Origin: SAR86 cluster bacterium SAR86B
GTDB lineage: Bacteria; Pseudomonadota; Gammaproteobacteria; Magnimaribacterales; D2472
Assembly: GCA_905181955.1 (NCBI GenBank)
Contig: CAJJAC010000007.1
Location: forward strand, 130,418-194,417
Length of the DNA stretch: 64,000 nt
Direction of reading: 5' to 3'
The notes beneath the pieces are model-generated. The model had not been told where the DNA came from and ran no database searches. It saw only the letters and a list, made by a program, of their open reading frames with translations. Positions 1 through 64,000 of the stretch are shown piece by piece. The first letter of the stretch is position 1; each line of letters starts with the position of its first letter. A program made the translations under genes and the position numbers.

Positions 1-275
1 TATCAATATTAATTTTAGTTCTTTTATATAATCTACTTATTAGCTCTAATGGTTATGAGGAAAGAGAAAATTTAATGGATGAAAATACCGAGCTATCTCT
101 TAGAAACGGCACTTTAAGGGACAGTAATGAAGAATTAAGATTTGAGATTATTAATGCACAAGATAGCGAAGAGCATATTGAAAATTATGCTAGAGAAAAT
201 TTAAATCTTTCAATGCCAAATGAGAAATTTATAAAATTTAATGAAAAAGACCCAATAGCAGAAGATGAAAAATAA
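1..275 (+). CDS. ftsB: Cell division protein FtsB, 5' end cut by window edge
   Basis: Frame 3 is open from the window edge (SILILVLLYNLLISSNGYEEREN then MDEN...). It shows a hydrophobic anchor, a coiled-coil stretch, then ENYARENLNLSMPNEKFIKF, which resembles E. coli FtsB ERARNELSMVRPGETFYRL. It lies directly upstream of ispD as in gammaproteobacteria. The ATG at 75 in the ORF track is probably internal. Confidence 0.6.
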   Translation, partial: SILILVLLYNLLISSNGYEERENLMDENTELSLRNGTLRDSNEELRFEIINAQDSEEHIENYARENLNLSMPNEKFIKFNEKDPIAEDEK

Positions 276-1413
276 TATTTTAGCCATTATCCCTGCTGCA
301 GGAATAGGAGAAAGGTTTTCATCGGAACAACCTAAACAATACTCTCAAATTGACCAATCAACTCTAATTGAAAAAACTATTTCAGTTTTCCTATCTTCTG
401 AATTAATTTCTAAAATTATTATTCCTATCCATAAGAATGATCAATTTATTAAAGATCAAGACTTTTACAATGATCCAAAGATTCATTTAATTGAAGGAGG
501 GAAAACTAGAGCTATTTCAGTTCTAAATGCCCTTAAGAGTGAAGTATTAGATAATTATGACTATGTATTAACGCATGATGTAGCTAGACCTAATATTGAG
601 GCCAAAGATATTAAATTGCTATTAGATAAAATTCAAAATGATAAATCAGACTGCTCATTTTTTTATACACCCGTTAGAGAATCTATTAAAAAATTCTCTC
701 TTAAACAAGATGTAACAGTTAATAAAGATGACTATTATTTAGTTCAAACACCTCAAATTTGTGATGCTAAGAAGCTTTTATCTGCTTTAACATTATGTGT
801 CGATGAGGGTATTAATATTCCTGATGAATCTTTTGTGATGGAGAGGATGAATTATTCAGTTTCAAAAATTAAAGGAAGTTCGGCTAACATTAAGGTTACA
901 TATCCAGAAGATATTGATCTTTTAAGAAAATTTAATACAAGAACAGGAACTGGTTTTGATTTACATACCTATAAACCAGGCAATGGAATTATTTTAGGTG
1001 GGTGTTTTATTGAATGTGATCATTCGATTAATGCGCACTCTGATGGTGACGTCCTTTTGCATTCTATTGCTGATGCAATATTAGGTGCGAGCGCTCTTGG
1101 TGATATAGGAATCTTTTTTGCAGATACAGATACTGCCAATAAGAATTTAGATAGTAAAACCATTATTGATTTTTGTATTAATAAAATTTCTAAATTAGGA
1201 TTAGAAATATTTAATATTGATGCAACTATAATTTGTGAGACACCTAAAATATCACCATTCAGGGATGCTATTGTTAATTCACTTTCAGAAATACTGATAT
1301 TAGATCCATCAAATATTGGGCTAAAAGCCACAACCTCAGAAAAGATTGGTATTATTGGCAAAAATAAAGCCATAGCTGTGCAAACTTCAGTAAACCTTAT
1401 AAATAAAAAATGA
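265..1413 (+). CDS. ispDF: Bifunctional 2-C-methyl-D-erythritol 4-phosphate cytidylyltransferase / MEcPP synthase (IspD-IspF fusion)
   Basis: Single 382-aa ORF. The N-terminal half has ILAIIPAAGIGERFSSEQPKQY (IspD motif). The C-terminal half has GTGFDLHTY...AHSDGDVLLHSIADAILGASALGDIG...DTD (IspF motifs). Confidence 0.9.
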   Translation: MKNNILAIIPAAGIGERFSSEQPKQYSQIDQSTLIEKTISVFLSSELISKIIIPIHKNDQFIKDQDFYNDPKIHLIEGGKTRAISVLNALKSEVLDNYDYVLTHDVARPNIEAKDIKLLLDKIQNDKSDCSFFYTPVRESIKKFSLKQDVTVNKDDYYLVQTPQICDAKKLLSALTLCVDEGINIPDESFVMERMNYSVSKIKGSSANIKVTYPEDIDLLRKFNTRTGTGFDLHTYKPGNGIILGGCFIECDHSINAHSDGDVLLHSIADAILGASALGDIGIFFADTDTANKNLDSKTIIDFCINKISKLGLEIFNIDATIICETPKISPFRDAIVNSLSEILILDPSNIGLKATTSEKIGIIGKNKAIAVQTSVNLINKK

Positions 1414-2159
1414 AAATATTACTAACTAACGATGATGGGTATGATGCTCCAAATATTAAGAACTTATTTAAAGCTCTATCTAAAGACCATGAAGTCTGGA
1501 TAGTTGCTCCAGCTAATAATTGTAGCGGCATGAGTGCAGCGATTTCTTTTTTAAAAGAAACTGAAATAAAGAAAATTAATGAATACACCTATGCTGTAGA
1601 TGGCACTCCAGCTGATTGTACTTATTTTGGACTTTTATGTGTTCTAGGTTTTGAGCCTGATATGGTTGTATCCGGTATCAATCATGGTGCAAATCTTGGT
1701 AATGATGTTTTATATTCAGGCACTGTTGGTGCGGCAGTTGGTGGAAGAAGTTTAAAGTTTCCTCCTGTTGCAATATCTGTAGCCTCTTATGATGCGGTAG
1801 ATCCAGAATATATAGCAAATAAATCTGCTGAAATTATAAATACAATTTTTTTAAATCCTGAAGATATACAAAATAAAGTAATTAATATTAATTTCCCTGA
1901 TTTAGTTGAGTCCGAAGTTAAGGGAACTAAATTTACAAGGCTTTCAAGAAGAGGGATTCCAACTAAACCAACTGAGATATCTTCCTCATCTAATTCAAAA
2001 ACCTATAGATACAATCTTCAAGGTGAAGCAATTAAAGAATCTTATCTTTCAGATGTTGAAGCAGTTCAATCGGGTTATATTTCACTATCAATTTTAGATT
2101 ACAACTTAACTAAAGCTGAAGAAGATACTAATCTTGTAAGGATACTTTGTAGTGAGTAA
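1410..2159 (+). CDS. surE: 5'/3'-nucleotidase SurE
   Basis: MKILLTNDDGYDAP N-terminus and SGINHGANLGNDVLYSGTVGAA motif. ATGA overlap with ispDF. Conserved surE-pcm order. Confidence 0.92.
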   Translation: MKILLTNDDGYDAPNIKNLFKALSKDHEVWIVAPANNCSGMSAAISFLKETEIKKINEYTYAVDGTPADCTYFGLLCVLGFEPDMVVSGINHGANLGNDVLYSGTVGAAVGGRSLKFPPVAISVASYDAVDPEYIANKSAEIINTIFLNPEDIQNKVININFPDLVESEVKGTKFTRLSRRGIPTKPTEISSSSNSKTYRYNLQGEAIKESYLSDVEAVQSGYISLSILDYNLTKAEEDTNLVRILCSE

Positions 2160-2829
2160 TTCTGGATTTACATTTAGACGAGTAAGAGAGGAGATGATTG
2201 AAAACTTGCTTGAAATGGGAATAAAAGATTTTAGAGTTCTTGATGTAATGGCTCAGATTCCAAGACATATTTTTATCGATGAAGCTTTGAGATCAAGAGC
2301 TTATGAAAATAGGTCCCTAACTATTGGCTATCAACAGACTATTTCACAGCCATATATTGTTGCGAAGATGACAGAATTATTAATATCTCATACTGGCGGA
2401 AGAGGTCATATTTTTAAAAATATTCTTGAATTAGGATCAGGATGTGGTTATCAATCTGCTGTATTGTCTTATTTTTCTGAAGAAGTAAATGCAATAGAGA
2501 GAATAAAGCCTTTAGTAAGCAAATCCAGAGAAAATCTTAGTGAGTTAAAGATATTTAATGTTGTAGTTAAGCATGGAGATGGTTATCAGGACTGGGACCC
2601 AGATAAGAAATATGAAGGGATAATATGCGCTGCTGCTCCTAGAGCTTTTCCAGAAGAATTACTTGAATGCTCTTTAGTAAACTCTAAGATTGTAATGCCT
2701 ATTGGGAACTCAAAAGAACAGAAATTGCTTGTGGTAACTAAAACAACAGATGGGTTTGATGAAGAATTCTATGATGATGTTTCATTTGTGCCCATGCTTC
2801 CAGGTAAATCACTTGATGGGACTAACTAA
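2152..2829 (+). CDS. pcm: Protein-L-isoaspartate O-methyltransferase
   Basis: QTISQPYIVAKMTELL and SAM-binding ILELGSGCGYQSAVL motifs. GTG start at 2152 overlaps the surE stop. Alignment with the E. coli Pcm N-terminus (SRRVQALLDQL) requires a start upstream of RRVREEM. Confidence 0.9.
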   Translation: MSNSGFTFRRVREEMIENLLEMGIKDFRVLDVMAQIPRHIFIDEALRSRAYENRSLTIGYQQTISQPYIVAKMTELLISHTGGRGHIFKNILELGSGCGYQSAVLSYFSEEVNAIERIKPLVSKSRENLSELKIFNVVVKHGDGYQDWDPDKKYEGIICAAAPRAFPEELLECSLVNSKIVMPIGNSKEQKLLVVTKTTDGFDEEFYDDVSFVPMLPGKSLDGTN

Positions 2830-3551
2830 TGAGTGAAAGATTAAAATATGTTTTAGCTGGTTCCTGTGTCGGTTTTGCTGAACTTTTACCAGGAATTTCA
2901 GGTTCAACAGTTGCAATATTTTTTGGTATTTATGAAAAAATAATTAAAGTTTTAAGTGAAATAAGATTTAAAAACATAACCTTAGACTTAAAAAAGCTTA
3001 ATAATATATTTTCTTTAGAGTTAATGGTTCCATTTATTATCTCCATGATTATAAGTGTATTAATTTTCTCCAATTTTATTTTATTTTTACATAATGAATT
3101 TACATTAATATTTAATATTACTCTTGGATTAATAATGATTATTGGTGGCTACCTTTTAGCGCACGCAGAGGTGATTAAGTTTAAGTTAGATTCTCTTGGT
3201 TTTTATATATTAGGCTTTATCACAAGCTTCGCGCTGACCACTATATCCAACAACTCCATTGATATTAATTTTATAAATTTAATTCTTGCAGGGTTTGTTG
3301 CTTTTTCATTCTTTCTTATTCCTGGTATTTCAGGAAGTGCCATTCTTCTAGTTTTTGGACTTTACACAACTATTATTGAATCAGTAGCTAATTTGAACTT
3401 TACAGTGTTAACCCCTTTTGCTATTGGTGCGTCAATTTCTCTTTTAGTAATGCCCAAAGCTATTTCTTATCTTTTTGAACAATTTAGAGAATTTATAATT
3501 GTTTTCTTTAGTGGATTAATTATTGGTACTGGCCTAATCCTTCTTTTTTAA
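2829..3551 (+). CDS. DUF368 family membrane protein (family recently linked to undecaprenyl-phosphate translocation)
   Basis: Polytopic hydrophobic 240-aa ORF with the duplicated signature LLPGISGSTVAIFFG / LIPGISGSAILLVFG typical of DUF368. TAATG junctions on both sides. Confidence 0.8.
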   Translation: MSERLKYVLAGSCVGFAELLPGISGSTVAIFFGIYEKIIKVLSEIRFKNITLDLKKLNNIFSLELMVPFIISMIISVLIFSNFILFLHNEFTLIFNITLGLIMIIGGYLLAHAEVIKFKLDSLGFYILGFITSFALTTISNNSIDINFINLILAGFVAFSFFLIPGISGSAILLVFGLYTTIIESVANLNFTVLTPFAIGASISLLVMPKAISYLFEQFREFIIVFFSGLIIGTGLILLF

Positions 3552-4186
3552 TGAAAAAACTGGCCTCATTATTCTTAATAAGTTTTATGTTTTCTTCATG
3601 CTCATCATTAGAGCAATCAATTGATCAACTTTACAAAGAGGTTAGAGCATCTTCTCAATACATTGTTAAAGAAAATGAAACTTTGTGGTCTATAGCTATT
3701 AAAAATAATTCAAGCGCTTCAAAGATTGCTATTAAAAATAATTTAGAAAAGCCATATGTAATATATCCAGGTCAAAAACTTAACCTTACAAATCTTGAAT
3801 TAATTAGTGCTAAAGAGATCGATGTTAAATCTATCAATTGGATACTACCGACAAAATCAACAATCAAAAGAGATAGAGACGGCAATTTTTGGTTTATCTT
3901 TAATGGCAAAGTTGGAGATCCAATTTATGCTAGTAGAAAAGGTAAGGTTGTTTTATCCGGCCCAGTACTCCCAGGATATGGCAATTTTATTATGTTAGAC
4001 CATGGTGATGATTATTTAAGTCTCTATGCTCATTGTAATGATCTGTTTATAGCTAAAGGGGAAGAGGTTTCTTCCGGACAGCAGATAGCTACTATTGGTT
4101 CATCAGAGATAGACAAGCCAACCCTAAAATTTCAAATAAGAAAATCTGGAGTACCAATAAAAATTTCAGATGTAGAATTTAATTAA
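3551..4186 (+). CDS. nlpD: LysM/LytM (M23-like) lipoprotein, NlpD-type amidase activator
   Basis: Signal peptide with lipobox (MFSSC). LysM segment ([17 protein letters not shown]...YPGQKLNL). C-terminal M23 fold ([19 protein letters not shown]...[10 protein letters not shown]) in which the terminal HxH catalytic motif is not evident (PTLKFQIRK). Position after pcm as in E. coli. Confidence 0.8.
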
Positions 4187-4505
4187 GGTTTAAAAAAACT
4201 TTTTTATCTTTAATATTTTTATATTTCTCAGATTCAGGAAGAGGTTCTTTGGCTTCAGTTATATTTTCATATACTTCAGCAAGTTTTGCATTAATTTCTA
4301 TAAACTCAATCTGATCATTGGGGAGCTCATCGTCAGAAAAAATAGCATCTATAGGACACTCTGGAACACAAAGACCACAATCAATACATTCGTCTGGATG
4401 GATTACCAAAAAATTTGGACCTTCATAAAAACAATCTACAGGGCATACTTCGACACAGTCGGTAAGTTTGCATTTTATGCAGGGCTCTGTAACAACGAAT
4501 GCCAT
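4179..4505 (-). CDS. fdxA: 7Fe (3Fe-4S/4Fe-4S) ferredoxin, Azotobacter FdxA type
   Basis: [26 protein letters not shown] ... [12 protein letters not shown] cysteine pattern in a 108-aa ORF. Its stop overlaps the nlpD 3' end by 8 nt. Confidence 0.88.
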
Positions 4506-4590
4506 AAATAATTTTCAAAGAAAAATTGATTTTAACGTACATAAAAACAAAATTATAGAATAGTATTTGATTTATGAGGTTTTTCTATTA

Positions 4591-4610
4591 TACTGTATAA
4601 ACATACAGTA
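4591..4610 (+). promoter_or_regulatory. LexA (SOS) box upstream of recA
   Basis: TACTGTATAAACATACAGTA is CTGT-N8-ACAG with the palindromic arms TACTGTAT/ATACAGTA of the gammaproteobacterial consensus TACTGTATATATATACAGTA. It is immediately followed by AGGAG (4611-4615) and the recA ATG (4621). Confidence 0.8.
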
Positions 4611-4620
4611 AGGAGTTATT

Positions 4621-5631
4621 ATGGCTACAGACAAAAAAACAGATCTAAAAGAAACCCTAAGTCAGATTGAAAAACAGTTTGGTAAAGGTACAGTAATGAG
4701 AATGGGGGATAAAGAAATTCTTGATATTCCTTCTATATCAACAGGCTCAGTTGGCTTGGATATAGCGCTAGGTATTGGTGGCATTCCTCAGGGAAGAGTT
4801 ACTGAGATATATGGACCTGAATCATCAGGTAAAACTACATTAACATTACAGATTATTGCTGAATGCCAAAAAAAAGGTGGAACAGCTGCATTTATTGATG
4901 CAGAGCACGCACTTGATCCTCAATATGCAGGAAAGCTTGGTGTGAACGTAGACGACTTACTTTTATCACAACCTGATACTGGAGAGCAGGCATTAGAAGT
5001 AGCAGATATGTTAGTTAAATCAAATGCTGTTGATTTAGTTGTAATTGATTCTGTAGCAGCACTTGTCCCAAGAGCAGAGATTGAAGGAGAGATGGGAGAT
5101 CATCATGTTGGACTTCAAGCGAGATTAATGTCACAGGCTTTAAGAAAGATAACTGGAAATATCCAGCGCTCTGGAGCAACTGTAATTTTTATAAACCAGA
5201 TTCGTATGAAAATAGGAGTTATGTTTGGAAGTCCTGAGACAACAACTGGTGGAAATGCTCTTAAATTTTATTCATCAGTAAGACTAGATATCAGAAGAAT
5301 TGGTGCTGTCAAAGAGGGTGATGAGGTTATAGGAAATGAAACAAGGGTAAAAGTCGTTAAGAATAAGGTTTCACCTCCATTTAGACAGGCAGAATTCCAA
5401 ATTATGTATGGTCTAGGAATTAATTCAGAGGGTGAAATTTTAGACTTCGGTCAAAAATTAGGTGTTATAGAAAAAGCTGGATCTTGGTATAGCCATAATG
5501 GAGAAAAAATAGGCCAAGGAAAAGTTAATGCAAGTACATTCTTAAAAGAAAATACAGCAATAAGAGATGCTTTACTTAAAGATATTAGGGCTGAATATAT
5601 TGTTTCAAGCGCAAAACCTATCAAGAAATAA
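4621..5631 (+). CDS. recA: Recombinase RecA
   Basis: Walker [13 protein letters not shown], then IDAEHALDP and [21 protein letters not shown]. Typical length (336 aa). LexA box upstream. Confidence 0.97.
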
Positions 5632-5703
5632 ATATTAAACATTGGCATTTATCCTCACTTTAGATTAGCATTATCACTAATTTAAAGTGGAGATTTTTGT
5701 TAC

Positions 5704-6885
5704 ATGATTTCAAATAATGCATATATCGTAAGCGCAGTCAGAACAGCTGGCGGCAAAAAGAATGGAAAGTTGAGTGGCTGGCATCCAGCAGATTTAGGAG
5801 CTAAAGTTTTAGATGAATTAGTTCTTCAGACAGGTATAGATCCAAAAGATATTGATGATGTTATTTTTGGTTGTGTTGACCAGGTAGGAGCACAGTCAGG
5901 AAATCTTGCACGAAATGCTGTTCTTGCATCAAGTCTCCCAGAATCCGTTCCAGGCACTACAATTGATAGACAGTGTGGTTCTTCTCAGCAAGCAATTCAC
6001 TTTGCAGCTCAAGCTGTTATGTCAGGCACACAAGATATAGTAATAGCTGGCGGGGTAGAAGCTATGTCAATGGTTCCAATTGGCGCAAGTGTAAAAGATG
6101 GCTTCGATGCTGGTCATGGTTTTCCTTTTAATGCAGATGGTATTGCCACAAGATATCCTGGTGTATTTTTCTCACAATTCACAGGTGCTGAATTGGTTGC
6201 TGACAAATGGAAGCTGTCCAGAGAAGCTCTAGACTCTTTTGCTTTAGAAAGTCATCAGAAAGCTAAACACGCTACTGAAATGAAATATTTTGATTTAGAA
6301 ATATTACCTCTAGCAGGTAAAAATGAACATAACGACACTGACATGGTTCTTGCAGATGAGGGCATTAGATTTGATGCCTCTCTTGAAGCTCTTGCTGGTC
6401 TTAAAACAGTTGTTGAAGGTGGTGTAATAACTGCTGGGAATGCCAGTCAGATTACTGATGGTGCAGCAGCGATAATGATTTGCAATGACGAAGGTCTTAA
6501 AAAAATCAAGTCTGATCCTAGAGCAAAGATTACAGCATTATCCGTAGTCGGCGATGACCCTGTTTTCATGTTAACTGGCCCAATTCCTGCATCACATAAA
6601 GTATTAGCTCGAGCAAACTTAACCATTGATGATATGGATCTTTATGAAGTGAACGAAGCATTTGCTCCAGTACCATTAGCTTGGGCTACCGAACTTAACG
6701 CTGATATGACTAAGCTTAACGTTAACGGTGGTGCTATGGCTCTTGGACACCCGCTGGGTGCAACTGGAGCTAAATTAATGACTACTATGCTTCATGAGCT
6801 TGAAAGAAGAAAAGGTAAATATGCACTTCAAGCTATATGTGAAGGCGGCGGAACAGCAAACGCCACAATTATAGAAAGGTTATAG
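5704..6885 (+). CDS. Acetyl-CoA C-acyl/acetyltransferase (thiolase family)
   Basis: Active-site region DRQCGSSQQAI, then NVNGGAMALGHPLGATG and C-terminal ICEGGGTANA. 393 aa, typical thiolase size. Confidence 0.88.
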   Translation: MISNNAYIVSAVRTAGGKKNGKLSGWHPADLGAKVLDELVLQTGIDPKDIDDVIFGCVDQVGAQSGNLARNAVLASSLPESVPGTTIDRQCGSSQQAIHFAAQAVMSGTQDIVIAGGVEAMSMVPIGASVKDGFDAGHGFPFNADGIATRYPGVFFSQFTGAELVADKWKLSREALDSFALESHQKAKHATEMKYFDLEILPLAGKNEHNDTDMVLADEGIRFDASLEALAGLKTVVEGGVITAGNASQITDGAAAIMICNDEGLKKIKSDPRAKITALSVVGDDPVFMLTGPIPASHKVLARANLTIDDMDLYEVNEAFAPVPLAWATELNADMTKLNVNGGAMALGHPLGATGAKLMTTMLHELERRKGKYALQAICEGGGTANATIIERL

Positions 6886-6895
6886 ATTTTAATTA

Positions 6896-6939
6896 ATTTA
6901 TTGACATAAATTCTTACATCTAATATATTGACATAAATT
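6896..6939 (+). promoter_or_regulatory. Tandem 17-mer repeat carrying two TTGACA hexamers (candidate sigma70 promoter or operator pair)
   Basis: ATTTATTGACATAAATT (6896-6912) and ATATATTGACATAAATT (6923-6939) match at 16 of 17 positions. TTGACA at 6901-6906 is followed by a 17-nt spacer and TATATT at 6924-6929, which is a near-consensus promoter. The second TTGACA (6928-6933) overlaps that -10 element. Confidence 0.45.
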
Positions 6940-6997
6940 ATGCCAATAGATTAATTTATGATAGCTTTTATATTAGACTCTAAAAAATCTCATAATC

Positions 6998-7009
6998 CTT
7001 CGATCGAAG
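6998..7009. promoter_or_regulatory. Perfect 12-bp palindrome CTTCGATCGAAG in the leader of the 7058 gene (possible operator)
   Basis: CTTCGATCGAAG equals its own reverse complement. It is GC-containing in an otherwise AT-only spacer, about 50 nt upstream of the ATG at 7058 and downstream of the promoter-like repeat. Confidence 0.3.
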
Positions 7010-7057
7010 TAAGGAATATGTATTTTGATTTAAAGAATAAAAAAGGAAAAAATTAAT

Positions 7058-7870
7058 ATGACAATGATAAAAAGAGATCCTTCGTTTGAATTGAAGCAAT
7101 ACCTATCTTCAAATTGGGCAAACGATGACGCATTCTTAACTGCAGTTTTTAATTCTTTAAGTATCAGTTTTCCAAAAGGCGAGAAGTTTTTTATGAATAG
7201 TGTTCGTGCATTTAAAGACGAAGTGAACACAGAGATGTCCGAAGCGATTCGTATGTTCTGCATACAAGAGGCAACACATACGAGAGAACACATCAAATAC
7301 AACAAACTATTATGTGAACTCAAGGGGTATGACTTTGAAGAGTTAGAAAGCATATTTGCAAGAAAACTTGAAAAATCTTATTCAGATAAAGTAGACAACA
7401 AAATGCGATTAGCAATCACAACTGCAATGGAACATATTACTGCATCAATGGGTGCAAGCATATTAAAAGGTAATCTTGTTAAGTCAGACAATCCAGTAGC
7501 AGATATGTGGAAGTGGCATAGTTTAGAAGAAGTAGAACATAAAGCAGTTGCATACGATGTTTATAAAGCAGTAAATGGTTCAGATAGAATAATGAAGATT
7601 GTAATGAGATATGCATTGATTGATATGATTCATGCAAATACAAGAGTTGCAATCAAGATGTTAAGACATGACAAACAATTCTGGAAACTATCTACATTTC
7701 AAAGCATGTTCAAATTCTTCTTTTCAAAGAAAGGAGCATTAAGAATGAATTATGCAGACTATAAATTATTTTTTGACAAAGACTTTAACCCACAAAGACA
7801 TGGCAATGATCTGGACTTAACACCTTGGAAAGAGAAATTTAGTTCTAACGAACCCATTCTAGGTAAATGA
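7058..7870 (+). CDS. 'Predicted metal-dependent hydrolase' family protein (Metal_hydrol-like) with two ExxH motifs
   Basis: 270-aa ORF with an AAGGA Shine-Dalgarno sequence (SD) 10 nt upstream. Motifs IQEATHTREH and HSLEEVEHKAVAYDVY, plus AMEHITAS. Family assignment is from memory of similar annotated proteins and is not verified. Confidence 0.65.
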   Translation: MTMIKRDPSFELKQYLSSNWANDDAFLTAVFNSLSISFPKGEKFFMNSVRAFKDEVNTEMSEAIRMFCIQEATHTREHIKYNKLLCELKGYDFEELESIFARKLEKSYSDKVDNKMRLAITTAMEHITASMGASILKGNLVKSDNPVADMWKWHSLEEVEHKAVAYDVYKAVNGSDRIMKIVMRYALIDMIHANTRVAIKMLRHDKQFWKLSTFQSMFKFFFSKKGALRMNYADYKLFFDKDFNPQRHGNDLDLTPWKEKFSSNEPILGK

Positions 7871-7903
7871 TATTTAATTAGATACTGTACTATATTGATA
7901 TCC

Positions 7904-9880
7904 ATGAAAAACCTAAAGATCTTTTTTGTATTAATTTTTATAATAAGTTCATGCTCTGAATCAGCTTCTCAAATAGATAACCCCCAGTCATTAAATCAAG
8001 AAAAGCCATTAACAGATAATCAGATTAAATTAAGGCCTGCACCAAATCCAGATATGAATGCATATTTTGGTGATTTACATGTTCATACACAAAACTCTTT
8101 TGATGCTTACAGTTTTGGAACAATAAGCACTCCAGCTCATGCATATCGTTATGCTCAAGGTCAGGCAATTCTTCATCCTACTGGGTACCAAATCCAACTT
8201 AGTCGACCACTAGATTTTTATGCTGTTACTGATCATGCAATGTTTATGGGCTTGCTAAAAGAGGCCGCTGATACAAGTTCTAAGTTTTCCCAATATAAAC
8301 TTTCAGAACCCTTCCACAATCTTAATGAATCAGTAAATGGTGGGCTTTATTCAATTTTTAAAAGGGCAAACCTCTTTAGACCTTTTGCAATATCTGTTCG
8401 TGAAAGTTTAGAAGAGGGCACTATAGAAAAATCTGAAGTGCTTAAAATTGGAAGCAGTGTTTGGCAAGAAACCATTAAGGCTGCAGATAATGCATATGTT
8501 CCTGGCACCTTTACTACTTTTGCAGGCTATGAATATTCGCAAGGAAGCGCCTCACCTATCTTAGATACTCTTCATCGCAATGTAATTTTTCGTGATACCC
8601 AGAATTTGCCTACACGGATTTTTTCAAGACTTGATAGCTCAGATCCAGAAAAGTTATGGGATTGGATGGATGATCTCAGAGCCAAAGGAGTTGAAAGTTT
8701 AGCGATCCCGCATAATTCAAACCTCTCAGGCGGTCTTTCGTTTATGTTAGATGATTTTAACGGAGTTGAAATTGATCAAAACTTTGCCCAAAAGCGAGCT
8801 CTTAATGAACCACTAACTGAAATAACGCAGGTAAAGGGAACTTCAGAAACTCACCCCTTACTATCAAAAAATGATGAATGGGCAAGTTTTGAATTAGGTG
8901 AATCTATAGACCAACCTATAGATCAACCCAAAGGAAGTTATATAAGAGATGCATATTTACGAGGTTTAGCACTTGCTGAAAAGGGCATTACCAATCCTTA
9001 TAAATTTGGTCTTATAGGAGCAAGCGACACTCATGTCGGTGGGGGTTCCGATAACGAAGAGGTATATTTTTCTAAAATTGGTGTTTTAGATGGTACTGCT
9101 GAGTTACGAGGCTCTATTCCATTTAGTCGGTTTTATGGAACTATTGCAAAAGTTATTAGACCAGAGTCTCTCGATAAAGTTGATGGAAAACATTATCTTG
9201 CTTTGAGTGATCGACTTATACAATGGTCAGCTTCTGGTGTAGCTGGGGTATGGGCTCAAGAAAATACTCGAGAATCAATTTATGATGCCTTTCGTCGCAA
9301 AGAAACATTTGCTACAAGTGGCCCAAGAATTAAAGTTCGTTTTTTTGCAGGCTATGATTTAAAAAATTTAAATTTAGATGATCAAAATCTTATAAAAGAT
9401 TTATATGCTACAGGCATATCAATGGGTGGAACACTTAGTAAAGAGAGTAATAAAGAGCCAACTTTTCTTGTCTGGGCAATTCGAGACCCTCTTGGAGCTC
9501 CTCTGCAGAGAACACAAATTATAAAAGGCTGGCTGGAAGATGGAGAGCATCGGGAAAAAGTCTTTGATGTCGCATGTTCTGATGGATTAAGTATCGATCC
9601 TGAGACATATCGCTGCCCTGATAATGGAGCTCGTGTTGACCTTACAAGCTGTTCAATAAGTGCTAATGAAGGAGCTACAGAATTAAAAACTTTTTGGAAA
9701 GATCCGGATTTTAAAGAAGATCAAGAAGCTTTTTACTATACAAGAGTCCTTGAAAATCCAGTATGCCGATGGTCAACTTGGGATTCTATTCGAGAGGGTG
9801 TTTTACCTAGATCAGATATACCAGCTACAATTCAAGAAAGGGCATGGTCCTCTCCTATTTGGATGACAGTAGATAATTAA
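7904..9880 (+). CDS. DUF3604-like lipoprotein (PHP-type metal-binding N-terminus), function unknown
   Basis: MKNLKIFFVLIFIISSC lipoprotein signal; I prefer the ATG at 7904 over the TTG at 7895. YFGDLHVHTQNSFDAY matches the HxH...D PHP-like start typical of DUF3604. Long exported domain with a Cys-rich C-terminus. Confidence 0.72.
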   Translation: MKNLKIFFVLIFIISSCSESASQIDNPQSLNQEKPLTDNQIKLRPAPNPDMNAYFGDLHVHTQNSFDAYSFGTISTPAHAYRYAQGQAILHPTGYQIQLSRPLDFYAVTDHAMFMGLLKEAADTSSKFSQYKLSEPFHNLNESVNGGLYSIFKRANLFRPFAISVRESLEEGTIEKSEVLKIGSSVWQETIKAADNAYVPGTFTTFAGYEYSQGSASPILDTLHRNVIFRDTQNLPTRIFSRLDSSDPEKLWDWMDDLRAKGVESLAIPHNSNLSGGLSFMLDDFNGVEIDQNFAQKRALNEPLTEITQVKGTSETHPLLSKNDEWASFELGESIDQPIDQPKGSYIRDAYLRGLALAEKGITNPYKFGLIGASDTHVGGGSDNEEVYFSKIGVLDGTAELRGSIPFSRFYGTIAKVIRPESLDKVDGKHYLALSDRLIQWSASGVAGVWAQENTRESIYDAFRRKETFATSGPRIKVRFFAGYDLKNLNLDDQNLIKDLYATGISMGGTLSKESNKEPTFLVWAIRDPLGAPLQRTQIIKGWLEDGEHREKVFDVACSDGLSIDPETYRCPDNGARVDLTSCSISANEGATELKTFWKDPDFKEDQEAFYYTRVLENPVCRWSTWDSIREGVLPRSDIPATIQERAWSSPIWMTVDN

Positions 9881-9889
9881 AAAATTTTA

Positions 9890-10993
9890 ATGTACCAGCT
9901 ACAAACTTATAAACAAGATATAACAAAAACAAGAATTGTTGAATCTGATAATACTGAGTCTTCTTTAGTCAATGGAGAGGTTTTAGTAAAAATTGAGAGC
10001 TTTGGTTTTACTTCTAATAACGTTACCTATGGAGTTGCTGGAGATACTATTGGCTATTGGAAATTTTTTCCTGCTATAGAGGATTCAAAAAATGAGTGGG
10101 GCTGCATCCCTGTTTGGGGTTTTGCAGAAGTTACTCATTCAACCAATAAAGATATAGAGGTGGGAGAAAGACTATTTGGTTATTTTCCTCCATCTGATTC
10201 ACTAAACTTAATCCCAATAAAAATAACTGATCAAGGCTTCACTGATGGCAAAGATCACCGTAAAGACCTTCCTGCTGTCTATAATAATTACATTAGACTC
10301 TCTGGAGAGATGAATTATGACAGCTCTATGGATAACATCAGATCTCTTCTTTTTCCATTACATATAACTTCCTTTTGTTTATGTGATGCTCTTCAAGATG
10401 AATCTTATCTTGGAGCATCTCAAGTTATTATTGTTAGCGCATCCAGCAAAACCGCAATAGGTCTTGCACAAGGTCTGGCTGACACAAATAAAGCTCCAAA
10501 AATTATTGGTCTTACATCAACTAAAAATGCTGATTTTGTTAATAGTTTAGATTGCTATGACGAAGTTATTTCATATGATCAACTATCCTCTATTAACAGC
10601 AATCTTAAGTCAGTAATGGTTGATATGGCCGGTAGCCGAGAAATTCTAGGCACTCTGCATGGTTTGCTTGGGGATAATATGCTCAAATGCTTTACTGTTG
10701 GAATGACTCATTGGGATAATAAAATAACAGCAGAAGATGCTTTAGGCCAAGCAATGCTGAGAGATCGAACAGAATTCTTTTTTGCTCCATCTCATATTCA
10801 AAAACGAGTTAAAGATTGGGGCTATGAAGGTTACAACCAAAAAATAAATACATTTATGTCATCAAGAGTAATTCAAAGTAAGAAATGGATGAAAGTTAAA
10901 GAAATTGTTGGTATAAATATTTTTTTACCCACTTATAACAAAATTGTTGCTGGAGACATAAATCCTAAGGAAGGAATAATTGTCAAAATATAG
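9890..10993 (+). CDS. DUF2855-like protein (resembles a medium-chain dehydrogenase/reductase fold), function unknown
   Basis: 367-aa ORF 9 nt after the DUF3604 gene. GroES-like N-terminus GEVLVKIESFGFTSNNVTYG. Central VIIVSASSKTAIGLAQGL is Rossmann-like but lacks a classical GxGxxG. Confidence 0.6.
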   Translation: MYQLQTYKQDITKTRIVESDNTESSLVNGEVLVKIESFGFTSNNVTYGVAGDTIGYWKFFPAIEDSKNEWGCIPVWGFAEVTHSTNKDIEVGERLFGYFPPSDSLNLIPIKITDQGFTDGKDHRKDLPAVYNNYIRLSGEMNYDSSMDNIRSLLFPLHITSFCLCDALQDESYLGASQVIIVSASSKTAIGLAQGLADTNKAPKIIGLTSTKNADFVNSLDCYDEVISYDQLSSINSNLKSVMVDMAGSREILGTLHGLLGDNMLKCFTVGMTHWDNKITAEDALGQAMLRDRTEFFFAPSHIQKRVKDWGYEGYNQKINTFMSSRVIQSKKWMKVKEIVGINIFLPTYNKIVAGDINPKEGIIVKI

Positions 10994-11073
10994 AAGGCAA
11001 TCGCTAGATCATATCAATTAAAGGCTTTGTAAAGAAAAAAAGACGTAAATTTTTTATTAATTAAAAGTAATAG

Positions 11074-12354
11074 TTATTTGTCTTTAAAGAAATCTAATAT
11101 AGTTTCTATATCAGAAATTGGATTTATAGAACTATCCCCACTTCTAGACTTTAATTCAATTTCTTTATTTTCAATAAATTGCTTACCAATAATAATATTT
11201 AAAGGAATACCGATTAATTCAGAATCCTTCATTTTAGTTCCGTAACCATCTTTTCTATCATCTAAAAGAACGTCATAACCCATACCTTTTAGTTGATTAT
11301 AAAGATCGTTAGATGCTGAAGCGATCTCTTCATTTTTATCGTATCCAATAGCTATAATATTTATATCATATGGTGCAATACTCTGAGGCCAAATAATCCC
11401 CTTATCATCATTATTTTGCTCAATTGCAGCAGCTACTAATCTTGAAACTCCAATCCCATAACAACCCATAAATAAAGTAGATGCTCTACCTTCTTTATTG
11501 AGAACATTTGCTTTCATTGAATCAGCATAAATTTGACCTAATTTAAATATATGACCCACTTCTATACCTTTCTTGATTTCAATTGTTCCATTACCATCAG
11601 GTGAAGGCTTGCCCTCAAGTGTCTTGATATCTTCACCATCTTTTAATAGCAACTCTGTATTTATAGCAAATTCAGAAGCATCACTTACAGCTATAGTATC
11701 TTCTCCATTATCTGCCAATACATGAAATTCTTCCGAGCTGTCGCCACCTATTGCTCCAGAGTCTGCAGCTGATATTTTATATTCAAGCTCCATTCTTTCT
11801 AGAATCTTTTTATATGTATTTCTCATGGTTAAATATGTTTCTTGAAGAGAATCTTCATCTATATTAAAACTATAAGAATCTTTCATAAGAAATTCTCTTC
11901 CACGCATAATCCCATAGCGAGGCCTTACCTCATCTCTAAACTTTGTTTGAATTTGATAAATATTTAATGGAAGCTCTTTGTAGCTTTTTACATTAGTACG
12001 AATTATGTCAGTTATAACTTCTTCATGAGTTGGCCCAAGACAAAAATCTCTATCATGCCTATCCTTGATTCTTAACAATTCTGGTCCCATTTTTTCCCAT
12101 CTTTTAGTTTCTTCCCATAATTCTTTTGGTTGAACCATTGGCATGAAAACTTCTTGCGCTCCAGATGCGTCCATCTCTTCTCTAACAATGTTCTCAATTT
12201 TTCTGAGAACTTTTAAACCAAGAGGAAGCCAGGTATAGATTCCAGAAGCAACTTTTCTAATCATTCCAGCTCTTAGCATGAGCTTATGACTAATTACTTC
12301 TGCTTCGTTGGGAGCATCTTTTAGTGTTGGTAATAGTAGTTTTGAAAGTAGCAT
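11074..12354 (-). CDS. proS: Prolyl-tRNA synthetase, short form lacking the INS editing domain
   Basis: MLLSKLLLPTLKDAPNEAEVISHKLMLRAGMIRK, FRDEVRPRYGIMRGREFLMKDSYSF (motif 2) and GCYGIGVSRLVAAAIEQ (motif 3). Only about 20 residues lie between FHVLADNGEDTIAVSD... and PSPDGNGTIEIKKGIEVGHIF, where E. coli ProRS carries the INS domain of roughly 180 aa. Total length 426 aa. Confidence 0.93.
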   Translation of the reverse strand: MLLSKLLLPTLKDAPNEAEVISHKLMLRAGMIRKVASGIYTWLPLGLKVLRKIENIVREEMDASGAQEVFMPMVQPKELWEETKRWEKMGPELLRIKDRHDRDFCLGPTHEEVITDIIRTNVKSYKELPLNIYQIQTKFRDEVRPRYGIMRGREFLMKDSYSFNIDEDSLQETYLTMRNTYKKILERMELEYKISAADSGAIGGDSSEEFHVLADNGEDTIAVSDASEFAINTELLLKDGEDIKTLEGKPSPDGNGTIEIKKGIEVGHIFKLGQIYADSMKANVLNKEGRASTLFMGCYGIGVSRLVAAAIEQNNDDKGIIWPQSIAPYDINIIAIGYDKNEEIASASNDLYNQLKGMGYDVLLDDRKDGYGTKMKDSELIGIPLNIIIGKQFIENKEIELKSRSGDSSINPISDIETILDFFKDK

Positions 12355-12416
12355 TTTATTATTTTTGTTATATAAAAATTCTTATAGTTTATAATTTTAT
12401 ATTTTTTTAGAGACTT

Positions 12417-12710
12417 ATGCCGATTTATGACTATAAATGTTTAGAATGCGACCATCAATTTGAAGTAATTCAGAAATTTTCTGATGAACCTTTAAAAAAA
12501 TGTCCAGAATGCAATCTTAATACAGTTTCCAAAATGGTTTCTGCTCCATCCTTTAGATTAAAGGGTGCAGGATGGTATGAGACAGATTTTAAGACTGGAA
12601 CAAAAAAAAATATTGCTTTAGATGATAAAAAAAATGAATCTAGTTCGAAGAAAGACAATAAACAAGATAAAATTAACACAAAGAACTCTAAGGATAAAAA
12701 GGCAGGATAA
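12417..12710 (+). CDS. FmdB-family zinc-ribbon protein
   Basis: MPIYDYKCLECDHQFEVIQKFSDEPLKKCPECN has CxxC...CxxC in the canonical FmdB arrangement, followed by a Lys-rich low-complexity tail. Confidence 0.8.
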   Translation: MPIYDYKCLECDHQFEVIQKFSDEPLKKCPECNLNTVSKMVSAPSFRLKGAGWYETDFKTGTKKNIALDDKKNESSSKKDNKQDKINTKNSKDKKAG

Positions 12711-12712
12711 TT

Positions 12713-14482
12713 ATGCGATCACATTATTGTGGTGAAGTGACATCAAAAGATCTTGATACCAATATTTCTATTTGTGGCTGGGTGCACAGAAGAAGAGATC
12801 ATGGCGGTATTATTTTTCTTGATATAAGAGATATTAGGGGAATATGTCAGGTTGTTGTAAACCCTGAAAATAAATTAGCTTTTGAAATAGCGGATAATTG
12901 TAGAAATGAATTTGTAATTAAAGTTTCAGGAATGGTCTTAACAAGACCTGAAGGAACCATCAACAGCAATATGCCTACTGGAGAAATTGAATTAGAGGCA
13001 GAGAATATTGAGCTTTTAAATAAAGCAGTTACTCCGGCTTTTCCATTAGATAATTATCAGGACGTAAATGAGGATGTTAGATTAAAGAATAGAGTTCTTG
13101 ATTTAAGACGTCCTGAAATGAATCATAGAATTGTTACAAGGTCTAAAATAACCTCTGTAATTAGAAATTACCTTGAAGATAATAACTTTCATGAAATTGA
13201 AACGCCCATTCTAACAAGAGCTACACCTGAGGGAGCAAGAGACTATATTCTTCCTAGTAGAGTTCATCCGGGTAGCTTCTTTGCTTTACCTCAATCACCT
13301 CAATTATTTAAGCAGCTATTAATGATGGGAGGATTTGATAAATATTATCAGATTGCCAGATGCTTTAGAGATGAAGATCTCAGAGCTGATAGACAACCTG
13401 AATTTACCCAAGTTGACATAGAAGCATCCTTTGTAGAAACAAAAGATATTATTTCAACAGGTACTGAAATGATGAAGCTTTTATTAAATAAATTTGTTAA
13501 CCATCAAATTGAAGAAATTCCTGCATTAAATTGGCATCAATCAATGGAAGAGTATGGCTGTGACAAGCCTGATCTAAGAATCCCTTTAAAGCTTGTTGAA
13601 ATATCTAATTTAGTTGCAAATGAAGAGTTTAAAGTTTTTTCTGGACCAGCTAAAGATAAAGAGTCTCGAGTTGTTGCCCTTAAAATTCCTAATGGAAATT
13701 CTTTATCAAGAGGCCAGATTGATGAATATACAAAATATGTAGGAAAGCTTGGAGCTAAAGGACTAGCTTACATAAAAATTAATGATGTAAATGATCTTGA
13801 AAACGGCTTGCAATCTCCAATTTTAAAATTCCTTCATCAAGATACCATTAAAAGCTTAGTAGAAAATTTAGATCTTCAAAGTGATGATCTTTTATTTTTT
13901 GGTGCAGGCTCTAACAATGTTGTGAACTTGAGTATGAGTAGCTTAATCAAAAAAATTGGAAAAGATCTAAATCTTTATACTTGCAAATGGGCACCTTGCT
14001 GGATAGTTGATTTTCCTATGTTTGAAAAAAATAAGGAAGGTAATTTAACCTCACTACACCATCCATTTACTATGCCAAAGTCATCTCTTGATGAGTTAGT
14101 TGATTCCCCAGAAAGCGTTATTGCAGAGGCTTATGACATAGTTCTGAATGGTTATGAAGTTGGTGGTGGATCATTAAGGGTTCATAGTCCAAATATGCAA
14201 GAAGCAATCTTTAAAGCATTAAATATTTCTGATGAAGAAGCTCAAAATAAATTTGGTTTCTTGTTAAAGGCATTATCTTCAGGTTGTCCACCTCATGGAG
14301 GTATAGCATTTGGCCTTGATCGCTTAGTTATGCTTTTAACTGATACTGCAAATATAAGAGACGTCATAGCATTTCCAAAAACTCAAAGCGCTTCTTGCCT
14401 TTTAACAGAAGCACCAAACTCAGTTGATGAAAATCAATTAGAGGAATTATTTATTGAGTCTACCTATAAAGAGGAAGAGTAA
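12713..14482 (+). CDS. aspS: Aspartyl-tRNA synthetase
   Basis: MRSHYCGEV..., GWVHRRRDHGGIIFLDIRD (OB domain), FRDEDLRADRQPEFTQVD (motif 2) and GGIAFGLDRLVMLL (motif 3). 589 aa, bacterial type. Confidence 0.96.
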   Translation: MRSHYCGEVTSKDLDTNISICGWVHRRRDHGGIIFLDIRDIRGICQVVVNPENKLAFEIADNCRNEFVIKVSGMVLTRPEGTINSNMPTGEIELEAENIELLNKAVTPAFPLDNYQDVNEDVRLKNRVLDLRRPEMNHRIVTRSKITSVIRNYLEDNNFHEIETPILTRATPEGARDYILPSRVHPGSFFALPQSPQLFKQLLMMGGFDKYYQIARCFRDEDLRADRQPEFTQVDIEASFVETKDIISTGTEMMKLLLNKFVNHQIEEIPALNWHQSMEEYGCDKPDLRIPLKLVEISNLVANEEFKVFSGPAKDKESRVVALKIPNGNSLSRGQIDEYTKYVGKLGAKGLAYIKINDVNDLENGLQSPILKFLHQDTIKSLVENLDLQSDDLLFFGAGSNNVVNLSMSSLIKKIGKDLNLYTCKWAPCWIVDFPMFEKNKEGNLTSLHHPFTMPKSSLDELVDSPESVIAEAYDIVLNGYEVGGGSLRVHSPNMQEAIFKALNISDEEAQNKFGFLLKALSSGCPPHGGIAFGLDRLVMLLTDTANIRDVIAFPKTQSASCLLTEAPNSVDENQLEELFIESTYKEEE

Positions 14483-15219
14483 TGGCTGGACATTCCAAAT
14501 GGGCAAATATAAAGCATAGAAAAGCTAGACAAGATGCCTCACGTGGAAAAGTTTGGACAAAAGTTATAAGGGAAATCACAGTCGCTGCAAAAGGAGGACC
14601 AGATCCTGCAGATAATCCTAGATTACGACTGGCATTAGATAAAGCAAATGCATCTAATATGCCTAAAGATAATATTAAAAGAGCAATTCAGAAAGGCTCT
14701 GGTACAGGTGAGATGGGAGCAATTGAAGAGATTACATTTGAGGGTTATGGACCAAATGGGGTTGCTATATTAGTTGAGACCATGACAGATAATCGAAATA
14801 GAACTGTAGCTGATGTCAGACACGCCTTTTCAAAATTTGGAGGCAACTTGGGAACAGATGGCTCAGTTGCATATCTTTTCAATAAGATTGGAGTAATTAA
14901 TATTGCTAGCTCTTATGATGAAGACACTGTCATGGAAATAGCTCTTGATGCAGGTGCAGATGATATGTCTTCCAATGAAGATGGTTATGAAGTTGTTACA
15001 ACTCCTATAAATCTTGGTAAAGTTATAGAAGCTTTATCTGCTAGTAATATAGAAACTCTTGAAGCTGAAGTTGCAACAAGAGCTGATATCTTGGTTGACC
15101 TTGATGTGGAAGCATCAGAAAAAGTTTTAAAGATTATGAATTTTATGGATGACTTAGATGATGTTCAAGAAGTTCATACAAATGGAGAGTTTGCTGATGA
15201 TTTTGAGATTGAGGAATAG
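14482..15219 (+). CDS. yebC: YebC/PmpR family transcriptional regulator
   Basis: MAGHSKWANIKHRKARQDASRGKVWTKVIREITVAAK is the hallmark YebC N-terminus. TAATG junction with aspS. Confidence 0.93.
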   Translation: MAGHSKWANIKHRKARQDASRGKVWTKVIREITVAAKGGPDPADNPRLRLALDKANASNMPKDNIKRAIQKGSGTGEMGAIEEITFEGYGPNGVAILVETMTDNRNRTVADVRHAFSKFGGNLGTDGSVAYLFNKIGVINIASSYDEDTVMEIALDAGADDMSSNEDGYEVVTTPINLGKVIEALSASNIETLEAEVATRADILVDLDVEASEKVLKIMNFMDDLDDVQEVHTNGEFADDFEIEE

Positions 15220-15221
15220 TT

Positions 15222-15647
15222 TTGCCAGTTAATTCTAGAGCCAAGGGTGCAAATTTTGAAAGAGAAATTGGAAATTTATTGGTCCAAGATCTTAATTTAA
15301 TTAATCCAGTAAAGAGAATTCTTGAGCAGACCAGAACAAAAGAATTGCCTGATTTGAGGCTTGGCAGGTGGTGTATTGAGTGTAAAAGATATGGTGATGG
15401 TGGAGAGCCGCCAAAAGAATGGTGGGAACAAGTTTTAAAATCTTGTTCTGCAGAGTCTTTAATGCCTGCACTTATTTATAAATTTAACAGAAGACCAATC
15501 AAAGTTAGATTACTGGCATCTTCAATTAATCCAGCAATCCAAAATAAATTAATAACTGTGGATTTATTATGGGATGATTTTATAGAGATAATCTTAGAAT
15601 TATTTCAAAAAGATATTCAACTCCATGAAGAAACATTTCAAGTGTAA
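15222..15647 (+). CDS. Small PD-(D/E)xK nuclease-like protein resembling archaeal Hjc-type Holliday junction resolvases
   Basis: 141-aa ORF. TTG start at 15222 with a GAGGAA SD 7 nt upstream; there is no in-frame ATG before the conserved N-terminus. Motifs are SRAKGANFEREIGNLL (KGxxxERE), LPDL (Asp44) and CIECK (Glu53-x-Lys55). Spacing is similar to Pyrococcus Hjc (KGAQAERELIKLL ... VDLVA ... IEVK). It occupies the ruvC slot after yebC. Confidence 0.55.
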   Translation: MPVNSRAKGANFEREIGNLLVQDLNLINPVKRILEQTRTKELPDLRLGRWCIECKRYGDGGEPPKEWWEQVLKSCSAESLMPALIYKFNRRPIKVRLLASSINPAIQNKLITVDLLWDDFIEIILELFQKDIQLHEETFQV

Positions 15648-16032
15648 AGACTTTTCCTTAACAGTATTTTGTGAAGATACTGATTTTCAAGGAATTGTTT
15701 ACCATGCTAACTACCTAAAATATTTTGAAAGGGCTAGAACCCAATTTCTTATAGATCAGGATATATCTCAAATTTTACTCGAAGCATCTAAACTAGCTTT
15801 TGTTGTAAGAGACATCAATTTAAGATTTATTTCGCCAGCTAAACTTGAAGATAAACTTATTGTCAGAAGCTCGGTTCAATTCATTTCGAAGGCAAGATTG
15901 CTATTTTCTCAGCAAATAATTCAGTTAAATAATGATACTATTATATGTCGCGGAGGGGTTGAAGTATGTTTTGTAGATTTAATAAAAAACAAACCACGAT
16001 CTTTCCCTGAAAGGTTATTAAAAATTTTCTAA
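15625..16032 (+). CDS. ybgC: Tol-Pal-associated acyl-CoA thioesterase YbgC
   Basis: Hotdog-fold motif VFCEDTDFQGIVYHANYLKYFERARTQFL (compare E. coli [28 protein letters not shown]). Located directly upstream of tolQ. Confidence 0.85.
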   Translation: MKKHFKCKDFSLTVFCEDTDFQGIVYHANYLKYFERARTQFLIDQDISQILLEASKLAFVVRDINLRFISPAKLEDKLIVRSSVQFISKARLLFSQQIIQLNNDTIICRGGVEVCFVDLIKNKPRSFPERLLKIF

Positions 16033-16044
16033 TGGTTAACTTAT

Positions 16045-16722
16045 ATGAATGACATATCAACAATTAACTTATTCCTTGAGGCTGGATTAGTTGTAAAAAG
16101 CGTCATGGTAATATTATTATTAATTTCATTATTCTCTTGGATAATTATTTTTGAGAGATATTTTCTTTATAGAAAAATTAAAAGTCTAAACATTATTTTT
16201 GAGCGTAAATTCTGGTCTGGTGAAGATCTCAATACTTTATTTAAAGAAGTTAATAATAATGATCTTGTCTTATCAGGTTCCTCTAGTGTTTTCAGGAATG
16301 CTTTTAAAGAATTCAATCGTTTAAAGTCTGATGAGGATGTTAATGAGTTAGATTTAGAAGGAATCAATAGGTCTATGAGAGTAGCTATTGCTAGAGATGA
16401 AGAGGATATGAACAAGCACTTACCTTTTCTTGCAAATGCTGGATCAGTAAGTCCATACATAGGTTTACTTGGAACAGTTTGGGGAATAATGACCTCTTTT
16501 CAAGGGTTATCAGATGCCACACAAGCAACCATTAATGCGGTAGCTCCAGGTATTTCTGAGGCTTTAATAGCAACAGCTATGGGTCTTTTTGCAGCCATAC
16601 CAGCAGTTGTTGCTTATAATCGCTTTACTTCACAATCAGATTCTATTTCCCAATCAACAGCTATTTTTGCTGAAGAACTCGCTAGTATTTTTTATAGGCA
16701 GGTTTTAAAAAATAAGAAATGA
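16045..16722 (+). CDS. tolQ: Tol-Pal system protein TolQ
   Basis: MotA/TolQ/ExbB signature LANAGSVSPYIGLLGTVWGIM and APGISEALIATAMGLFAAIPAVVAYN. Confidence 0.93.
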   Translation: MNDISTINLFLEAGLVVKSVMVILLLISLFSWIIIFERYFLYRKIKSLNIIFERKFWSGEDLNTLFKEVNNNDLVLSGSSSVFRNAFKEFNRLKSDEDVNELDLEGINRSMRVAIARDEEDMNKHLPFLANAGSVSPYIGLLGTVWGIMTSFQGLSDATQATINAVAPGISEALIATAMGLFAAIPAVVAYNRFTSQSDSISQSTAIFAEELASIFYRQVLKNKK

Positions 16723-17141
16723 TTTATCGCTTAGCGAAAAGAAAAAAGTTACAAGCCGAGATTAATGTAGTTCCATATATTGATGTAATGTTAGTTCTGT
16801 TAATTATCTTTATGGTCTTATCTCCTTTACTGATTCAAGGCATAGAGGTTAACTTACCTCAAACTGATACAACAAAAATGTCAGTCCAAAATGAGCCTTT
16901 AGTTATTTCCATAGATTCCAAAGGTAATTATTATCTAAACCTTGGTGATGAGAATCTTGCAATATCTATTGAAGAGCTAAAAAGAAAGGCAGTTATAATT
17001 TATCAAGCAAATAATGATATTGAAGTAGTTTTTCAAAGTGATGAAGCTGTAAGTTTCAATAGTGTTGCTAAAGCTATGGCTGCAATTCAGAGTGTTGGGA
17101 TTTCTAAGATTGGTATAGTGACAACTGGATATGCAGACTAG
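16719..17141 (+). CDS. tolR: Tol-Pal system protein TolR
   Basis: EINVVPYIDVMLVLLIIFMV (ExbD/TolR TM segment with conserved Asp). 140 aa. ATGA overlap with tolQ. Confidence 0.9.
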   Translation: MIYRLAKRKKLQAEINVVPYIDVMLVLLIIFMVLSPLLIQGIEVNLPQTDTTKMSVQNEPLVISIDSKGNYYLNLGDENLAISIEELKRKAVIIYQANNDIEVVFQSDEAVSFNSVAKAMAAIQSVGISKIGIVTTGYAD

Positions 17142-17763
17142 AGCTAATTACTTACAAGCGTCCTTCTTTTCATTTTTAATTCATGCGGCCCTTTTTCTAT
17201 ACTTAATAGGTTTTTTTTACTCAGAAAAACAATTAAGACCAATTTTAAGCAAACCAGTTACTGTAAACATTATTGTTGATGACTTACCAAATAAAAATAT
17301 TAAGCAATCAGAGTCTACAAAAGTTCTTAAAAAAGTAACCCAAACAAGTCCAGTCACTATAGCTAAAGATAGCGCTCTAGAAATTCCAAAAATAAGCTCT
17401 GAAGGATCAATTATTAATCTTGAAGATTTATTAAACCAAGAATTGGAAGCATTAGATTCAAATCAACTAGAGAATGAAATTAATCAATACAGCAGCCTGA
17501 TCATAAACTTAATAGAGTCTGCCTGGATTAAGCCAAAGAATATTCAGGAAAATTTAATATGCGATATAAAGATAAAAATAAACTCACGAGGAAGAATTAT
17601 AAATATAAGCTTAATCCAAAGTAGTGGTAACATTCGTTTTGATAATTCAGCTCTTCAAGCAGTCAAAAGAGTTGAGACATTCTCATTTTTTAATGAAATA
17701 AAAAAAGAAACATATGAAGATGTCTTTAAAAATATTGTTATTAGCTTTAATCCCTCAAAATGA
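17131..17763 (+). CDS. tolA: TolA, unusually short (210 aa)
   Basis: N-terminal TM segment (FFSFLIHAALFLYLIGF), a short linker, and a C-terminal TolA/TonB-like domain (AWIKPKNIQENLICDIKIKINSRGRIINISLIQSSGNIRFDNSALQAVKRV). Positioned between tolR and tolB. Confidence 0.75.
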   Translation: MQTRANYLQASFFSFLIHAALFLYLIGFFYSEKQLRPILSKPVTVNIIVDDLPNKNIKQSESTKVLKKVTQTSPVTIAKDSALEIPKISSEGSIINLEDLLNQELEALDSNQLENEINQYSSLIINLIESAWIKPKNIQENLICDIKIKINSRGRIINISLIQSSGNIRFDNSALQAVKRVETFSFFNEIKKETYEDVFKNIVISFNPSK

Positions 17764-19034
17764 AAAAATTTCTTATATTAATATTACTTCCAAATTTATT
17801 ATTTGCAGAATTGCTGCTTGAGATTACTAAAGGATCTGAAAATCCTTACAGAGTTGCAATAATTCCCTTTCAAGGAACTAATAGCTCGGTAAATATAATA
17901 GTTGAGGTATTAAAGAGTGACTTGATTAGATCTGGAGAGTTTTTTATTTTAGATGAAGAGATGCTTTTATCTATCCCAAGTAACATAGAGGAAATAAAGC
18001 CTTCTGAATGGAAATTACTGAATATTGATTTTATTGTTTTAGGTAATGTTATAGATGAAGAAAATTCTGGTTTAAAAGCAACTTATCAAATTTATGATGT
18101 TAATAAAAAAAATAAGATTAGATCTTCAACCGTCTTTGGTATACCTGGAAAGTTGCGTCAGCTTTCTCATTATATTAGTGATGGTATTTATGAGACTGTT
18201 ACCGGAATAAAGGGAGTCTCTGCTACGAAAATCCTTTATGTTAATGAAATAATCAATAGTACTGATTCAGATTATATTTTATATGTAGCAGATGCAGATG
18301 GAGCCAATGAACAAGTGCTATTAAAAAGTAGTGAGCCAATAATATCACCAGCCTGGTCTCCAGACTCAAAAAAAATAGCCTATGTTTCATTTGAAACAGG
18401 AATGGCAAAAGTTTTTATTCAAGATATCGGAACCGGAGAGCGTGAATTAGTCTTGTTAAATGATAATCAAATTAGCTCACCAGCCTGGTCTCCTGATGGA
18501 AAATTACTTTCTTTAACTTTATATCAAGATGGTAATGCGGAGATTTATATCTTAAATTTACTTAATAAGAACCTCACAAGACTCACAAAACATTACTCAA
18601 TAGATACAGAGTCTAGCTGGTCTCCAAAAGGAACTAAAATTCTCTTTACTTCTGGAAGATCTGGGGCTCCTCAATTATATGAAATAGATCTAACTAAGTT
18701 CAATATCAAGCCTATGCGACTTACCTTTGAAGGTAATTACAATGCTAAAGGTTCTTATTTACCAAATAACGAAGGTATAGTTTTTGTTCACAGATCAAGT
18801 AATCAATTTCAAATAGCTCTAAAGTATTTTAATGAGAATTTTATAAGACCATTAACTGAATCAAAAATGGATGAATCACCCAGTGTTTCTCCTAATGGTA
18901 ATGTGATAGTCTATGCAATAACTGATAATACGTCAGGAATGATTGCAGGAGTAACTTTAAGCGGTGCTACTTTTGTTCTTCCTGCTACCAGTGGAAAAGT
19001 AAGAGAGCCAGCCTGGTCTGGATTTTTAAGATAA
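17760..19034 (+). CDS. tolB: Tol-Pal system beta-propeller protein TolB
   Basis: Signal peptide followed by repeated PAWSPD(S/G)KK / SWSPKG / PSVSPNG propeller motifs. 424 aa. Confidence 0.93.
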   Translation: MKKFLILILLPNLLFAELLLEITKGSENPYRVAIIPFQGTNSSVNIIVEVLKSDLIRSGEFFILDEEMLLSIPSNIEEIKPSEWKLLNIDFIVLGNVIDEENSGLKATYQIYDVNKKNKIRSSTVFGIPGKLRQLSHYISDGIYETVTGIKGVSATKILYVNEIINSTDSDYILYVADADGANEQVLLKSSEPIISPAWSPDSKKIAYVSFETGMAKVFIQDIGTGERELVLLNDNQISSPAWSPDGKLLSLTLYQDGNAEIYILNLLNKNLTRLTKHYSIDTESSWSPKGTKILFTSGRSGAPQLYEIDLTKFNIKPMRLTFEGNYNAKGSYLPNNEGIVFVHRSSNQFQIALKYFNENFIRPLTESKMDESPSVSPNGNVIVYAITDNTSGMIAGVTLSGATFVLPATSGKVREPAWSGFLR

Positions 19035-19053
19035 TTTTTAGGAGAACTAAATA

Positions 19054-19548
19054 ATGAAAAACAATAATAAATTAATAATTGCATATTCCTTTATAGGTTT
19101 ATTTGTTGCATCTTGCAGTAGCGTTCAAGTTACCGAAGAGGCTGTCTACGAAGACTCTATTCAAAGCATAGAGGTTTCATCTAACAGATCAGAATCATCT
19201 ACTCCTATGGAGTCTAAGGCGGTTCTTGCCAATGCAACTGTATATTTTGAATTTGATAGTTTCAACCTTTCTACAAGATCTATACAGGCTTTAAAGAGCA
19301 TAACTGAATTAATGCAAGAAAACTCTGCAATTGAGATAACCATTGCTGGACATGCTGATGAAAGGGGAACCAGAGAATATAATCTTGCTCTGGGGCAAAG
19401 AAGAGCAGAAAGTGTTGCTGATTATATTGTCTTAAAAAATATCTCAAGATCCAGACTAACTATCAAAAGTTATGGAGAAGAAATGCCAATGTCTTCTAGC
19501 TCTAATGAAAGATCATGGGCAAGAAACAGAAGAGCTGAAATTAATTAA
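19054..19548 (+). CDS. pal: Peptidoglycan-associated lipoprotein Pal
   Basis: Lipobox FVASC. OmpA-like domain VYFEFDSFNLS...IAGHADERGTREYNLALGQRRAESV...SWARNRRAEI. Confidence 0.92.
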   Translation: MKNNNKLIIAYSFIGLFVASCSSVQVTEEAVYEDSIQSIEVSSNRSESSTPMESKAVLANATVYFEFDSFNLSTRSIQALKSITELMQENSAIEITIAGHADERGTREYNLALGQRRAESVADYIVLKNISRSRLTIKSYGEEMPMSSSSNERSWARNRRAEIN

Positions 19549-19554
19549 ATAAAA

Positions 19555-20220
19555 ATGCTTAAGTTAATTCTTAATCAATCAGTATTATTTAGCTTTTTAG
19601 TTTCTTTTTCCTTAGTCGCATTAGCGCAAGACTCCCAATCAACTGAATCTGATATATTATTTTTAAAGATTCAAGAGCTTGAGATGGAAATGGCTGATTT
19701 AAGAAATGAGGTAGAAGCTCAAAACTATTTACTCGAGAAGTTAATCAAAGAATCAGTAAAAAATGATGATAAACCTGCTGAAATTAAAAACATTGATTCC
19801 TCTATAGGCGATGAAGTTTACCGATTTGATGGAATCAATGATTCTAAAAGTATTAGTGAAATTTATAACGAAGCAGTTAGGTCTCTTGCAGACGAAGATT
19901 ACGATTCAGCAAAAAAATTGTTCATGTATTTGATAAATAACTTTTCTGATCCAGATAAATTACCTTTATCTTTGTTTTGGTTAGGTGAAATTGAATTCTC
20001 TTCATCAAACTTTGAAGAGAGTAAGAAGCATTATATGCAATTAATTTCTTCCTTTGAAAATCACTGGAGAGTGCCACTTGCTCATAAGAAATTAGGTGAC
20101 ATATCCTTTAAGCTAGGCAATATAAAAACGGCAAAAGAGAAGTATCAATTTGTTATTCGAGAGTTTCCTAATAATCCAGCATCATCTATGTCTTTGCAAA
20201 GTTTAGAAGATATGGAATAA
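19555..20220 (+). CDS. cpoB: Tol-Pal cell-division coordinator CpoB (YbgF)
   Basis: Signal peptide, coiled-coil segment (LKIQELEMEMADLRNEVEAQNYLLEKL) and a C-terminal TPR-like region. Located after pal. Confidence 0.8.
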   Translation: MLKLILNQSVLFSFLVSFSLVALAQDSQSTESDILFLKIQELEMEMADLRNEVEAQNYLLEKLIKESVKNDDKPAEIKNIDSSIGDEVYRFDGINDSKSISEIYNEAVRSLADEDYDSAKKLFMYLINNFSDPDKLPLSLFWLGEIEFSSSNFEESKKHYMQLISSFENHWRVPLAHKKLGDISFKLGNIKTAKEKYQFVIREFPNNPASSMSLQSLEDME

Positions 20221-20249
20221 TCACCACTTTTTATGACATGCTAAATCAA

Positions 20250-20325
20250 GGGTCGCTAGCTCAGTTGGTAGAGCAGTTGACTTTTAATCAATTGGTCACA
20301 GGTTCGAATCCTGTGCGACCCACCA
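20250..20325 (+). tRNA. tRNA-Lys (anticodon UUU)
   Basis: GGGTCGCTAGCTCAGTTGGTAGAGCAGTTGACTTTTAATCAATTGGTCACAGGTTCGAATCCTGTGCGACCCACCA. Near-identical to E. coli tRNA-Lys. Anticodon loop is CT-TTT-AA and the CCA end is encoded. Confidence 0.96.
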
Positions 20326-20382
20326 TTTACATCATAAAATTTACTAATAACTTTTCAATTTATAAGCATTTAGAGGCTTGAG

Positions 20383-21627
20383 ATGAAAAATATTCTTAAC
20401 AAACTTCTACTTCCTTTTACAAAAGAATCATCACTTGCAGGTGTTTTTTTCTTTTTTGTATTATCTTCTTGGTATGTTTTAAGGCCAGTAAGAAATGAAA
20501 TGGCTGTATCAAATGTAGAAAATTTACCCTTATTACTTGCTGTTGGTGCTTTAGCCATGTTGCTTGTTAACCCTATCTATTCGAGACTGGCCTCAAAAAC
20601 TAATTTAAGAAAATTATTAATTTCTTGCTACTTGTTTTTTATTGTAAATCTATTAGGGTTCTTATTTTCCTGGAAGGTATTAGATTTAGAGGGAGTTATA
20701 TGGCTTGGAAGAGCTTTTTATATTTGGTGCAATATCTATTCCTTTTTTGTTGTGTCTATATTTTGGGTGGTAATTATTAATGTTTTTAGATCATCAAAGA
20801 CTAGAAATTTTTATGGAGTAATAATGGCAGGGGGCTCAATTGGAGCTTTAGTGGGATCTGAGATTTCAAAAAGATTTGCCAGCTCATTTACCGAAAGCGG
20901 TTTAGAATTTTTTAGTATTTCAGCAATTATTTTATTGTTTGCAGCTTTATGTGTTGGCTTGATGTTAATAAATTACACCAATTCTAAAAATAATCATGAA
21001 TCAAATCAGCCCCTTGGTGGTGCAAGTTTCGATGGCATTAAAAACGCTTTAACTAAAAAAGATATTCGTTCAATTGCTATATATGTATGGTTATTTACTG
21101 GATTAATGACTATCCATTGGATGACAGCAATATCAATTATTGACGCATGGTCAAGTGATTCTGTAGAACGGATAGCTTTATTTGGGCAAATGGAGCAATT
21201 GGTAACAATCTTAACTTTACCTACTCAATTGTTACTTACTTCAATTATTATTAATTTCTTAGGAGTTAAACGCATTCTATTTTTATATGGAGTAGTTTTT
21301 TTAATTGTTTTCTCTGCATATGCCATCTCGCCAACAATATCTATTGTAATATTTGCAACCGTATTTCTTAGATTATTTGAGTACGCTATAAATAAACCTA
21401 CAAGAGAAATAGTATTTAGCCATTTAAAAGAGAATGATCGATATAAATCTTCAGTCTTTATAGATACTTTTTGTTCAAGATTAGGCGATCTATCTGGTAG
21501 TTTGTTTATAACATTTGGTAGTTTTATCGGGGTAGGTTTTTCTCTAATACCATTACTTGCTTTACCTATAACTGGTTTATTCTCTTATTTTGGTATCAAG
21601 ATAGCCAAAGAAACAAAAATTTATTGA
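20383..21627 (+). CDS. MFS-type transporter, distantly TLC (ATP:ADP antiporter)-like; substrate unknown
   Basis: 414-aa polytopic ORF with about 11-12 hydrophobic segments. The N-terminal FFFFVLSSWYVLRPVRNEMAV resembles the Y-x-LR-x-x-(K/R)(D/E) start of TLC/Npt-like MFS proteins. GAGG SD upstream. Confidence 0.6.
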   Translation: MKNILNKLLLPFTKESSLAGVFFFFVLSSWYVLRPVRNEMAVSNVENLPLLLAVGALAMLLVNPIYSRLASKTNLRKLLISCYLFFIVNLLGFLFSWKVLDLEGVIWLGRAFYIWCNIYSFFVVSIFWVVIINVFRSSKTRNFYGVIMAGGSIGALVGSEISKRFASSFTESGLEFFSISAIILLFAALCVGLMLINYTNSKNNHESNQPLGGASFDGIKNALTKKDIRSIAIYVWLFTGLMTIHWMTAISIIDAWSSDSVERIALFGQMEQLVTILTLPTQLLLTSIIINFLGVKRILFLYGVVFLIVFSAYAISPTISIVIFATVFLRLFEYAINKPTREIVFSHLKENDRYKSSVFIDTFCSRLGDLSGSLFITFGSFIGVGFSLIPLLALPITGLFSYFGIKIAKETKIY

Positions 21628-23060
21628 CCACGAAGTTCTTTAATAGATTTTCTGGTCGTATTAATTTTTGTAATTATAGATTCAGATACTTCAAAATTAC
21701 TTTCAGTTAATTTAAGTGCAAATTGAAGTTGATTTAGAGCATCTTCATACTGACCAAGCAATAAATAGTATTCAGCTCTACTCTGATGGTAGCCAATAAC
21801 ATTCTTGCTATCTCTTTGGATCTCAGACAGATAAAGCCAAAGATATGGATCTGTATTCCTCCTTAAAAGTTGATCTCTAATTAACTCTTCAGCAGCAAAA
21901 AGTTTTTTGTCATAAGCTAGAATTTTTGCCTTTAGGATTGTTAGTGGGTAATTTTTTGGAGAGATATTTAAAAAAATATTTACTATATTTAGAGCCTCTT
22001 TTGACTTACCTGCATTTAGTAATATTTCTGCTTTAGTATTATTAAGAATTAAATTTTTGGGATTTTCGTCTATCAGTTTATCAATCTCTTTGAGACTATT
22101 TGTATGCTGGCCACTCATCATATAAGCAATTGAAAGAGCATATCTATTTTCATTCGAGAAGCTTTCTTCTATCAACCCCTTCATTTTTCTTACAGAATTT
22201 AATGGTATATCTTCATACCTCATTTGTAGCCTTCCTCTAATTAATTGGAAATTTAATGAATCTTTATTTTCGTATGGTGTTTCAACTTGATCAGCTGCAT
22301 TAAAAGCATCCGCAACTCTAGAAGAAGATACCGGGTGAGTTAAAAGGAATTCAGGAACATTATCACCAGCAAGTCTCCTTAACTTTGCCATTTGTTCAAA
22401 CATTTCTCCCATGCTGTTAGGAGCATACTTTGCATTAATGAGATTATTAAACCCAACTCTATCAGCCTCTCTTTCAAATAAGCGACTATACCGCAAGCTT
22501 TGCTGCTGAAGAAAAGCAGGTCCAGCCATAAATGCAGTAGGGTTATTAGTCGCTATAGCAGCAGCCATAGCAGAAACCATAACAAGCATTGAAGCAAAGT
22601 TATTATCTCTGGAGTTAAGTATATTTCTTGCAAAATGTCTTTGACTTAAGTGGGCAAGCTCATGGGTAAGCACTGAAGCAAATTGTCCTTCATTCTTAGC
22701 ATTTAAAAAAAGACCTCCATTAATACCAATTACACCACCTGGTGCAGCAAATGCATTTAGAGACTTATCATCGATTAATAAAATATTAAAATTTCTATCT
22801 TTAACTTGGCTATATTCAGAAAGTCTATAAATCAATAATTCAGAATACTCTTGAATTAATGGATCAGAAATTAACGGAGCTTGGCTATAAACTTGTTTTA
22901 AAAATTCATTGCCTATAATTTTTTCCTGGTCAGTTGAAACAACCCCTGAAACTCTATCCCCTAGTTCAGGTAATGATAAATTTAATTCAGGCTGCGCATA
23001 AATATTCAAAATAATTGAAACAGATAATATAAAAAATAGTTTTTCCATTTTCATTTTCAT
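21621..23060 (-). CDS. bepA: Periplasmic M48 metalloprotease with TPR domain (BepA/YfgC-like)
   Basis: Signal peptide. Zinc motif LTHELAHLSQRH with downstream EREADRVG. C-terminal TPR-like repeats. 479 aa. Confidence 0.8.
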   Translation of the reverse strand: MKMKMEKLFFILSVSIILNIYAQPELNLSLPELGDRVSGVVSTDQEKIIGNEFLKQVYSQAPLISDPLIQEYSELLIYRLSEYSQVKDRNFNILLIDDKSLNAFAAPGGVIGINGGLFLNAKNEGQFASVLTHELAHLSQRHFARNILNSRDNNFASMLVMVSAMAAAIATNNPTAFMAGPAFLQQQSLRYSRLFEREADRVGFNNLINAKYAPNSMGEMFEQMAKLRRLAGDNVPEFLLTHPVSSSRVADAFNAADQVETPYENKDSLNFQLIRGRLQMRYEDIPLNSVRKMKGLIEESFSNENRYALSIAYMMSGQHTNSLKEIDKLIDENPKNLILNNTKAEILLNAGKSKEALNIVNIFLNISPKNYPLTILKAKILAYDKKLFAAEELIRDQLLRRNTDPYLWLYLSEIQRDSKNVIGYHQSRAEYYLLLGQYEDALNQLQFALKLTESNFEVSESIITKINTTRKSIKELRGQ

Positions 23061-23214
23061 TAAATTTTAAAAAATTTGCATTCCCAATAAAACTAACACA
23101 TATAGAGGTTATTAGATTAATATAATTAAATAAATAGGCTTAAATTATATATAATTATTGTTTGACAGTGATAAGTTTAAATAGTTTTCATGTTTATTGA
23201 ATTTAAAAGGAATA

Positions 23215-24336
23215 ATGTCTTTTATGAGTGATCTATTAATAAGTAATGCGCTTTCGTTTATAGCCTTGGGTTTATTCGCGAGTATGGGATACTTTTTCTT
23301 TACTCAATCAGTTAAGAAAGTCTTTGTAAATGAAGAAACAATAGTCTTTTCTTTAATTCTTGTAGTTGCACTTGTTGCGCTTTCACTTTTTGGTAGTGTT
23401 TTATCTCCATTTTTAGTCAGCATTATTGTTGCATACCTTTTAGTCGGTTTTCAGGCTAGGTTAGAGGGTTATGGGTTAAAAACATCTTCTGCATTAATTT
23501 TAACTTATTTATTTTTCTTAGTTATAACGACTACTCTATTGGTATACCTGATACCTCTAATTTATCAGCAGCTTCAAGCTCTTGTTTTAGAATCACCAAG
23601 GTTAATTAATGAACTTATTGGTTTCATTCAAGCAGTCCCTAGCAATTACCCTGATCTTATTTCTTCAGATCAAATCACTTCTTTTTTTGAAGGAATATCT
23701 GCTGAAGTAACAGGATTTACACAAAATCTAGTTAAATCTTCAATTACAGGCATCACTGGAACTATTACATTTGCCATGTACCTTATTCTATTTCCTGTGC
23801 TTGTATATTTCTTTCTCTTTGATAGAAAAAATATAATAAATAGCTTCATGGAGATCATTCCTGGTGAAAGAAAAATGCTTTCAAATGTTTGGTCTGAAAT
23901 GGACAATCAATTAAGTAACTATGTAAGAGGAAAAACAATTGAAATTTTAATAGTTGCAATTACGTCAGCAATTATTTTTGCATCACTAGGTTTAAATTAC
24001 ACAGCCCTTCTTTCTGTATTGGTAGGTATGTCAGTATTGATACCATATGTTGGAGCTTTTCTTGTCACTATTCCAGTTCTTGTTGTTGGCTTAATTCAAT
24101 TCGGACTATCTGCCGATTTTTATATATTGACTGGATTATATTTATTATTACAGGCGCTTGATGGAAATTTACTAGTTCCTTTAATATTTTCTGATGCAGT
24201 TAAATTACACCCAGTAATAATAATATTAGCAGTGTTTATTTTTGGAAGCATGTTTGGTTTTTGGGGTGTATTTTTAGCAATACCAATAGCCACTTTTATT
24301 AAAGCTATTTGGAATGCATGGCCATCACAGGCTTAA
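23215..24336 (+). CDS. AI-2E family transporter (PerM/UPF0118)
   Basis: Polytopic membrane ORF. C-terminal LLVPLIFSDAVKLHPVIIILAVFIFGSMFGFWGVFLAIPIA matches the AI-2E signature region. The start is uncertain (TTG 23197, ATG 23215 or ATG 23224). Confidence 0.78.
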   Translation: MSFMSDLLISNALSFIALGLFASMGYFFFTQSVKKVFVNEETIVFSLILVVALVALSLFGSVLSPFLVSIIVAYLLVGFQARLEGYGLKTSSALILTYLFFLVITTTLLVYLIPLIYQQLQALVLESPRLINELIGFIQAVPSNYPDLISSDQITSFFEGISAEVTGFTQNLVKSSITGITGTITFAMYLILFPVLVYFFLFDRKNIINSFMEIIPGERKMLSNVWSEMDNQLSNYVRGKTIEILIVAITSAIIFASLGLNYTALLSVLVGMSVLIPYVGAFLVTIPVLVVGLIQFGLSADFYILTGLYLLLQALDGNLLVPLIFSDAVKLHPVIIILAVFIFGSMFGFWGVFLAIPIATFIKAIWNAWPSQA

Positions 24337-24342
24337 ATTTTT

Positions 24343-24810
24343 TTAAAGAAATTTAATTACTTCTAAAACTTCTGCAACGTGACCTTTTACCTTTACTGAT
24401 CGCCATTCATTAACAACTTTGCCATCTGCATTTATAATAAAAGTGCTTCTATCAACTCCAATATACTCTCTTCCATACATTGATTTAAGTTTCATCACAT
24501 CAAAGGCTTTGCAGACCTTCTCATCAGGATCAGACAATAATTCAAATGGAAAGCTCTGCTTAGCTTTAAAATTTTCATGAGATTTAACAGTGTCTCTTGA
24601 AACTCCTAAAATTTCTGTATTAGATGATTTAAATTCTTTATATGAATCTCTAAATTCTTGACCTTCTGTTGTGCAACCCGGGGTACTATCTTTTGGATAA
24701 AAGTAAATTACTAAATTCTTACCTAAAAAATCTTCTGATTGAAGAGTTTTGCAACTTGTGGATTCAGCTTTAAATTTCGGACATTTTTTACCTAATATTT
24801 TTTTTGTCAT
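24343..24810 (-). CDS. bcp: Thioredoxin-dependent peroxiredoxin Bcp
   Basis: YFYPKDSTPGCTTEGQEF active-site motif in a 155-aa ORF. Confidence 0.9.
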   Translation of the reverse strand: MTKKILGKKCPKFKAESTSCKTLQSEDFLGKNLVIYFYPKDSTPGCTTEGQEFRDSYKEFKSSNTEILGVSRDTVKSHENFKAKQSFPFELLSDPDEKVCKAFDVMKLKSMYGREYIGVDRSTFIINADGKVVNEWRSVKVKGHVAEVLEVIKFL

Positions 24811-24874
24811 TTTTTTTCCTTAATTGTTAGTATGTAATGATGTATAGTCCTATTTTTTACTGAAATAAATATTC

Positions 24875-25771
24875 ATGCAAGCACTTAAAGGAAGTTTAGT
24901 AGCATTAGTAACTCCGTTAGCTGCAAATGGCAGTGTAGATTATGCTGCTTTAAAAGATTTGGTTGGTTGGCACATTGAAGAGGGCACAGATGGTATTGTT
25001 TCAGTGGGAACTACTGGCGAAGCTCCAACATTAAGTCCAAAAGAGCATGCTGGAGTAATAACCAAAACAATTGAATACGTTAATGGAGCAATTCCAGTTA
25101 TAGCTGGAACTGGGGGAAATTCTACCCATGAATCTATTGCTTTAACCAAAGAGGCTGCAGATGCTGGAGCAGATTTCTGTCTTTTAGTTACTCCTTATTA
25201 CAATAAGCCAAATCAGGAAGGGTTATTAAATCATTTTATTGCAATAGCTGACTCTGTCGATATACCTCAAATTTTATATAATGTTCCGTCAAGAACTGCA
25301 TGCGATATTTTGCCCAGTACAGTTAAAACTTTAGCTAAACATCAAAATATTGTAGGCATTAAAGAAGCATTAGACGATATGAATAGAATTAAGCAATTAG
25401 TTGAAATATCGAAAGAGATGCAAAGTACTAAAGATTTTTATATCTACTCTGGTGATGATCCTACCTTTTTAGAATCTATGAAGCTCGGTACTCATGGTGT
25501 GGTATCTGTTGCCGCAAATGCAATACCAAATCAAGTATCTCAGATATGCCAACTTGCTTTAAATAATAATTTTATTAAGGCTGATAGCCTTAATAAAATT
25601 TATAGTAATTTTTATAATCTATGCTTTGTCGAGTCAAACCCAATGCCAATAAAGTGGATTATGTATAAACTTAATAAAATTGAAAATAATATAAGACTTC
25701 CATTAATCAATCTTAATGAAACTTTTCATCAACAGATCCTGTCAGAAATGGTAAAATTAAAATTATTATGA
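24875..25771 (+). CDS. dapA: 4-hydroxy-tetrahydrodipicolinate synthase
   Basis: GSLVALVTPL..., GIVSVGTTGEAPTLS and YNVPSRT motifs. 298 aa. Confidence 0.95.
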   Translation: MQALKGSLVALVTPLAANGSVDYAALKDLVGWHIEEGTDGIVSVGTTGEAPTLSPKEHAGVITKTIEYVNGAIPVIAGTGGNSTHESIALTKEAADAGADFCLLVTPYYNKPNQEGLLNHFIAIADSVDIPQILYNVPSRTACDILPSTVKTLAKHQNIVGIKEALDDMNRIKQLVEISKEMQSTKDFYIYSGDDPTFLESMKLGTHGVVSVAANAIPNQVSQICQLALNNNFIKADSLNKIYSNFYNLCFVESNPMPIKWIMYKLNKIENNIRLPLINLNETFHQQILSEMVKLKLL

Positions 25772-26748
25772 AAAACACATCTCAACTATTATTAGCAATC
25801 TTTTTTATTCATTCATGTTCTTACTTAACAGGCCCTGAAGGAATGTTTCCAGAAACAAAATATGATTTTTTAGAAGAAGAGCTTGCACCTAACTTAAATA
25901 TTCCTGAGTCGCTCAACGATATTAGCAAAGACAATCATTATCCAATAGATGAAATACTCTCAGGAGTTACCTCTAAAGATGTTCCTAAGCCTAGACAGGT
26001 ATTTTCTTCTGGAGGAGCTTCAGAAGTTCAGTTAAGAAGATTAGGAGAATTAATGTGGATCTATGTTGAGACTCTTCCATCTACAGCTTGGCCAATCTCA
26101 AAAAATTATTGGGAAGCATCTACTTACGAGATCCTCTCAGCAGACGCAGAAGCTGGTGTTATAAGAGTTGCTTTTGATCAAGATTCTATTTTAGAGATGA
26201 TTGTTGAGCATGGAATTAAAGAAGCATCAACTGAGATTTTCTTAAAGCAATTAAACAAAGATAATGAAAATATTACCGAGGTTGAGTCAATAAAGCCAGA
26301 GCTTCAAATGATTGTTGATTACTTAGCAGCATCAGTTGAAAATTTTTCAGGTACATCACTTGCAGCACAAAGTCTGAACGAAAATAAAAAAGCAAGAATA
26401 TTTACCCAAGATAATCAAACTGTAATTGAGCTTGATTTATCATATCAAAGAGCCTGGTCTTCAGTCAGTAGAGCCTTAACAGCTGGCAAAATTGTTACAA
26501 ATGACAGAAATAGAGATGAAGGAATTTTCTACGTTAGTTACGCTAGCGAAACTAATCCTGGATTCTTTTCTTTTTTATCTTTTGGTAAAGAGGAAAATGA
26601 AGAAGGTCTTATTCTTGGTGAAGAAGCTGCATTTGAAATTCAGGTCAAATCAAGTGGAGTAAAAACTATTATTACTGCTAAAGCCTTAAACGGTAGCATC
26701 GAAGATGCTGAAACATTACTTTCTAAAATAAATGAATCATTAAGCTAA
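25768..26748 (+). CDS. bamC: Outer-membrane assembly lipoprotein BamC (NlpB)-like
   Basis: Lipobox FIHSC. 326 aa. ATGA-coupled to dapA, as dapA-bamC is in E. coli. The call rests mainly on position and lipoprotein character. Confidence 0.62.
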   Translation: MKNTSQLLLAIFFIHSCSYLTGPEGMFPETKYDFLEEELAPNLNIPESLNDISKDNHYPIDEILSGVTSKDVPKPRQVFSSGGASEVQLRRLGELMWIYVETLPSTAWPISKNYWEASTYEILSADAEAGVIRVAFDQDSILEMIVEHGIKEASTEIFLKQLNKDNENITEVESIKPELQMIVDYLAASVENFSGTSLAAQSLNENKKARIFTQDNQTVIELDLSYQRAWSSVSRALTAGKIVTNDRNRDEGIFYVSYASETNPGFFSFLSFGKEENEEGLILGEEAAFEIQVKSSGVKTIITAKALNGSIEDAETLLSKINESLS

Positions 26749-27467
26749 TGAATAAAATAGATGAAATAACTGCTGGAAAAGCAAAGTCTTTATTCACCAC
26801 AGATAATTCTGATCAACTTATAATGCATTTCAGAGATGACACTTCTGCATTTGATGGCAAGAAGAAAGAAGCATTGCTTGGCAAGGGTTCAGTTAATAAT
26901 CAATTTAATGCCTTTATAATGGATCATCTTGAAGCTAAAGGTATAGCTACTCATCATATAGAAATATTAAATTCAACAGATTCCCTGGTGCGTAAATTAG
27001 AAATGTTTCCTATTGAATGTGTTGTTAGAAATAGAGCAACTGGATCAATTTGTAGAAGGCTGGGAACAGAAGATGGCTTAATTTTACAAGCCCCTTTATT
27101 TGAATTCTTTTTAAAGGATGATGATTTAGGTGACCCCTTAATAACAGAGGAGCATATATTATCCTTTGGGTGGGCTGCTGCAGAAAATATTATAGAAATG
27201 AAAGAGATAACTTTAAAGATTAATGAAATACTTTCTAAGCTTTTCTTGAATAGCAACTTAATCTTAGTTGATTTTAAAGTTGAGTTTGGCTTAAGTGATG
27301 GAAAGTTATTTCTTGCAGATGAATTTACCCCGGATGGATGCAGACTCTGGGATACTGAAACTTTAGCTAAAATGGATAAAGATAGATTTAGGCAAGGTCT
27401 AGGTGATGTTGTAGAGTCTTATCATCAGGTAGCAGACAGATTAGGCATGAATATTAAACTTGACTAA
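26748..27467 (+). CDS. purC: SAICAR synthetase
   Basis: [11 protein letters not shown]...[16 protein letters not shown] and [11 protein letters not shown]...[14 protein letters not shown] motifs. 239 aa. Confidence 0.95.
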
Positions 27468-27480
27468 ATAAGTCAAGTAT
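27456..27480 (+). promoter_or_regulatory. IscR type-1 binding site overlapping the iscR promoter
   Basis: AAACTTGACTAAATAAGTCAAGTAT matches 23 of 25 positions of the E. coli type-1 IscR motif as I recall it (ATASYYGACTRWWWYAGTCRRSTAT). It contains the inverted repeat TTGACT/AGTCAA and lies 14 nt upstream of the iscR start. Confidence 0.6.
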
Positions 27481-27487
27481 TTATAAT
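27460..27487 (+). promoter_or_regulatory. Candidate sigma70 promoter of the isc operon
   Basis: TTGACT (27460-27465), a 16-nt spacer, then consensus TATAAT (27482-27487). The iscR GTG start is at 27494, only 6 nt after the -10 element. Confidence 0.45.
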
Positions 27488-27493
27488 TGGCGC

Positions 27494-27925
27494 GTGAAAC
27501 TCACCACTAGAAGCAAATATGCTGTAAATGCGCTTACTGAACTTTGTTCACTTCAAAATGACGGACCAGTTGCACTTTCAGACATATCAAATCGTCAAAA
27601 TATTGAAATAACATATCTTGAACAGTTATTTAGAAAACTAAGAATAGCTGGAATTGTGGAAAGCGTTAGAGGAAGGAAGGGTGGCTATATATACGCCAAA
27701 GATCCACTATCGGTATCTATAAAAGATATTATGGATGCAGTTGATGAGAATTTAGATGCTACGAGTTGTAATGGAGCCTCTTCTTGTCACCATGGAAAAA
27801 GGTGTAATGCCCATAATCTCTGGAGTGAATTAAACGATGTGGTTGATTCATTTCTTAGTAACGTAACTATTTCACATTTAATGCAAAATAATAATTCACA
27901 TATTCAAATTAAGGAGATAATTTGA
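27494..27925 (+). CDS. iscR: Fe-S cluster regulator IscR (Rrf2 family)
   Basis: The N-terminus (GTG-initiated) [13 protein letters not shown] aligns with E. coli MRLTSKGRYAVTAM. Cluster ligands are [17 protein letters not shown], i.e. C-x5-C-x5-C-x2-H, as in E. coli C92/C98/C104/H107. Confidence 0.9.
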
Positions 27926-29151
27926 TGAAAACAGAAACCCAGGCACCAATATATTTAGACTATGCATCTACAACACCGGTTGATCCAAGAGTTGCAAGCA
28001 AGATGATGGAATATCTAACTCCCGAAGGAGAGTTTGGAAATCCAGCATCCAGATCTCATAGATATGGGTGGGCTGCTGATGAAGCCGTCGAAGAAGCAAG
28101 GTCACATGTTGCAAATTTAGTTAATTGTGATCCAAGAGAGATTGTTTGGACTTCTGGTGCAACAGAGGCAGACAATCTAGCTATAAAAGGAGTAGCAAGA
28201 TTTTATAAATCTAAAGGAAATCATATTATTACCTCTAAAATTGAGCATAAGGCTGTTTTAGATCCATGCAGACAATTAGAGAGAGAAGGTTTTGAGGTTA
28301 CTTATCTCGATCCCAGTGAAGGTGGAATTATTACACCAGAAGCAATAAAAGAGGCATTACAGGAAAATACGATTTTAGTCTCAGTTATGCATATTAATAA
28401 TGAGCTTGGAACACTTAATGATATAGAGGGAATAGGATCTATCGTTAGAAAGCATGGAGCTTTTTTCCATGTTGATGCAGCTCAAAGTACCGGGAAAGCA
28501 GAAATAGATTTATCTAATTTGCCAGTAGATTTAATGTCCTTTTCAGCTCATAAAACCTATGGACCTAAAGGTATAGGGGCTCTTTTTGTAAGAAGAAAAC
28601 CAAGAGTTAGAATAGAAGCTCTTATTCATGGTGGTGGCCATGAACGAGGCATGAGATCAGGGACTCTCCCAACTCATCAGATTGTAGGTATGGGTGAAGC
28701 ATTTAGAATTGCACAACAAGAAATGAGCAGTGATTTGGTAAAGATTAGTAATTTTCATGAAAAATTTCTAAAAGAAGCTATGAAAATAGAGCACGCATAC
28801 ATCAATGGTGATGTTAATAACAAGGTGCCAAATATATTAAATATCAGTTTTAATTTTGTTGAAGGTGAATCCTTGATAATGGGCCTAAAAGATATTGCCG
28901 TTTCTTCAGGATCAGCATGTACTTCTGCAAGTTTAGAGCCTTCTTATGTTTTAAGGGCTTTGGGTAGAAAAGATGAGCTAGCTCATAGTTCTATAAGATT
29001 TTCATTTGGAAGATTTACAGAAGAAGCTGATGTTGAAAGGACTATAGAGATCTTGGGCAATGTTGTAGAGAGATTAAGAGAATTATCCCCTCTATGGGAA
29101 ATGCATCTAGATGGCGTAGATCTTGACGCAGTAGAGTGGGATACACATTAA
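27925..29151 (+). CDS. iscS: Cysteine desulfurase IscS
   Basis: [18 protein letters not shown]-lysine region [17 protein letters not shown] and active-site loop [24 protein letters not shown] at 27925 with an AAGGAG SD 8 nt upstream. The TTG at 27922 in the ORF track is rejected. Confidence 0.96.
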
Positions 29152-29172
29152 TAATACGTATAGGAGTATAAA

Positions 29173-29577
29173 ATGGCATATAGCAAAAAAGTAGTAGATA
29201 AGTTTGAGGAGACATTAAACAATCCTCAAGCATTTAAAGTAGGAAAATTTGATCCAAAGGAAGTTAATGTGGGCACTGGAATGGTCGGAGCCCCAGCCTG
29301 CGGTGATGTAATGAAACTTCAGATTAAATGTGAGCAAAAGGGAAATACTCACATAATTAAGGATGTAAAGTTCAAAACTTACGGTTGTGGTTCTGCAATT
29401 GCATCATCTAGTGAATTAGTCGAAATGCTTATAGGTATGACATTGGAGGAAGCTAAAGAGATTAAAAATAAAGAAATAGTTGATGCTTTAGAATTACCTC
29501 CTATAAAAATTCATTGCTCAGTATTAGCTGAGGATTCTATTAAGCAAGCTATTCAAGATTTTGAATCAAAACAGTAA
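29173..29577 (+). CDS. iscU: Fe-S scaffold IscU
   Basis: GAPACGDVMKLQI, FKTYGCGSAIASSS and LPPIKIHCSVLAEDSI, which carry the three conserved Cys and the LPPVK-like motif. Confidence 0.95.
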   Translation: MAYSKKVVDKFEETLNNPQAFKVGKFDPKEVNVGTGMVGAPACGDVMKLQIKCEQKGNTHIIKDVKFKTYGCGSAIASSSELVEMLIGMTLEEAKEIKNKEIVDALELPPIKIHCSVLAEDSIKQAIQDFESKQ

Positions 29578-29586
29578 ATTACTTAG

Positions 29587-29928
29587 ATGGATACTTTTAA
29601 ACCAGCCGAACTTAATTTTTCTGATAAGGCTATAGAGCACTTTAATAAAAGTTTAGATAAAAGAGGAAATGGTCTTGGGATTCAAATAGGTATCAGAAAA
29701 GCCGGTTGTTCAGGGTATGAGTACTTTTTTGAATTTGTTGATGAAGTAAAAGTAGATGATACTATTTTTGAAAAAAATGGGTGTAAAATATTTGTTGATC
29801 AACATAGCCTTTCTTTTCTTAAAGGTACCTTGGTAGATTATTCTGAAGAAGGATTAAATAAAGGAATCAAGTTTGAAAACCCTAACGCAAAAGCTGTTTG
29901 CGGTTGTGGGGAAAGTTTCACCATATAA
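29587..29928 (+). CDS. iscA: Fe-S carrier IscA
   Basis: GIRKAGCSGYEY and C-terminal CGCGESF motifs (Cys-x-n-Cys-x-Cys). 113 aa. Confidence 0.92.
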   Translation: MDTFKPAELNFSDKAIEHFNKSLDKRGNGLGIQIGIRKAGCSGYEYFFEFVDEVKVDDTIFEKNGCKIFVDQHSLSFLKGTLVDYSEEGLNKGIKFENPNAKAVCGCGESFTI

Positions 29929-29932
29929 ACTT

Positions 29933-30274
29933 ATGGCAAAAATAAAAATTTGGCCTCATGAGGAACTTTGCCCTAATGGAGCAAATATTGAAAGTCTTCC
30001 AGATGAAACTATATGTGAGGCTGCACTAAGAGAAGGTATAAAAATAGAGCACGCATGTGAGATGTCCTGTGCTTGCACCACATGCCACTGTATCATCAGA
30101 AAGGGTTTTGAGAGTTTTGATGATGCTAGTGATACAGAAGAGGACATGTTAGATAAGGCTTGGGGTCTAGAGCAGACTTCAAGGTTAAGTTGCCAAGCAG
30201 TTCCACCTATAAATGAAGAGATAGAAATTGAACTTCCAAAGTACAATATTAATATGGTTTCAGAGGATCACTGA
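29933..30274 (+). CDS. fdx: [2Fe-2S] ferredoxin of the ISC system
   Basis: MAKIKIWPHEELCPNGA...CEMSCACTTCHCII...SRLSCQ shows the adrenodoxin-type Cys pattern. ATG at 29933 lies 4 nt after the iscA stop. The upstream extension to 29873 in the ORF track would overlap iscA and is rejected. Confidence 0.9.
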   Translation: MAKIKIWPHEELCPNGANIESLPDETICEAALREGIKIEHACEMSCACTTCHCIIRKGFESFDDASDTEEDMLDKAWGLEQTSRLSCQAVPPINEEIEIELPKYNINMVSEDH

Positions 30275-30477
30275 TGAATGAATTAGATTGGCTTGATATT
30301 AATGATATAGCTATTGAGCTATATGATAATTTTCCTGATATTGATCCTCAATGGATTAGTTTTCCAGATCTTCATAAGAAAGTTTGTGAATTAGATGGTT
30401 TTATAGGAAATCCAACTAAATCAAATGAACAAATTCTTGAAGCAATTCAGATGACATGGATAGAAGAATACAAATAA
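30274..30477 (+). CDS. iscX: Fe-S assembly protein IscX (YfhJ)
   Basis: 67-aa acidic protein. IAIELYDNFPDIDPQWISFPDLHKKVCELDGF aligns with E. coli [32 protein letters not shown]. Confidence 0.85.
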   Translation: MNELDWLDINDIAIELYDNFPDIDPQWISFPDLHKKVCELDGFIGNPTKSNEQILEAIQMTWIEEYK

Positions 30478-30516
30478 GTCTTTTATAATAGCGAAAATTT
30501 TTTAATAAGGATTAAT

Positions 30517-30942
30517 ATGACTACACAAAGAACACTTTCAATAATTAAACCAGATGCTGTTTCAAAAAATGTAATTGGTAAAATTTTATCAAGATTTGAA
30601 GATAATGGTTTAAAAGTAATAGCAGGTAAGCTAGTTTCTTTATCAGAAGAAATGGCATCTGGATTTTATGCAGAGCATGAGGGCAGACCTTTCTTCCCAG
30701 CTCTAATAGAATTTATGACATCTGGCCCTGTTTTTGTTCAGGTTTTGGAAGGCGATGACGCGGTTATAAAGAATAGAGAGTTAATGGGAAGTACAAATCC
30801 TGCAGAAGCAGCTCCTGGAACAATAAGAGCAGATTTTGCTAAAAGCATCGATGCCAATGCTGTACATGGATCTGATTCTACTGAAAGCGCTGAAAGAGAA
30901 ATCAATTATTTTTTTAATACAGAAGAGATTACTTCAACTTAA
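30517..30942 (+). CDS. ndk: Nucleoside diphosphate kinase
   Basis: [11 protein letters not shown]... and NAVHGSDS (active-site His). 141 aa. Confidence 0.96.
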
Positions 30943-30944
30943 TT

Positions 30945-32027
30945 TTGCAAGATAAAAAAAATCTATTAGGCTGCTCCCAAGAATCTTTAGAAGTTTTTTT
31001 TAAAGATATTGGAGAGCCGCCTTTTAGAGCTAAGCAGTTATTGAAATGGGTTCATCAAAAGGGTGAATTGGATTTCGAGATGATGACTGATTTTAATAAA
31101 GATTTAAGATCTAGATTAAAAGATATAGCAATATTAAAAACACCATTAGTTAAAAATGTTCTCACGTCTGAAGAGGGTACAAAAAAATATTTAGTAGAAT
31201 TAGACTCAGGATCTTCTATCGAGATGGTTAGAATTCCTGAAAAGAAAAGAATGACTCTATGCATATCTTCTCAAGCTGGATGTGCTCTTCAATGTACTTT
31301 TTGCGCCACAGGAGCTCAAGGCTTTGATCAGAACCTCACCTCTGATGAAATAATTGGTCAAGTTTGGCTTGCTAATTTTTATGATAAAAACGAGGCCCCT
31401 ATAACCAATGTTGTATTTATGGGTATGGGTGAGCCACTTTTAAACTTTAATCCAGTTATGGAATCTGTCGATATTATGCGGAATCAAATAGCTTATTGTT
31501 TATCAAGAAAAAGAATTACCATTAGTACCTCTGGCATAGTTCCTCAAATCAATAAATTGGCAGACATGACTGATATCTCACTTGCAATATCACTTCATGC
31601 TTCAGAAAATGAGTTAAGGGATATTATCGTACCCATTAACAAGAAGTACCCAATTAAAGAATTACTTAATTCATGCAAAAACTATTTGTCGAAACAGACA
31701 GGTAAGAGGAACATAACTATTGAATATATTTTAATAGATGGAATTAATGATTCACTTAAGCATGCAGCAGGCCTCTCCAAAGTCCTAGCCAGCTTGTCAT
31801 GTAAAATTAATTTAATTCCATTTAATCCGTTTGATGGAAGTGACTATAAAAGATCGACAGATAAAAATATTTACGCATTCAAAAATTATCTAGTTAATAA
31901 GGGCTATATTACAACTTGCAGAATCACCAGAGGGGATGCAATTGATGGAGCCTGTGGACAGCTTGTAGGAAACTTGAAAAAGACAATTAAAGGAAAAAGC
32001 CTTATTCAGCATACAAGTATTCATTAG
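30945..32027 (+). CDS. rlmN: 23S rRNA/tRNA A2503/A37 C2-methyltransferase RlmN (radical SAM)
   Basis: PFRAKQLLKWVHQKG, radical-SAM CALQCTFCATG and MGMGEPLLN. TTG start at 30945; there is no ATG upstream of the conserved region. Confidence 0.92.
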   Translation: MQDKKNLLGCSQESLEVFFKDIGEPPFRAKQLLKWVHQKGELDFEMMTDFNKDLRSRLKDIAILKTPLVKNVLTSEEGTKKYLVELDSGSSIEMVRIPEKKRMTLCISSQAGCALQCTFCATGAQGFDQNLTSDEIIGQVWLANFYDKNEAPITNVVFMGMGEPLLNFNPVMESVDIMRNQIAYCLSRKRITISTSGIVPQINKLADMTDISLAISLHASENELRDIIVPINKKYPIKELLNSCKNYLSKQTGKRNITIEYILIDGINDSLKHAAGLSKVLASLSCKINLIPFNPFDGSDYKRSTDKNIYAFKNYLVNKGYITTCRITRGDAIDGACGQLVGNLKKTIKGKSLIQHTSIH

Positions 32028-32035
32028 GTGTCTAA

Positions 32036-32770
32036 ATGCCAAAAGAAATTAAATCAGTAAAAATAGGTTCAAAATTTTTAGATGAAAGATCTAAATTAAA
32101 CCTAACGCTTGAAGATATTTCAAAAAATATTCATATAAATATAAGATATCTTAAAGCTATAGAGAGTGATGATTATTCATTATTTCCGGCTAGAGCATTC
32201 GCTATTGGTTATTTTAAAAAATATTCAGATTTCCTTGGAATAAAAGATCCATTTCCACTTAATGCGGATGAAAGAATTGTAAATTCTGAAGAGAATAAAG
32301 CTCAATCTTCAAGCAAGCAAATCTTGGAAGTTAAGTTATTTATAAAAGGAAATTTAATTCCAATATCAGCAATTTTGATATTAATACTTTCTATTATATT
32401 TATCTTAATGAATAACAAATCAAGTGATCTAGAAAAAATTTATTCTGAGACTCTTAATATTGAGCCGATCGGCGTTATTAAGGAAAAAAGTGAAGAAAAA
32501 TTGATAGCTAAATCTCTGGTTAAGGATAGCAATTTAATACTAGTATTTTCAGGTCCTTGTTGGGTTGAAATATATTCAAATAATAAAAAACGTTTAATCT
32601 ATAAGTTATATAATAAAGATGAAATTTTAGGAGTGGAGATTGAAAAAAGCTTTACACTTGTAATAGGTAATATTGATAATGTAAAAGCCACATACGGAGG
32701 CAAAATTATTAATTTTATCAATAATGTTAATAAGCAAAAAGTAAGCACAACTGTATTTAATAATGAGTGA
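32036..32770 (+). CDS. rodZ: Cytoskeleton protein RodZ
   Basis: N-terminal HTH ([37 protein letters not shown]), a single TM segment and a C-terminal DUF4115-like domain. Conserved rlmN-rodZ-ispG order. Confidence 0.75.
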
Positions 32771-33860
32771 TTGGATTAAAAGAAAAGACACTAAAACAGT
32801 CAATGTTGGCGGTGTATTAGTTGGTGGAAAAAATCCTATTGCTATTCAATCAATGACAAATACCAATACGTGTGATGTTATTTCAACAGTTAATCAGATC
32901 AATGATCTCCAGGCAGCTGGAGCAGATATTGTAAGAGTATCAGTTCCTGGTTTTGATGAGGCCTTGGCTTTTAAAGAGATAAAAAAGGCAGTAAGTATTC
33001 CTTTGATTGCAGATATTCATTTTGATTATAAGATTGCACTAGAGGTTGCAGATACCGCTGATTGTTTGAGAATAAACCCAGGTAATATAGGTAAAGAGGA
33101 TAGAGTCAGAGAGGTAATACAAGCTGCAATAGATAATAATGTTCCAATAAGGGTTGGGGTGAATGCAGGCTCATTGGAAAAAGATCTTCAAAAAAAATAT
33201 GGTGAACCAAATGCTGATGCATTAGTTGAATCAGCTATGCGCCATGTAGATATTTTAGATAAATTTAACTTTGAAAATTATAAAATGAGTTTAAAAGCTT
33301 CAAATATAGAGATGACGGTTGAAGCATATAGAAAAATATCAAAAATTATCAATCAGCCACTTCACTTAGGCATTACTGAGGCTGGAAGTTATAGAGCGGG
33401 AACTGTTAAATCATCTATAGGCGTAGGCATGCTTCTAACTGAAGGGATAGGAGACACTATTAGAATTTCTTTAGCTTCAGATCCAGTAGATGAAATTAAG
33501 ATAGGCTGGGATATTTTAAGAAGTCTTAATATACGAAGCAGGGGAGTTAAAATAATTGCCTGTCCGAGCTGCTCTAGACAAAATTTTAATGTCATAGAGG
33601 TTGTAAATGCACTCGAGGAAAGGTTTGAAGATATATCTGAAGACATAGAAATTGCTATCATAGGATGCTACGTAAACGGTCCTGGCGAATCTAAAGCAGC
33701 TGATATAGGTCTTACAGGAGCATCTCCAAAAAATTTATTATATATTGATGGTGTTCCTGACAAAAAAATTGCTAATGAAAACTTAATAGATGAATTAGAG
33801 CATCAAGTAAGAGAAAAATTATCATTAAGAAATGATTCCAATGTTATTGTGAGAGGCTAA
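32763..33860 (+). CDS. ispG: HMBPP synthase IspG
   Basis: [23 protein letters not shown] and Cys ligands ACPSCSRQ...GCYVNGPGE. Confidence 0.95.
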
Positions 33861-35105
33861 ATGACTAAAATTAATTCGTTAAGAGGCATGCCTGATTTTT
33901 ACTCTGATGACTTAATTAGCTGGAGTCCTGTTGAAAATAAACTGGAAAAAATTTTTAAAGCCTATTCTATTAATGAAATAAGAACACCAATCATGGAGTA
34001 CACAGATTTATTTAAACGATCTGTTGGTGATACTTCAGATATTGTTAATAAAGAAATATATTCATTTAATGATAGAAATGACCAAAGTTTAAGCCTTAGG
34101 CCCGAAGGAACAGCGGGTGTTATTAGATCGATAATTGAAAAAAAATTAGATCAACAACAATCAAAACTTTGGTACATGGGTCCTATGTTTAGATATGAAA
34201 GACCTCAAAAAGGAAGATATAGACAATTTCACCAAGCAGGTGTTGAAATTTTAGGATATCCAGAGGGGCAAGCAGATTTTGAGCTAATCTCTATGATCTG
34301 CTCGATAATTAATGCCTTAAATATAAAGAATGCAAAATTAAAAATAAATCATCTTGGAGATAAAGACTCCAAGAAAGAATTTTCAAAAGCCTTAGTTAAG
34401 TATTTAATACCTTATAAAGACAAGATGGATGAAAAAGATCTAGAAAGACTTGGTAAAAATCCCTTAAGAATTCTTGATACAAAGGATTTAGGTATGCAGG
34501 AAATTCTTAAAGATGCACCTTCTCTTAATAATTTTATTTCTGATTCTGCAAACTTGCTACTTTCCTCAATTCAGAAAACGTTTAGTGATTTATGCATTAT
34601 AGAGATAGATAACACGCTCGTGAGAGGTCTTGATTATTATACAGGGTTAGTTTTTGAAGCATCTTCTTCTGATTTAGGAGCTCAAGATGCATTTATAGGC
34701 GGAGGCAGATATGATAATCTTGCAAATACTCTTGGTGGCAAAGATATGCCGGCAATAGGACTGGCAATAGGCTTAGAGAGGATAATATCAATTTCATCGA
34801 TAACTAAAAATATTGAAAAAAAAGTTGTCTTTATAAGTTCTACTAGCAATATAGCCCCATTAGCATTTAAAATAGCGAACCAGTTAAGAACTGCTAATTC
34901 AGATGTCTCGTTAGACATGGATTTAACTGATAGCAGTATAAAAGCTAAGTTAAGAAGAGCTAATAAAACAAATGCTACTCATGCATTTATTTTAGGTGAT
35001 GAAGAGATAAGCAGTAATATGATTATTGTTAAGTCATTAAGAGACGACGATGAGCAAGTTAGTATGAGTATTGAAGAATGCATAGCATTCTATAAAAAAA
35101 TCTAA
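33861..35105 (+). CDS. hisS: Histidyl-tRNA synthetase
   Basis: LRGMPDF, LRPEGTAGVIR, FRYERPQKGRYRQFHQ and GGGRYDNL motifs. 414 aa. Confidence 0.95.
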   Translation: MTKINSLRGMPDFYSDDLISWSPVENKLEKIFKAYSINEIRTPIMEYTDLFKRSVGDTSDIVNKEIYSFNDRNDQSLSLRPEGTAGVIRSIIEKKLDQQQSKLWYMGPMFRYERPQKGRYRQFHQAGVEILGYPEGQADFELISMICSIINALNIKNAKLKINHLGDKDSKKEFSKALVKYLIPYKDKMDEKDLERLGKNPLRILDTKDLGMQEILKDAPSLNNFISDSANLLLSSIQKTFSDLCIIEIDNTLVRGLDYYTGLVFEASSSDLGAQDAFIGGGRYDNLANTLGGKDMPAIGLAIGLERIISISSITKNIEKKVVFISSTSNIAPLAFKIANQLRTANSDVSLDMDLTDSSIKAKLRRANKTNATHAFILGDEEISSNMIIVKSLRDDDEQVSMSIEECIAFYKKI

Positions 35106-35127
35106 TCTAAATATTAAGGATAGAAAC

Positions 35128-35775
35128 ATGGCTGAACACAGTAATGATGAAGAAAGACTTCTAGCAATAGTTGATTTTTTTAAGCACTATAGAAATCTTA
35201 TACTTTCTATAGTTTTATCTATTTCAGTTATTGGCATTGGAGCCTATGGTATTAAATACACTCAAGATTCTAAGAATAATTCAGCTGCAGTTATATACAG
35301 TAAATGGATGGAAGCAGTTTCTGCAGAAGATACCAACGCACTTGATGATAGTTCTTTATTTGACCAACTAATCAATGATTATAGATCCACGGGATTTGCC
35401 CAATTTGCAATGATTAAGAAGGCGTCTGCACTTGCTTCAAACTCTCAGCTTGATGAAAGTAAGATTTATTTTGAAGACTTAATAGATGTATCTAGCGGAC
35501 TCTTTGGTAATTCCCTTGTAAACAAGATATCTAGAGTTAGTTTAGCTAGAATTCTAATATCCGAATCTAATTACTCCGAGGCCTTGAGTGCCATAGAGAC
35601 TTTAATGGCAGGGTCTGACCCATTAGTAAATGAATTGGCTGGAGATGCATTAGCAGGGCAAGCTAAAAATAGTTTAGCTATCGAGCAATATAATCTAGCT
35701 AAAGAGCTATATGATGACGATGCATCAAAAAATATAGTTATTATGAAACTTAATAATATTCAACTGGTCTTATAA
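35128..35775 (+). CDS. yfgM: YfgM-like membrane-anchored TPR-like protein
   Basis: N-terminal TM anchor followed by a helical-repeat domain. 215 aa. Located between hisS and bamB as in E. coli. The call is mostly positional. Confidence 0.62.
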   Translation: MAEHSNDEERLLAIVDFFKHYRNLILSIVLSISVIGIGAYGIKYTQDSKNNSAAVIYSKWMEAVSAEDTNALDDSSLFDQLINDYRSTGFAQFAMIKKASALASNSQLDESKIYFEDLIDVSSGLFGNSLVNKISRVSLARILISESNYSEALSAIETLMAGSDPLVNELAGDALAGQAKNSLAIEQYNLAKELYDDDASKNIVIMKLNNIQLVL

Positions 35776-35781
35776 ACAATT

Positions 35782-37038
35782 ATGAAATATTCATCACACT
35801 TATTAATTCTTATATTTTTAAGCTCATGCTCAAGTATGGCTTTCTGGAACGATAACGAGGAACAAGTTGAGTCTAAAGAGCCTAGAAGTTTTGTTGATAT
35901 TATAACTTTTTGGAATAATGGGCCAGAAGAAGAGGTCGATTTAACTGAGCCTAAGGCTCTATTTGATATCTCTAATCAAAAAGAGCTTATTTTAAATTGG
36001 GAGATTGCTCTTCCTTCTGATAGAAGTGCAACAGATTTTATTCCTAACCTTTCGGGCTCAGGGGATAACAAGTTAGGTGCTTTTTTGCCAGCTTTTTCTG
36101 GTAAGACAATATTTTTTGCAAATAATAGTGGAGCTATAGGCTCTTTTGATCAAGCTTCAGGTCTAGAAAATTGGACCGCGCAAGTTACAGAGCTTTCTTC
36201 AGGTATTTCTGCAGGCTTTGGTGTACTTATTGTCGCTGGATCCCAGGGTGAATTGATTTGTTTGTCTCAAGAAGATGGTTCTACTCTTTGGTCTATTGAC
36301 GCAGGAGCTGAGATTCTTGCACCAGCTACTATAAATGCAAAACTGGTCTTGGTTAAGACAAGTTCAGGTGAGCTAAATGCATATAATATATCTAATGGTA
36401 CTAAAAAATGGTCTTACAGATCACAATTACCAGCACTTACATTGCGTGGAAGTAGTCCCCCAGTTATAGAAGAAGAAATCGTTTATGCAGCTTTTGATAA
36501 TGGAAGACTTGGTGCCTTCCAGATAGATACAGGCTTTTTAGTCTGGGATGGAGCTATATCATATGTAGAAGGCACATCAGAATTAGAAAATATGATAGAT
36601 GCAGATGCAGCACCAGTTATAGAAGGCGGGTTATTGTTCGTTGCAAATTATCAGGGTCAGATAGCTGCTTTTGATCCAGCTCAAAGAAGAATTGTATGGG
36701 CTGAAAAAGCCTCATCGTTTTATTCTCCAGTTATTTCTAAGGGTGTTATAGCTATTCTTGAAACCGATTCAACCTTTACAACATATTCAACTAAAACCTT
36801 TATGCCATCTTGGACTAATGATGATTACTACTTAAGAGAACTTTCAAATGCTGATTCTTATAAAGGGAGCATAGTAGTTGGTGATTTTGAAGGATATATT
36901 CACCTTTTAGATGCATTAAATGGCAAAACAACAAGTAGAATAAAATTAACCAGAAGTCCTATTAAGACTATTATCGCAAGAGCTAACAATATCTTTATTG
37001 TAGATGAGAAATTTAATTTATATTCAGTTAGTCACTAG
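35782..37038 (+). CDS. bamB: Outer-membrane assembly lipoprotein BamB
   Basis: Lipobox FLSSC. PQQ-like beta-propeller repeats (G.L.C/A...DG...W). 418 aa. Synteny with der. Confidence 0.85.
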   Translation: MKYSSHLLILIFLSSCSSMAFWNDNEEQVESKEPRSFVDIITFWNNGPEEEVDLTEPKALFDISNQKELILNWEIALPSDRSATDFIPNLSGSGDNKLGAFLPAFSGKTIFFANNSGAIGSFDQASGLENWTAQVTELSSGISAGFGVLIVAGSQGELICLSQEDGSTLWSIDAGAEILAPATINAKLVLVKTSSGELNAYNISNGTKKWSYRSQLPALTLRGSSPPVIEEEIVYAAFDNGRLGAFQIDTGFLVWDGAISYVEGTSELENMIDADAAPVIEGGLLFVANYQGQIAAFDPAQRRIVWAEKASSFYSPVISKGVIAILETDSTFTTYSTKTFMPSWTNDDYYLRELSNADSYKGSIVVGDFEGYIHLLDALNGKTTSRIKLTRSPIKTIIARANNIFIVDEKFNLYSVSH

Positions 37039-37052
37039 AATGCCGCTTAAAA

Positions 37053-38435
37053 ATGTTTACTTCAATAGCAATAATTGGCCGTCCTAACGTAGGAAAATCA
37101 ACTCTTTTTAATAAACTTACTAAGACGCGTGAGGCTATAGTTTCAGATTTTCCGGGTTTAACAAAAGATAGAAACTATGGCTATATCAAACTTGGCAGCA
37201 TAAAAAGCTTCATCATTGATACTGGAGGAATTGGGAAAGATGAATCTAATTTATCCCAAAATATATCAGATCAAGCCTGGATGGCAGCCAATGAATGTAA
37301 TTTAATTTTATTTCTTGTAGACGGGTCTGAGAATTTAACATCAGAAGATTTTGAAATATTAAGTAGCCTAAGAAAACTAAATAAACCATTTATAACACTT
37401 TTAAATAAATCTGATAAATCATCTAAATCAGAGGCTTTAAACGATATCTCATCTAAAGGTATTAAAGACTTCTTAGACATTAGTGCAGAACATTCAAGAG
37501 GATTGGATGATTTGAAGAAGCTTTTATTACAAATGTTACCTGATAAAACTGATGATGAAATTATTGATGGAAAAAAAATAGCAGTACTTGGGAGGCCTAA
37601 TGCAGGCAAATCCACATTTATTAACAATTTTATTAAAGAAGATAGATTAGTTGTGTCAGAGGTAGCTGGAACAACAATTGATGCAATCAGAATTCCATTC
37701 ACTGTAGATGATAATGAATTTGTTTTTATTGACACAGCTGGAATTAGAAAAGGTTATAAACAAAATCATAAAGTTGAATATTTCTCTTATGTGCGAGCAA
37801 TGCATGCAGTTGAAGAAAGTGATGTTATTTTATTTTTAGTTGATTCTGAAGACAGTATTGTAGATCAGGATCTAAAGCTAATTAATATAATTGCTGAACA
37901 AGGTAAGCCAATTTTAATTGGATTAAATAAAGTTGATTTACTAACAAAATCAGAAAGATCAGAAATGTATGAAACAAAAAGACTTCAATCAAATTTTTTA
38001 AAAGATTTTGTTAAGGTAGAAGTTTCAGGAATGAAGGGGCTAGGTTTTAAAAGACTCTTTAGAATACTTAATAGTCTCATTACTAAATCACAAACTAACT
38101 ATTCAACCACATTACTAAATAAATATTTATATAAATTTATTGAACGAAGTGCGCCTCCATCTGTTGGAGGGCGTCAGCTCAAATTAAGATATGTCCATTT
38201 TGGAGGCACGCAGCCAACAACTCTTATAATTCACTCTAATCAGGATAAGAAAATTCCAGCTAATTATAAAAAATATTTAGAGAACTCTTTCAGGGAAGAA
38301 TTAGGTCTAAAAAGCATACAATTAAGAATAATTTTTAGAAAATCTGATAATCCTTTTGAAGGAAAAGTTAATAAATTAACCGATAGGCAAGTCAAGAAGA
38401 AAAAAAGGTTAATGAAACACGTAAAAAATAAGTAA
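37053..38435 (+). CDS. der: Ribosome-biogenesis GTPase Der (EngA)
   Basis: Two tandem GTPase domains (GRPNVGKSTLFN...DTGG and GRPNAGKSTFIN...DTAG) and a C-terminal KH-like domain. 460 aa. Confidence 0.95.
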   Translation: MFTSIAIIGRPNVGKSTLFNKLTKTREAIVSDFPGLTKDRNYGYIKLGSIKSFIIDTGGIGKDESNLSQNISDQAWMAANECNLILFLVDGSENLTSEDFEILSSLRKLNKPFITLLNKSDKSSKSEALNDISSKGIKDFLDISAEHSRGLDDLKKLLLQMLPDKTDDEIIDGKKIAVLGRPNAGKSTFINNFIKEDRLVVSEVAGTTIDAIRIPFTVDDNEFVFIDTAGIRKGYKQNHKVEYFSYVRAMHAVEESDVILFLVDSEDSIVDQDLKLINIIAEQGKPILIGLNKVDLLTKSERSEMYETKRLQSNFLKDFVKVEVSGMKGLGFKRLFRILNSLITKSQTNYSTTLLNKYLYKFIERSAPPSVGGRQLKLRYVHFGGTQPTTLIIHSNQDKKIPANYKKYLENSFREELGLKSIQLRIIFRKSDNPFEGKVNKLTDRQVKKKKRLMKHVKNK

Positions 38436-38575
38436 TAAATCTTATTACCATTCTGGTCTATATCTAAAATGTAGCAAAACTACATTAAATAACTCATATT
38501 TATACTACACCTAAAGGTTATTTTATATATTTGACATCAATTAGCATCTCTTTAAAAATCCGCACTACAGAAAAG

Positions 38576-38606
38576 TCTTATTTAAAATAAATAAGATTTT
38601 ATTTTT
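38576..38606 (+). terminator. Terminator-like hairpin plus T-tract between der and sdhC
   Basis: TCTTATTTA-AAA-TAAATAAGA forms a perfect 9-bp stem (38576-38596) followed by TTTTATTTTT. The stem is almost entirely A/T (one C:G pair), so stability is low. It could instead belong to the sdh leader. Confidence 0.35.
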
Positions 38607-38661
38607 ACAATTCCGTATAATTAGCTTGTAATTTGGATGCATAAAGGAACATTTGTTACTA

Positions 38662-39045
38662 ATGAAAAATGATCATAGACCAGTTAATATAAATTTACTT
38701 AAGATAAAGTTGCCAATATCGGCTTTAACTTCAATAACTCATAGGTTAGCTGGAATGTACATTTTTTTTATAACATACCCTTTATCAGTTTATTTATTTT
38801 TTCTTGCTTCAACTAACCAGGAGAACTTTACGTATTTAACAAATATGTTGATAAATAGCTCTTATTTAGCAACTTTTGTTGCTTTTAGTTTTTTAGTTCT
38901 TTGGTATCATATTTTAACTGGAGTTAGGCATTTAATAATGGATATGCATATAGGTGAATCTCTTCAAGCTAGTAAAGTTTCATCAATTTTTGTTTTATGT
39001 ATTTGGTTTATTTCAGTTATAGCAACTGCAATGGTTATCTTTTAG
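38662..39045 (+). CDS. sdhC: Succinate dehydrogenase cytochrome b556 subunit
   Basis: RPVNINLLKIKLPISALTSITHRLAGM aligns with E. coli RPVNLDLQTIRFPITAIASILHRVSGV. I prefer the ATG at 38662 (AAAGGA upstream) over the TTG at 38653. Confidence 0.85.
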   Translation: MKNDHRPVNINLLKIKLPISALTSITHRLAGMYIFFITYPLSVYLFFLASTNQENFTYLTNMLINSSYLATFVAFSFLVLWYHILTGVRHLIMDMHIGESLQASKVSSIFVLCIWFISVIATAMVIF

Positions 39046-39404
39046 TGAAAGGATCAACCATATGGTACCTTCAAAGATGTAGTTCTATCTTTATATTTAT
39101 ATATATAATTTATGTTGTTGTATTTATTATTTCCTCACTACCAATAGCATTTAATGAATGGTTTTTGTTTAAAAGCTCATTATTATTTAAGTTGTCAACT
39201 ACTACAGCATTTCTTAGTATTTTAGTTCATGCTTACATTGGTTTATGGACCATAGGAACTGACTATCTAACACCAAGAACCTTGGGCTTCCTGAATTTTA
39301 CTTTATCAAAAATTGCAGATACATCTAGGCTTTTATACAACATACTCTTCACCGTTCTTGGTCTGCTCTTATACTTTTATTTACTCTTACTTGTTTGGAT
39401 ATAG
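39045..39404 (+). CDS. sdhD: Succinate dehydrogenase membrane anchor subunit
   Basis: GTG at 39045 overlaps the sdhC TAG (TAGTG). It gives 119 aa with three TM segments and [14 protein letters not shown] (E. coli HAWIGMWQVLTDYV). The longer ORF-track start at 38997 would overlap sdhC by 49 nt. Confidence 0.8.
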
Positions 39405-39408
39405 ATTT

Positions 39409-41196
39409 ATGACAAATATAATTAATGCTAATAATATCAAAACTTTAGAATTTGATGCCTTGATCATTGGTGGAGGTGGTGCTGGAATGAGAACCTCATT
39501 AGAGCTTGCCAAGTCTGGATTAAAGACAGCTGTTGTTTCTAAGGTCTTTCCAACTAGATCTCATACTGTTTCTGCTCAAGGCGGCATCACTTGTGCTATT
39601 CAGAGCGCTGACCCCAATGATGACTGGAGATGGCATATGTACGATACAGTTAAAGGCGCAGATTTTATAGGCGACCAAGATGCAATTGAGTACATGTGTT
39701 CAGAAGGTCCAAAAGCAGTTTTTGAACTTGAGCATATGGGATTACCATTTTCTAGGTTTGACAATGGAAGGATATATCAAAGACCTTTTGGAGGGCAGTC
39801 CAAAGATTTTGGTAAAGGTGGTCAAGCCGCAAGAACATGTGCAGCCGCAGACAGAACTGGTCATGCACTTCTTCATACCTTATATCAGAATAATATAAAA
39901 GAAGGCTCTAATTTTTTAAATGAATGGTTTGCTGTTGACCTTGTAAAAAATTCTAAAAATGAAGTTACTGGAGTTATTGCTTTTTCTATTGAATCAGGTG
40001 AGGTTGCTCATTTAAAAGCACAGGCTACCGTTCTTGCCACTGGAGGTGCAGGAAGAATCTATGCGTCAACCACAAATGCATTAATTAATACTGGTGATGG
40101 CCTGGGTATGAGTCTACGTTCTGGTTTTGCAGCTCAAGATATGGAGATGTGGCAATTTCATCCAACAGGTATTTATGGTGCGGGCTCCTTAGTTACAGAA
40201 GGTTGTAGGGGAGAAGGCGGATATTTAGTAAATGGAGAAGGTGAAAGATTTATGGAAAGATATGCTCCTAATGTTAAAGATTTAGCTGGCCGTGATGTTG
40301 TAGCCAGATCAATGGTTTTAGAAATATTAGAAGGAAGAGGTTGCGGAGAGAAAAAAGATCATGTTTATCTAAAATTAGATCATCTAGGTGCAGATGTTTT
40401 AAATTCTAAATTACCTGGTATTTGTGAACTATCTAAAACATTTGCTCATGTTGATCCTGTTTATCATCCAATTCCCGTAGTGCCAACTTGTCATTATATG
40501 ATGGGAGGAACACCAACAAATATCCATGGACAAGCTTTTACAAGAATAAATTCTGAAGATGTGACTGTTCCAGGATTATTTGCTGCAGGCGAAGCAGCCT
40601 GTGTATCAGTTCATGGAGCTAATAGATTAGGAGGAAACTCTTTACTTGATTTAATTGTATTTGGAAGGGCTGCTGGAACTTTTATTCAAAAAGAACTCAG
40701 TTCAGGTGGAGGAGTTGAATCAGCATCTAATTCAGATATTGATAACTCTCTAGAAAGATTAAATAAATTAAATGAATCAAGCTCAGGTCATGAAACTGCC
40801 CCTGTTAAAAAAGAGTTACAAACATGTATGCAAAACTATTTTGGGGTATTCAGAAGAGGCGAGTTTATGGAAAAAGGTGTTGCTGAGTTGGAAGAAATTA
40901 GAAATAAAGCAGAAAATCTTTATTTAAGTGATAAGAGTGCTGCTTTTAATACAAGTAGAGTAGAAGCCTTAGAGCTTCAAAACCTTGTTGAGGTTGCAGA
41001 AGCAACGGCTATCTCTGCATTACATAGAAATGAAAGCAGAGGAGCTCATGCTAGAGATGATTTTCCAGATAGAGACGATGATAATTGGTTATGCCATTCT
41101 GTATTTGATCCAAATGATAAGTCTCTTTCAAAAAGAGTAGTTAACTTTGCTCCTAAAACCATGGAAGCATTTCCTCCTAAAGTTAGGGTTTATTAA
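39409..41196 (+). CDS. sdhA: Succinate dehydrogenase flavoprotein subunit
   Basis: ATG at 39409 gives [28 protein letters not shown] (FAD fold). Also [10 protein letters not shown] (FAD-linked His) and HPTG...EGCRGEGG. The upstream extension to 39313 is rejected because it overlaps sdhD. Confidence 0.96.
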
Positions 41197-41205
41197 GGAT
41201 TATTT

Positions 41206-41946
41206 ATGCTAAATATTAATATATATAGATACAATCCAGAGCAGGATAAGTTCCCTTACATGATGAACTATGAGATTGAAAAACCTGAAAAGGATATTAT
41301 GGTTTTAGATCTTCTTCATCTTTTAAAAGAAAATGACCCATCTTTATCATTCAGAAGATCATGTAGAGAGGGTGTTTGCGGCTCAGATGGCATGAGTATT
41401 AATGGTAAAAATGGATTGGCATGCATAACAGCATTATCTGATGCTCTAAAAGGAGATAGGCTTGATATAAGGCCACTACCTGGACTCCCAGTTATCAGAG
41501 ATCTTGTTGTTGATATGACGCAATTTTACAATCAGTATGAAAAAATTAAGCCATTTCTTCAAAATGATACAACACCTCCAGAGCAAGAGCGCCTGCAATC
41601 TCCAGCAGACAGAGATAAGCTTGATGGTCTATACGAGTGCATACTTTGCGCTTGTTGCTCAACAAGCTGCCCTTCATTTTGGTGGAATCCTGATAAATTT
41701 GTAGGACCAGCAGCTTTATTACAAGCATATAGGTTTCTTGCCGATACAAGAGATTTAGAGAAAGACAGCAGGCTTGATGATTTAGCTGACCCATTTAGCG
41801 TTTATAGATGCCATGGAATCATGAATTGTGTTGCAGCATGCCCTAAAGGATTAAATCCAAATAAGGCTATTGGAGAAATAAAAACAATGTTACTTAAGGG
41901 TAAAAGTTCAAAAAATATCATTGCATCTGATGGAGTTACTGCGTAA
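41206..41946 (+). CDS. sdhB: Succinate dehydrogenase iron-sulfur subunit
   Basis: SCREGVCGSDGMSINGKNGLAC, CILCACCSTSCPS and CHGIMNCVAACPKG cluster motifs. Confidence 0.95.
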   Translation: MLNINIYRYNPEQDKFPYMMNYEIEKPEKDIMVLDLLHLLKENDPSLSFRRSCREGVCGSDGMSINGKNGLACITALSDALKGDRLDIRPLPGLPVIRDLVVDMTQFYNQYEKIKPFLQNDTTPPEQERLQSPADRDKLDGLYECILCACCSTSCPSFWWNPDKFVGPAALLQAYRFLADTRDLEKDSRLDDLADPFSVYRCHGIMNCVAACPKGLNPNKAIGEIKTMLLKGKSSKNIIASDGVTA

Positions 41947-41953
41947 AAACATT

Positions 41954-44784
41954 ATGAGTTACGATATGGAAAAATTCTGGGAAGATTCACATACCTCAGC
42001 TGGACACTCCTCTTATCTAGAAAGTTTATATGAATCATATTTAGATAATCCAGCAAGTGTTTCTCTTGAATGGAGAAGTTTTTTTGATGACTTGCCTAGT
42101 AATAATGGAAAACATCAAGATATCTCTCATCAGAACATTATTAATTCATATAAAAATCATAGAAGAGTTTCATTAAATTCAAACAATACGAATGAAACAA
42201 ATGATAAGCAGGTTCGGGTAGTTCAGCTTATACAGGCATACAGGAATAGAGGTCATCAGGCTGCAACATTAGATCCATTGGGTATGATGGAGAGAAAGCA
42301 AGTTCCTGATTTAGATATTGAATATCACGGCTTAGGTAAAGAAGATCTTCAGACAGTTTTTAAAACCGATACATTAAAAATTGGAAAAGAAGAAGCTACT
42401 TTACAAGAAATCATTGACTCACTTCAATCTATTTATTGTGGTGATCTAGGTATTGAGTATAACTATATTGTAAGCACTGAGGAAAGAAAGTGGTTCCAAG
42501 AGATATTAGAACCAAGTCTTGGGCAGTGTGAATTTAAAGATGATGAAAAAAGATATATATTTAATCGATTAAATTCTGCAGAAGGGTTAGCAAAGTTTCT
42601 TGCAGCAAAATATCCGGGTATGAAGCGTTTTGGTATTGATGGATGTGAGTCATTAATCCCGCTTGTAGATGCCTTAATCCAAAATTGCGGAATTCTTGGA
42701 GCTAAGCAAATTTGTTTTGGCATGGCTCATAGAGGGAGATTAAACTTACTAGTTAATGTCCTTGGTAAAACTCCTGCTGAGTTATTTTCTGCTTTTGAGG
42801 AAGATGTTGAGCTAATAGGTGCAAATACAGGAGATGTTAAATATCATCTTGGCTTCTCTTCAAACCTATTAACTCCGAATGGGGAGGTGCATGTTTCACT
42901 ATTTAATAACCCTTCTCATCTTGAGATAGTTGATCCGGTAGTTCTTGGGTCTGTTCGCGCCAGACAAGATAGAATCCATGATGAAAATAGAGAACAAGTT
43001 ATCCCAATTCTTATTCATGGCGATGCATCATTCTCGGGCCAGGGGGTAGTAATGGAATCTCTTCAGATGTCTCAAACCAGAGGCTATGGTGTTGGCGGTA
43101 CTTTACATGTAATTATTAATAATCAAATTGGATTTACTACTAGTTATAAATACGACGCTAGATCAACTGAGTATTCAACAGATGTAGCTAAGATGATAGA
43201 AGCTCCAATTATTCACGTAAATGGTGATAATCCTGAAATGGTAGTTTATGCAGCAAAGATAGCGTGTGAATATAGATATAAGTTTGGTAAAGATATAATC
43301 TTAGATTTATTCTGTTACAGAAGAAGAGGTCACAATGAAGCAGATGATCCGTCTGCAACACAGCCACTTATGTATCAAAGGATTGCTACACATCCTTCAG
43401 TATTAAAAATTTATGAAGAAAAATTAATCTCAGAAAGCATCATAACTAAATTAGACTCTACAACTTTTCAAAAAGAATATAGAGACTCTCTTGAGAAAGG
43501 ATCATCTGTAGTTGGAAATCTTGCTTTAAAACCTAATGACGATCTTTGGTTTGATTGGTCAGCTCATTTAAATCAAACATGGTGGCAAGAAACTAATACA
43601 AAAGTTAATACGAGTAAATTTTTAGAATTATCTGAAGTCATTACTTCAACTCCAAAAGATTTTACGCTTGGCAGACAAGTTAAGAAAGTACTTGAAGACA
43701 GAAAACTTATGGCTGCTGGTCAAACGCCAATTAATTGGGGCTATGCTGAGTCTATGGCTTATGCAACATTGTTAGCAGAAGGTTATCCTATTCGCTTAAC
43801 AGGGCAAGATGTAAGAAGAGGAACATTTTCACACAGGCATGCTGCTATATATAACGCTAAAGATGGAATTGGGCACATACCATTAGTAAACGTAGCAAGA
43901 GAAAGTTCTACTAGAATGGATATATATGACTCTTTCTTGTCCGAAGAGGCTGTTTTAGGTTTTGAATATGGATATTCGGCTACTTGGCCTTCTGGTTTAG
44001 TAATGTGGGAAGCTCAATTTGGTGATTTTGTTAATGGTGCTCAGGTGGTAATCGATCAGTTTATAGTTTCTGCTGAGCATAAATGGGAGAGATTATCAGG
44101 ACTAGTAATGCTTCTTCCTCATGGTTTTGAAGGACAAGGCCCAGAACACAGCAGTGCTAGGCTGGAAAGATTTCTTCAATTATGTGCCGATGGAAATATT
44201 GAGGTTTGTGTTCCCAGCACCCCAGCTCAAATATTTCATCTTCTAAGGCGACAAGCTATTAGAAAGATGAGAAGACCTTTAATTGTAATTACTCCGAAAA
44301 GCCTTTTAAGAAATCCTCTTGTTACATCCTCAGTATCTGAATTAACTGATGGAGAATTCAAATGCGTTATTGATGACGAAATAATTAATAAAGAAAATAT
44401 TAATAGAGTTGTAATGTGCTCAGGTAAGATTTATTACGATTTATTTCAAAAAAGAAATGAAGATAAAATTGATAACATCGCCTTAGTAAGAATTGAACAA
44501 TTGTATTCATTTCCATATGACGACCTAGAAAATATTTTATCTAACTACCCCAATGCGAAAGAATTTATTTGGTGTCAAGAGGAGCCAGCAAATCAAGGCG
44601 CATGGTTTAGTCATAGACATAGACTTCAAAGAGTTTTGGATAGATTTGATAGCAAAACTGAAATTAAACTTGTGAGTAGACCAGCTGCAGCAGCACCAGC
44701 AGTTGGTTTAATGAAATTACATTTAAAACAACAAGAAGAAATATTATTAAAGGCTTTAAATATAAAGTTGCAGGGAGAAAAAGA

Positions 44785-44788
<4 letters not shown>
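41954..44788 (+). CDS. sucA: 2-oxoglutarate dehydrogenase E1 component
   Basis: ATG at 41954 ([30 protein letters not shown]). Also [15 protein letters not shown] and [11 protein letters not shown]. About 944 aa. The TTG at 41921 is rejected because it overlaps sdhB. Confidence 0.95.
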
Positions 44789-48570
<3,782 letters not shown>

Positions 48571-48574
<4 letters not shown>

Positions 48575-49443
48575 GTATATTAGTAAATAAAGATACAAGA
48601 GTCATTGTTCAAGGTTTTACAGGCTCTCAAGCAACACTTCATTCAGAACAAGCTATTAAATATGGAACTAATATTGTTGGTGGTGTTACTCCGGGTAAGG
48701 GTGGTCAGATTCATCTAGATAGACCAGTTTTTGACACCATGGATGAAGCTATGAAAGCTGTTAGTCCAAATGCAGCCTTAATTTTTGTTCCAGCAGCATT
48801 TTGTAAAGACTCAATTCTTGAGGCAGCTGAATCAGGAGTAGAATTAGTAATATGTATAACTGAAGGCGTGCCTACACTTGATATGCTAATGGTTAAGAAA
48901 AGAGTTGATGAGCTTGGAGTTAGGCTTATAGGCCCTAATTGCCCTGGAATAATTACGCCTGGTGAAGCAAAACTTGGAATTATGCCTGGAAGTATTCACA
49001 TGCCTGGGTCTGTTGGAATCATATCTAGATCAGGAACACTTACTTATGAAGCAGTAAAGCAAACAACCGATCTTGGTTTAGGTCAAAGCAGTTGTGTTGG
49101 TATAGGTGGAGATCCTATTCCAGGCTCTTCATTTATTGATATCTTAAAATTATTTGAAGCTGATGATGCTACCAAGGCTATAGTGATGGTTGGAGAGATT
49201 GGAGGTTCAGCAGAGGAAGAGGCTGCAGAATTTATTAAAACTTCAATTACTAAACCAGTTATTTCGTATATTGCAGGTCAAACTGCACCTGCAGGCAAAA
49301 GAATGGGGCATGCGGGAGCTATTATTGCTGGAGGCAAAGGAACAGCGGCTGATAAGATTTCAAAATTAAAAGAATGCGGAGTTCATATTGCAGATAATCT
49401 TTTAGAGATAGGCTCAAAGACAGCAGAAGTTATTAATTTATAA
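48571..49443 (+). CDS. sucD: Succinyl-CoA synthetase alpha subunit
   Basis: [33 protein letters not shown] and GHAGAII (phospho-His). Confidence 0.96.
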
Positions 49444-50797
49444 CCTTACTAAATTTATTTGAAATCCACTGAACTCTCATACTAATTAGGACTGCAAATA
49501 CAGACAAGCCAGCAATCATAGCTATCCACATTCCTGATGCTCCTAGAGGTTCAGAAAATCCATAAAATGTTAAAAAATATCCAAATGGAACTGCCATAAA
49601 CCAATACACTAAAAGAGTAATTATCATTGGTGCAAAAGTATCTTTATAACCCCTAAGCGCTCCTATTGCTCCAATTTGAGCGCCATCGGGTATCTGAAAT
49701 ATTGCAGCAAATATCAATAGATTACTTGCAACCATAACAACCGCTTCCTCGGTTGAAAACAATGCACTTAACTGATCTTTAAAAGTAAGAATAATAACTG
49801 TATTTATAAATGCAATCATTGTGCATAAAACAATTGAAGAAATAGAAGCAAATCTTGCATCCAGCATTCTTTTAGCACCTATTAAATTTCCTACTCTTGT
49901 TGCAGCAGCTAGACCAATAGATAGCGATATTACAAAAAAGAAACTAGCTATATTCATTGCGATAGCATGACCAGCTACAATTTCTTTACCTAACGGAGAT
50001 ATAATTAAAGCTGCTCCTGAGAACATTGCTAGCTCAATAAAAATACCCAATCCTATTGGAAAACCTAATTTAAATATCTCAATAAGAGTACCCTTAGATG
50101 GAAAAGGAAGTTTTTGAAAAGGCTTGGTTATCGTATAATTTTTAGACTTAGCTATGTAGCATATTAATGCTAAAGTCATAAATACAGATACAATCGATGT
50201 TGCATAACCACAACCAACACCACCCATTTTAGGAACACCAAAATAGCCATAGACAAAAATAATATCCAATGGAATATTAATCAACATTCCTCCAAGTGAA
50301 ATATAAAAAATAGGAAGTGTTATGGCCATACCTTCGCTGTAGCAGCGAAGACAAGTAAAAATAGTTATAGCAAACATTCCAACTGATAAGGCTTTAAGAT
50401 ATTCTCCAGAAATTTTTGCAACTTCTGGATCTAGCTGCAGAAGATTTACTAAAAGATATAAATTAGGATAAATTAGTAAAAATAAACTACCTAGAAAAAT
50501 TGAAATCCAAACCACTTCACCTAACTTGTAACCAATTTTATTAAATTCCTTTGCGCCATATAATTGAGCAACAATAGGAGTGATAGCAAATGTAATACCA
50601 GCTATAAGTAGCCAAATTGGATGAGTAATAGCTGAACCTATAGCTAAACCAGCAAGGTCTGTTGAGCTAGCTCTTCCAGCAACAAGCGTATCAGTAGTTC
50701 CCATAAAGACATAGGAAACCTGAGACCCAAAAATAGGTAACCCTATTTGAAGCAAGCTTTTAAACTCATTTTTAAATTTTGTTAACAAATTTATCAC
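49433..50797 (-). CDS. norM: MATE family efflux transporter (NorM-like)
   Basis: 454-aa ORF with 12 TM segments. The N-terminus [28 protein letters not shown] is typical of MATE proteins. Its 3' end overlaps sucD by 11 nt. Confidence 0.85.
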
Positions 50798-50918
50798 TTA
50801 AAAATATTTTCGATACTTTATCATATTAAAATAGTAATTATGTCAGGAGAAAATAATCAGAAAAGATAATAGACCGTATTGGCTAAAAAAACTCAGCTCA
50901 AGAATTAATAGACGATAT

Positions 50919-51578
50919 GTGAGTTATTTTTTAAAACCTCAATTCTTAAAATTAGGGAAGGGTGGAGCTTATTTCAAGCCACAATATATAAACCTTTTTG
51001 GTAAAAATATTTCAATAGATGATTACCCGACATTAATAGGAGCTAAGGATGCCAATATCCAATTCACCACTTGGAACGTAGATACATGGGATGGAAAGCT
51101 AGATATTGGTAAATATGTTCTTATTACTCCTGGTGTAAGAATTATGGCTGCAGATCAAATTACAATTGGTGATGCATGCATGTTTGCTCATGGCGCTTAT
51201 ATTTCTGATGCAGATTGGCATGGTATTTATGATAGATCTGAACCAGTTGGAAAAACTAAACCCGTTGTTCTTAAAGATAATGTATGGATTGGCGATAGTG
51301 CTATTGTTTGTAAAGGGGTAACTATAGGAGAAAATAGTATTATTGGCGCAGGAGCTGTTGTTACAAAAGATGTGCCACCAAATTCTGTTTTTGCTGGAAA
51401 TCCTGCCAAACTTGTTAAAGTTTTAGATGAAAAAGAAGATTTTATTTCAAGAAAAGATTTTTTTGCTAATCCAAAGAAGCTAGCAGAAGATTTCGATGCA
51501 TTAGATAAATATTCATTAGGAGATAATTCCTTTTTAGGTTGGATTCAAAGTATTTTTTGGCCAGATAATACCAATTGA
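50919..51578 (+). CDS. Left-handed beta-helix (hexapeptide-repeat) acyl/acetyltransferase
   Basis: ITIGDACMFAHGAYISDADWHG...LKDNVWIGDSAIVCKGVTIGENSIIGAGAVVTKDVPPNSVFAGNPAK (MAT/WcaF-like). The first canonical start is GTG 50919, but the frame is open and protein-like from 50838 (see findings). Confidence 0.75.
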   Translation: MSYFLKPQFLKLGKGGAYFKPQYINLFGKNISIDDYPTLIGAKDANIQFTTWNVDTWDGKLDIGKYVLITPGVRIMAADQITIGDACMFAHGAYISDADWHGIYDRSEPVGKTKPVVLKDNVWIGDSAIVCKGVTIGENSIIGAGAVVTKDVPPNSVFAGNPAKLVKVLDEKEDFISRKDFFANPKKLAEDFDALDKYSLGDNSFLGWIQSIFWPDNTN

Positions 51579-52666
51579 TAAATATTATCGCAGACAAAGA
51601 TATACCAAATTTAGATAATCATTTAAATGAATTGCTAGACTCTAATTTTTTTAGAATTAAATATCTGCATTATCTGGATATTAATATTAATACCATAAAA
51701 GATTGCGAAGTATTATTAGTAAGATCCACAATACAAGTTAACGAATCTTTACTTAAAGAAACAAATATAAAATTTGTTGGGTCTGCTACAGCAGGAATAA
51801 ATCATTTGGATATGAATTATCTTAATAAAAATAATATTCAATGGGATTATGCGCCAGGTTGTAATTCCTCATCTGTTACGCATTATATTCTAGCGGTTTT
51901 TGCAGAACTTATAGATCAAAGCAAATTAAACTATAACTCAAAAATTGGAATCGTTGGCTATGGGAATATAGGAAAAAAAATTGCTAATTATCTCTACTCA
52001 TTAGGCTTCACTGTTTTAATTAACGATCCTTTTTTAAAAGATCCAAGTTTAGTAGATATTAAAGAAATACTTGATTGTGATCTTATAAGCCTTCATGTCC
52101 CTTATATAGAAGATGGAGATCATCCTACTCAAAATCTAATTGATGAAAAAGAATTATTAGAATTAAAAAATAAAATACTTATCAACTCCTCACGAGGCGG
52201 GATAGTAAATGAAAAAGCTTTATTGAAACAAAAAAGCATTACTTATATTAGTGATGTTTGGAACAATGAACCTTTGCCATCTAAGGCTTTAGTCAAACAA
52301 TCCCTCATTTCCACTCCACACATTGCTGGTTACAGTAAACAGGGAAAATTAAATAGCTCCAAACTAGTTGCATATTCTGTTGCAAGATACATAGAAGCTA
52401 GTAAGAATATGAACCCATTTAACTTTAAAGATCCTTCTGATAAAAAAGTACCACATTATGAACCTACAGATTTAGAATCACAGCCTTACCCACTTCATGT
52501 TTTTAAAGATAGCTTTAATATTAAATCTATTTCAACTGAAATGAAGAAATTATTTAATCAAGATATAAAAAACGAATTTTTATCAAAAGCATTTAATCAA
52601 ATGCGCTCCTCTCATCCCAAAAGAGATGATTATGATTCAAAAGAATTTATAGAGAAATATACATAG
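51575..52666 (+). CDS. pdxB: Erythronate-4-phosphate dehydrogenase
   Basis: (TTG)INIIADKDIP aligns with E. coli MKILVDENMP. LLVRSTIQVNESLLKETNIKFVGSATAGINHLD matches E. coli [33 protein letters not shown]. Also GIVGYGNIGKK (NAD-binding). The TTG start overlaps the upstream stop (TTGA). Confidence 0.87.
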   Translation: MINIIADKDIPNLDNHLNELLDSNFFRIKYLHYLDININTIKDCEVLLVRSTIQVNESLLKETNIKFVGSATAGINHLDMNYLNKNNIQWDYAPGCNSSSVTHYILAVFAELIDQSKLNYNSKIGIVGYGNIGKKIANYLYSLGFTVLINDPFLKDPSLVDIKEILDCDLISLHVPYIEDGDHPTQNLIDEKELLELKNKILINSSRGGIVNEKALLKQKSITYISDVWNNEPLPSKALVKQSLISTPHIAGYSKQGKLNSSKLVAYSVARYIEASKNMNPFNFKDPSDKKVPHYEPTDLESQPYPLHVFKDSFNIKSISTEMKKLFNQDIKNEFLSKAFNQMRSSHPKRDDYDSKEFIEKYT

Positions 52667-52822
52667 CTATCAAGCACTTGTTTCTTTAAATAAGAATGAT
52701 TATCATCTAAATTCATACAAATTTAAAATATATATAAATAAATTATATATATCTTGTTTCAAGAAATTAGAAGTGTAAAATTAATCTCCTCATGAGAGCA
52801 ATCTTATTTTTTAACACAAATT

Positions 52823-53209
52823 ATGACTGATAAATTAAAACGAGCTCAAGCAATTATTGAAAGCATTTATTCAACTACGATAGGTAACTCTTCAAATCCA
52901 GCATCAATGAGCTTTTATCAATTAGATACATACAGATTTTTCTTTCTGCTTGCTTTTATGCAAGAGCATTTTGAAGGTAGTGAGATATCTCAAGAATATG
53001 CTATCTCATTAGTTCCCAAGAAATATGCTTCAAGAATTAAAAGACTTCAAGTTCTTAAACAATCTGTGCAACTTGGTTATATTAATGAAGAATCATCATT
53101 AGTTGATAAACGTAGAAGAATTTACACCCCTTCAGATTCTATGACTAATGATTTTTTAGATATGACAGAATCAGTATCTAGACTTTCAGATTCAAAAAAA
53201 GTTTCTTAA
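52823..53209 (+). CDS. Hypothetical protein, possible winged-helix (MarR-like) DNA-binding fold
   Basis: 128-aa ORF after a 156-nt AT-rich spacer. ISQEYAISLVPKKYASRIKRLQVLKQSVQLGYINEESSLVDKRRRIYTPSD loosely resembles the MarR recognition helix plus wing (D-x-R-x5-T). There is no clear SD. Weak support. Confidence 0.4.
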   Translation: MTDKLKRAQAIIESIYSTTIGNSSNPASMSFYQLDTYRFFFLLAFMQEHFEGSEISQEYAISLVPKKYASRIKRLQVLKQSVQLGYINEESSLVDKRRRIYTPSDSMTNDFLDMTESVSRLSDSKKVS

Positions 53210-53210
53210 T

Positions 53211-54644
53211 TTAAGAAGAGCAAGATAAACCTATATCTGCCGCCCAATCTGGGGATTCCTCAGCATATTTCTCATATTTTAAGTTTTCGTTAAATGGTTT
53301 TGTTATTAATTCCATTAAGTTATCTATTTCTGTATATGAACCCTCTTCAGCTTTATCTATAGCATTTTGAACTAAATAATTTCTTAGAATAAACTTAGGA
53401 TTAGTTTGATTCATTTGCTTGACTCGTGAATCCTCATCATCACTTTCATGCTGATGCCTTTGCTGAAATTTTTCAGACCAACTCTTTAAACTTTTATCAG
53501 TCTTTACTAAATGATTATTTTTTATAATATTGCTTAAGCTTCTAAATGTTCTTGTAAAATCTAATTTTTCTACTTCCATTATATTTAGAAGTTCTTGAAT
53601 TAAAAGCTCATCTCCATTGTCTTTTTTCTTAAGCCCTAATTTTGCTTTATATAGATTAAATAATGTTTTGCCATAGACGTCTTCATATAAAGACATAATT
53701 CTACCTATCTCCTCTTTGTCAATTAAATGACCAAATGTATGGGCTAAAGCAGAACAATTCCACTTACCAATATAGGGCTGATTTTGATACGAATATCTAC
53801 CAGAAGAATCAGAAAGGTTGCAAACATGCGCAGGGTTGAACTTGTCAATAAAGCCATAAGGTCCATAATCTATTGTCTCTCCAAGAATTGACATATTATC
53901 GGTATTCATTACTCCATGACAAAATCCAACTGATTGCCAGTTAGCAATCAAGGAAGCTGTTTTAGTTACTATACTTTCAAGCAGATATGAGTACTTATTT
54001 TTATATTTATTAGCCTTTGGAAGATATTTATAAATAACATAATCACTTAACTCTTTATGTCTATCGAGCAACCCATCATGAAAGAATTTTTCAAAACTGC
54101 CGAATCTTATATGTGTTTTTGCTGTTCTAGCAATCATTGCTGCAGGTTCAGATTTTTCTCTATACACCATGTCATGGCTTCCAAATATCATTAAAGACCT
54201 TGAAGATGATATTCCTAAGCCATTCATAGCTTCACCACATAAATATTCCCTTAATGATGACCTTAATACAGCTCTCCCATCTCCAAATCTTGAATAAGTC
54301 GTTTTTCCAGAGCCTTTAATATGAATATCAAAGAATTCATCTTTTATTTTTAATTCTCCAAGCAAAATACCTCTGCCATCTCCTAATTGCTGCACATATT
54401 GACCAAACTGATGTCCCGCATAATTCATTGAGATTCCTTGAATACCAGGTATCTGAACATTACCATTAAAAATATTCATTAATACTTCATGACTTTCTTT
54501 AGATAGACCTAATTCACTTAATAAACTTTTATTTACATGAATAAGATAAGGGTCATTTAATGGTTGTTGAAGTTGTTCAGAGTAAAACTCATTACTTAAA
54601 CTTGAATAAGAGTGTTGTTTTAAATTGTTTTTTATAATTTCCAT
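53211..54644 (-). CDS. selO: Protein adenylyltransferase SelO (YdiU)
   Basis: YAGHQFGQYVQQLGDGRGILLGE, FDIHIKGSGKTTYSRFGDGRAVLRSSLREYL and GFCHGVMNTDNMSILGETIDYGP. The C-terminus is ...LSCSS, as in bacterial SelO. 477 aa. Confidence 0.9.
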   Translation of the reverse strand: MEIIKNNLKQHSYSSLSNEFYSEQLQQPLNDPYLIHVNKSLLSELGLSKESHEVLMNIFNGNVQIPGIQGISMNYAGHQFGQYVQQLGDGRGILLGELKIKDEFFDIHIKGSGKTTYSRFGDGRAVLRSSLREYLCGEAMNGLGISSSRSLMIFGSHDMVYREKSEPAAMIARTAKTHIRFGSFEKFFHDGLLDRHKELSDYVIYKYLPKANKYKNKYSYLLESIVTKTASLIANWQSVGFCHGVMNTDNMSILGETIDYGPYGFIDKFNPAHVCNLSDSSGRYSYQNQPYIGKWNCSALAHTFGHLIDKEEIGRIMSLYEDVYGKTLFNLYKAKLGLKKKDNGDELLIQELLNIMEVEKLDFTRTFRSLSNIIKNNHLVKTDKSLKSWSEKFQQRHQHESDDEDSRVKQMNQTNPKFILRNYLVQNAIDKAEEGSYTEIDNLMELITKPFNENLKYEKYAEESPDWAADIGLSCSS

Positions 54645-54731
54645 TTAAAAGATTACAGAAGATTTATATTTGATATGTATAATTTACATTAGTTCTAAAT
54701 AAAATAATTAGAAAAAGGATAATAAAAATAA

Positions 54732-55442
54732 ATGTTAGGTTTTAGCCAAGAATTTTTATGGTTTGTAGTAGTTTTTTATGACTTACTTTTGGCTGTTTTT
54801 TTATTTCGTTACTTTGGAAAGTATGGTCTTTATTGTGCAGTCATTCTGGGAATTATCCTAGCAAACCTGCAGGGCGGTAAGATAACTGAATTAACTATGT
54901 TTGGTTATACATTTAATGCGAGCATGGGTGCTATTTTGTATTCAGGAATATACTTCTCTACTGATCTATTAAATGAAAGGTATGGAAAAGAAGAGGCTAA
55001 TCGGGCAGTAATGCTCGGATTTATAGCAAATATTGCAGTTTTAGTTACATTGTTCATAAGTTTACAATTCTTACCCTCAAATTTAACAGGATCTGCATTA
55101 GAAGTTCATAATGCTATAAACATTTTAGCTAATTATTCCCCATATTTTATTATTGGCTCTTTAACAGCCTACATAATTAGTCAAAAATTTGATGTATGGC
55201 TATTTCATTATCTTAAAGAGAAAACAAAGGGTAAAAAGCTATGGCTTAGAAATAATGTATCAACTATGTTATCTCAACTACTAGATACGCTTATCTACCA
55301 AGCAACATGGATTATAGCTACAGATGTAACTTTTATGCAGGCCTTTCTTTTAGCTTCAACAAAGTATGTTTTAAAAGTTTGTATAGCATTAATTGATACT
55401 ATATTTATCTATTGGGTTAGGGATTGGCAGGTTAATGAGTAA
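54732..55442 (+). CDS. yhhQ: VUT/DUF165 family membrane protein (YhhQ-like queuosine-precursor transporter)
   Basis: 236-aa polytopic ORF. IYFSTDLLNERYGKEEANRAVMLGFIANI resembles the DUF165 signature around the conserved D-x3-E-x-YG. Confidence 0.75.
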   Translation: MLGFSQEFLWFVVVFYDLLLAVFLFRYFGKYGLYCAVILGIILANLQGGKITELTMFGYTFNASMGAILYSGIYFSTDLLNERYGKEEANRAVMLGFIANIAVLVTLFISLQFLPSNLTGSALEVHNAINILANYSPYFIIGSLTAYIISQKFDVWLFHYLKEKTKGKKLWLRNNVSTMLSQLLDTLIYQATWIIATDVTFMQAFLLASTKYVLKVCIALIDTIFIYWVRDWQVNE

Positions 55443-55519
55443 TCTGAAGATCGTAAAAATTGGATATTACCTTTACAATTAAGTATTAAATTTGACCAAA
55501 AATATTGTAAATACAGCAA

Positions 55520-55921
55520 ATGACAAAGATAAATAAAACAAACGATGAGTGGAAGTTAGAACTTTCCGATGAATCATTCCAGGTCGCCAGGTTGGGAGGT
55601 ACAGAGAGGCCTTTTACTGGAAAATATTGGGATTTTGAGCAAGAGGGCTCTTATACATGCATATGTTGTGAGACTCCTTTATTTAAATCAGATTCTAAAT
55701 TTGATGCAGGATGTGGTTGGCCAAGTTTTTTTCAACCTCTCAACGAGAAGGCTATTGATGAATTGCCTGATTATTCTCTACTAGCTCCAAGAACTGAGGT
55801 TAGATGTTCTAACTGCGATGCTCACTTAGGGCATGTTTTTAAGGATGGTCCAAATCCAACTGGACTCAGATATTGCATAAATTCAGTATCTTTAGAGTTT
55901 ACAAATAAAAATAATACGTAG
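55520..55921 (+). CDS. msrB: Peptide-methionine (R)-S-oxide reductase MsrB
   Basis: Zinc CxxC pairs ([21 protein letters not shown]) and catalytic RYCINS. 133 aa. Confidence 0.93.
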
Positions 55922-55953
55922 TGCAGCAAAATAAGCCATTTATAAATACTGAT

Positions 55954-57477
55954 ATGTTCAAGTCATATTTTAAAGTAGGTTCATGGACTGGACTATCTAG
56001 AGTTTTTGGTCTTTTAAGAGATATAACTACAACAAGCTTACTTGGTTCATCGATGCTTCATGATATTTTTGTAGTAGTATTAAAGATTCCTAATGTTTTC
56101 AGAAGATTCTTTGCTGAAGGTGCATTCAGCCAAGCTTTTATTCCTATATATAACGAGTATCAAGAGCATAAATCAACAGAAGAAATTAAAGAGTTTATTA
56201 ATAATTTAGCTGGAACACTTTTAATAATTCTTTTTATATTTACTTTAATTGCATTATTTTTTGCTCCAATATTTATTTTTATTTTTGCTCCTGGGTTTTA
56301 TTTTGATCCAGTAAAAAAAGATTTAGCAGTCAATGTATTAAGAATAATGTTTCCTTATTTAGGTTTAATTTCTCTTGTTGCCTTTGCGGGAGGTATTCAG
56401 AATTCACATCAAAGATTTTCATTGCCAGCAGCCACACCAATTATTTTTAATCTTTGTATAATTTTTTCAGCATTTTTCTTAGCTCCTTTATTTTCAATTC
56501 CAATTGTAGGACTTGCATGGGGTGTTCTGCTTGCTGGGATTATTCAACTACTAATTCAACTAGCGCCTTTATCTCAAATTGATAGATTACCTATTCCCAA
56601 AATAGGAATTAGTAACGAAGGAGTAAAAAAAGTTTTTATATTAATGTTTCCTGCAATTATCGCTGGGGGTGTCGCTCAAATTAATCTTTTGATTGATACA
56701 ATTTTTGCATCTCTTCTTGTTACTGGAAGCCCTACTTGGTTATATGTCTCAGATAGGTTAATTCAATTTCCGCTTGGAATTTTTGCAATTGCCATTGGTA
56801 CTGTTCTTTTACCAACTCTCTCCAGAGCAAATCAAAGAGGAGATCTGGTTTTATACAAGGAGCAATTAAGGAAATCTCAACGACTGGTGATATTTTTAGC
56901 AATACCATCTCTTATAGGTCTAGCTATATGCTCAGAACATCTAATTAGCACTCTCTTTCAAAGAGGAGAGTTTCTATATTCGGATGTTGTACAAGCCTCC
57001 AAGAGTTTAGTTGCCTTTTCTTTTGGACTTCCATTTTTTATGTTGATGAAGGTTCTTGTTCCTGCATTTTTTTCAAGGAAAGATACTAAAACCCCTATGT
57101 ATGCAGCAATAACTGCTTTAACTTTAAACATTGCTTTAAATTATTATTTTGCAATCATTTTAGGATATGGTCATACCGGTTTAGCGCTTGCTAGTTCAAT
57201 AGCTGCTTTGCTGAGCTCTGGTATTTTATTTACAATCTTAGTAAAGGATAAATATATTCAATTAAGTAATCCATTCAATAAATTTAATTTAGCTTTAATG
57301 GTAGGCTCATTTTCAATCATTATATTTTTGTTATATGGACCTTTTAATATCGAGTTCGATTCATTAAGTTTTTTTGAACGATTATTAAATCTAACTTTAG
57401 AAGTAGGAATTTCTATTATTTTATATTTAGTTATTACAAGAGCTATTCTAGGCAGTAAATTAAGAGAGCTATTTTAA
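55954..57477 (+). CDS. murJ: Lipid II flippase MurJ
   Basis: [24 protein letters not shown]...[31 protein letters not shown] matches the E. coli MurJ N-terminal region ([27 protein letters not shown]). The start is either ATG 55954 or GTG 55921 (TAGTG overlap with msrB); neither has an SD. Confidence 0.9.
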   Translation: [507 protein letters not shown]

Positions 57478-57482
57478 AATTT

Positions 57483-58430
57483 ATGTATTTAATTAGAGGC
57501 CAAAATAATATCTCTTTATTTAAGAAGAGACATCCTGATACTTTAATGTCAGCAACCATTGGGAATTTTGATGGGCTGCATCTCGGGCATCAAGCAATTT
57601 TAGATAATTTAAAAAAAGAAGCTAATGAGTTAGGCACATCAACATTAGTTTTCTTCACTGAACCGCATGCAGCAGAATATTTTTCTGCAAAAGGATTAAC
57701 AGACATTAAATCACCTCCAAGACTATGTCCATGGAGAGAGAAATTTAGATTACTAAATAATTATGGTATTGATTATGCTTGCTTCTTAAAATTTAATTCT
57801 TCTCTTAAATCAATGACGCCTGAAGCATTTATAAAAGATATTTTAGAAGAAATGAATATAAAATCTTTAATAGTTGGTGATGATTTTAGATTTGGCGCTC
57901 AAAGAGTTGGTGATTTCAACTTACTTAAAGAATGGGGCCATAAAACAAATGTAATTGTTTCAAATACTGAGACCGTATTATACGAAGAGGAAAGAGTTAG
58001 TAGTACCAGGATAAGAAAAGCTCTTTTGGAAAGTAATTTTAAACTAGCTAATATTTTATTAGGTAGACCTTATATTTATTCTGGAAAAGTAGTTTATGGT
58101 AATCAGCTCGGAAGAACAATTAATATCCCGACTGCAAATCTATGGATACCTAAGCAAAAACTATCTATTTCAGGCGTTTATGCTGTTAACTGTGTTTTTC
58201 AAGGTAAAAAATATAAAGGCATATCAAATATGGGAGTGAGGCCAACTGTTGGAGGTGAACAGCCTGTTTTAGAGGTTCATTTATTTAATTTTTCTCAAGA
58301 AATCTACGGCCAAAGATTAGATGTTGAATTTAAATTTAAGATTAGAGATGAAAAAAAATTTGAAAGTTTAGATTTTTTAAAAGAACAGATACAAAAAGAC
58401 ATATCTTTGGCTAAAAAACTTTTACAATAG
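57483..58430 (+). CDS. ribF: Bifunctional riboflavin kinase / FMN adenylyltransferase
   Basis: SATIGNFDGLHLGHQAIL, VGDDFRFG and riboflavin kinase PTANL...GVYAV...GVRPT...EVHLF. Confidence 0.93.
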   Translation: MYLIRGQNNISLFKKRHPDTLMSATIGNFDGLHLGHQAILDNLKKEANELGTSTLVFFTEPHAAEYFSAKGLTDIKSPPRLCPWREKFRLLNNYGIDYACFLKFNSSLKSMTPEAFIKDILEEMNIKSLIVGDDFRFGAQRVGDFNLLKEWGHKTNVIVSNTETVLYEEERVSSTRIRKALLESNFKLANILLGRPYIYSGKVVYGNQLGRTINIPTANLWIPKQKLSISGVYAVNCVFQGKKYKGISNMGVRPTVGGEQPVLEVHLFNFSQEIYGQRLDVEFKFKIRDEKKFESLDFLKEQIQKDISLAKKLLQ

Positions 58431-58438
58431 CAATAATT

Positions 58439-61213
58439 ATGACTATTAATTATAGAGATACTTTAAATCTCCCAGAAACAGAATTATCTATGAAAGCTGG
58501 TTTGGCTAAAAAAGAACCAGAGATTTTAGATTTCTGGAATTCTATTGATCTTTATAATCAAATTAGAAAAAACTTATCTGGAAAGGAGCAGTTCATTCTT
58601 CATGATGGACCTCCATATGCAAATGGTGATATTCATATTGGTCATTCGGTTAACAAGATCCTAAAAGATATAACTATTAAGATTCAAACCATGCTTGGTA
58701 AGGATGCTCCATTTATACCTGGATGGGATTGCCATGGATTGCCCATTGAGCTTAATGTTGAAAAAAAACATGGCAAAAATAGTGATCTTGTTAAAAATAA
58801 ACAAGAATTTATTGCTGCTTGTAAGGAATATGCTTTAACTCAAGTTGAAAAACAAAGAGATGACTTTATTAGACTCGGTGTTCTAGCTGACTGGTCTAAT
58901 CCTTATAAAAGCTCTGACGCATCTTTTGAAGCAGATACCCTTAGAGCATTAGCTATAATTATAAAAAATAATCACTTGCAGAGAGGTGAAAAACCAGTTC
59001 ACTGGTGCCAAGATTGCGGTTCAGCTCTAGCTGAAGCTGAAGTTGAGTATCAAGATAAAGTATCTAAATCTATTGATGTTTTATTTGAAGTCTCAAAGAG
59101 CTCACTTGAAAAAATAAGTTCTATATTTAACTTAGATCTAAATAAGAGATGCTCTTTTGTAATATGGACAACAACTCCTTGGACCCTGCCTTCAAATGTT
59201 GCTGTTTGTATAAATCCAAAATTAGATTACTCAATTGTTGAACGAGATAATGAATATTTAATTATTGCTACTGATTTAATTGAATCATGTTCAGTCAGAT
59301 GGGGAATTGATTTAAAAGACTTATCTAATGTTAAGGGTAATTTATTCGAAGACATTGCTTTAGAACATCCTTTTATTAATAGAAAATCAGTATTATTACA
59401 GGGAGCTCATGTTACTACTGATGCTGGAACAGGTTGTGTGCATACGGCTCCTGCTCATGGCTTGGATGATTATTTTATATGCAAAGATAATAATCTTGAG
59501 CCTATTAAAGCACTTAATAATAAAGGTTTCTTTAAAGATGAGTATGAAAATATTGCTGGTTTCCCAGCGTTTAAGGCTGACCCTTTTATCATAGAAACTT
59601 TAACATCAAGCAATGCCTTAATTCATGTAGAGAATTATGAACATTCTTATCCGCATTGCTGGAGACATAAATCACCTTTAATTTTTACTTCAACCCCTCA
59701 ATGGTTTATTTCAATGGATAAAGCTGGTTTATTAAATGATGCAAAAGCATCTATAGATGCTATAAATTGGGAACCGTCATGGGGACTACAAAGAATACAG
59801 TCAATGTTAGAAGGGAGGCCGGATTGGTGTATCTCTAGACAGAGAAATTGGGGAGTTCCAATTACGCTAGTAGTTCATAAAGATACAGGAGAAATTCACC
59901 CTAACCAACAAGAGCTCTTTGCAATCTTTGCTGACTTGATAGAAGAATCTGGAGTTGCGATATGGGATTCTGTTCAATTATCTGATCATATAGATGATGC
60001 AGATAGCTATACAAAAATAACAGATACCCTTGATGTATGGTTTGACTCTGGAGCCACTCATTTTTCAGTTTTAGAAAAAAGATTTAAAAAAGGCTTGATT
60101 GCTGATTTATATCTTGAAGGCTCTGATCAGCATCGAGGCTGGTTCCAGTCATCACTTTTAACCAGCATAGCTATTAACGGAAGACCTCCTTACAAAGAGG
60201 TACTAACTCACGGCTTTGTTGTTGATGATAAAGGACGCAAGCAATCAAAATCTCTAGGAAATGTTGTATCACCTCAAAAAGTATGGAATTCTTTGGGTGC
60301 AGATATTTTAAGATTATGGGTTGCTGCAACTGACTTTAGAAGTGAAATGAATGCTTCTGATGAAATATTAAAGAGAGTTTCAGATCAATACAGAAGAATA
60401 AGAAATACTTTTAGATTTTTATTAGGAAACCTTAATGATTTTGATTTTGAGAAAAATGCAGTTGATGTAGATGATTTAATAGAATTAGATAAATGGGTGC
60501 TTAATTCAACTATCCAACTTCAAAAGGAAGTTCAAGAGCATTATAAAAATTATCAGTACCATAATGCAGTGCAAAAAATTCATAATTTTTGTGTAAATGA
60601 ATTGGGAGGAATTTTCTTAGATATAGTAAAAGATAGGCTTTATACAACATCTAGCGATTCTCACGCCAGAAGATCATGCCAAACAAGCATGTATTACATG
60701 GTTAATATTTTAGTTAGATTAGTAAGTCCAATTCTGTCTTTTACAGCTGAAGAGATATGGCAAACTTACGAACCTCTAAAAACACAAGAAAAATCAGTAT
60801 TCCTATCTAAATTTTTTAATGAAATAAATCCCGTGGATCAAAATATTAATAATAAAGACTGGGATAAAGTCTTTGAAATTAAAGATTTAGTAAATCAATC
60901 CATTGAATCTGCTAGAAATAATGGGCTTGTTAAAGGCTCCTTAGATACTAATGTTGAAATCATATGCCCAGAAGATTTATATAAGATTCTAGAAAGTTTT
61001 GGCGAAGAACTTCATTTTGTATTTATATCCTCTAGTTGCCAAGTAGAAAAAGGACAATCTTTATCAATTAAAGTCTCCTCATCAGATAATGAAAAATGCT
61101 CAAGATGCTGGCATAAGTCATCATCCGTTTCTCAAAGTGTAAAACATCCAGAACTCTGCTCGCGATGTGAAGAAAATATTGAAGAATCAGGCGAGGTTAG
61201 AAGATTTGTCTAG
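58439..61213 (+). CDS. ileS: Isoleucyl-tRNA synthetase
   Basis: HDGPPYANGDIHIGH (HIGH), KQSKSLGN (KMSKS variant) and a C-terminal zinc finger CSRCW...CSRCE. 924 aa. Confidence 0.97.
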   Translation: MTINYRDTLNLPETELSMKAGLAKKEPEILDFWNSIDLYNQIRKNLSGKEQFILHDGPPYANGDIHIGHSVNKILKDITIKIQTMLGKDAPFIPGWDCHGLPIELNVEKKHGKNSDLVKNKQEFIAACKEYALTQVEKQRDDFIRLGVLADWSNPYKSSDASFEADTLRALAIIIKNNHLQRGEKPVHWCQDCGSALAEAEVEYQDKVSKSIDVLFEVSKSSLEKISSIFNLDLNKRCSFVIWTTTPWTLPSNVAVCINPKLDYSIVERDNEYLIIATDLIESCSVRWGIDLKDLSNVKGNLFEDIALEHPFINRKSVLLQGAHVTTDAGTGCVHTAPAHGLDDYFICKDNNLEPIKALNNKGFFKDEYENIAGFPAFKADPFIIETLTSSNALIHVENYEHSYPHCWRHKSPLIFTSTPQWFISMDKAGLLNDAKASIDAINWEPSWGLQRIQSMLEGRPDWCISRQRNWGVPITLVVHKDTGEIHPNQQELFAIFADLIEESGVAIWDSVQLSDHIDDADSYTKITDTLDVWFDSGATHFSVLEKRFKKGLIADLYLEGSDQHRGWFQSSLLTSIAINGRPPYKEVLTHGFVVDDKGRKQSKSLGNVVSPQKVWNSLGADILRLWVAATDFRSEMNASDEILKRVSDQYRRIRNTFRFLLGNLNDFDFEKNAVDVDDLIELDKWVLNSTIQLQKEVQEHYKNYQYHNAVQKIHNFCVNELGGIFLDIVKDRLYTTSSDSHARRSCQTSMYYMVNILVRLVSPILSFTAEEIWQTYEPLKTQEKSVFLSKFFNEINPVDQNINNKDWDKVFEIKDLVNQSIESARNNGLVKGSLDTNVEIICPEDLYKILESFGEELHFVFISSSCQVEKGQSLSIKVSSSDNEKCSRCWHKSSSVSQSVKHPELCSRCEENIEESGEVRRFV

Positions 61214-61670
61214 AGCATCAATTTGTATTTACCTAAGTTTCCTACTTTTAATAGACATCGCTTTTAAACATATTGCATTAGGGAACCTTACGCCTTATGA
61301 AAATATATATTTTCTACCATTCCTTAACTTTTATCTAACATTCAATACTGGCATTGCTTTTAGTATGTTTGATTTTGGTGCTGGTTTATCTAGCTATTTA
61401 TTGCTTGCTGTAGGGCTTTTAATTGTAATATTTTTAGTAAAGCAGCTTTTAATAGAAACTAAAAAACTAAGCCAAATTGCATTTGTATTAATAATTGGAG
61501 GTGCGTTAGGTAATATTGTGGATAGAGCAGGCGATGGAGCAGTTACTGATTTCTTACATTTTTATATTAATAATTTTTCATTTTTCATTTTTAATCCTGC
61601 AGATGCTTTTATAACTATTGGAGCTTTATTATTAATTGGTTCCGAATTTAGGAAGACCTCTAATGGATAA
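61206..61670 (+). CDS. lspA: Lipoprotein signal peptidase II
   Basis: LNFYLTFNTGIAFSMF, IIGGALGNIVDR, VTDFLHF and FNPADAFITIGA motifs. I prefer the TTG at 61206 (GAGG SD 8 nt upstream, 8-nt overlap with ileS). GTG at 61167 is an alternative start. Confidence 0.86.
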   Translation: MSRASICIYLSFLLLIDIAFKHIALGNLTPYENIYFLPFLNFYLTFNTGIAFSMFDFGAGLSSYLLLAVGLLIVIFLVKQLLIETKKLSQIAFVLIIGGALGNIVDRAGDGAVTDFLHFYINNFSFFIFNPADAFITIGALLLIGSEFRKTSNG

Positions 61671-62619
61671 AGTCATCATTAACTTAGCAAATCCAAGAGG
61701 TTTTTGTGCTGGAGTAGATAGAGCTATTGATATAGTTAATAGAGCATTGGAAGTTTACGGAAGGCCGATATATGTAAAGCATGAAGTTGTTCATAATCGT
61801 TTTGTTGTTCAGGATCTAGAGAATAGGGGAGCTATTTTTGTTGAAGAAATAGATGAAATTCCTGATGATTCAATTGTAATTTTTAGCGCTCATGGGGTTT
61901 CAGAAAAAGTAGAAACAGAAACAAAATTGAGAGGGCTTGAATTTCATGATGCAACTTGTCCGCTTGTTACCAAAGTTCATATGGAAGTTATAAAGCATGC
62001 CAAGGCTGGAAGAGATATTATTTTAATAGGTCATGAAGGGCATCCAGAGGTTGAAGGAACGATGGGAAGACATACTGGCGGAGATATTTCTAAAATTTAT
62101 TTAGTTCAGGACGAGATGGATGCAAAGTCTTTAGAGATAGATCAGCCCGGTAGTGTAGCTCTTGTAACTCAAACAACTCTCAGTGTTGATGACACCAAAG
62201 CTATTATTAACCAATTAAAAAATAGATTTCCTGATCTGATTACTCCAAAGAATGATGATATTTGTTATGCAACTCAAAATAGACAAGATGCTGTAAAGCA
62301 GCTAGCTTTAGAGAATGAATTCATGATAGTCGTAGGATCAAAAAATAGTTCAAATTCAAATAGGTTAAAAGAACTTTCAGATAGATGCGGGTGTGAAGCG
62401 ATATTGATTGATGAGTTTAGTGATTTAGATTTAGAAAAAATTAGAAATGTTAATAAAATTGCTATTACTGCAGGAGCATCAGCCCCTGAGGATAGAGTGC
62501 AAGAAATAGCACTAGCGCTTAAAGATTTTACTGGCGGAGTGATTAATGAAATTGGGAAAGATGAAGAAAATATTATCTTCAAGATGCCGCCTGAATTAAG
62601 AAGAGAGCCAATTAAATAG
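61663..62619 (+). CDS. ispH: HMBPP reductase IspH (LytB)
   Basis: MDKVIINLANPRGFCAGVDRAI, SAHGVS, DATCPLVTKVH and QTT...CYATQNRQ. ATG at 61663 with an AGGAAG SD; it overlaps the lspA stop (ATGGATAA). Confidence 0.95.
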   Translation: MDKVIINLANPRGFCAGVDRAIDIVNRALEVYGRPIYVKHEVVHNRFVVQDLENRGAIFVEEIDEIPDDSIVIFSAHGVSEKVETETKLRGLEFHDATCPLVTKVHMEVIKHAKAGRDIILIGHEGHPEVEGTMGRHTGGDISKIYLVQDEMDAKSLEIDQPGSVALVTQTTLSVDDTKAIINQLKNRFPDLITPKNDDICYATQNRQDAVKQLALENEFMIVVGSKNSSNSNRLKELSDRCGCEAILIDEFSDLDLEKIRNVNKIAITAGASAPEDRVQEIALALKDFTGGVINEIGKDEENIIFKMPPELRREPIK

Positions 62620-62659
62620 GCTTATTTGTCAAAATTAAATTCTTATGGGATATTAAGTT

Positions 62660-63208
62660 ATGTCCTTAATAAATATAAAAGATAATCTTTTAGAGAGAGT
62701 TGCTTTTCATCCGTCTCCTAATCACGATGCTAGACCTATAGAGCAAGATATATCTTTAATAGTTATACATTCAATTAGTTTGCCTCCTGGGATATATGGA
62801 GGAAATGAAATTAAAGATTTCTTTTTAAATCAATTAGATACATCAAAGCATGAATATTTCAAATCTATAAAAGATTTAAAAGTATCATCACATATAGTTA
62901 TTAAGAGAACTGGTGAAATATTACAGTTTGTTCCTTTCAATAAAAGGGCATGGCATGCTGGAATTTCTTCTTACCTGGGGAGAGAGAACTGTAATGATTA
63001 TTCTGTTGGAATAGAGCTTGAAGGCACTGATGATAATGAATTCACCAATGAACAGTATAATTCCTTGATGAATGTAACTAGCTCTTTAATTAAAACTTAT
63101 TCCAATCTATCAAAAGATAGATTAGTAGGACATTCAGATATTGCACCAGGAAGAAAAACGGACCCTGGTTCTTTTTTTGAATGGGAAAGGTTGCTGATTA
63201 ATTTATGA
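62660..63208 (+). CDS. ampD: 1,6-anhydro-N-acetylmuramyl-L-alanine amidase AmpD
   Basis: SPNHDARP...IVIHSISLPPG...RAWHAGIS...NDYSVGIELEG...GHSDIAPGRKTDPG (amidase_2 zinc ligands). Confidence 0.88.
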   Translation: MSLINIKDNLLERVAFHPSPNHDARPIEQDISLIVIHSISLPPGIYGGNEIKDFFLNQLDTSKHEYFKSIKDLKVSSHIVIKRTGEILQFVPFNKRAWHAGISSYLGRENCNDYSVGIELEGTDDNEFTNEQYNSLMNVTSSLIKTYSNLSKDRLVGHSDIAPGRKTDPGSFFEWERLLINL

Positions 63209-64000
63209 ATTTAAAACAAATAAGTATTTGCTTTCTAGGCTTTGCATCTGGATTACCATATATGCTAGTTTTTGTAACACTTGGAACATGGCTAGCTGTA
63301 ATAAATCTAGATTTAGCAACAATAGGATTTTTTGCCTGGATCGTATTAACTTACTCATTAAAATTTTTTTGGTCCCCGCTAGTTGATAATTTTTCTGTGC
63401 CAATTTTAAATAGATATGGGGCAAGAAAGAGCTGGATTATTTTGATGCAGATTCTAATAATAATTTTTTTATTGTTAATTTCAATTACAGACCCATTAAC
63501 TAATCTAAGTTTATTTGCTCTATTTGCATTCTTTGTTGCTTTTTTTGGCTCCATCCAAGATATTGCCATTGATGCTTTTAGAATAGAACTTGCTGAAATA
63601 GATGAGCAGGGTAATTTGGCTGCAAGTTATCAATTTGGATATAGAATAGCAATCCTAGTAGCTACATCAGGAGCTCTTATACTAGCCTCAAGAACTAATT
63701 GGCCATTTGTTTATCAGTTAATGTCTCTATTTATGATTTTAGGAATTATTGGATTATCTTTAACTCCTGAAAATAAAAATACCTCGCTTAAAAAATTAGA
63801 CTTATTAGACTTTAAAGCCTCTATCCTAATTCCATTAAATGATTTTTTTAATCGATTTGGCCTCTATGCCTCGGTACTGCTTTTATCAATAATTGGGACT
63901 TATAGGCTTACTGACATAATGACTGGGCAAATAATAAATCCTTTTTATATTCAAATGGGTTACACCCTAGACGAGATAGGGTTTGTTGTTAAAACTGTAG
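63205..64000 (+). CDS. ampG: Muropeptide permease AmpG (MFS), 3' end cut by window edge
   Basis: Not in the ORF track because no stop occurs before the window end. My own translation from ATG 63205 (ATGA overlap with ampD) gives MNLKQISICFLGFASGLPYMLVFVTLGTWLAVINLDLATIGFFAWIVLTYSLKFFWSPLVDNF...GSIQDIAIDAF. This matches E. coli AmpG LGFASGLP...IDLKTIGFF...FKFLWSPLMDRY...ASQDIVFDAW. Confidence 0.82.
   Translation, partial: MNLKQISICFLGFASGLPYMLVFVTLGTWLAVINLDLATIGFFAWIVLTYSLKFFWSPLVDNFSVPILNRYGARKSWIILMQILIIIFLLLISITDPLTNLSLFALFAFFVAFFGSIQDIAIDAFRIELAEIDEQGNLAASYQFGYRIAILVATSGALILASRTNWPFVYQLMSLFMILGIIGLSLTPENKNTSLKKLDLLDFKASILIPLNDFFNRFGLYASVLLLSIIGTYRLTDIMTGQIINPFYIQMGYTLDEIGFVVKTV

Follow-up and report, generated by a model that had tools for sequence, protein, structure and literature searches.

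A PD-(D/E)xK nuclease gene from a phage-dominated family in the ruvCAB position of SAR86 bacteria: a candidate Holliday-junction resolvase

The locus between yebC and ybgC

The window (the whole 64-kb stretch of DNA that was analysed, part of the chromosome of a SAR86 bacterium, order Magnimaribacterales) contains a short gene, ORF141, inserted in a conserved gene string (Table 1). The genes follow the order proS (minus strand), Zn-ribbon gene, aspS, yebC, ORF141, ybgC, tolQ, tolR, tolA, tolB, pal, ybgF, and their identities were confirmed by precomputed Pfam tags of contigs bearing the identical ORF141 protein. ORF141 begins with TTG, the first usable start 3' of an in-frame stop. A gap of 2 nt separates it from the yebC stop (TAG, 15217–15219), and its end overlaps ybgC, the ATG of which lies at 15625, by 23 nt. 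This position, the gap and the overlap, all given in the initial annotation, hold on re-reading of the sequence, and the TTG start is indeed preceded by the GAGGAA motif proposed as its Shine-Dalgarno sequence. The same motif occurs in two other loci (L090 and L091), both with a TTG start; orthologs from other SAR86 lineages share the N-terminus (MxxNSRxKGA) and begin with ATG. A promoter and terminator scan of 12.3–20.4 kb gave sites no more numerous than in shuffled sequence.

Table 1. Position of ORF141, its active-site codons and neighbouring or related genes in the window
Feature	Position	Strand	Basis or remark
ORF141, 141-aa PD-(D/E)xK nuclease, candidate Holliday-junction resolvase	15222..15647	+	ORF calling, PF24608, AF2/Foldseek, hhalign
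GAGGAA, Shine-Dalgarno-like	15211..15216	+	within last yebC codons, 5 nt 5' of TTG
E13 codon, first active-site acidic residue, KGxxFER motif, helix 1	15258..15260	+	invariant; pairs with Hjc catalytic Glu
D44 codon ('PD' of PD-(D/E)xK), beta-strand start	15351..15353	+	invariant; pairs with Hjc Asp
E53-C54-K55 codons ('ExK'), next beta strand	15378..15386	+	E53/K55 invariant; pair with Hjc IEVK
yebC (TACO1/YebC family), usual 5' neighbour of ruvC	14482..15219	+	Pfam tags, synteny
ybgC (4HBT thioesterase), usual 3' neighbour of ruvB	15625..16032	+	Pfam tags, synteny; overlaps ORF141 by 23 nt
aspS, upstream part of conserved gene string	12713..14482	+	ORFs, Pfam tags, synteny
tolQ-tolR-tolA-tolB-pal-ybgF, downstream part of conserved string	16045..20220	+	ORFs, Pfam tags
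recA, strand exchange retained	4621..5631	+	RecA_N and RecA_C Pfam tags

The requirement for a TTG start in the window and the overlap with ybgC could be taken as signs of a non-functional frame, either a chance one or a decaying remnant left after ruvCAB deletion. This explanation is refuted by the conservation data and retains practically no probability. Close homologs of ORF141 number 449 and are conserved in length; ATG stands at the same N-terminus in other SAR86 lineages; a Pfam family is matched above its threshold, the predicted fold is confident, and similarity to RuvC, RuvA or RuvB is missing. Comparison with the closest relative gives dN 0.028, dS 1.39 and ω ~0.02, with ω of ~0.02–0.09 in the closest pairs; since all pairs show dS saturation (>1), the ω values are approximate, and the comparison of dN with that of yebC was relied on (ORF141/yebC in the three closest genome pairs: 0.028/0.044, 0.089/0.106 and 0.216/0.310). 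ORF141 is a real gene under purifying selection.

In Pseudomonas entomophila, checked directly, the order is aspS-yebC-ruvC-ruvA-ruvB-(ybgC)-tolQ. Comparison of 80 loci collected with YebC as a query (a sample rather than a census, including four SAR86-type species) revealed yebC-ruvC-ruvA-ruvB-(ybgC)-tolQ in at least ~70 other gammaproteobacterial species, and yebC followed by a PDDEXK_15 gene instead of ruvCAB in the four SAR86-type loci (L004, L058, L063 and L079). The same arrangement as in the window was found in L001–L003 and L090–L094. The slot holds solely an ORF of 136–143 aa in ten SAR86-type lineages, and its position is unchanged between diverged lineages with YebC identity of only 53–59%. 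Searches with Pseudomonas RuvC (tblastn) gave no match in the window or the SAR86 loci, and no ruv genes were found within the window. The synteny given in the initial annotation and its claim of one ORF in place of three ruv genes are both borne out, and the replacement recurs in every SAR86 lineage sampled. ORF141 sits in the ancestral ruvCAB position between yebC and ybgC/tolQ.

Family, active site and predicted fold

ORF141 matches the Pfam family PF24608 PDDEXK_15 ('phage putative PDDEXK endonuclease') over residues 4–100 with 43.3 bits (gathering cut-off 27, E 4.7e-11), and all 103 aligned relatives (103/103) match this family as well. The motifs KGANFERE (with E13), PD (D44) and E53-C-K55, on which the first proposal of a nuclease was based, are all located in the protein; G9, E13, D44, E53 and K55 are invariant in sets of 47 and of 103 diverse relatives. 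Together with the PF24608 score, this invariance upholds the nuclease fold.

PF01870 (archaeal Hjc) is matched weakly by 5 of the 103 relatives (best E 2.4e-4), and the window protein gives no match to this Pfam family at E ≤ 10. Weak matches to Mrr_cat (two relatives) and to NERD (few relatives) were also obtained. A search of NCBIfam with ORF141 produced no match, and the single ORF141 sequence compared with PDB sequences gave a chance match to L25 and nothing else. Seven of nine weak matches in a profile search of PDB sequences are Hjc/Hje proteins (including 1GEF) with the catalytic residues aligned, and hhalign aligns the ORF141 family with Hjc fragments at 95.9% probability (E 5.5e-9), again with the catalytic residues aligned.

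The AF2 model of ORF141, built from 103 diverse sequences, is confident (pLDDT 86.2) and has a helix-strand-strand-helix-strand order (H3-23; E45-47, after D44; E50-57, with E53 and K55; H65-74; E81-88). The strand before D44 (residues ~29–34) is of low confidence, and a model from SAR86 sequences alone is weaker (pLDDT 79, marginal Foldseek matches). The model shows the alpha-beta-beta-beta-alpha-beta core, in which D opens one strand and ExK lies in the strand that follows. Its fold neighbours in PDB and BFVD (Foldseek) are PD-(D/E)xK enzymes. Ranks 1–9 in PDB are occupied by Archaeoglobus fulgidus Hjc (probability 0.95–1.00, TM 0.40–0.55) and ranks 11–15 by Pyrococcus furiosus and Sulfolobus tokodaii Hjc (1gef, 2eo0); the model resembles the solved structures of Hjc moderately (TM 0.40–0.58, best E 1e-3). 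A ThaI-type restriction endonuclease (3ndh) is also among the matches. Structural matches to phage PDDEXK_15 members in BFVD reach TM 0.75–0.78. The kinship with Hjc stated in the initial annotation stands with regard to the fold and the catalytic residues, whereas by sequence the protein belongs to the phage family PDDEXK_15 and not to PF01870.

Other assignments were considered and rejected. A ruvC remnant or RuvC itself (PF02075) is excluded by the lack of any Pfam or tblastn match and by the different fold, in agreement with the initial statement that RuvC features are absent. RecU (PF03838) gives no Pfam match, and no RecU chain occurs in the top 50 Foldseek PDB matches. YraN/UPF0102 gives no Pfam match, nor does RusA (PF05866). 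ORF141 does match PHROG 244 (1.6e-13), the label of which, 'RusA-like', is a misnomer. Relatives are labelled as Holliday junction resolvase by JGI, UniRef and PHROG; such labels on PDDEXK_15 members are annotation transfers. No paper naming PDDEXK_15 or PF24608 was found in a literature search, and resolvase activity is, as far as the literature found goes, a candidate function of the family.

Loss of ruvABC and the origin of ORF141

The absence of ruvABC from SAR86 genomes is taken from published HMM marker tables. According to the marker entries of Table S1 in Ramfelt et al. 2024 (PMC11582366), the closed genome of HIMB1674 is devoid of the RuvA N-terminal, RuvA C-terminal, RuvB C-terminal and RuvC markers, and each of these Ruv markers is missing from 45 of 47 environmental SAR86 genomes among those listed. 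In the entries of the same table RecF, RecO and RecR are kept in SAR86 and YqgF/RuvX (PF03652) is found, and RadA, RecN, MutS and MutL are lost. By these literature marker tables, RuvA, RuvB and RuvC are gone from SAR86 genomes, yet RecFOR and RecA are kept, the gene of the latter being seen in the window. Strand exchange gives rise to the junctions that call for resolution, and with RecA and RecFOR in place such junctions presumably continue to arise. The initial annotation had described the locus as a displacement of the bacterial resolvase, a description incompatible with intact ruvCAB elsewhere, and had considered the RuvAB motor gone from the site; both views agree with the lack of ruv genes in the window and with the marker entries for the closed HIMB1674 genome and for RuvA and RuvB genome-wide (PMC11582366). 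Elsewhere, RuvAB was found to be lacking only in certain small and condensed genomes, most of them of parasites (2012 survey; Zhang, PMC3403352).

In a neighbour-joining tree a single bipartition unites the SAR86-type sequences (bootstrap 95/100, saturated resampled distances being set to a cap), and the rest of the ORF141 family is found on phage contigs. One phage relative adjoins genes for an exonuclease-like protein, SSB and primase/helicase, another lies directly before a small terminase, and others have Sak SSAP and Sf6 terminase nearby. No SAR86-type copy was detected among IMG/VR viral contigs with ORF141 as a query, which gave one distant phage match (39% identity). The SAR86 clade of ORF141 has a single origin inside a phage-dominated family.

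A mostly phage-borne family, one UniRef name of which is 'Restriction endonuclease', might suggest that ORF141 belongs to a selfish or defence-related element, for example as a restriction-like nuclease, a toxin or a prophage remnant. This is very improbable, because no PADLOC-DB defence model was matched (0 families at E ≤ 10) and the locus contains neither a methylase or antitoxin partner nor any further phage gene. The gene has the same fixed place on the chromosome in SAR86 lineages that are deeply diverged, its dN tracks that of yebC, and the monophyly of the SAR86 copies and their absence from the IMG/VR contigs also argue against this reading.

Proposed function and comparison with known systems

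Junction resolution is the most likely function of ORF141, because RuvABC is lost and RecA and RecFOR are kept. The explanation favoured here, which is considered probable, is that ruvCAB was displaced at its own locus, in the ancestor of SAR86 (Magnimaribacterales), by an Hjc-like resolvase of phage origin, with junction cleavage as its predicted activity. On this view a phage PD-(D/E)xK endonuclease gene was acquired once, in the ancestor of the order, and is now a cellular, vertically inherited gene tightly packed at the ruvCAB position of the aspS-yebC-...-tol string. Its product would serve as the junction-resolving enzyme of the cell, probably cutting alone. By analogy with Hjc, it may act as a homodimer with a requirement for Mg2+, bind four-way DNA (and probably other branched forms) and introduce paired nicks via E13, D44, E53 and K55; dimerisation, junction specificity and the resolvase function itself are proposed on this ground. 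A structure-specific, sequence-tolerant cutter would not need RuvAB-driven scanning, so that a streamlined genome could trade ~2.1–2.3 kb of ruv genes for a gene of 0.43 kb.

Alternatively, ORF141 could be a domesticated phage PD-(D/E)xK nuclease that processes DNA in some other way: it might cleave flaps or forks, incise DNA at sites of damage or help to maintain the nucleoid. In that case its presence in the ruv slot would be due to chance, a phage gene having landed there before the deletion of ruvCAB, and junctions would be handled by RuvX, RecG or RecQ-Topo III dissolution, or would be avoided. In some bacteria YqgF/RuvX, which SAR86 possesses, has been suggested to act as a resolvase. 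The literature found holds no biochemically characterised member of the family, and the PD-(D/E)xK fold is functionally promiscuous, as the weak Mrr_cat and NERD matches and 3ndh in the Foldseek list illustrate. Restriction-type nucleases and repair nucleases, too, are found among PD-(D/E)xK enzymes of similar length. Outright loss of the pathway is plausible as well, because many repair genes, RadA, RecN, MutS and MutL among them, are gone from SAR86. Nevertheless, this alternative is considered rather unlikely: the top matches, by structure as well as by profile, are Hjc throughout and not restriction or repair enzymes, the N-terminal KGxxFER motif is common to Hjc, and the phage relatives lie in resolvase-typical positions. 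Retention of RecA and RecFOR implies that junctions presumably still arise, and it would be a notable coincidence if the replacement fell precisely on the resolvase locus in all SAR86 lineages sampled.

Displacement of ruvCAB by a phage-derived resolvase leads to a broader proposition, held more tentatively and falling somewhat short of probable: the whole SAR86 order may finish homologous recombination without RuvA, RuvB, RuvC and RadA, using one 141-aa phage-derived, Hjc-like, sequence-tolerant resolvase installed at the ruv locus itself. These free-living bacteria rank with the most abundant groups of the surface ocean, nearly all free-living bacteria possess RuvAB, and RecU, the sole established replacement of RuvC, keeps RuvAB. 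If true, the case would be a clear example of non-orthologous displacement in situ, with a viral gene as the replacement, and the bacterial resolvasome would be dispensable in nature given a suitable structure-specific cutter. It would provide a minimal bacterial junction-processing pathway without a RuvAB or RadA branch-migration motor, and would help to explain the pruning of DNA repair under genome streamlining (SAR86 also being without RadA, RecN and MutS/MutL). A Pfam family without a function (PF24608) gains a testable one, and, as far as found, this is the first cellular housekeeping role proposed for an Hjc-type enzyme in Bacteria. The loss of ruv genes explains the under-scoring of SAR86 genomes by genome-completeness estimators. 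Literature searches (SAR86 with ruvC or Holliday junction) returned no paper linking an ORF141-type nuclease to ruvCAB loss; recombination is not mentioned in a 2025 preprint on Magnimaribacterales.

RuvC is an RNase H-fold enzyme with a preferred cleavage sequence and acts together with the RuvAB branch-migration motor. RuvC-RuvA-RuvB and ORF141 have in common the locus and the presumed end function, removal of Holliday junctions; ORF141 is without similarity to RuvC, RuvA or RuvB, and no motor gene lies alongside it.

Archaeal Hjc (PF01870; 2WCW/2WIW from A. fulgidus, 1GEF from P. furiosus, 2EO0 from S. tokodaii) is similar to ORF141 in size (~120–140 aa) and shares with it the PD-(D/E)xK core, the N-terminal K-G-x-x-x-E-R helix motif, the D and the E-x-K at near-equal spacing. 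The loop 29–43 (RILEQTRTKELPD) and the long C-terminal helix (117–138) are specific to the ORF141 family. Hjc is archaeal, whereas ORF141 has a bacterial host and a phage origin.

The phage PDDEXK_15/PHROG 244 proteins (Roseobacter phage CRP-406 gp7, Alteromonas phage R7M gp15, Salmonella phage BP63-like) constitute the own family of ORF141. The catalytic tetrad is the same; identity is 27–33% to these members and 40–46% to homologs on uncultured marine phage contigs. The phage members belong to phage modules for replication or recombination, or adjoin the terminase, whereas the SAR86 copies are chromosomal, single-copy, vertically inherited and included in a housekeeping operon.

RecU, the resolvase of Firmicutes and Mollicutes, is the classic example of non-orthologous displacement of RuvC by an enzyme with the PD-(D/E)xK fold (PMC3403352). 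Lineages with RecU retain RuvAB, and recU never adjoins ruvAB (PMC3403352), whereas in SAR86 RuvA and RuvB are lost and the replacement lies in the ruv slot.

The fold of RusA is unrelated to that of ORF141. The rus suppressors of E. coli ruv mutants depend on RecG. RusA, encoded by the cryptic prophage DLP12 of E. coli, is a phage-derived resolvase that can stand in for RuvABC (summarised in PMC3403352). In E. coli it is normally silent and acts as a laboratory suppressor, whereas the SAR86 replacement is fixed order-wide and, if the proposed function is correct, would be the natural, fixed counterpart to the laboratory suppression of ruv mutants by RusA.

Gene order and loss of ruvCAB in SAR86

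ORF141, a 141-aa PD-(D/E)xK nuclease ORF of the window (G+C 33%), stands in the order proS (minus strand), Zn-ribbon gene, aspS, yebC, ORF141, ybgC, tolQ, tolR, tolA, tolB, pal and ybgF, which agrees with the precomputed Pfam tags of contigs encoding an identical ORF141 protein. In E. coli the lysT tRNA cluster lies in the same place after ybgF/cpoB as the window tRNA-Lys; synteny thus reaches beyond the tol-pal genes. Promoter-like and terminator-like sites along the aspS-tol string are no more numerous than in shuffled sequence. Together with the short gap to yebC and the overlap with ybgC, this fits co-transcription of ORF141 with its neighbours without proving it.

For comparison, 80 loci from species-representative genomes (a sample, not a census) were fetched with the window YebC and queried with Pseudomonas entomophila RuvC, RuvA and RuvB and with AspS, YebC, ORF141, YbgC and TolQ of the window. 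Among the 80 loci listed, aspS-yebC-ruvC-ruvA-ruvB-(ybgC)-tolQ occurs in at least about 70 gammaproteobacterial species. At least four loci (two SAR86 single-cell genomes, one SAR86 MAG and one gammaproteobacterial MAG) carry aspS-yebC-ORF141 homolog without any ruv gene, followed by ybgC-tolQ in three of the four; identity to the window proteins is 52-67% for the ORF141 homologs of these loci and 54-82% for their YebC. The same arrangement recurs on contigs with ORF141 homologs of 96, 85, 75, 62 and 55% identity. Replacement of ruvCAB by the nuclease, proposed in the initial annotation for the window, is exact across the SAR86 lineages sampled. In the SAR86 MAG FRAM_WSC20 (L079) the nuclease gene abuts yebC and the next gene is not ybgC, which indicates that it travels with yebC and not with the tol genes. 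The 246-aa ORF following it (MSNLVKGSDLLVSCLEEEGVEYIFGLPGEE...) looks like a putative thiamine-diphosphate enzyme.

Neither a RuvB Walker A motif nor a tblastn match to Pseudomonas RuvC, RuvA or RuvB was found in the 64-kb window, and the Pfam tags on its genes are housekeeping only. For complete SAR86 genomes, the marker table of Ramfelt et al. 2024 (PMC11582366, Table S1) lists RuvA (PF01330, PF07499), the RuvB C-terminal domain (PF05491) and RuvC (PF02075) as absent from the closed SAR86 isolate genome HIMB1674, and every Ruv marker has a count of zero in 45 of the 47 genomes covered. RecF, RecO, RecR and YqgF/RuvX (PF03652) are present in HIMB1674. According to these tables and the window, RuvABC is lost in SAR86 and RecA and RecFOR are kept. 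What took over from the Ruv proteins is not addressed in PMC11582366. According to Zhang et al. 2012 (PMC3403352), the only sequenced bacteria without RuvAB are some with small, condensed, mostly parasitic genomes, and roughly half of the species that have RuvC carry yebC and ruvC in a single operon.

Recombination and mismatch repair are pruned broadly in SAR86, to which PMC11582366 devotes one sentence: RadA, RecN, MutS and MutL are absent from HIMB1674 and from nearly all environmental SAR86 genomes. According to Ramfelt et al., 27 of the markers that they discuss are systematically absent from 732 environmental SAR86 genomes.

Three adjacent function-unknown genes between a thiolase gene and proS form a trio conserved on related contigs. 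The sdhD slot is filled by an ORF that probably encodes a divergent SdhD membrane anchor. Neither hscB nor hscA was found between iscA and fdx in the isc cluster, where both lie in E. coli; this gap may be another pathway trimming in a streamlined genome.

Coordinates of features in the window and in the other loci discussed
Locus	Feature	Position	Strand	Remarks
Window	Metal_hydrol, DUF3604 and DUF2855 genes	7058-10993		PF10118, 270 aa; 661 aa, signal-peptide-like N-terminus; 367 aa
Window	GAGGAA	15211-15216		5 nt ahead of ORF141 TTG
Window	yebC stop codon, end	15219		2 nt spacing to ORF141
Window	ORF141	15222-15647	+	141 codons; TTG is first possible start past in-frame stop
Window	ybgC ATG	15625		23 nt overlap with ORF141
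Window	tRNA-Lys (anticodon TTT)	20250-20325		directly 3' of ybgF; sole RNA gene detected in 64 kb
Window	isc cluster	27494-30480		iscR-iscS-iscU-iscA-fdx-iscX
Window	135-aa ORF	38997-39404		sdhD position of sdhCDAB-sucAB-lpd-sucCD; no recorded Pfam match, unlike neighbours
L079 (SAR86 MAG)	PDDEXK_15 gene, then 246-aa ORF	8738-9930		overlaps yebC stop by 4 nt; not followed by ybgC-tolQ
L086 (JGI phage contig, 34.9 kb)	PDDEXK_15 and PF24579 (PDDEXK_14) genes	8001-8817		genes overlap
L085 (phage locus)	PHROG 244 member	5001-5456
NC_048878.1 (phage)	PHROG 244 member	5965-6420

Family, predicted fold and constraint

Pfam places ORF141 in PF24608 (PDDEXK_15, "phage putative PDDEXK endonuclease"; 43.3 bits, cut-off 27). 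PHROGs assigns it to family 244, labelled "RusA-like Holliday junction resolvase", a misnomer, since ORF141 has no Pfam match to RusA. Phage records of family members, such as those in the table, bear the same label; these proteins show the E...D...ExK signature of PD-(D/E)xK nucleases, and their Pfam match is PDDEXK_15, not RusA. The label is spreading into annotations of phage genomes. No match to ORF141 was obtained in NCBIfam or PADLOC. The family is small: only 483 clusters emerged when 1.84 billion representatives were searched exhaustively with a profile.

All motif residues named initially (KGANFERE with E13, P43-D44, E53-C-K55) are found in ORF141. Two alignments of diverse members (47 and 103 sequences, identity as low as 27%) show G9, E13, D44, E53 and K55 to be invariant and R6, K8, R14, R32, L34, Q36, W67, W68, Q70 and P82 nearly so. 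In the AlphaFold model (103-sequence alignment; pLDDT 86.2, pTM 0.83) D44 opens one strand, and E53-x-K55 lies within the next. Among PDB structures, ranks 1-9 are Archaeoglobus fulgidus Hjc, the archaeal Holliday junction resolvase (probability 0.95-1.00, E 1e-3 to 2e-2, TM 0.40-0.55), and ranks 11-15 are Pyrococcus and Sulfolobus Hjc; RecU is not within the best 50 matches. The family profile gave nine weak matches to PDB sequences, seven of them Hjc/Hje with the catalytic residues aligned. Profile-profile comparison with three Hjc fragments taken from that search gave 95.9% probability (E 5.5e-9, 93 columns), and five family members individually match Pfam Hjc (PF01870; best E 2.4e-4). Against a viral structure library, PDDEXK_15 members score best (TM 0.75-0.78), and proteins named Holliday junction resolvase from a Lactobacillus phage and a Saccharolobus rudivirus rank lower. 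The nuclease fold is thus borne out by the PF24608 match, the top structural matches and the invariant E/D/E/K residues. The designation Hjc-like holds for the predicted fold and active site; by sequence, ORF141 belongs to a family that is phage-borne and distinct from Hjc.

A large protein search returned 449 homologs. The close ones, where named, are from "SAR86 cluster bacterium" or "Gammaproteobacteria bacterium", some on contigs reaching 1.0-1.3 Mb in length. SAR86-lineage orthologs have the same N-terminus (MxxNSRxKGA), mostly with an ATG start, and TTG with GAGGAA is common to ORF141 and two close relatives, which supports the start suggested initially. Against three relatives of the window (L090, L091, L092), dN is 0.028, 0.089 and 0.216 for ORF141 versus 0.044, 0.106 and 0.310 for its housekeeping neighbour yebC. 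This comparison is the robust measure, as dS is saturated in all pairs and ω is rough (closest pair, L090: dS = 1.39, ω ~0.02). ORF141 is a real SAR86 gene under constraint.

Phage relatives and origin

Neighbour joining of 107 family members unites the SAR86-type sequences (at least 48% identity to the ORF141 protein in a re-made alignment) in one bipartition with bootstrap 95/100. Outside SAR86, the closest members (40-46% identity) are encoded on 31-36 kb contigs that also carry phage lysozyme, Sf6-type small terminase, Sak-type single-strand annealing protein and HTH regulators; one of these contigs comes from Tara Oceans sampling. The family gene of Roseobacter phage CRP-406 adjoins an exonuclease-like PD-(D/E)xK protein, SSB and primase/helicase, and that of Alteromonas phage R7M directly precedes the small terminase. 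Such positions, in the recombination/replication module and near the terminase, are typical of phage enzymes that resolve junctions or debranch DNA. IMG/VR holds no SAR86-type copy. These data indicate that the gene was acquired once, from a family dominated by phages; most simply, a SAR86 ancestor captured it from a phage and it was inherited vertically thereafter.

ORF141 could otherwise belong to a defence or selfish element, which is very improbable, or be no gene at all, the probability of which is negligible; dN relative to yebC, the single clade and the lack of matches in PADLOC and IMG/VR speak against both.

In the phage contig L086 an HTH regulator gene precedes the nuclease pair, HTH_36 and Sf6-type terminase genes follow it, and a Sak-type annealing-protein gene lies nearby on the opposite strand. 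No such paired module was seen in SAR86.

Proposed function and comparison with known systems

By analogy with Hjc, ORF141 is probably, though by no means certainly, the Holliday-junction resolvase of the cell. It would act as a metal-dependent homodimer, recognizing branched DNA by structure and resolving junctions through paired nicks. RuvC needs its cognate sequence brought to the crossover, as in the RuvABC resolvasome; Hjc-like cutters would not, so the RuvAB motor may have become dispensable. Any branch migration required might proceed spontaneously or be driven by RecA or RecG. The main rival, less likely but serious, is that ORF141 is a domesticated nuclease which processes DNA in some other capacity, junctions being handled otherwise or avoided. 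For the resolvase, exchange of ruvCAB (about 2.05-2.3 kb in loci L006 and L027) for 0.43 kb of ORF141 would save roughly 1.6-1.9 kb, which fits genome streamlining.

The family is already known in Pfam and PHROGs, some databases call relatives "Holliday junction resolvase", and absence of Ruv markers is tabulated in a supplement. No statement was found in the literature linking a phage-type Hjc-like nuclease in the vacated ruvCAB slot with resolvasome loss in SAR86. What appears to be new is this connection, throughout an abundant free-living order without the whole resolvasome.

RecU, which is never adjacent to ruvAB (PMC3403352), is a precedent with a difference: bacteria with RecU retain RuvAB and have recU at another site, whereas in SAR86 RuvAB is lost and the nuclease occupies the ruv slot. 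RusA has a fold unrelated to ORF141 and is a suppressor only when activated.
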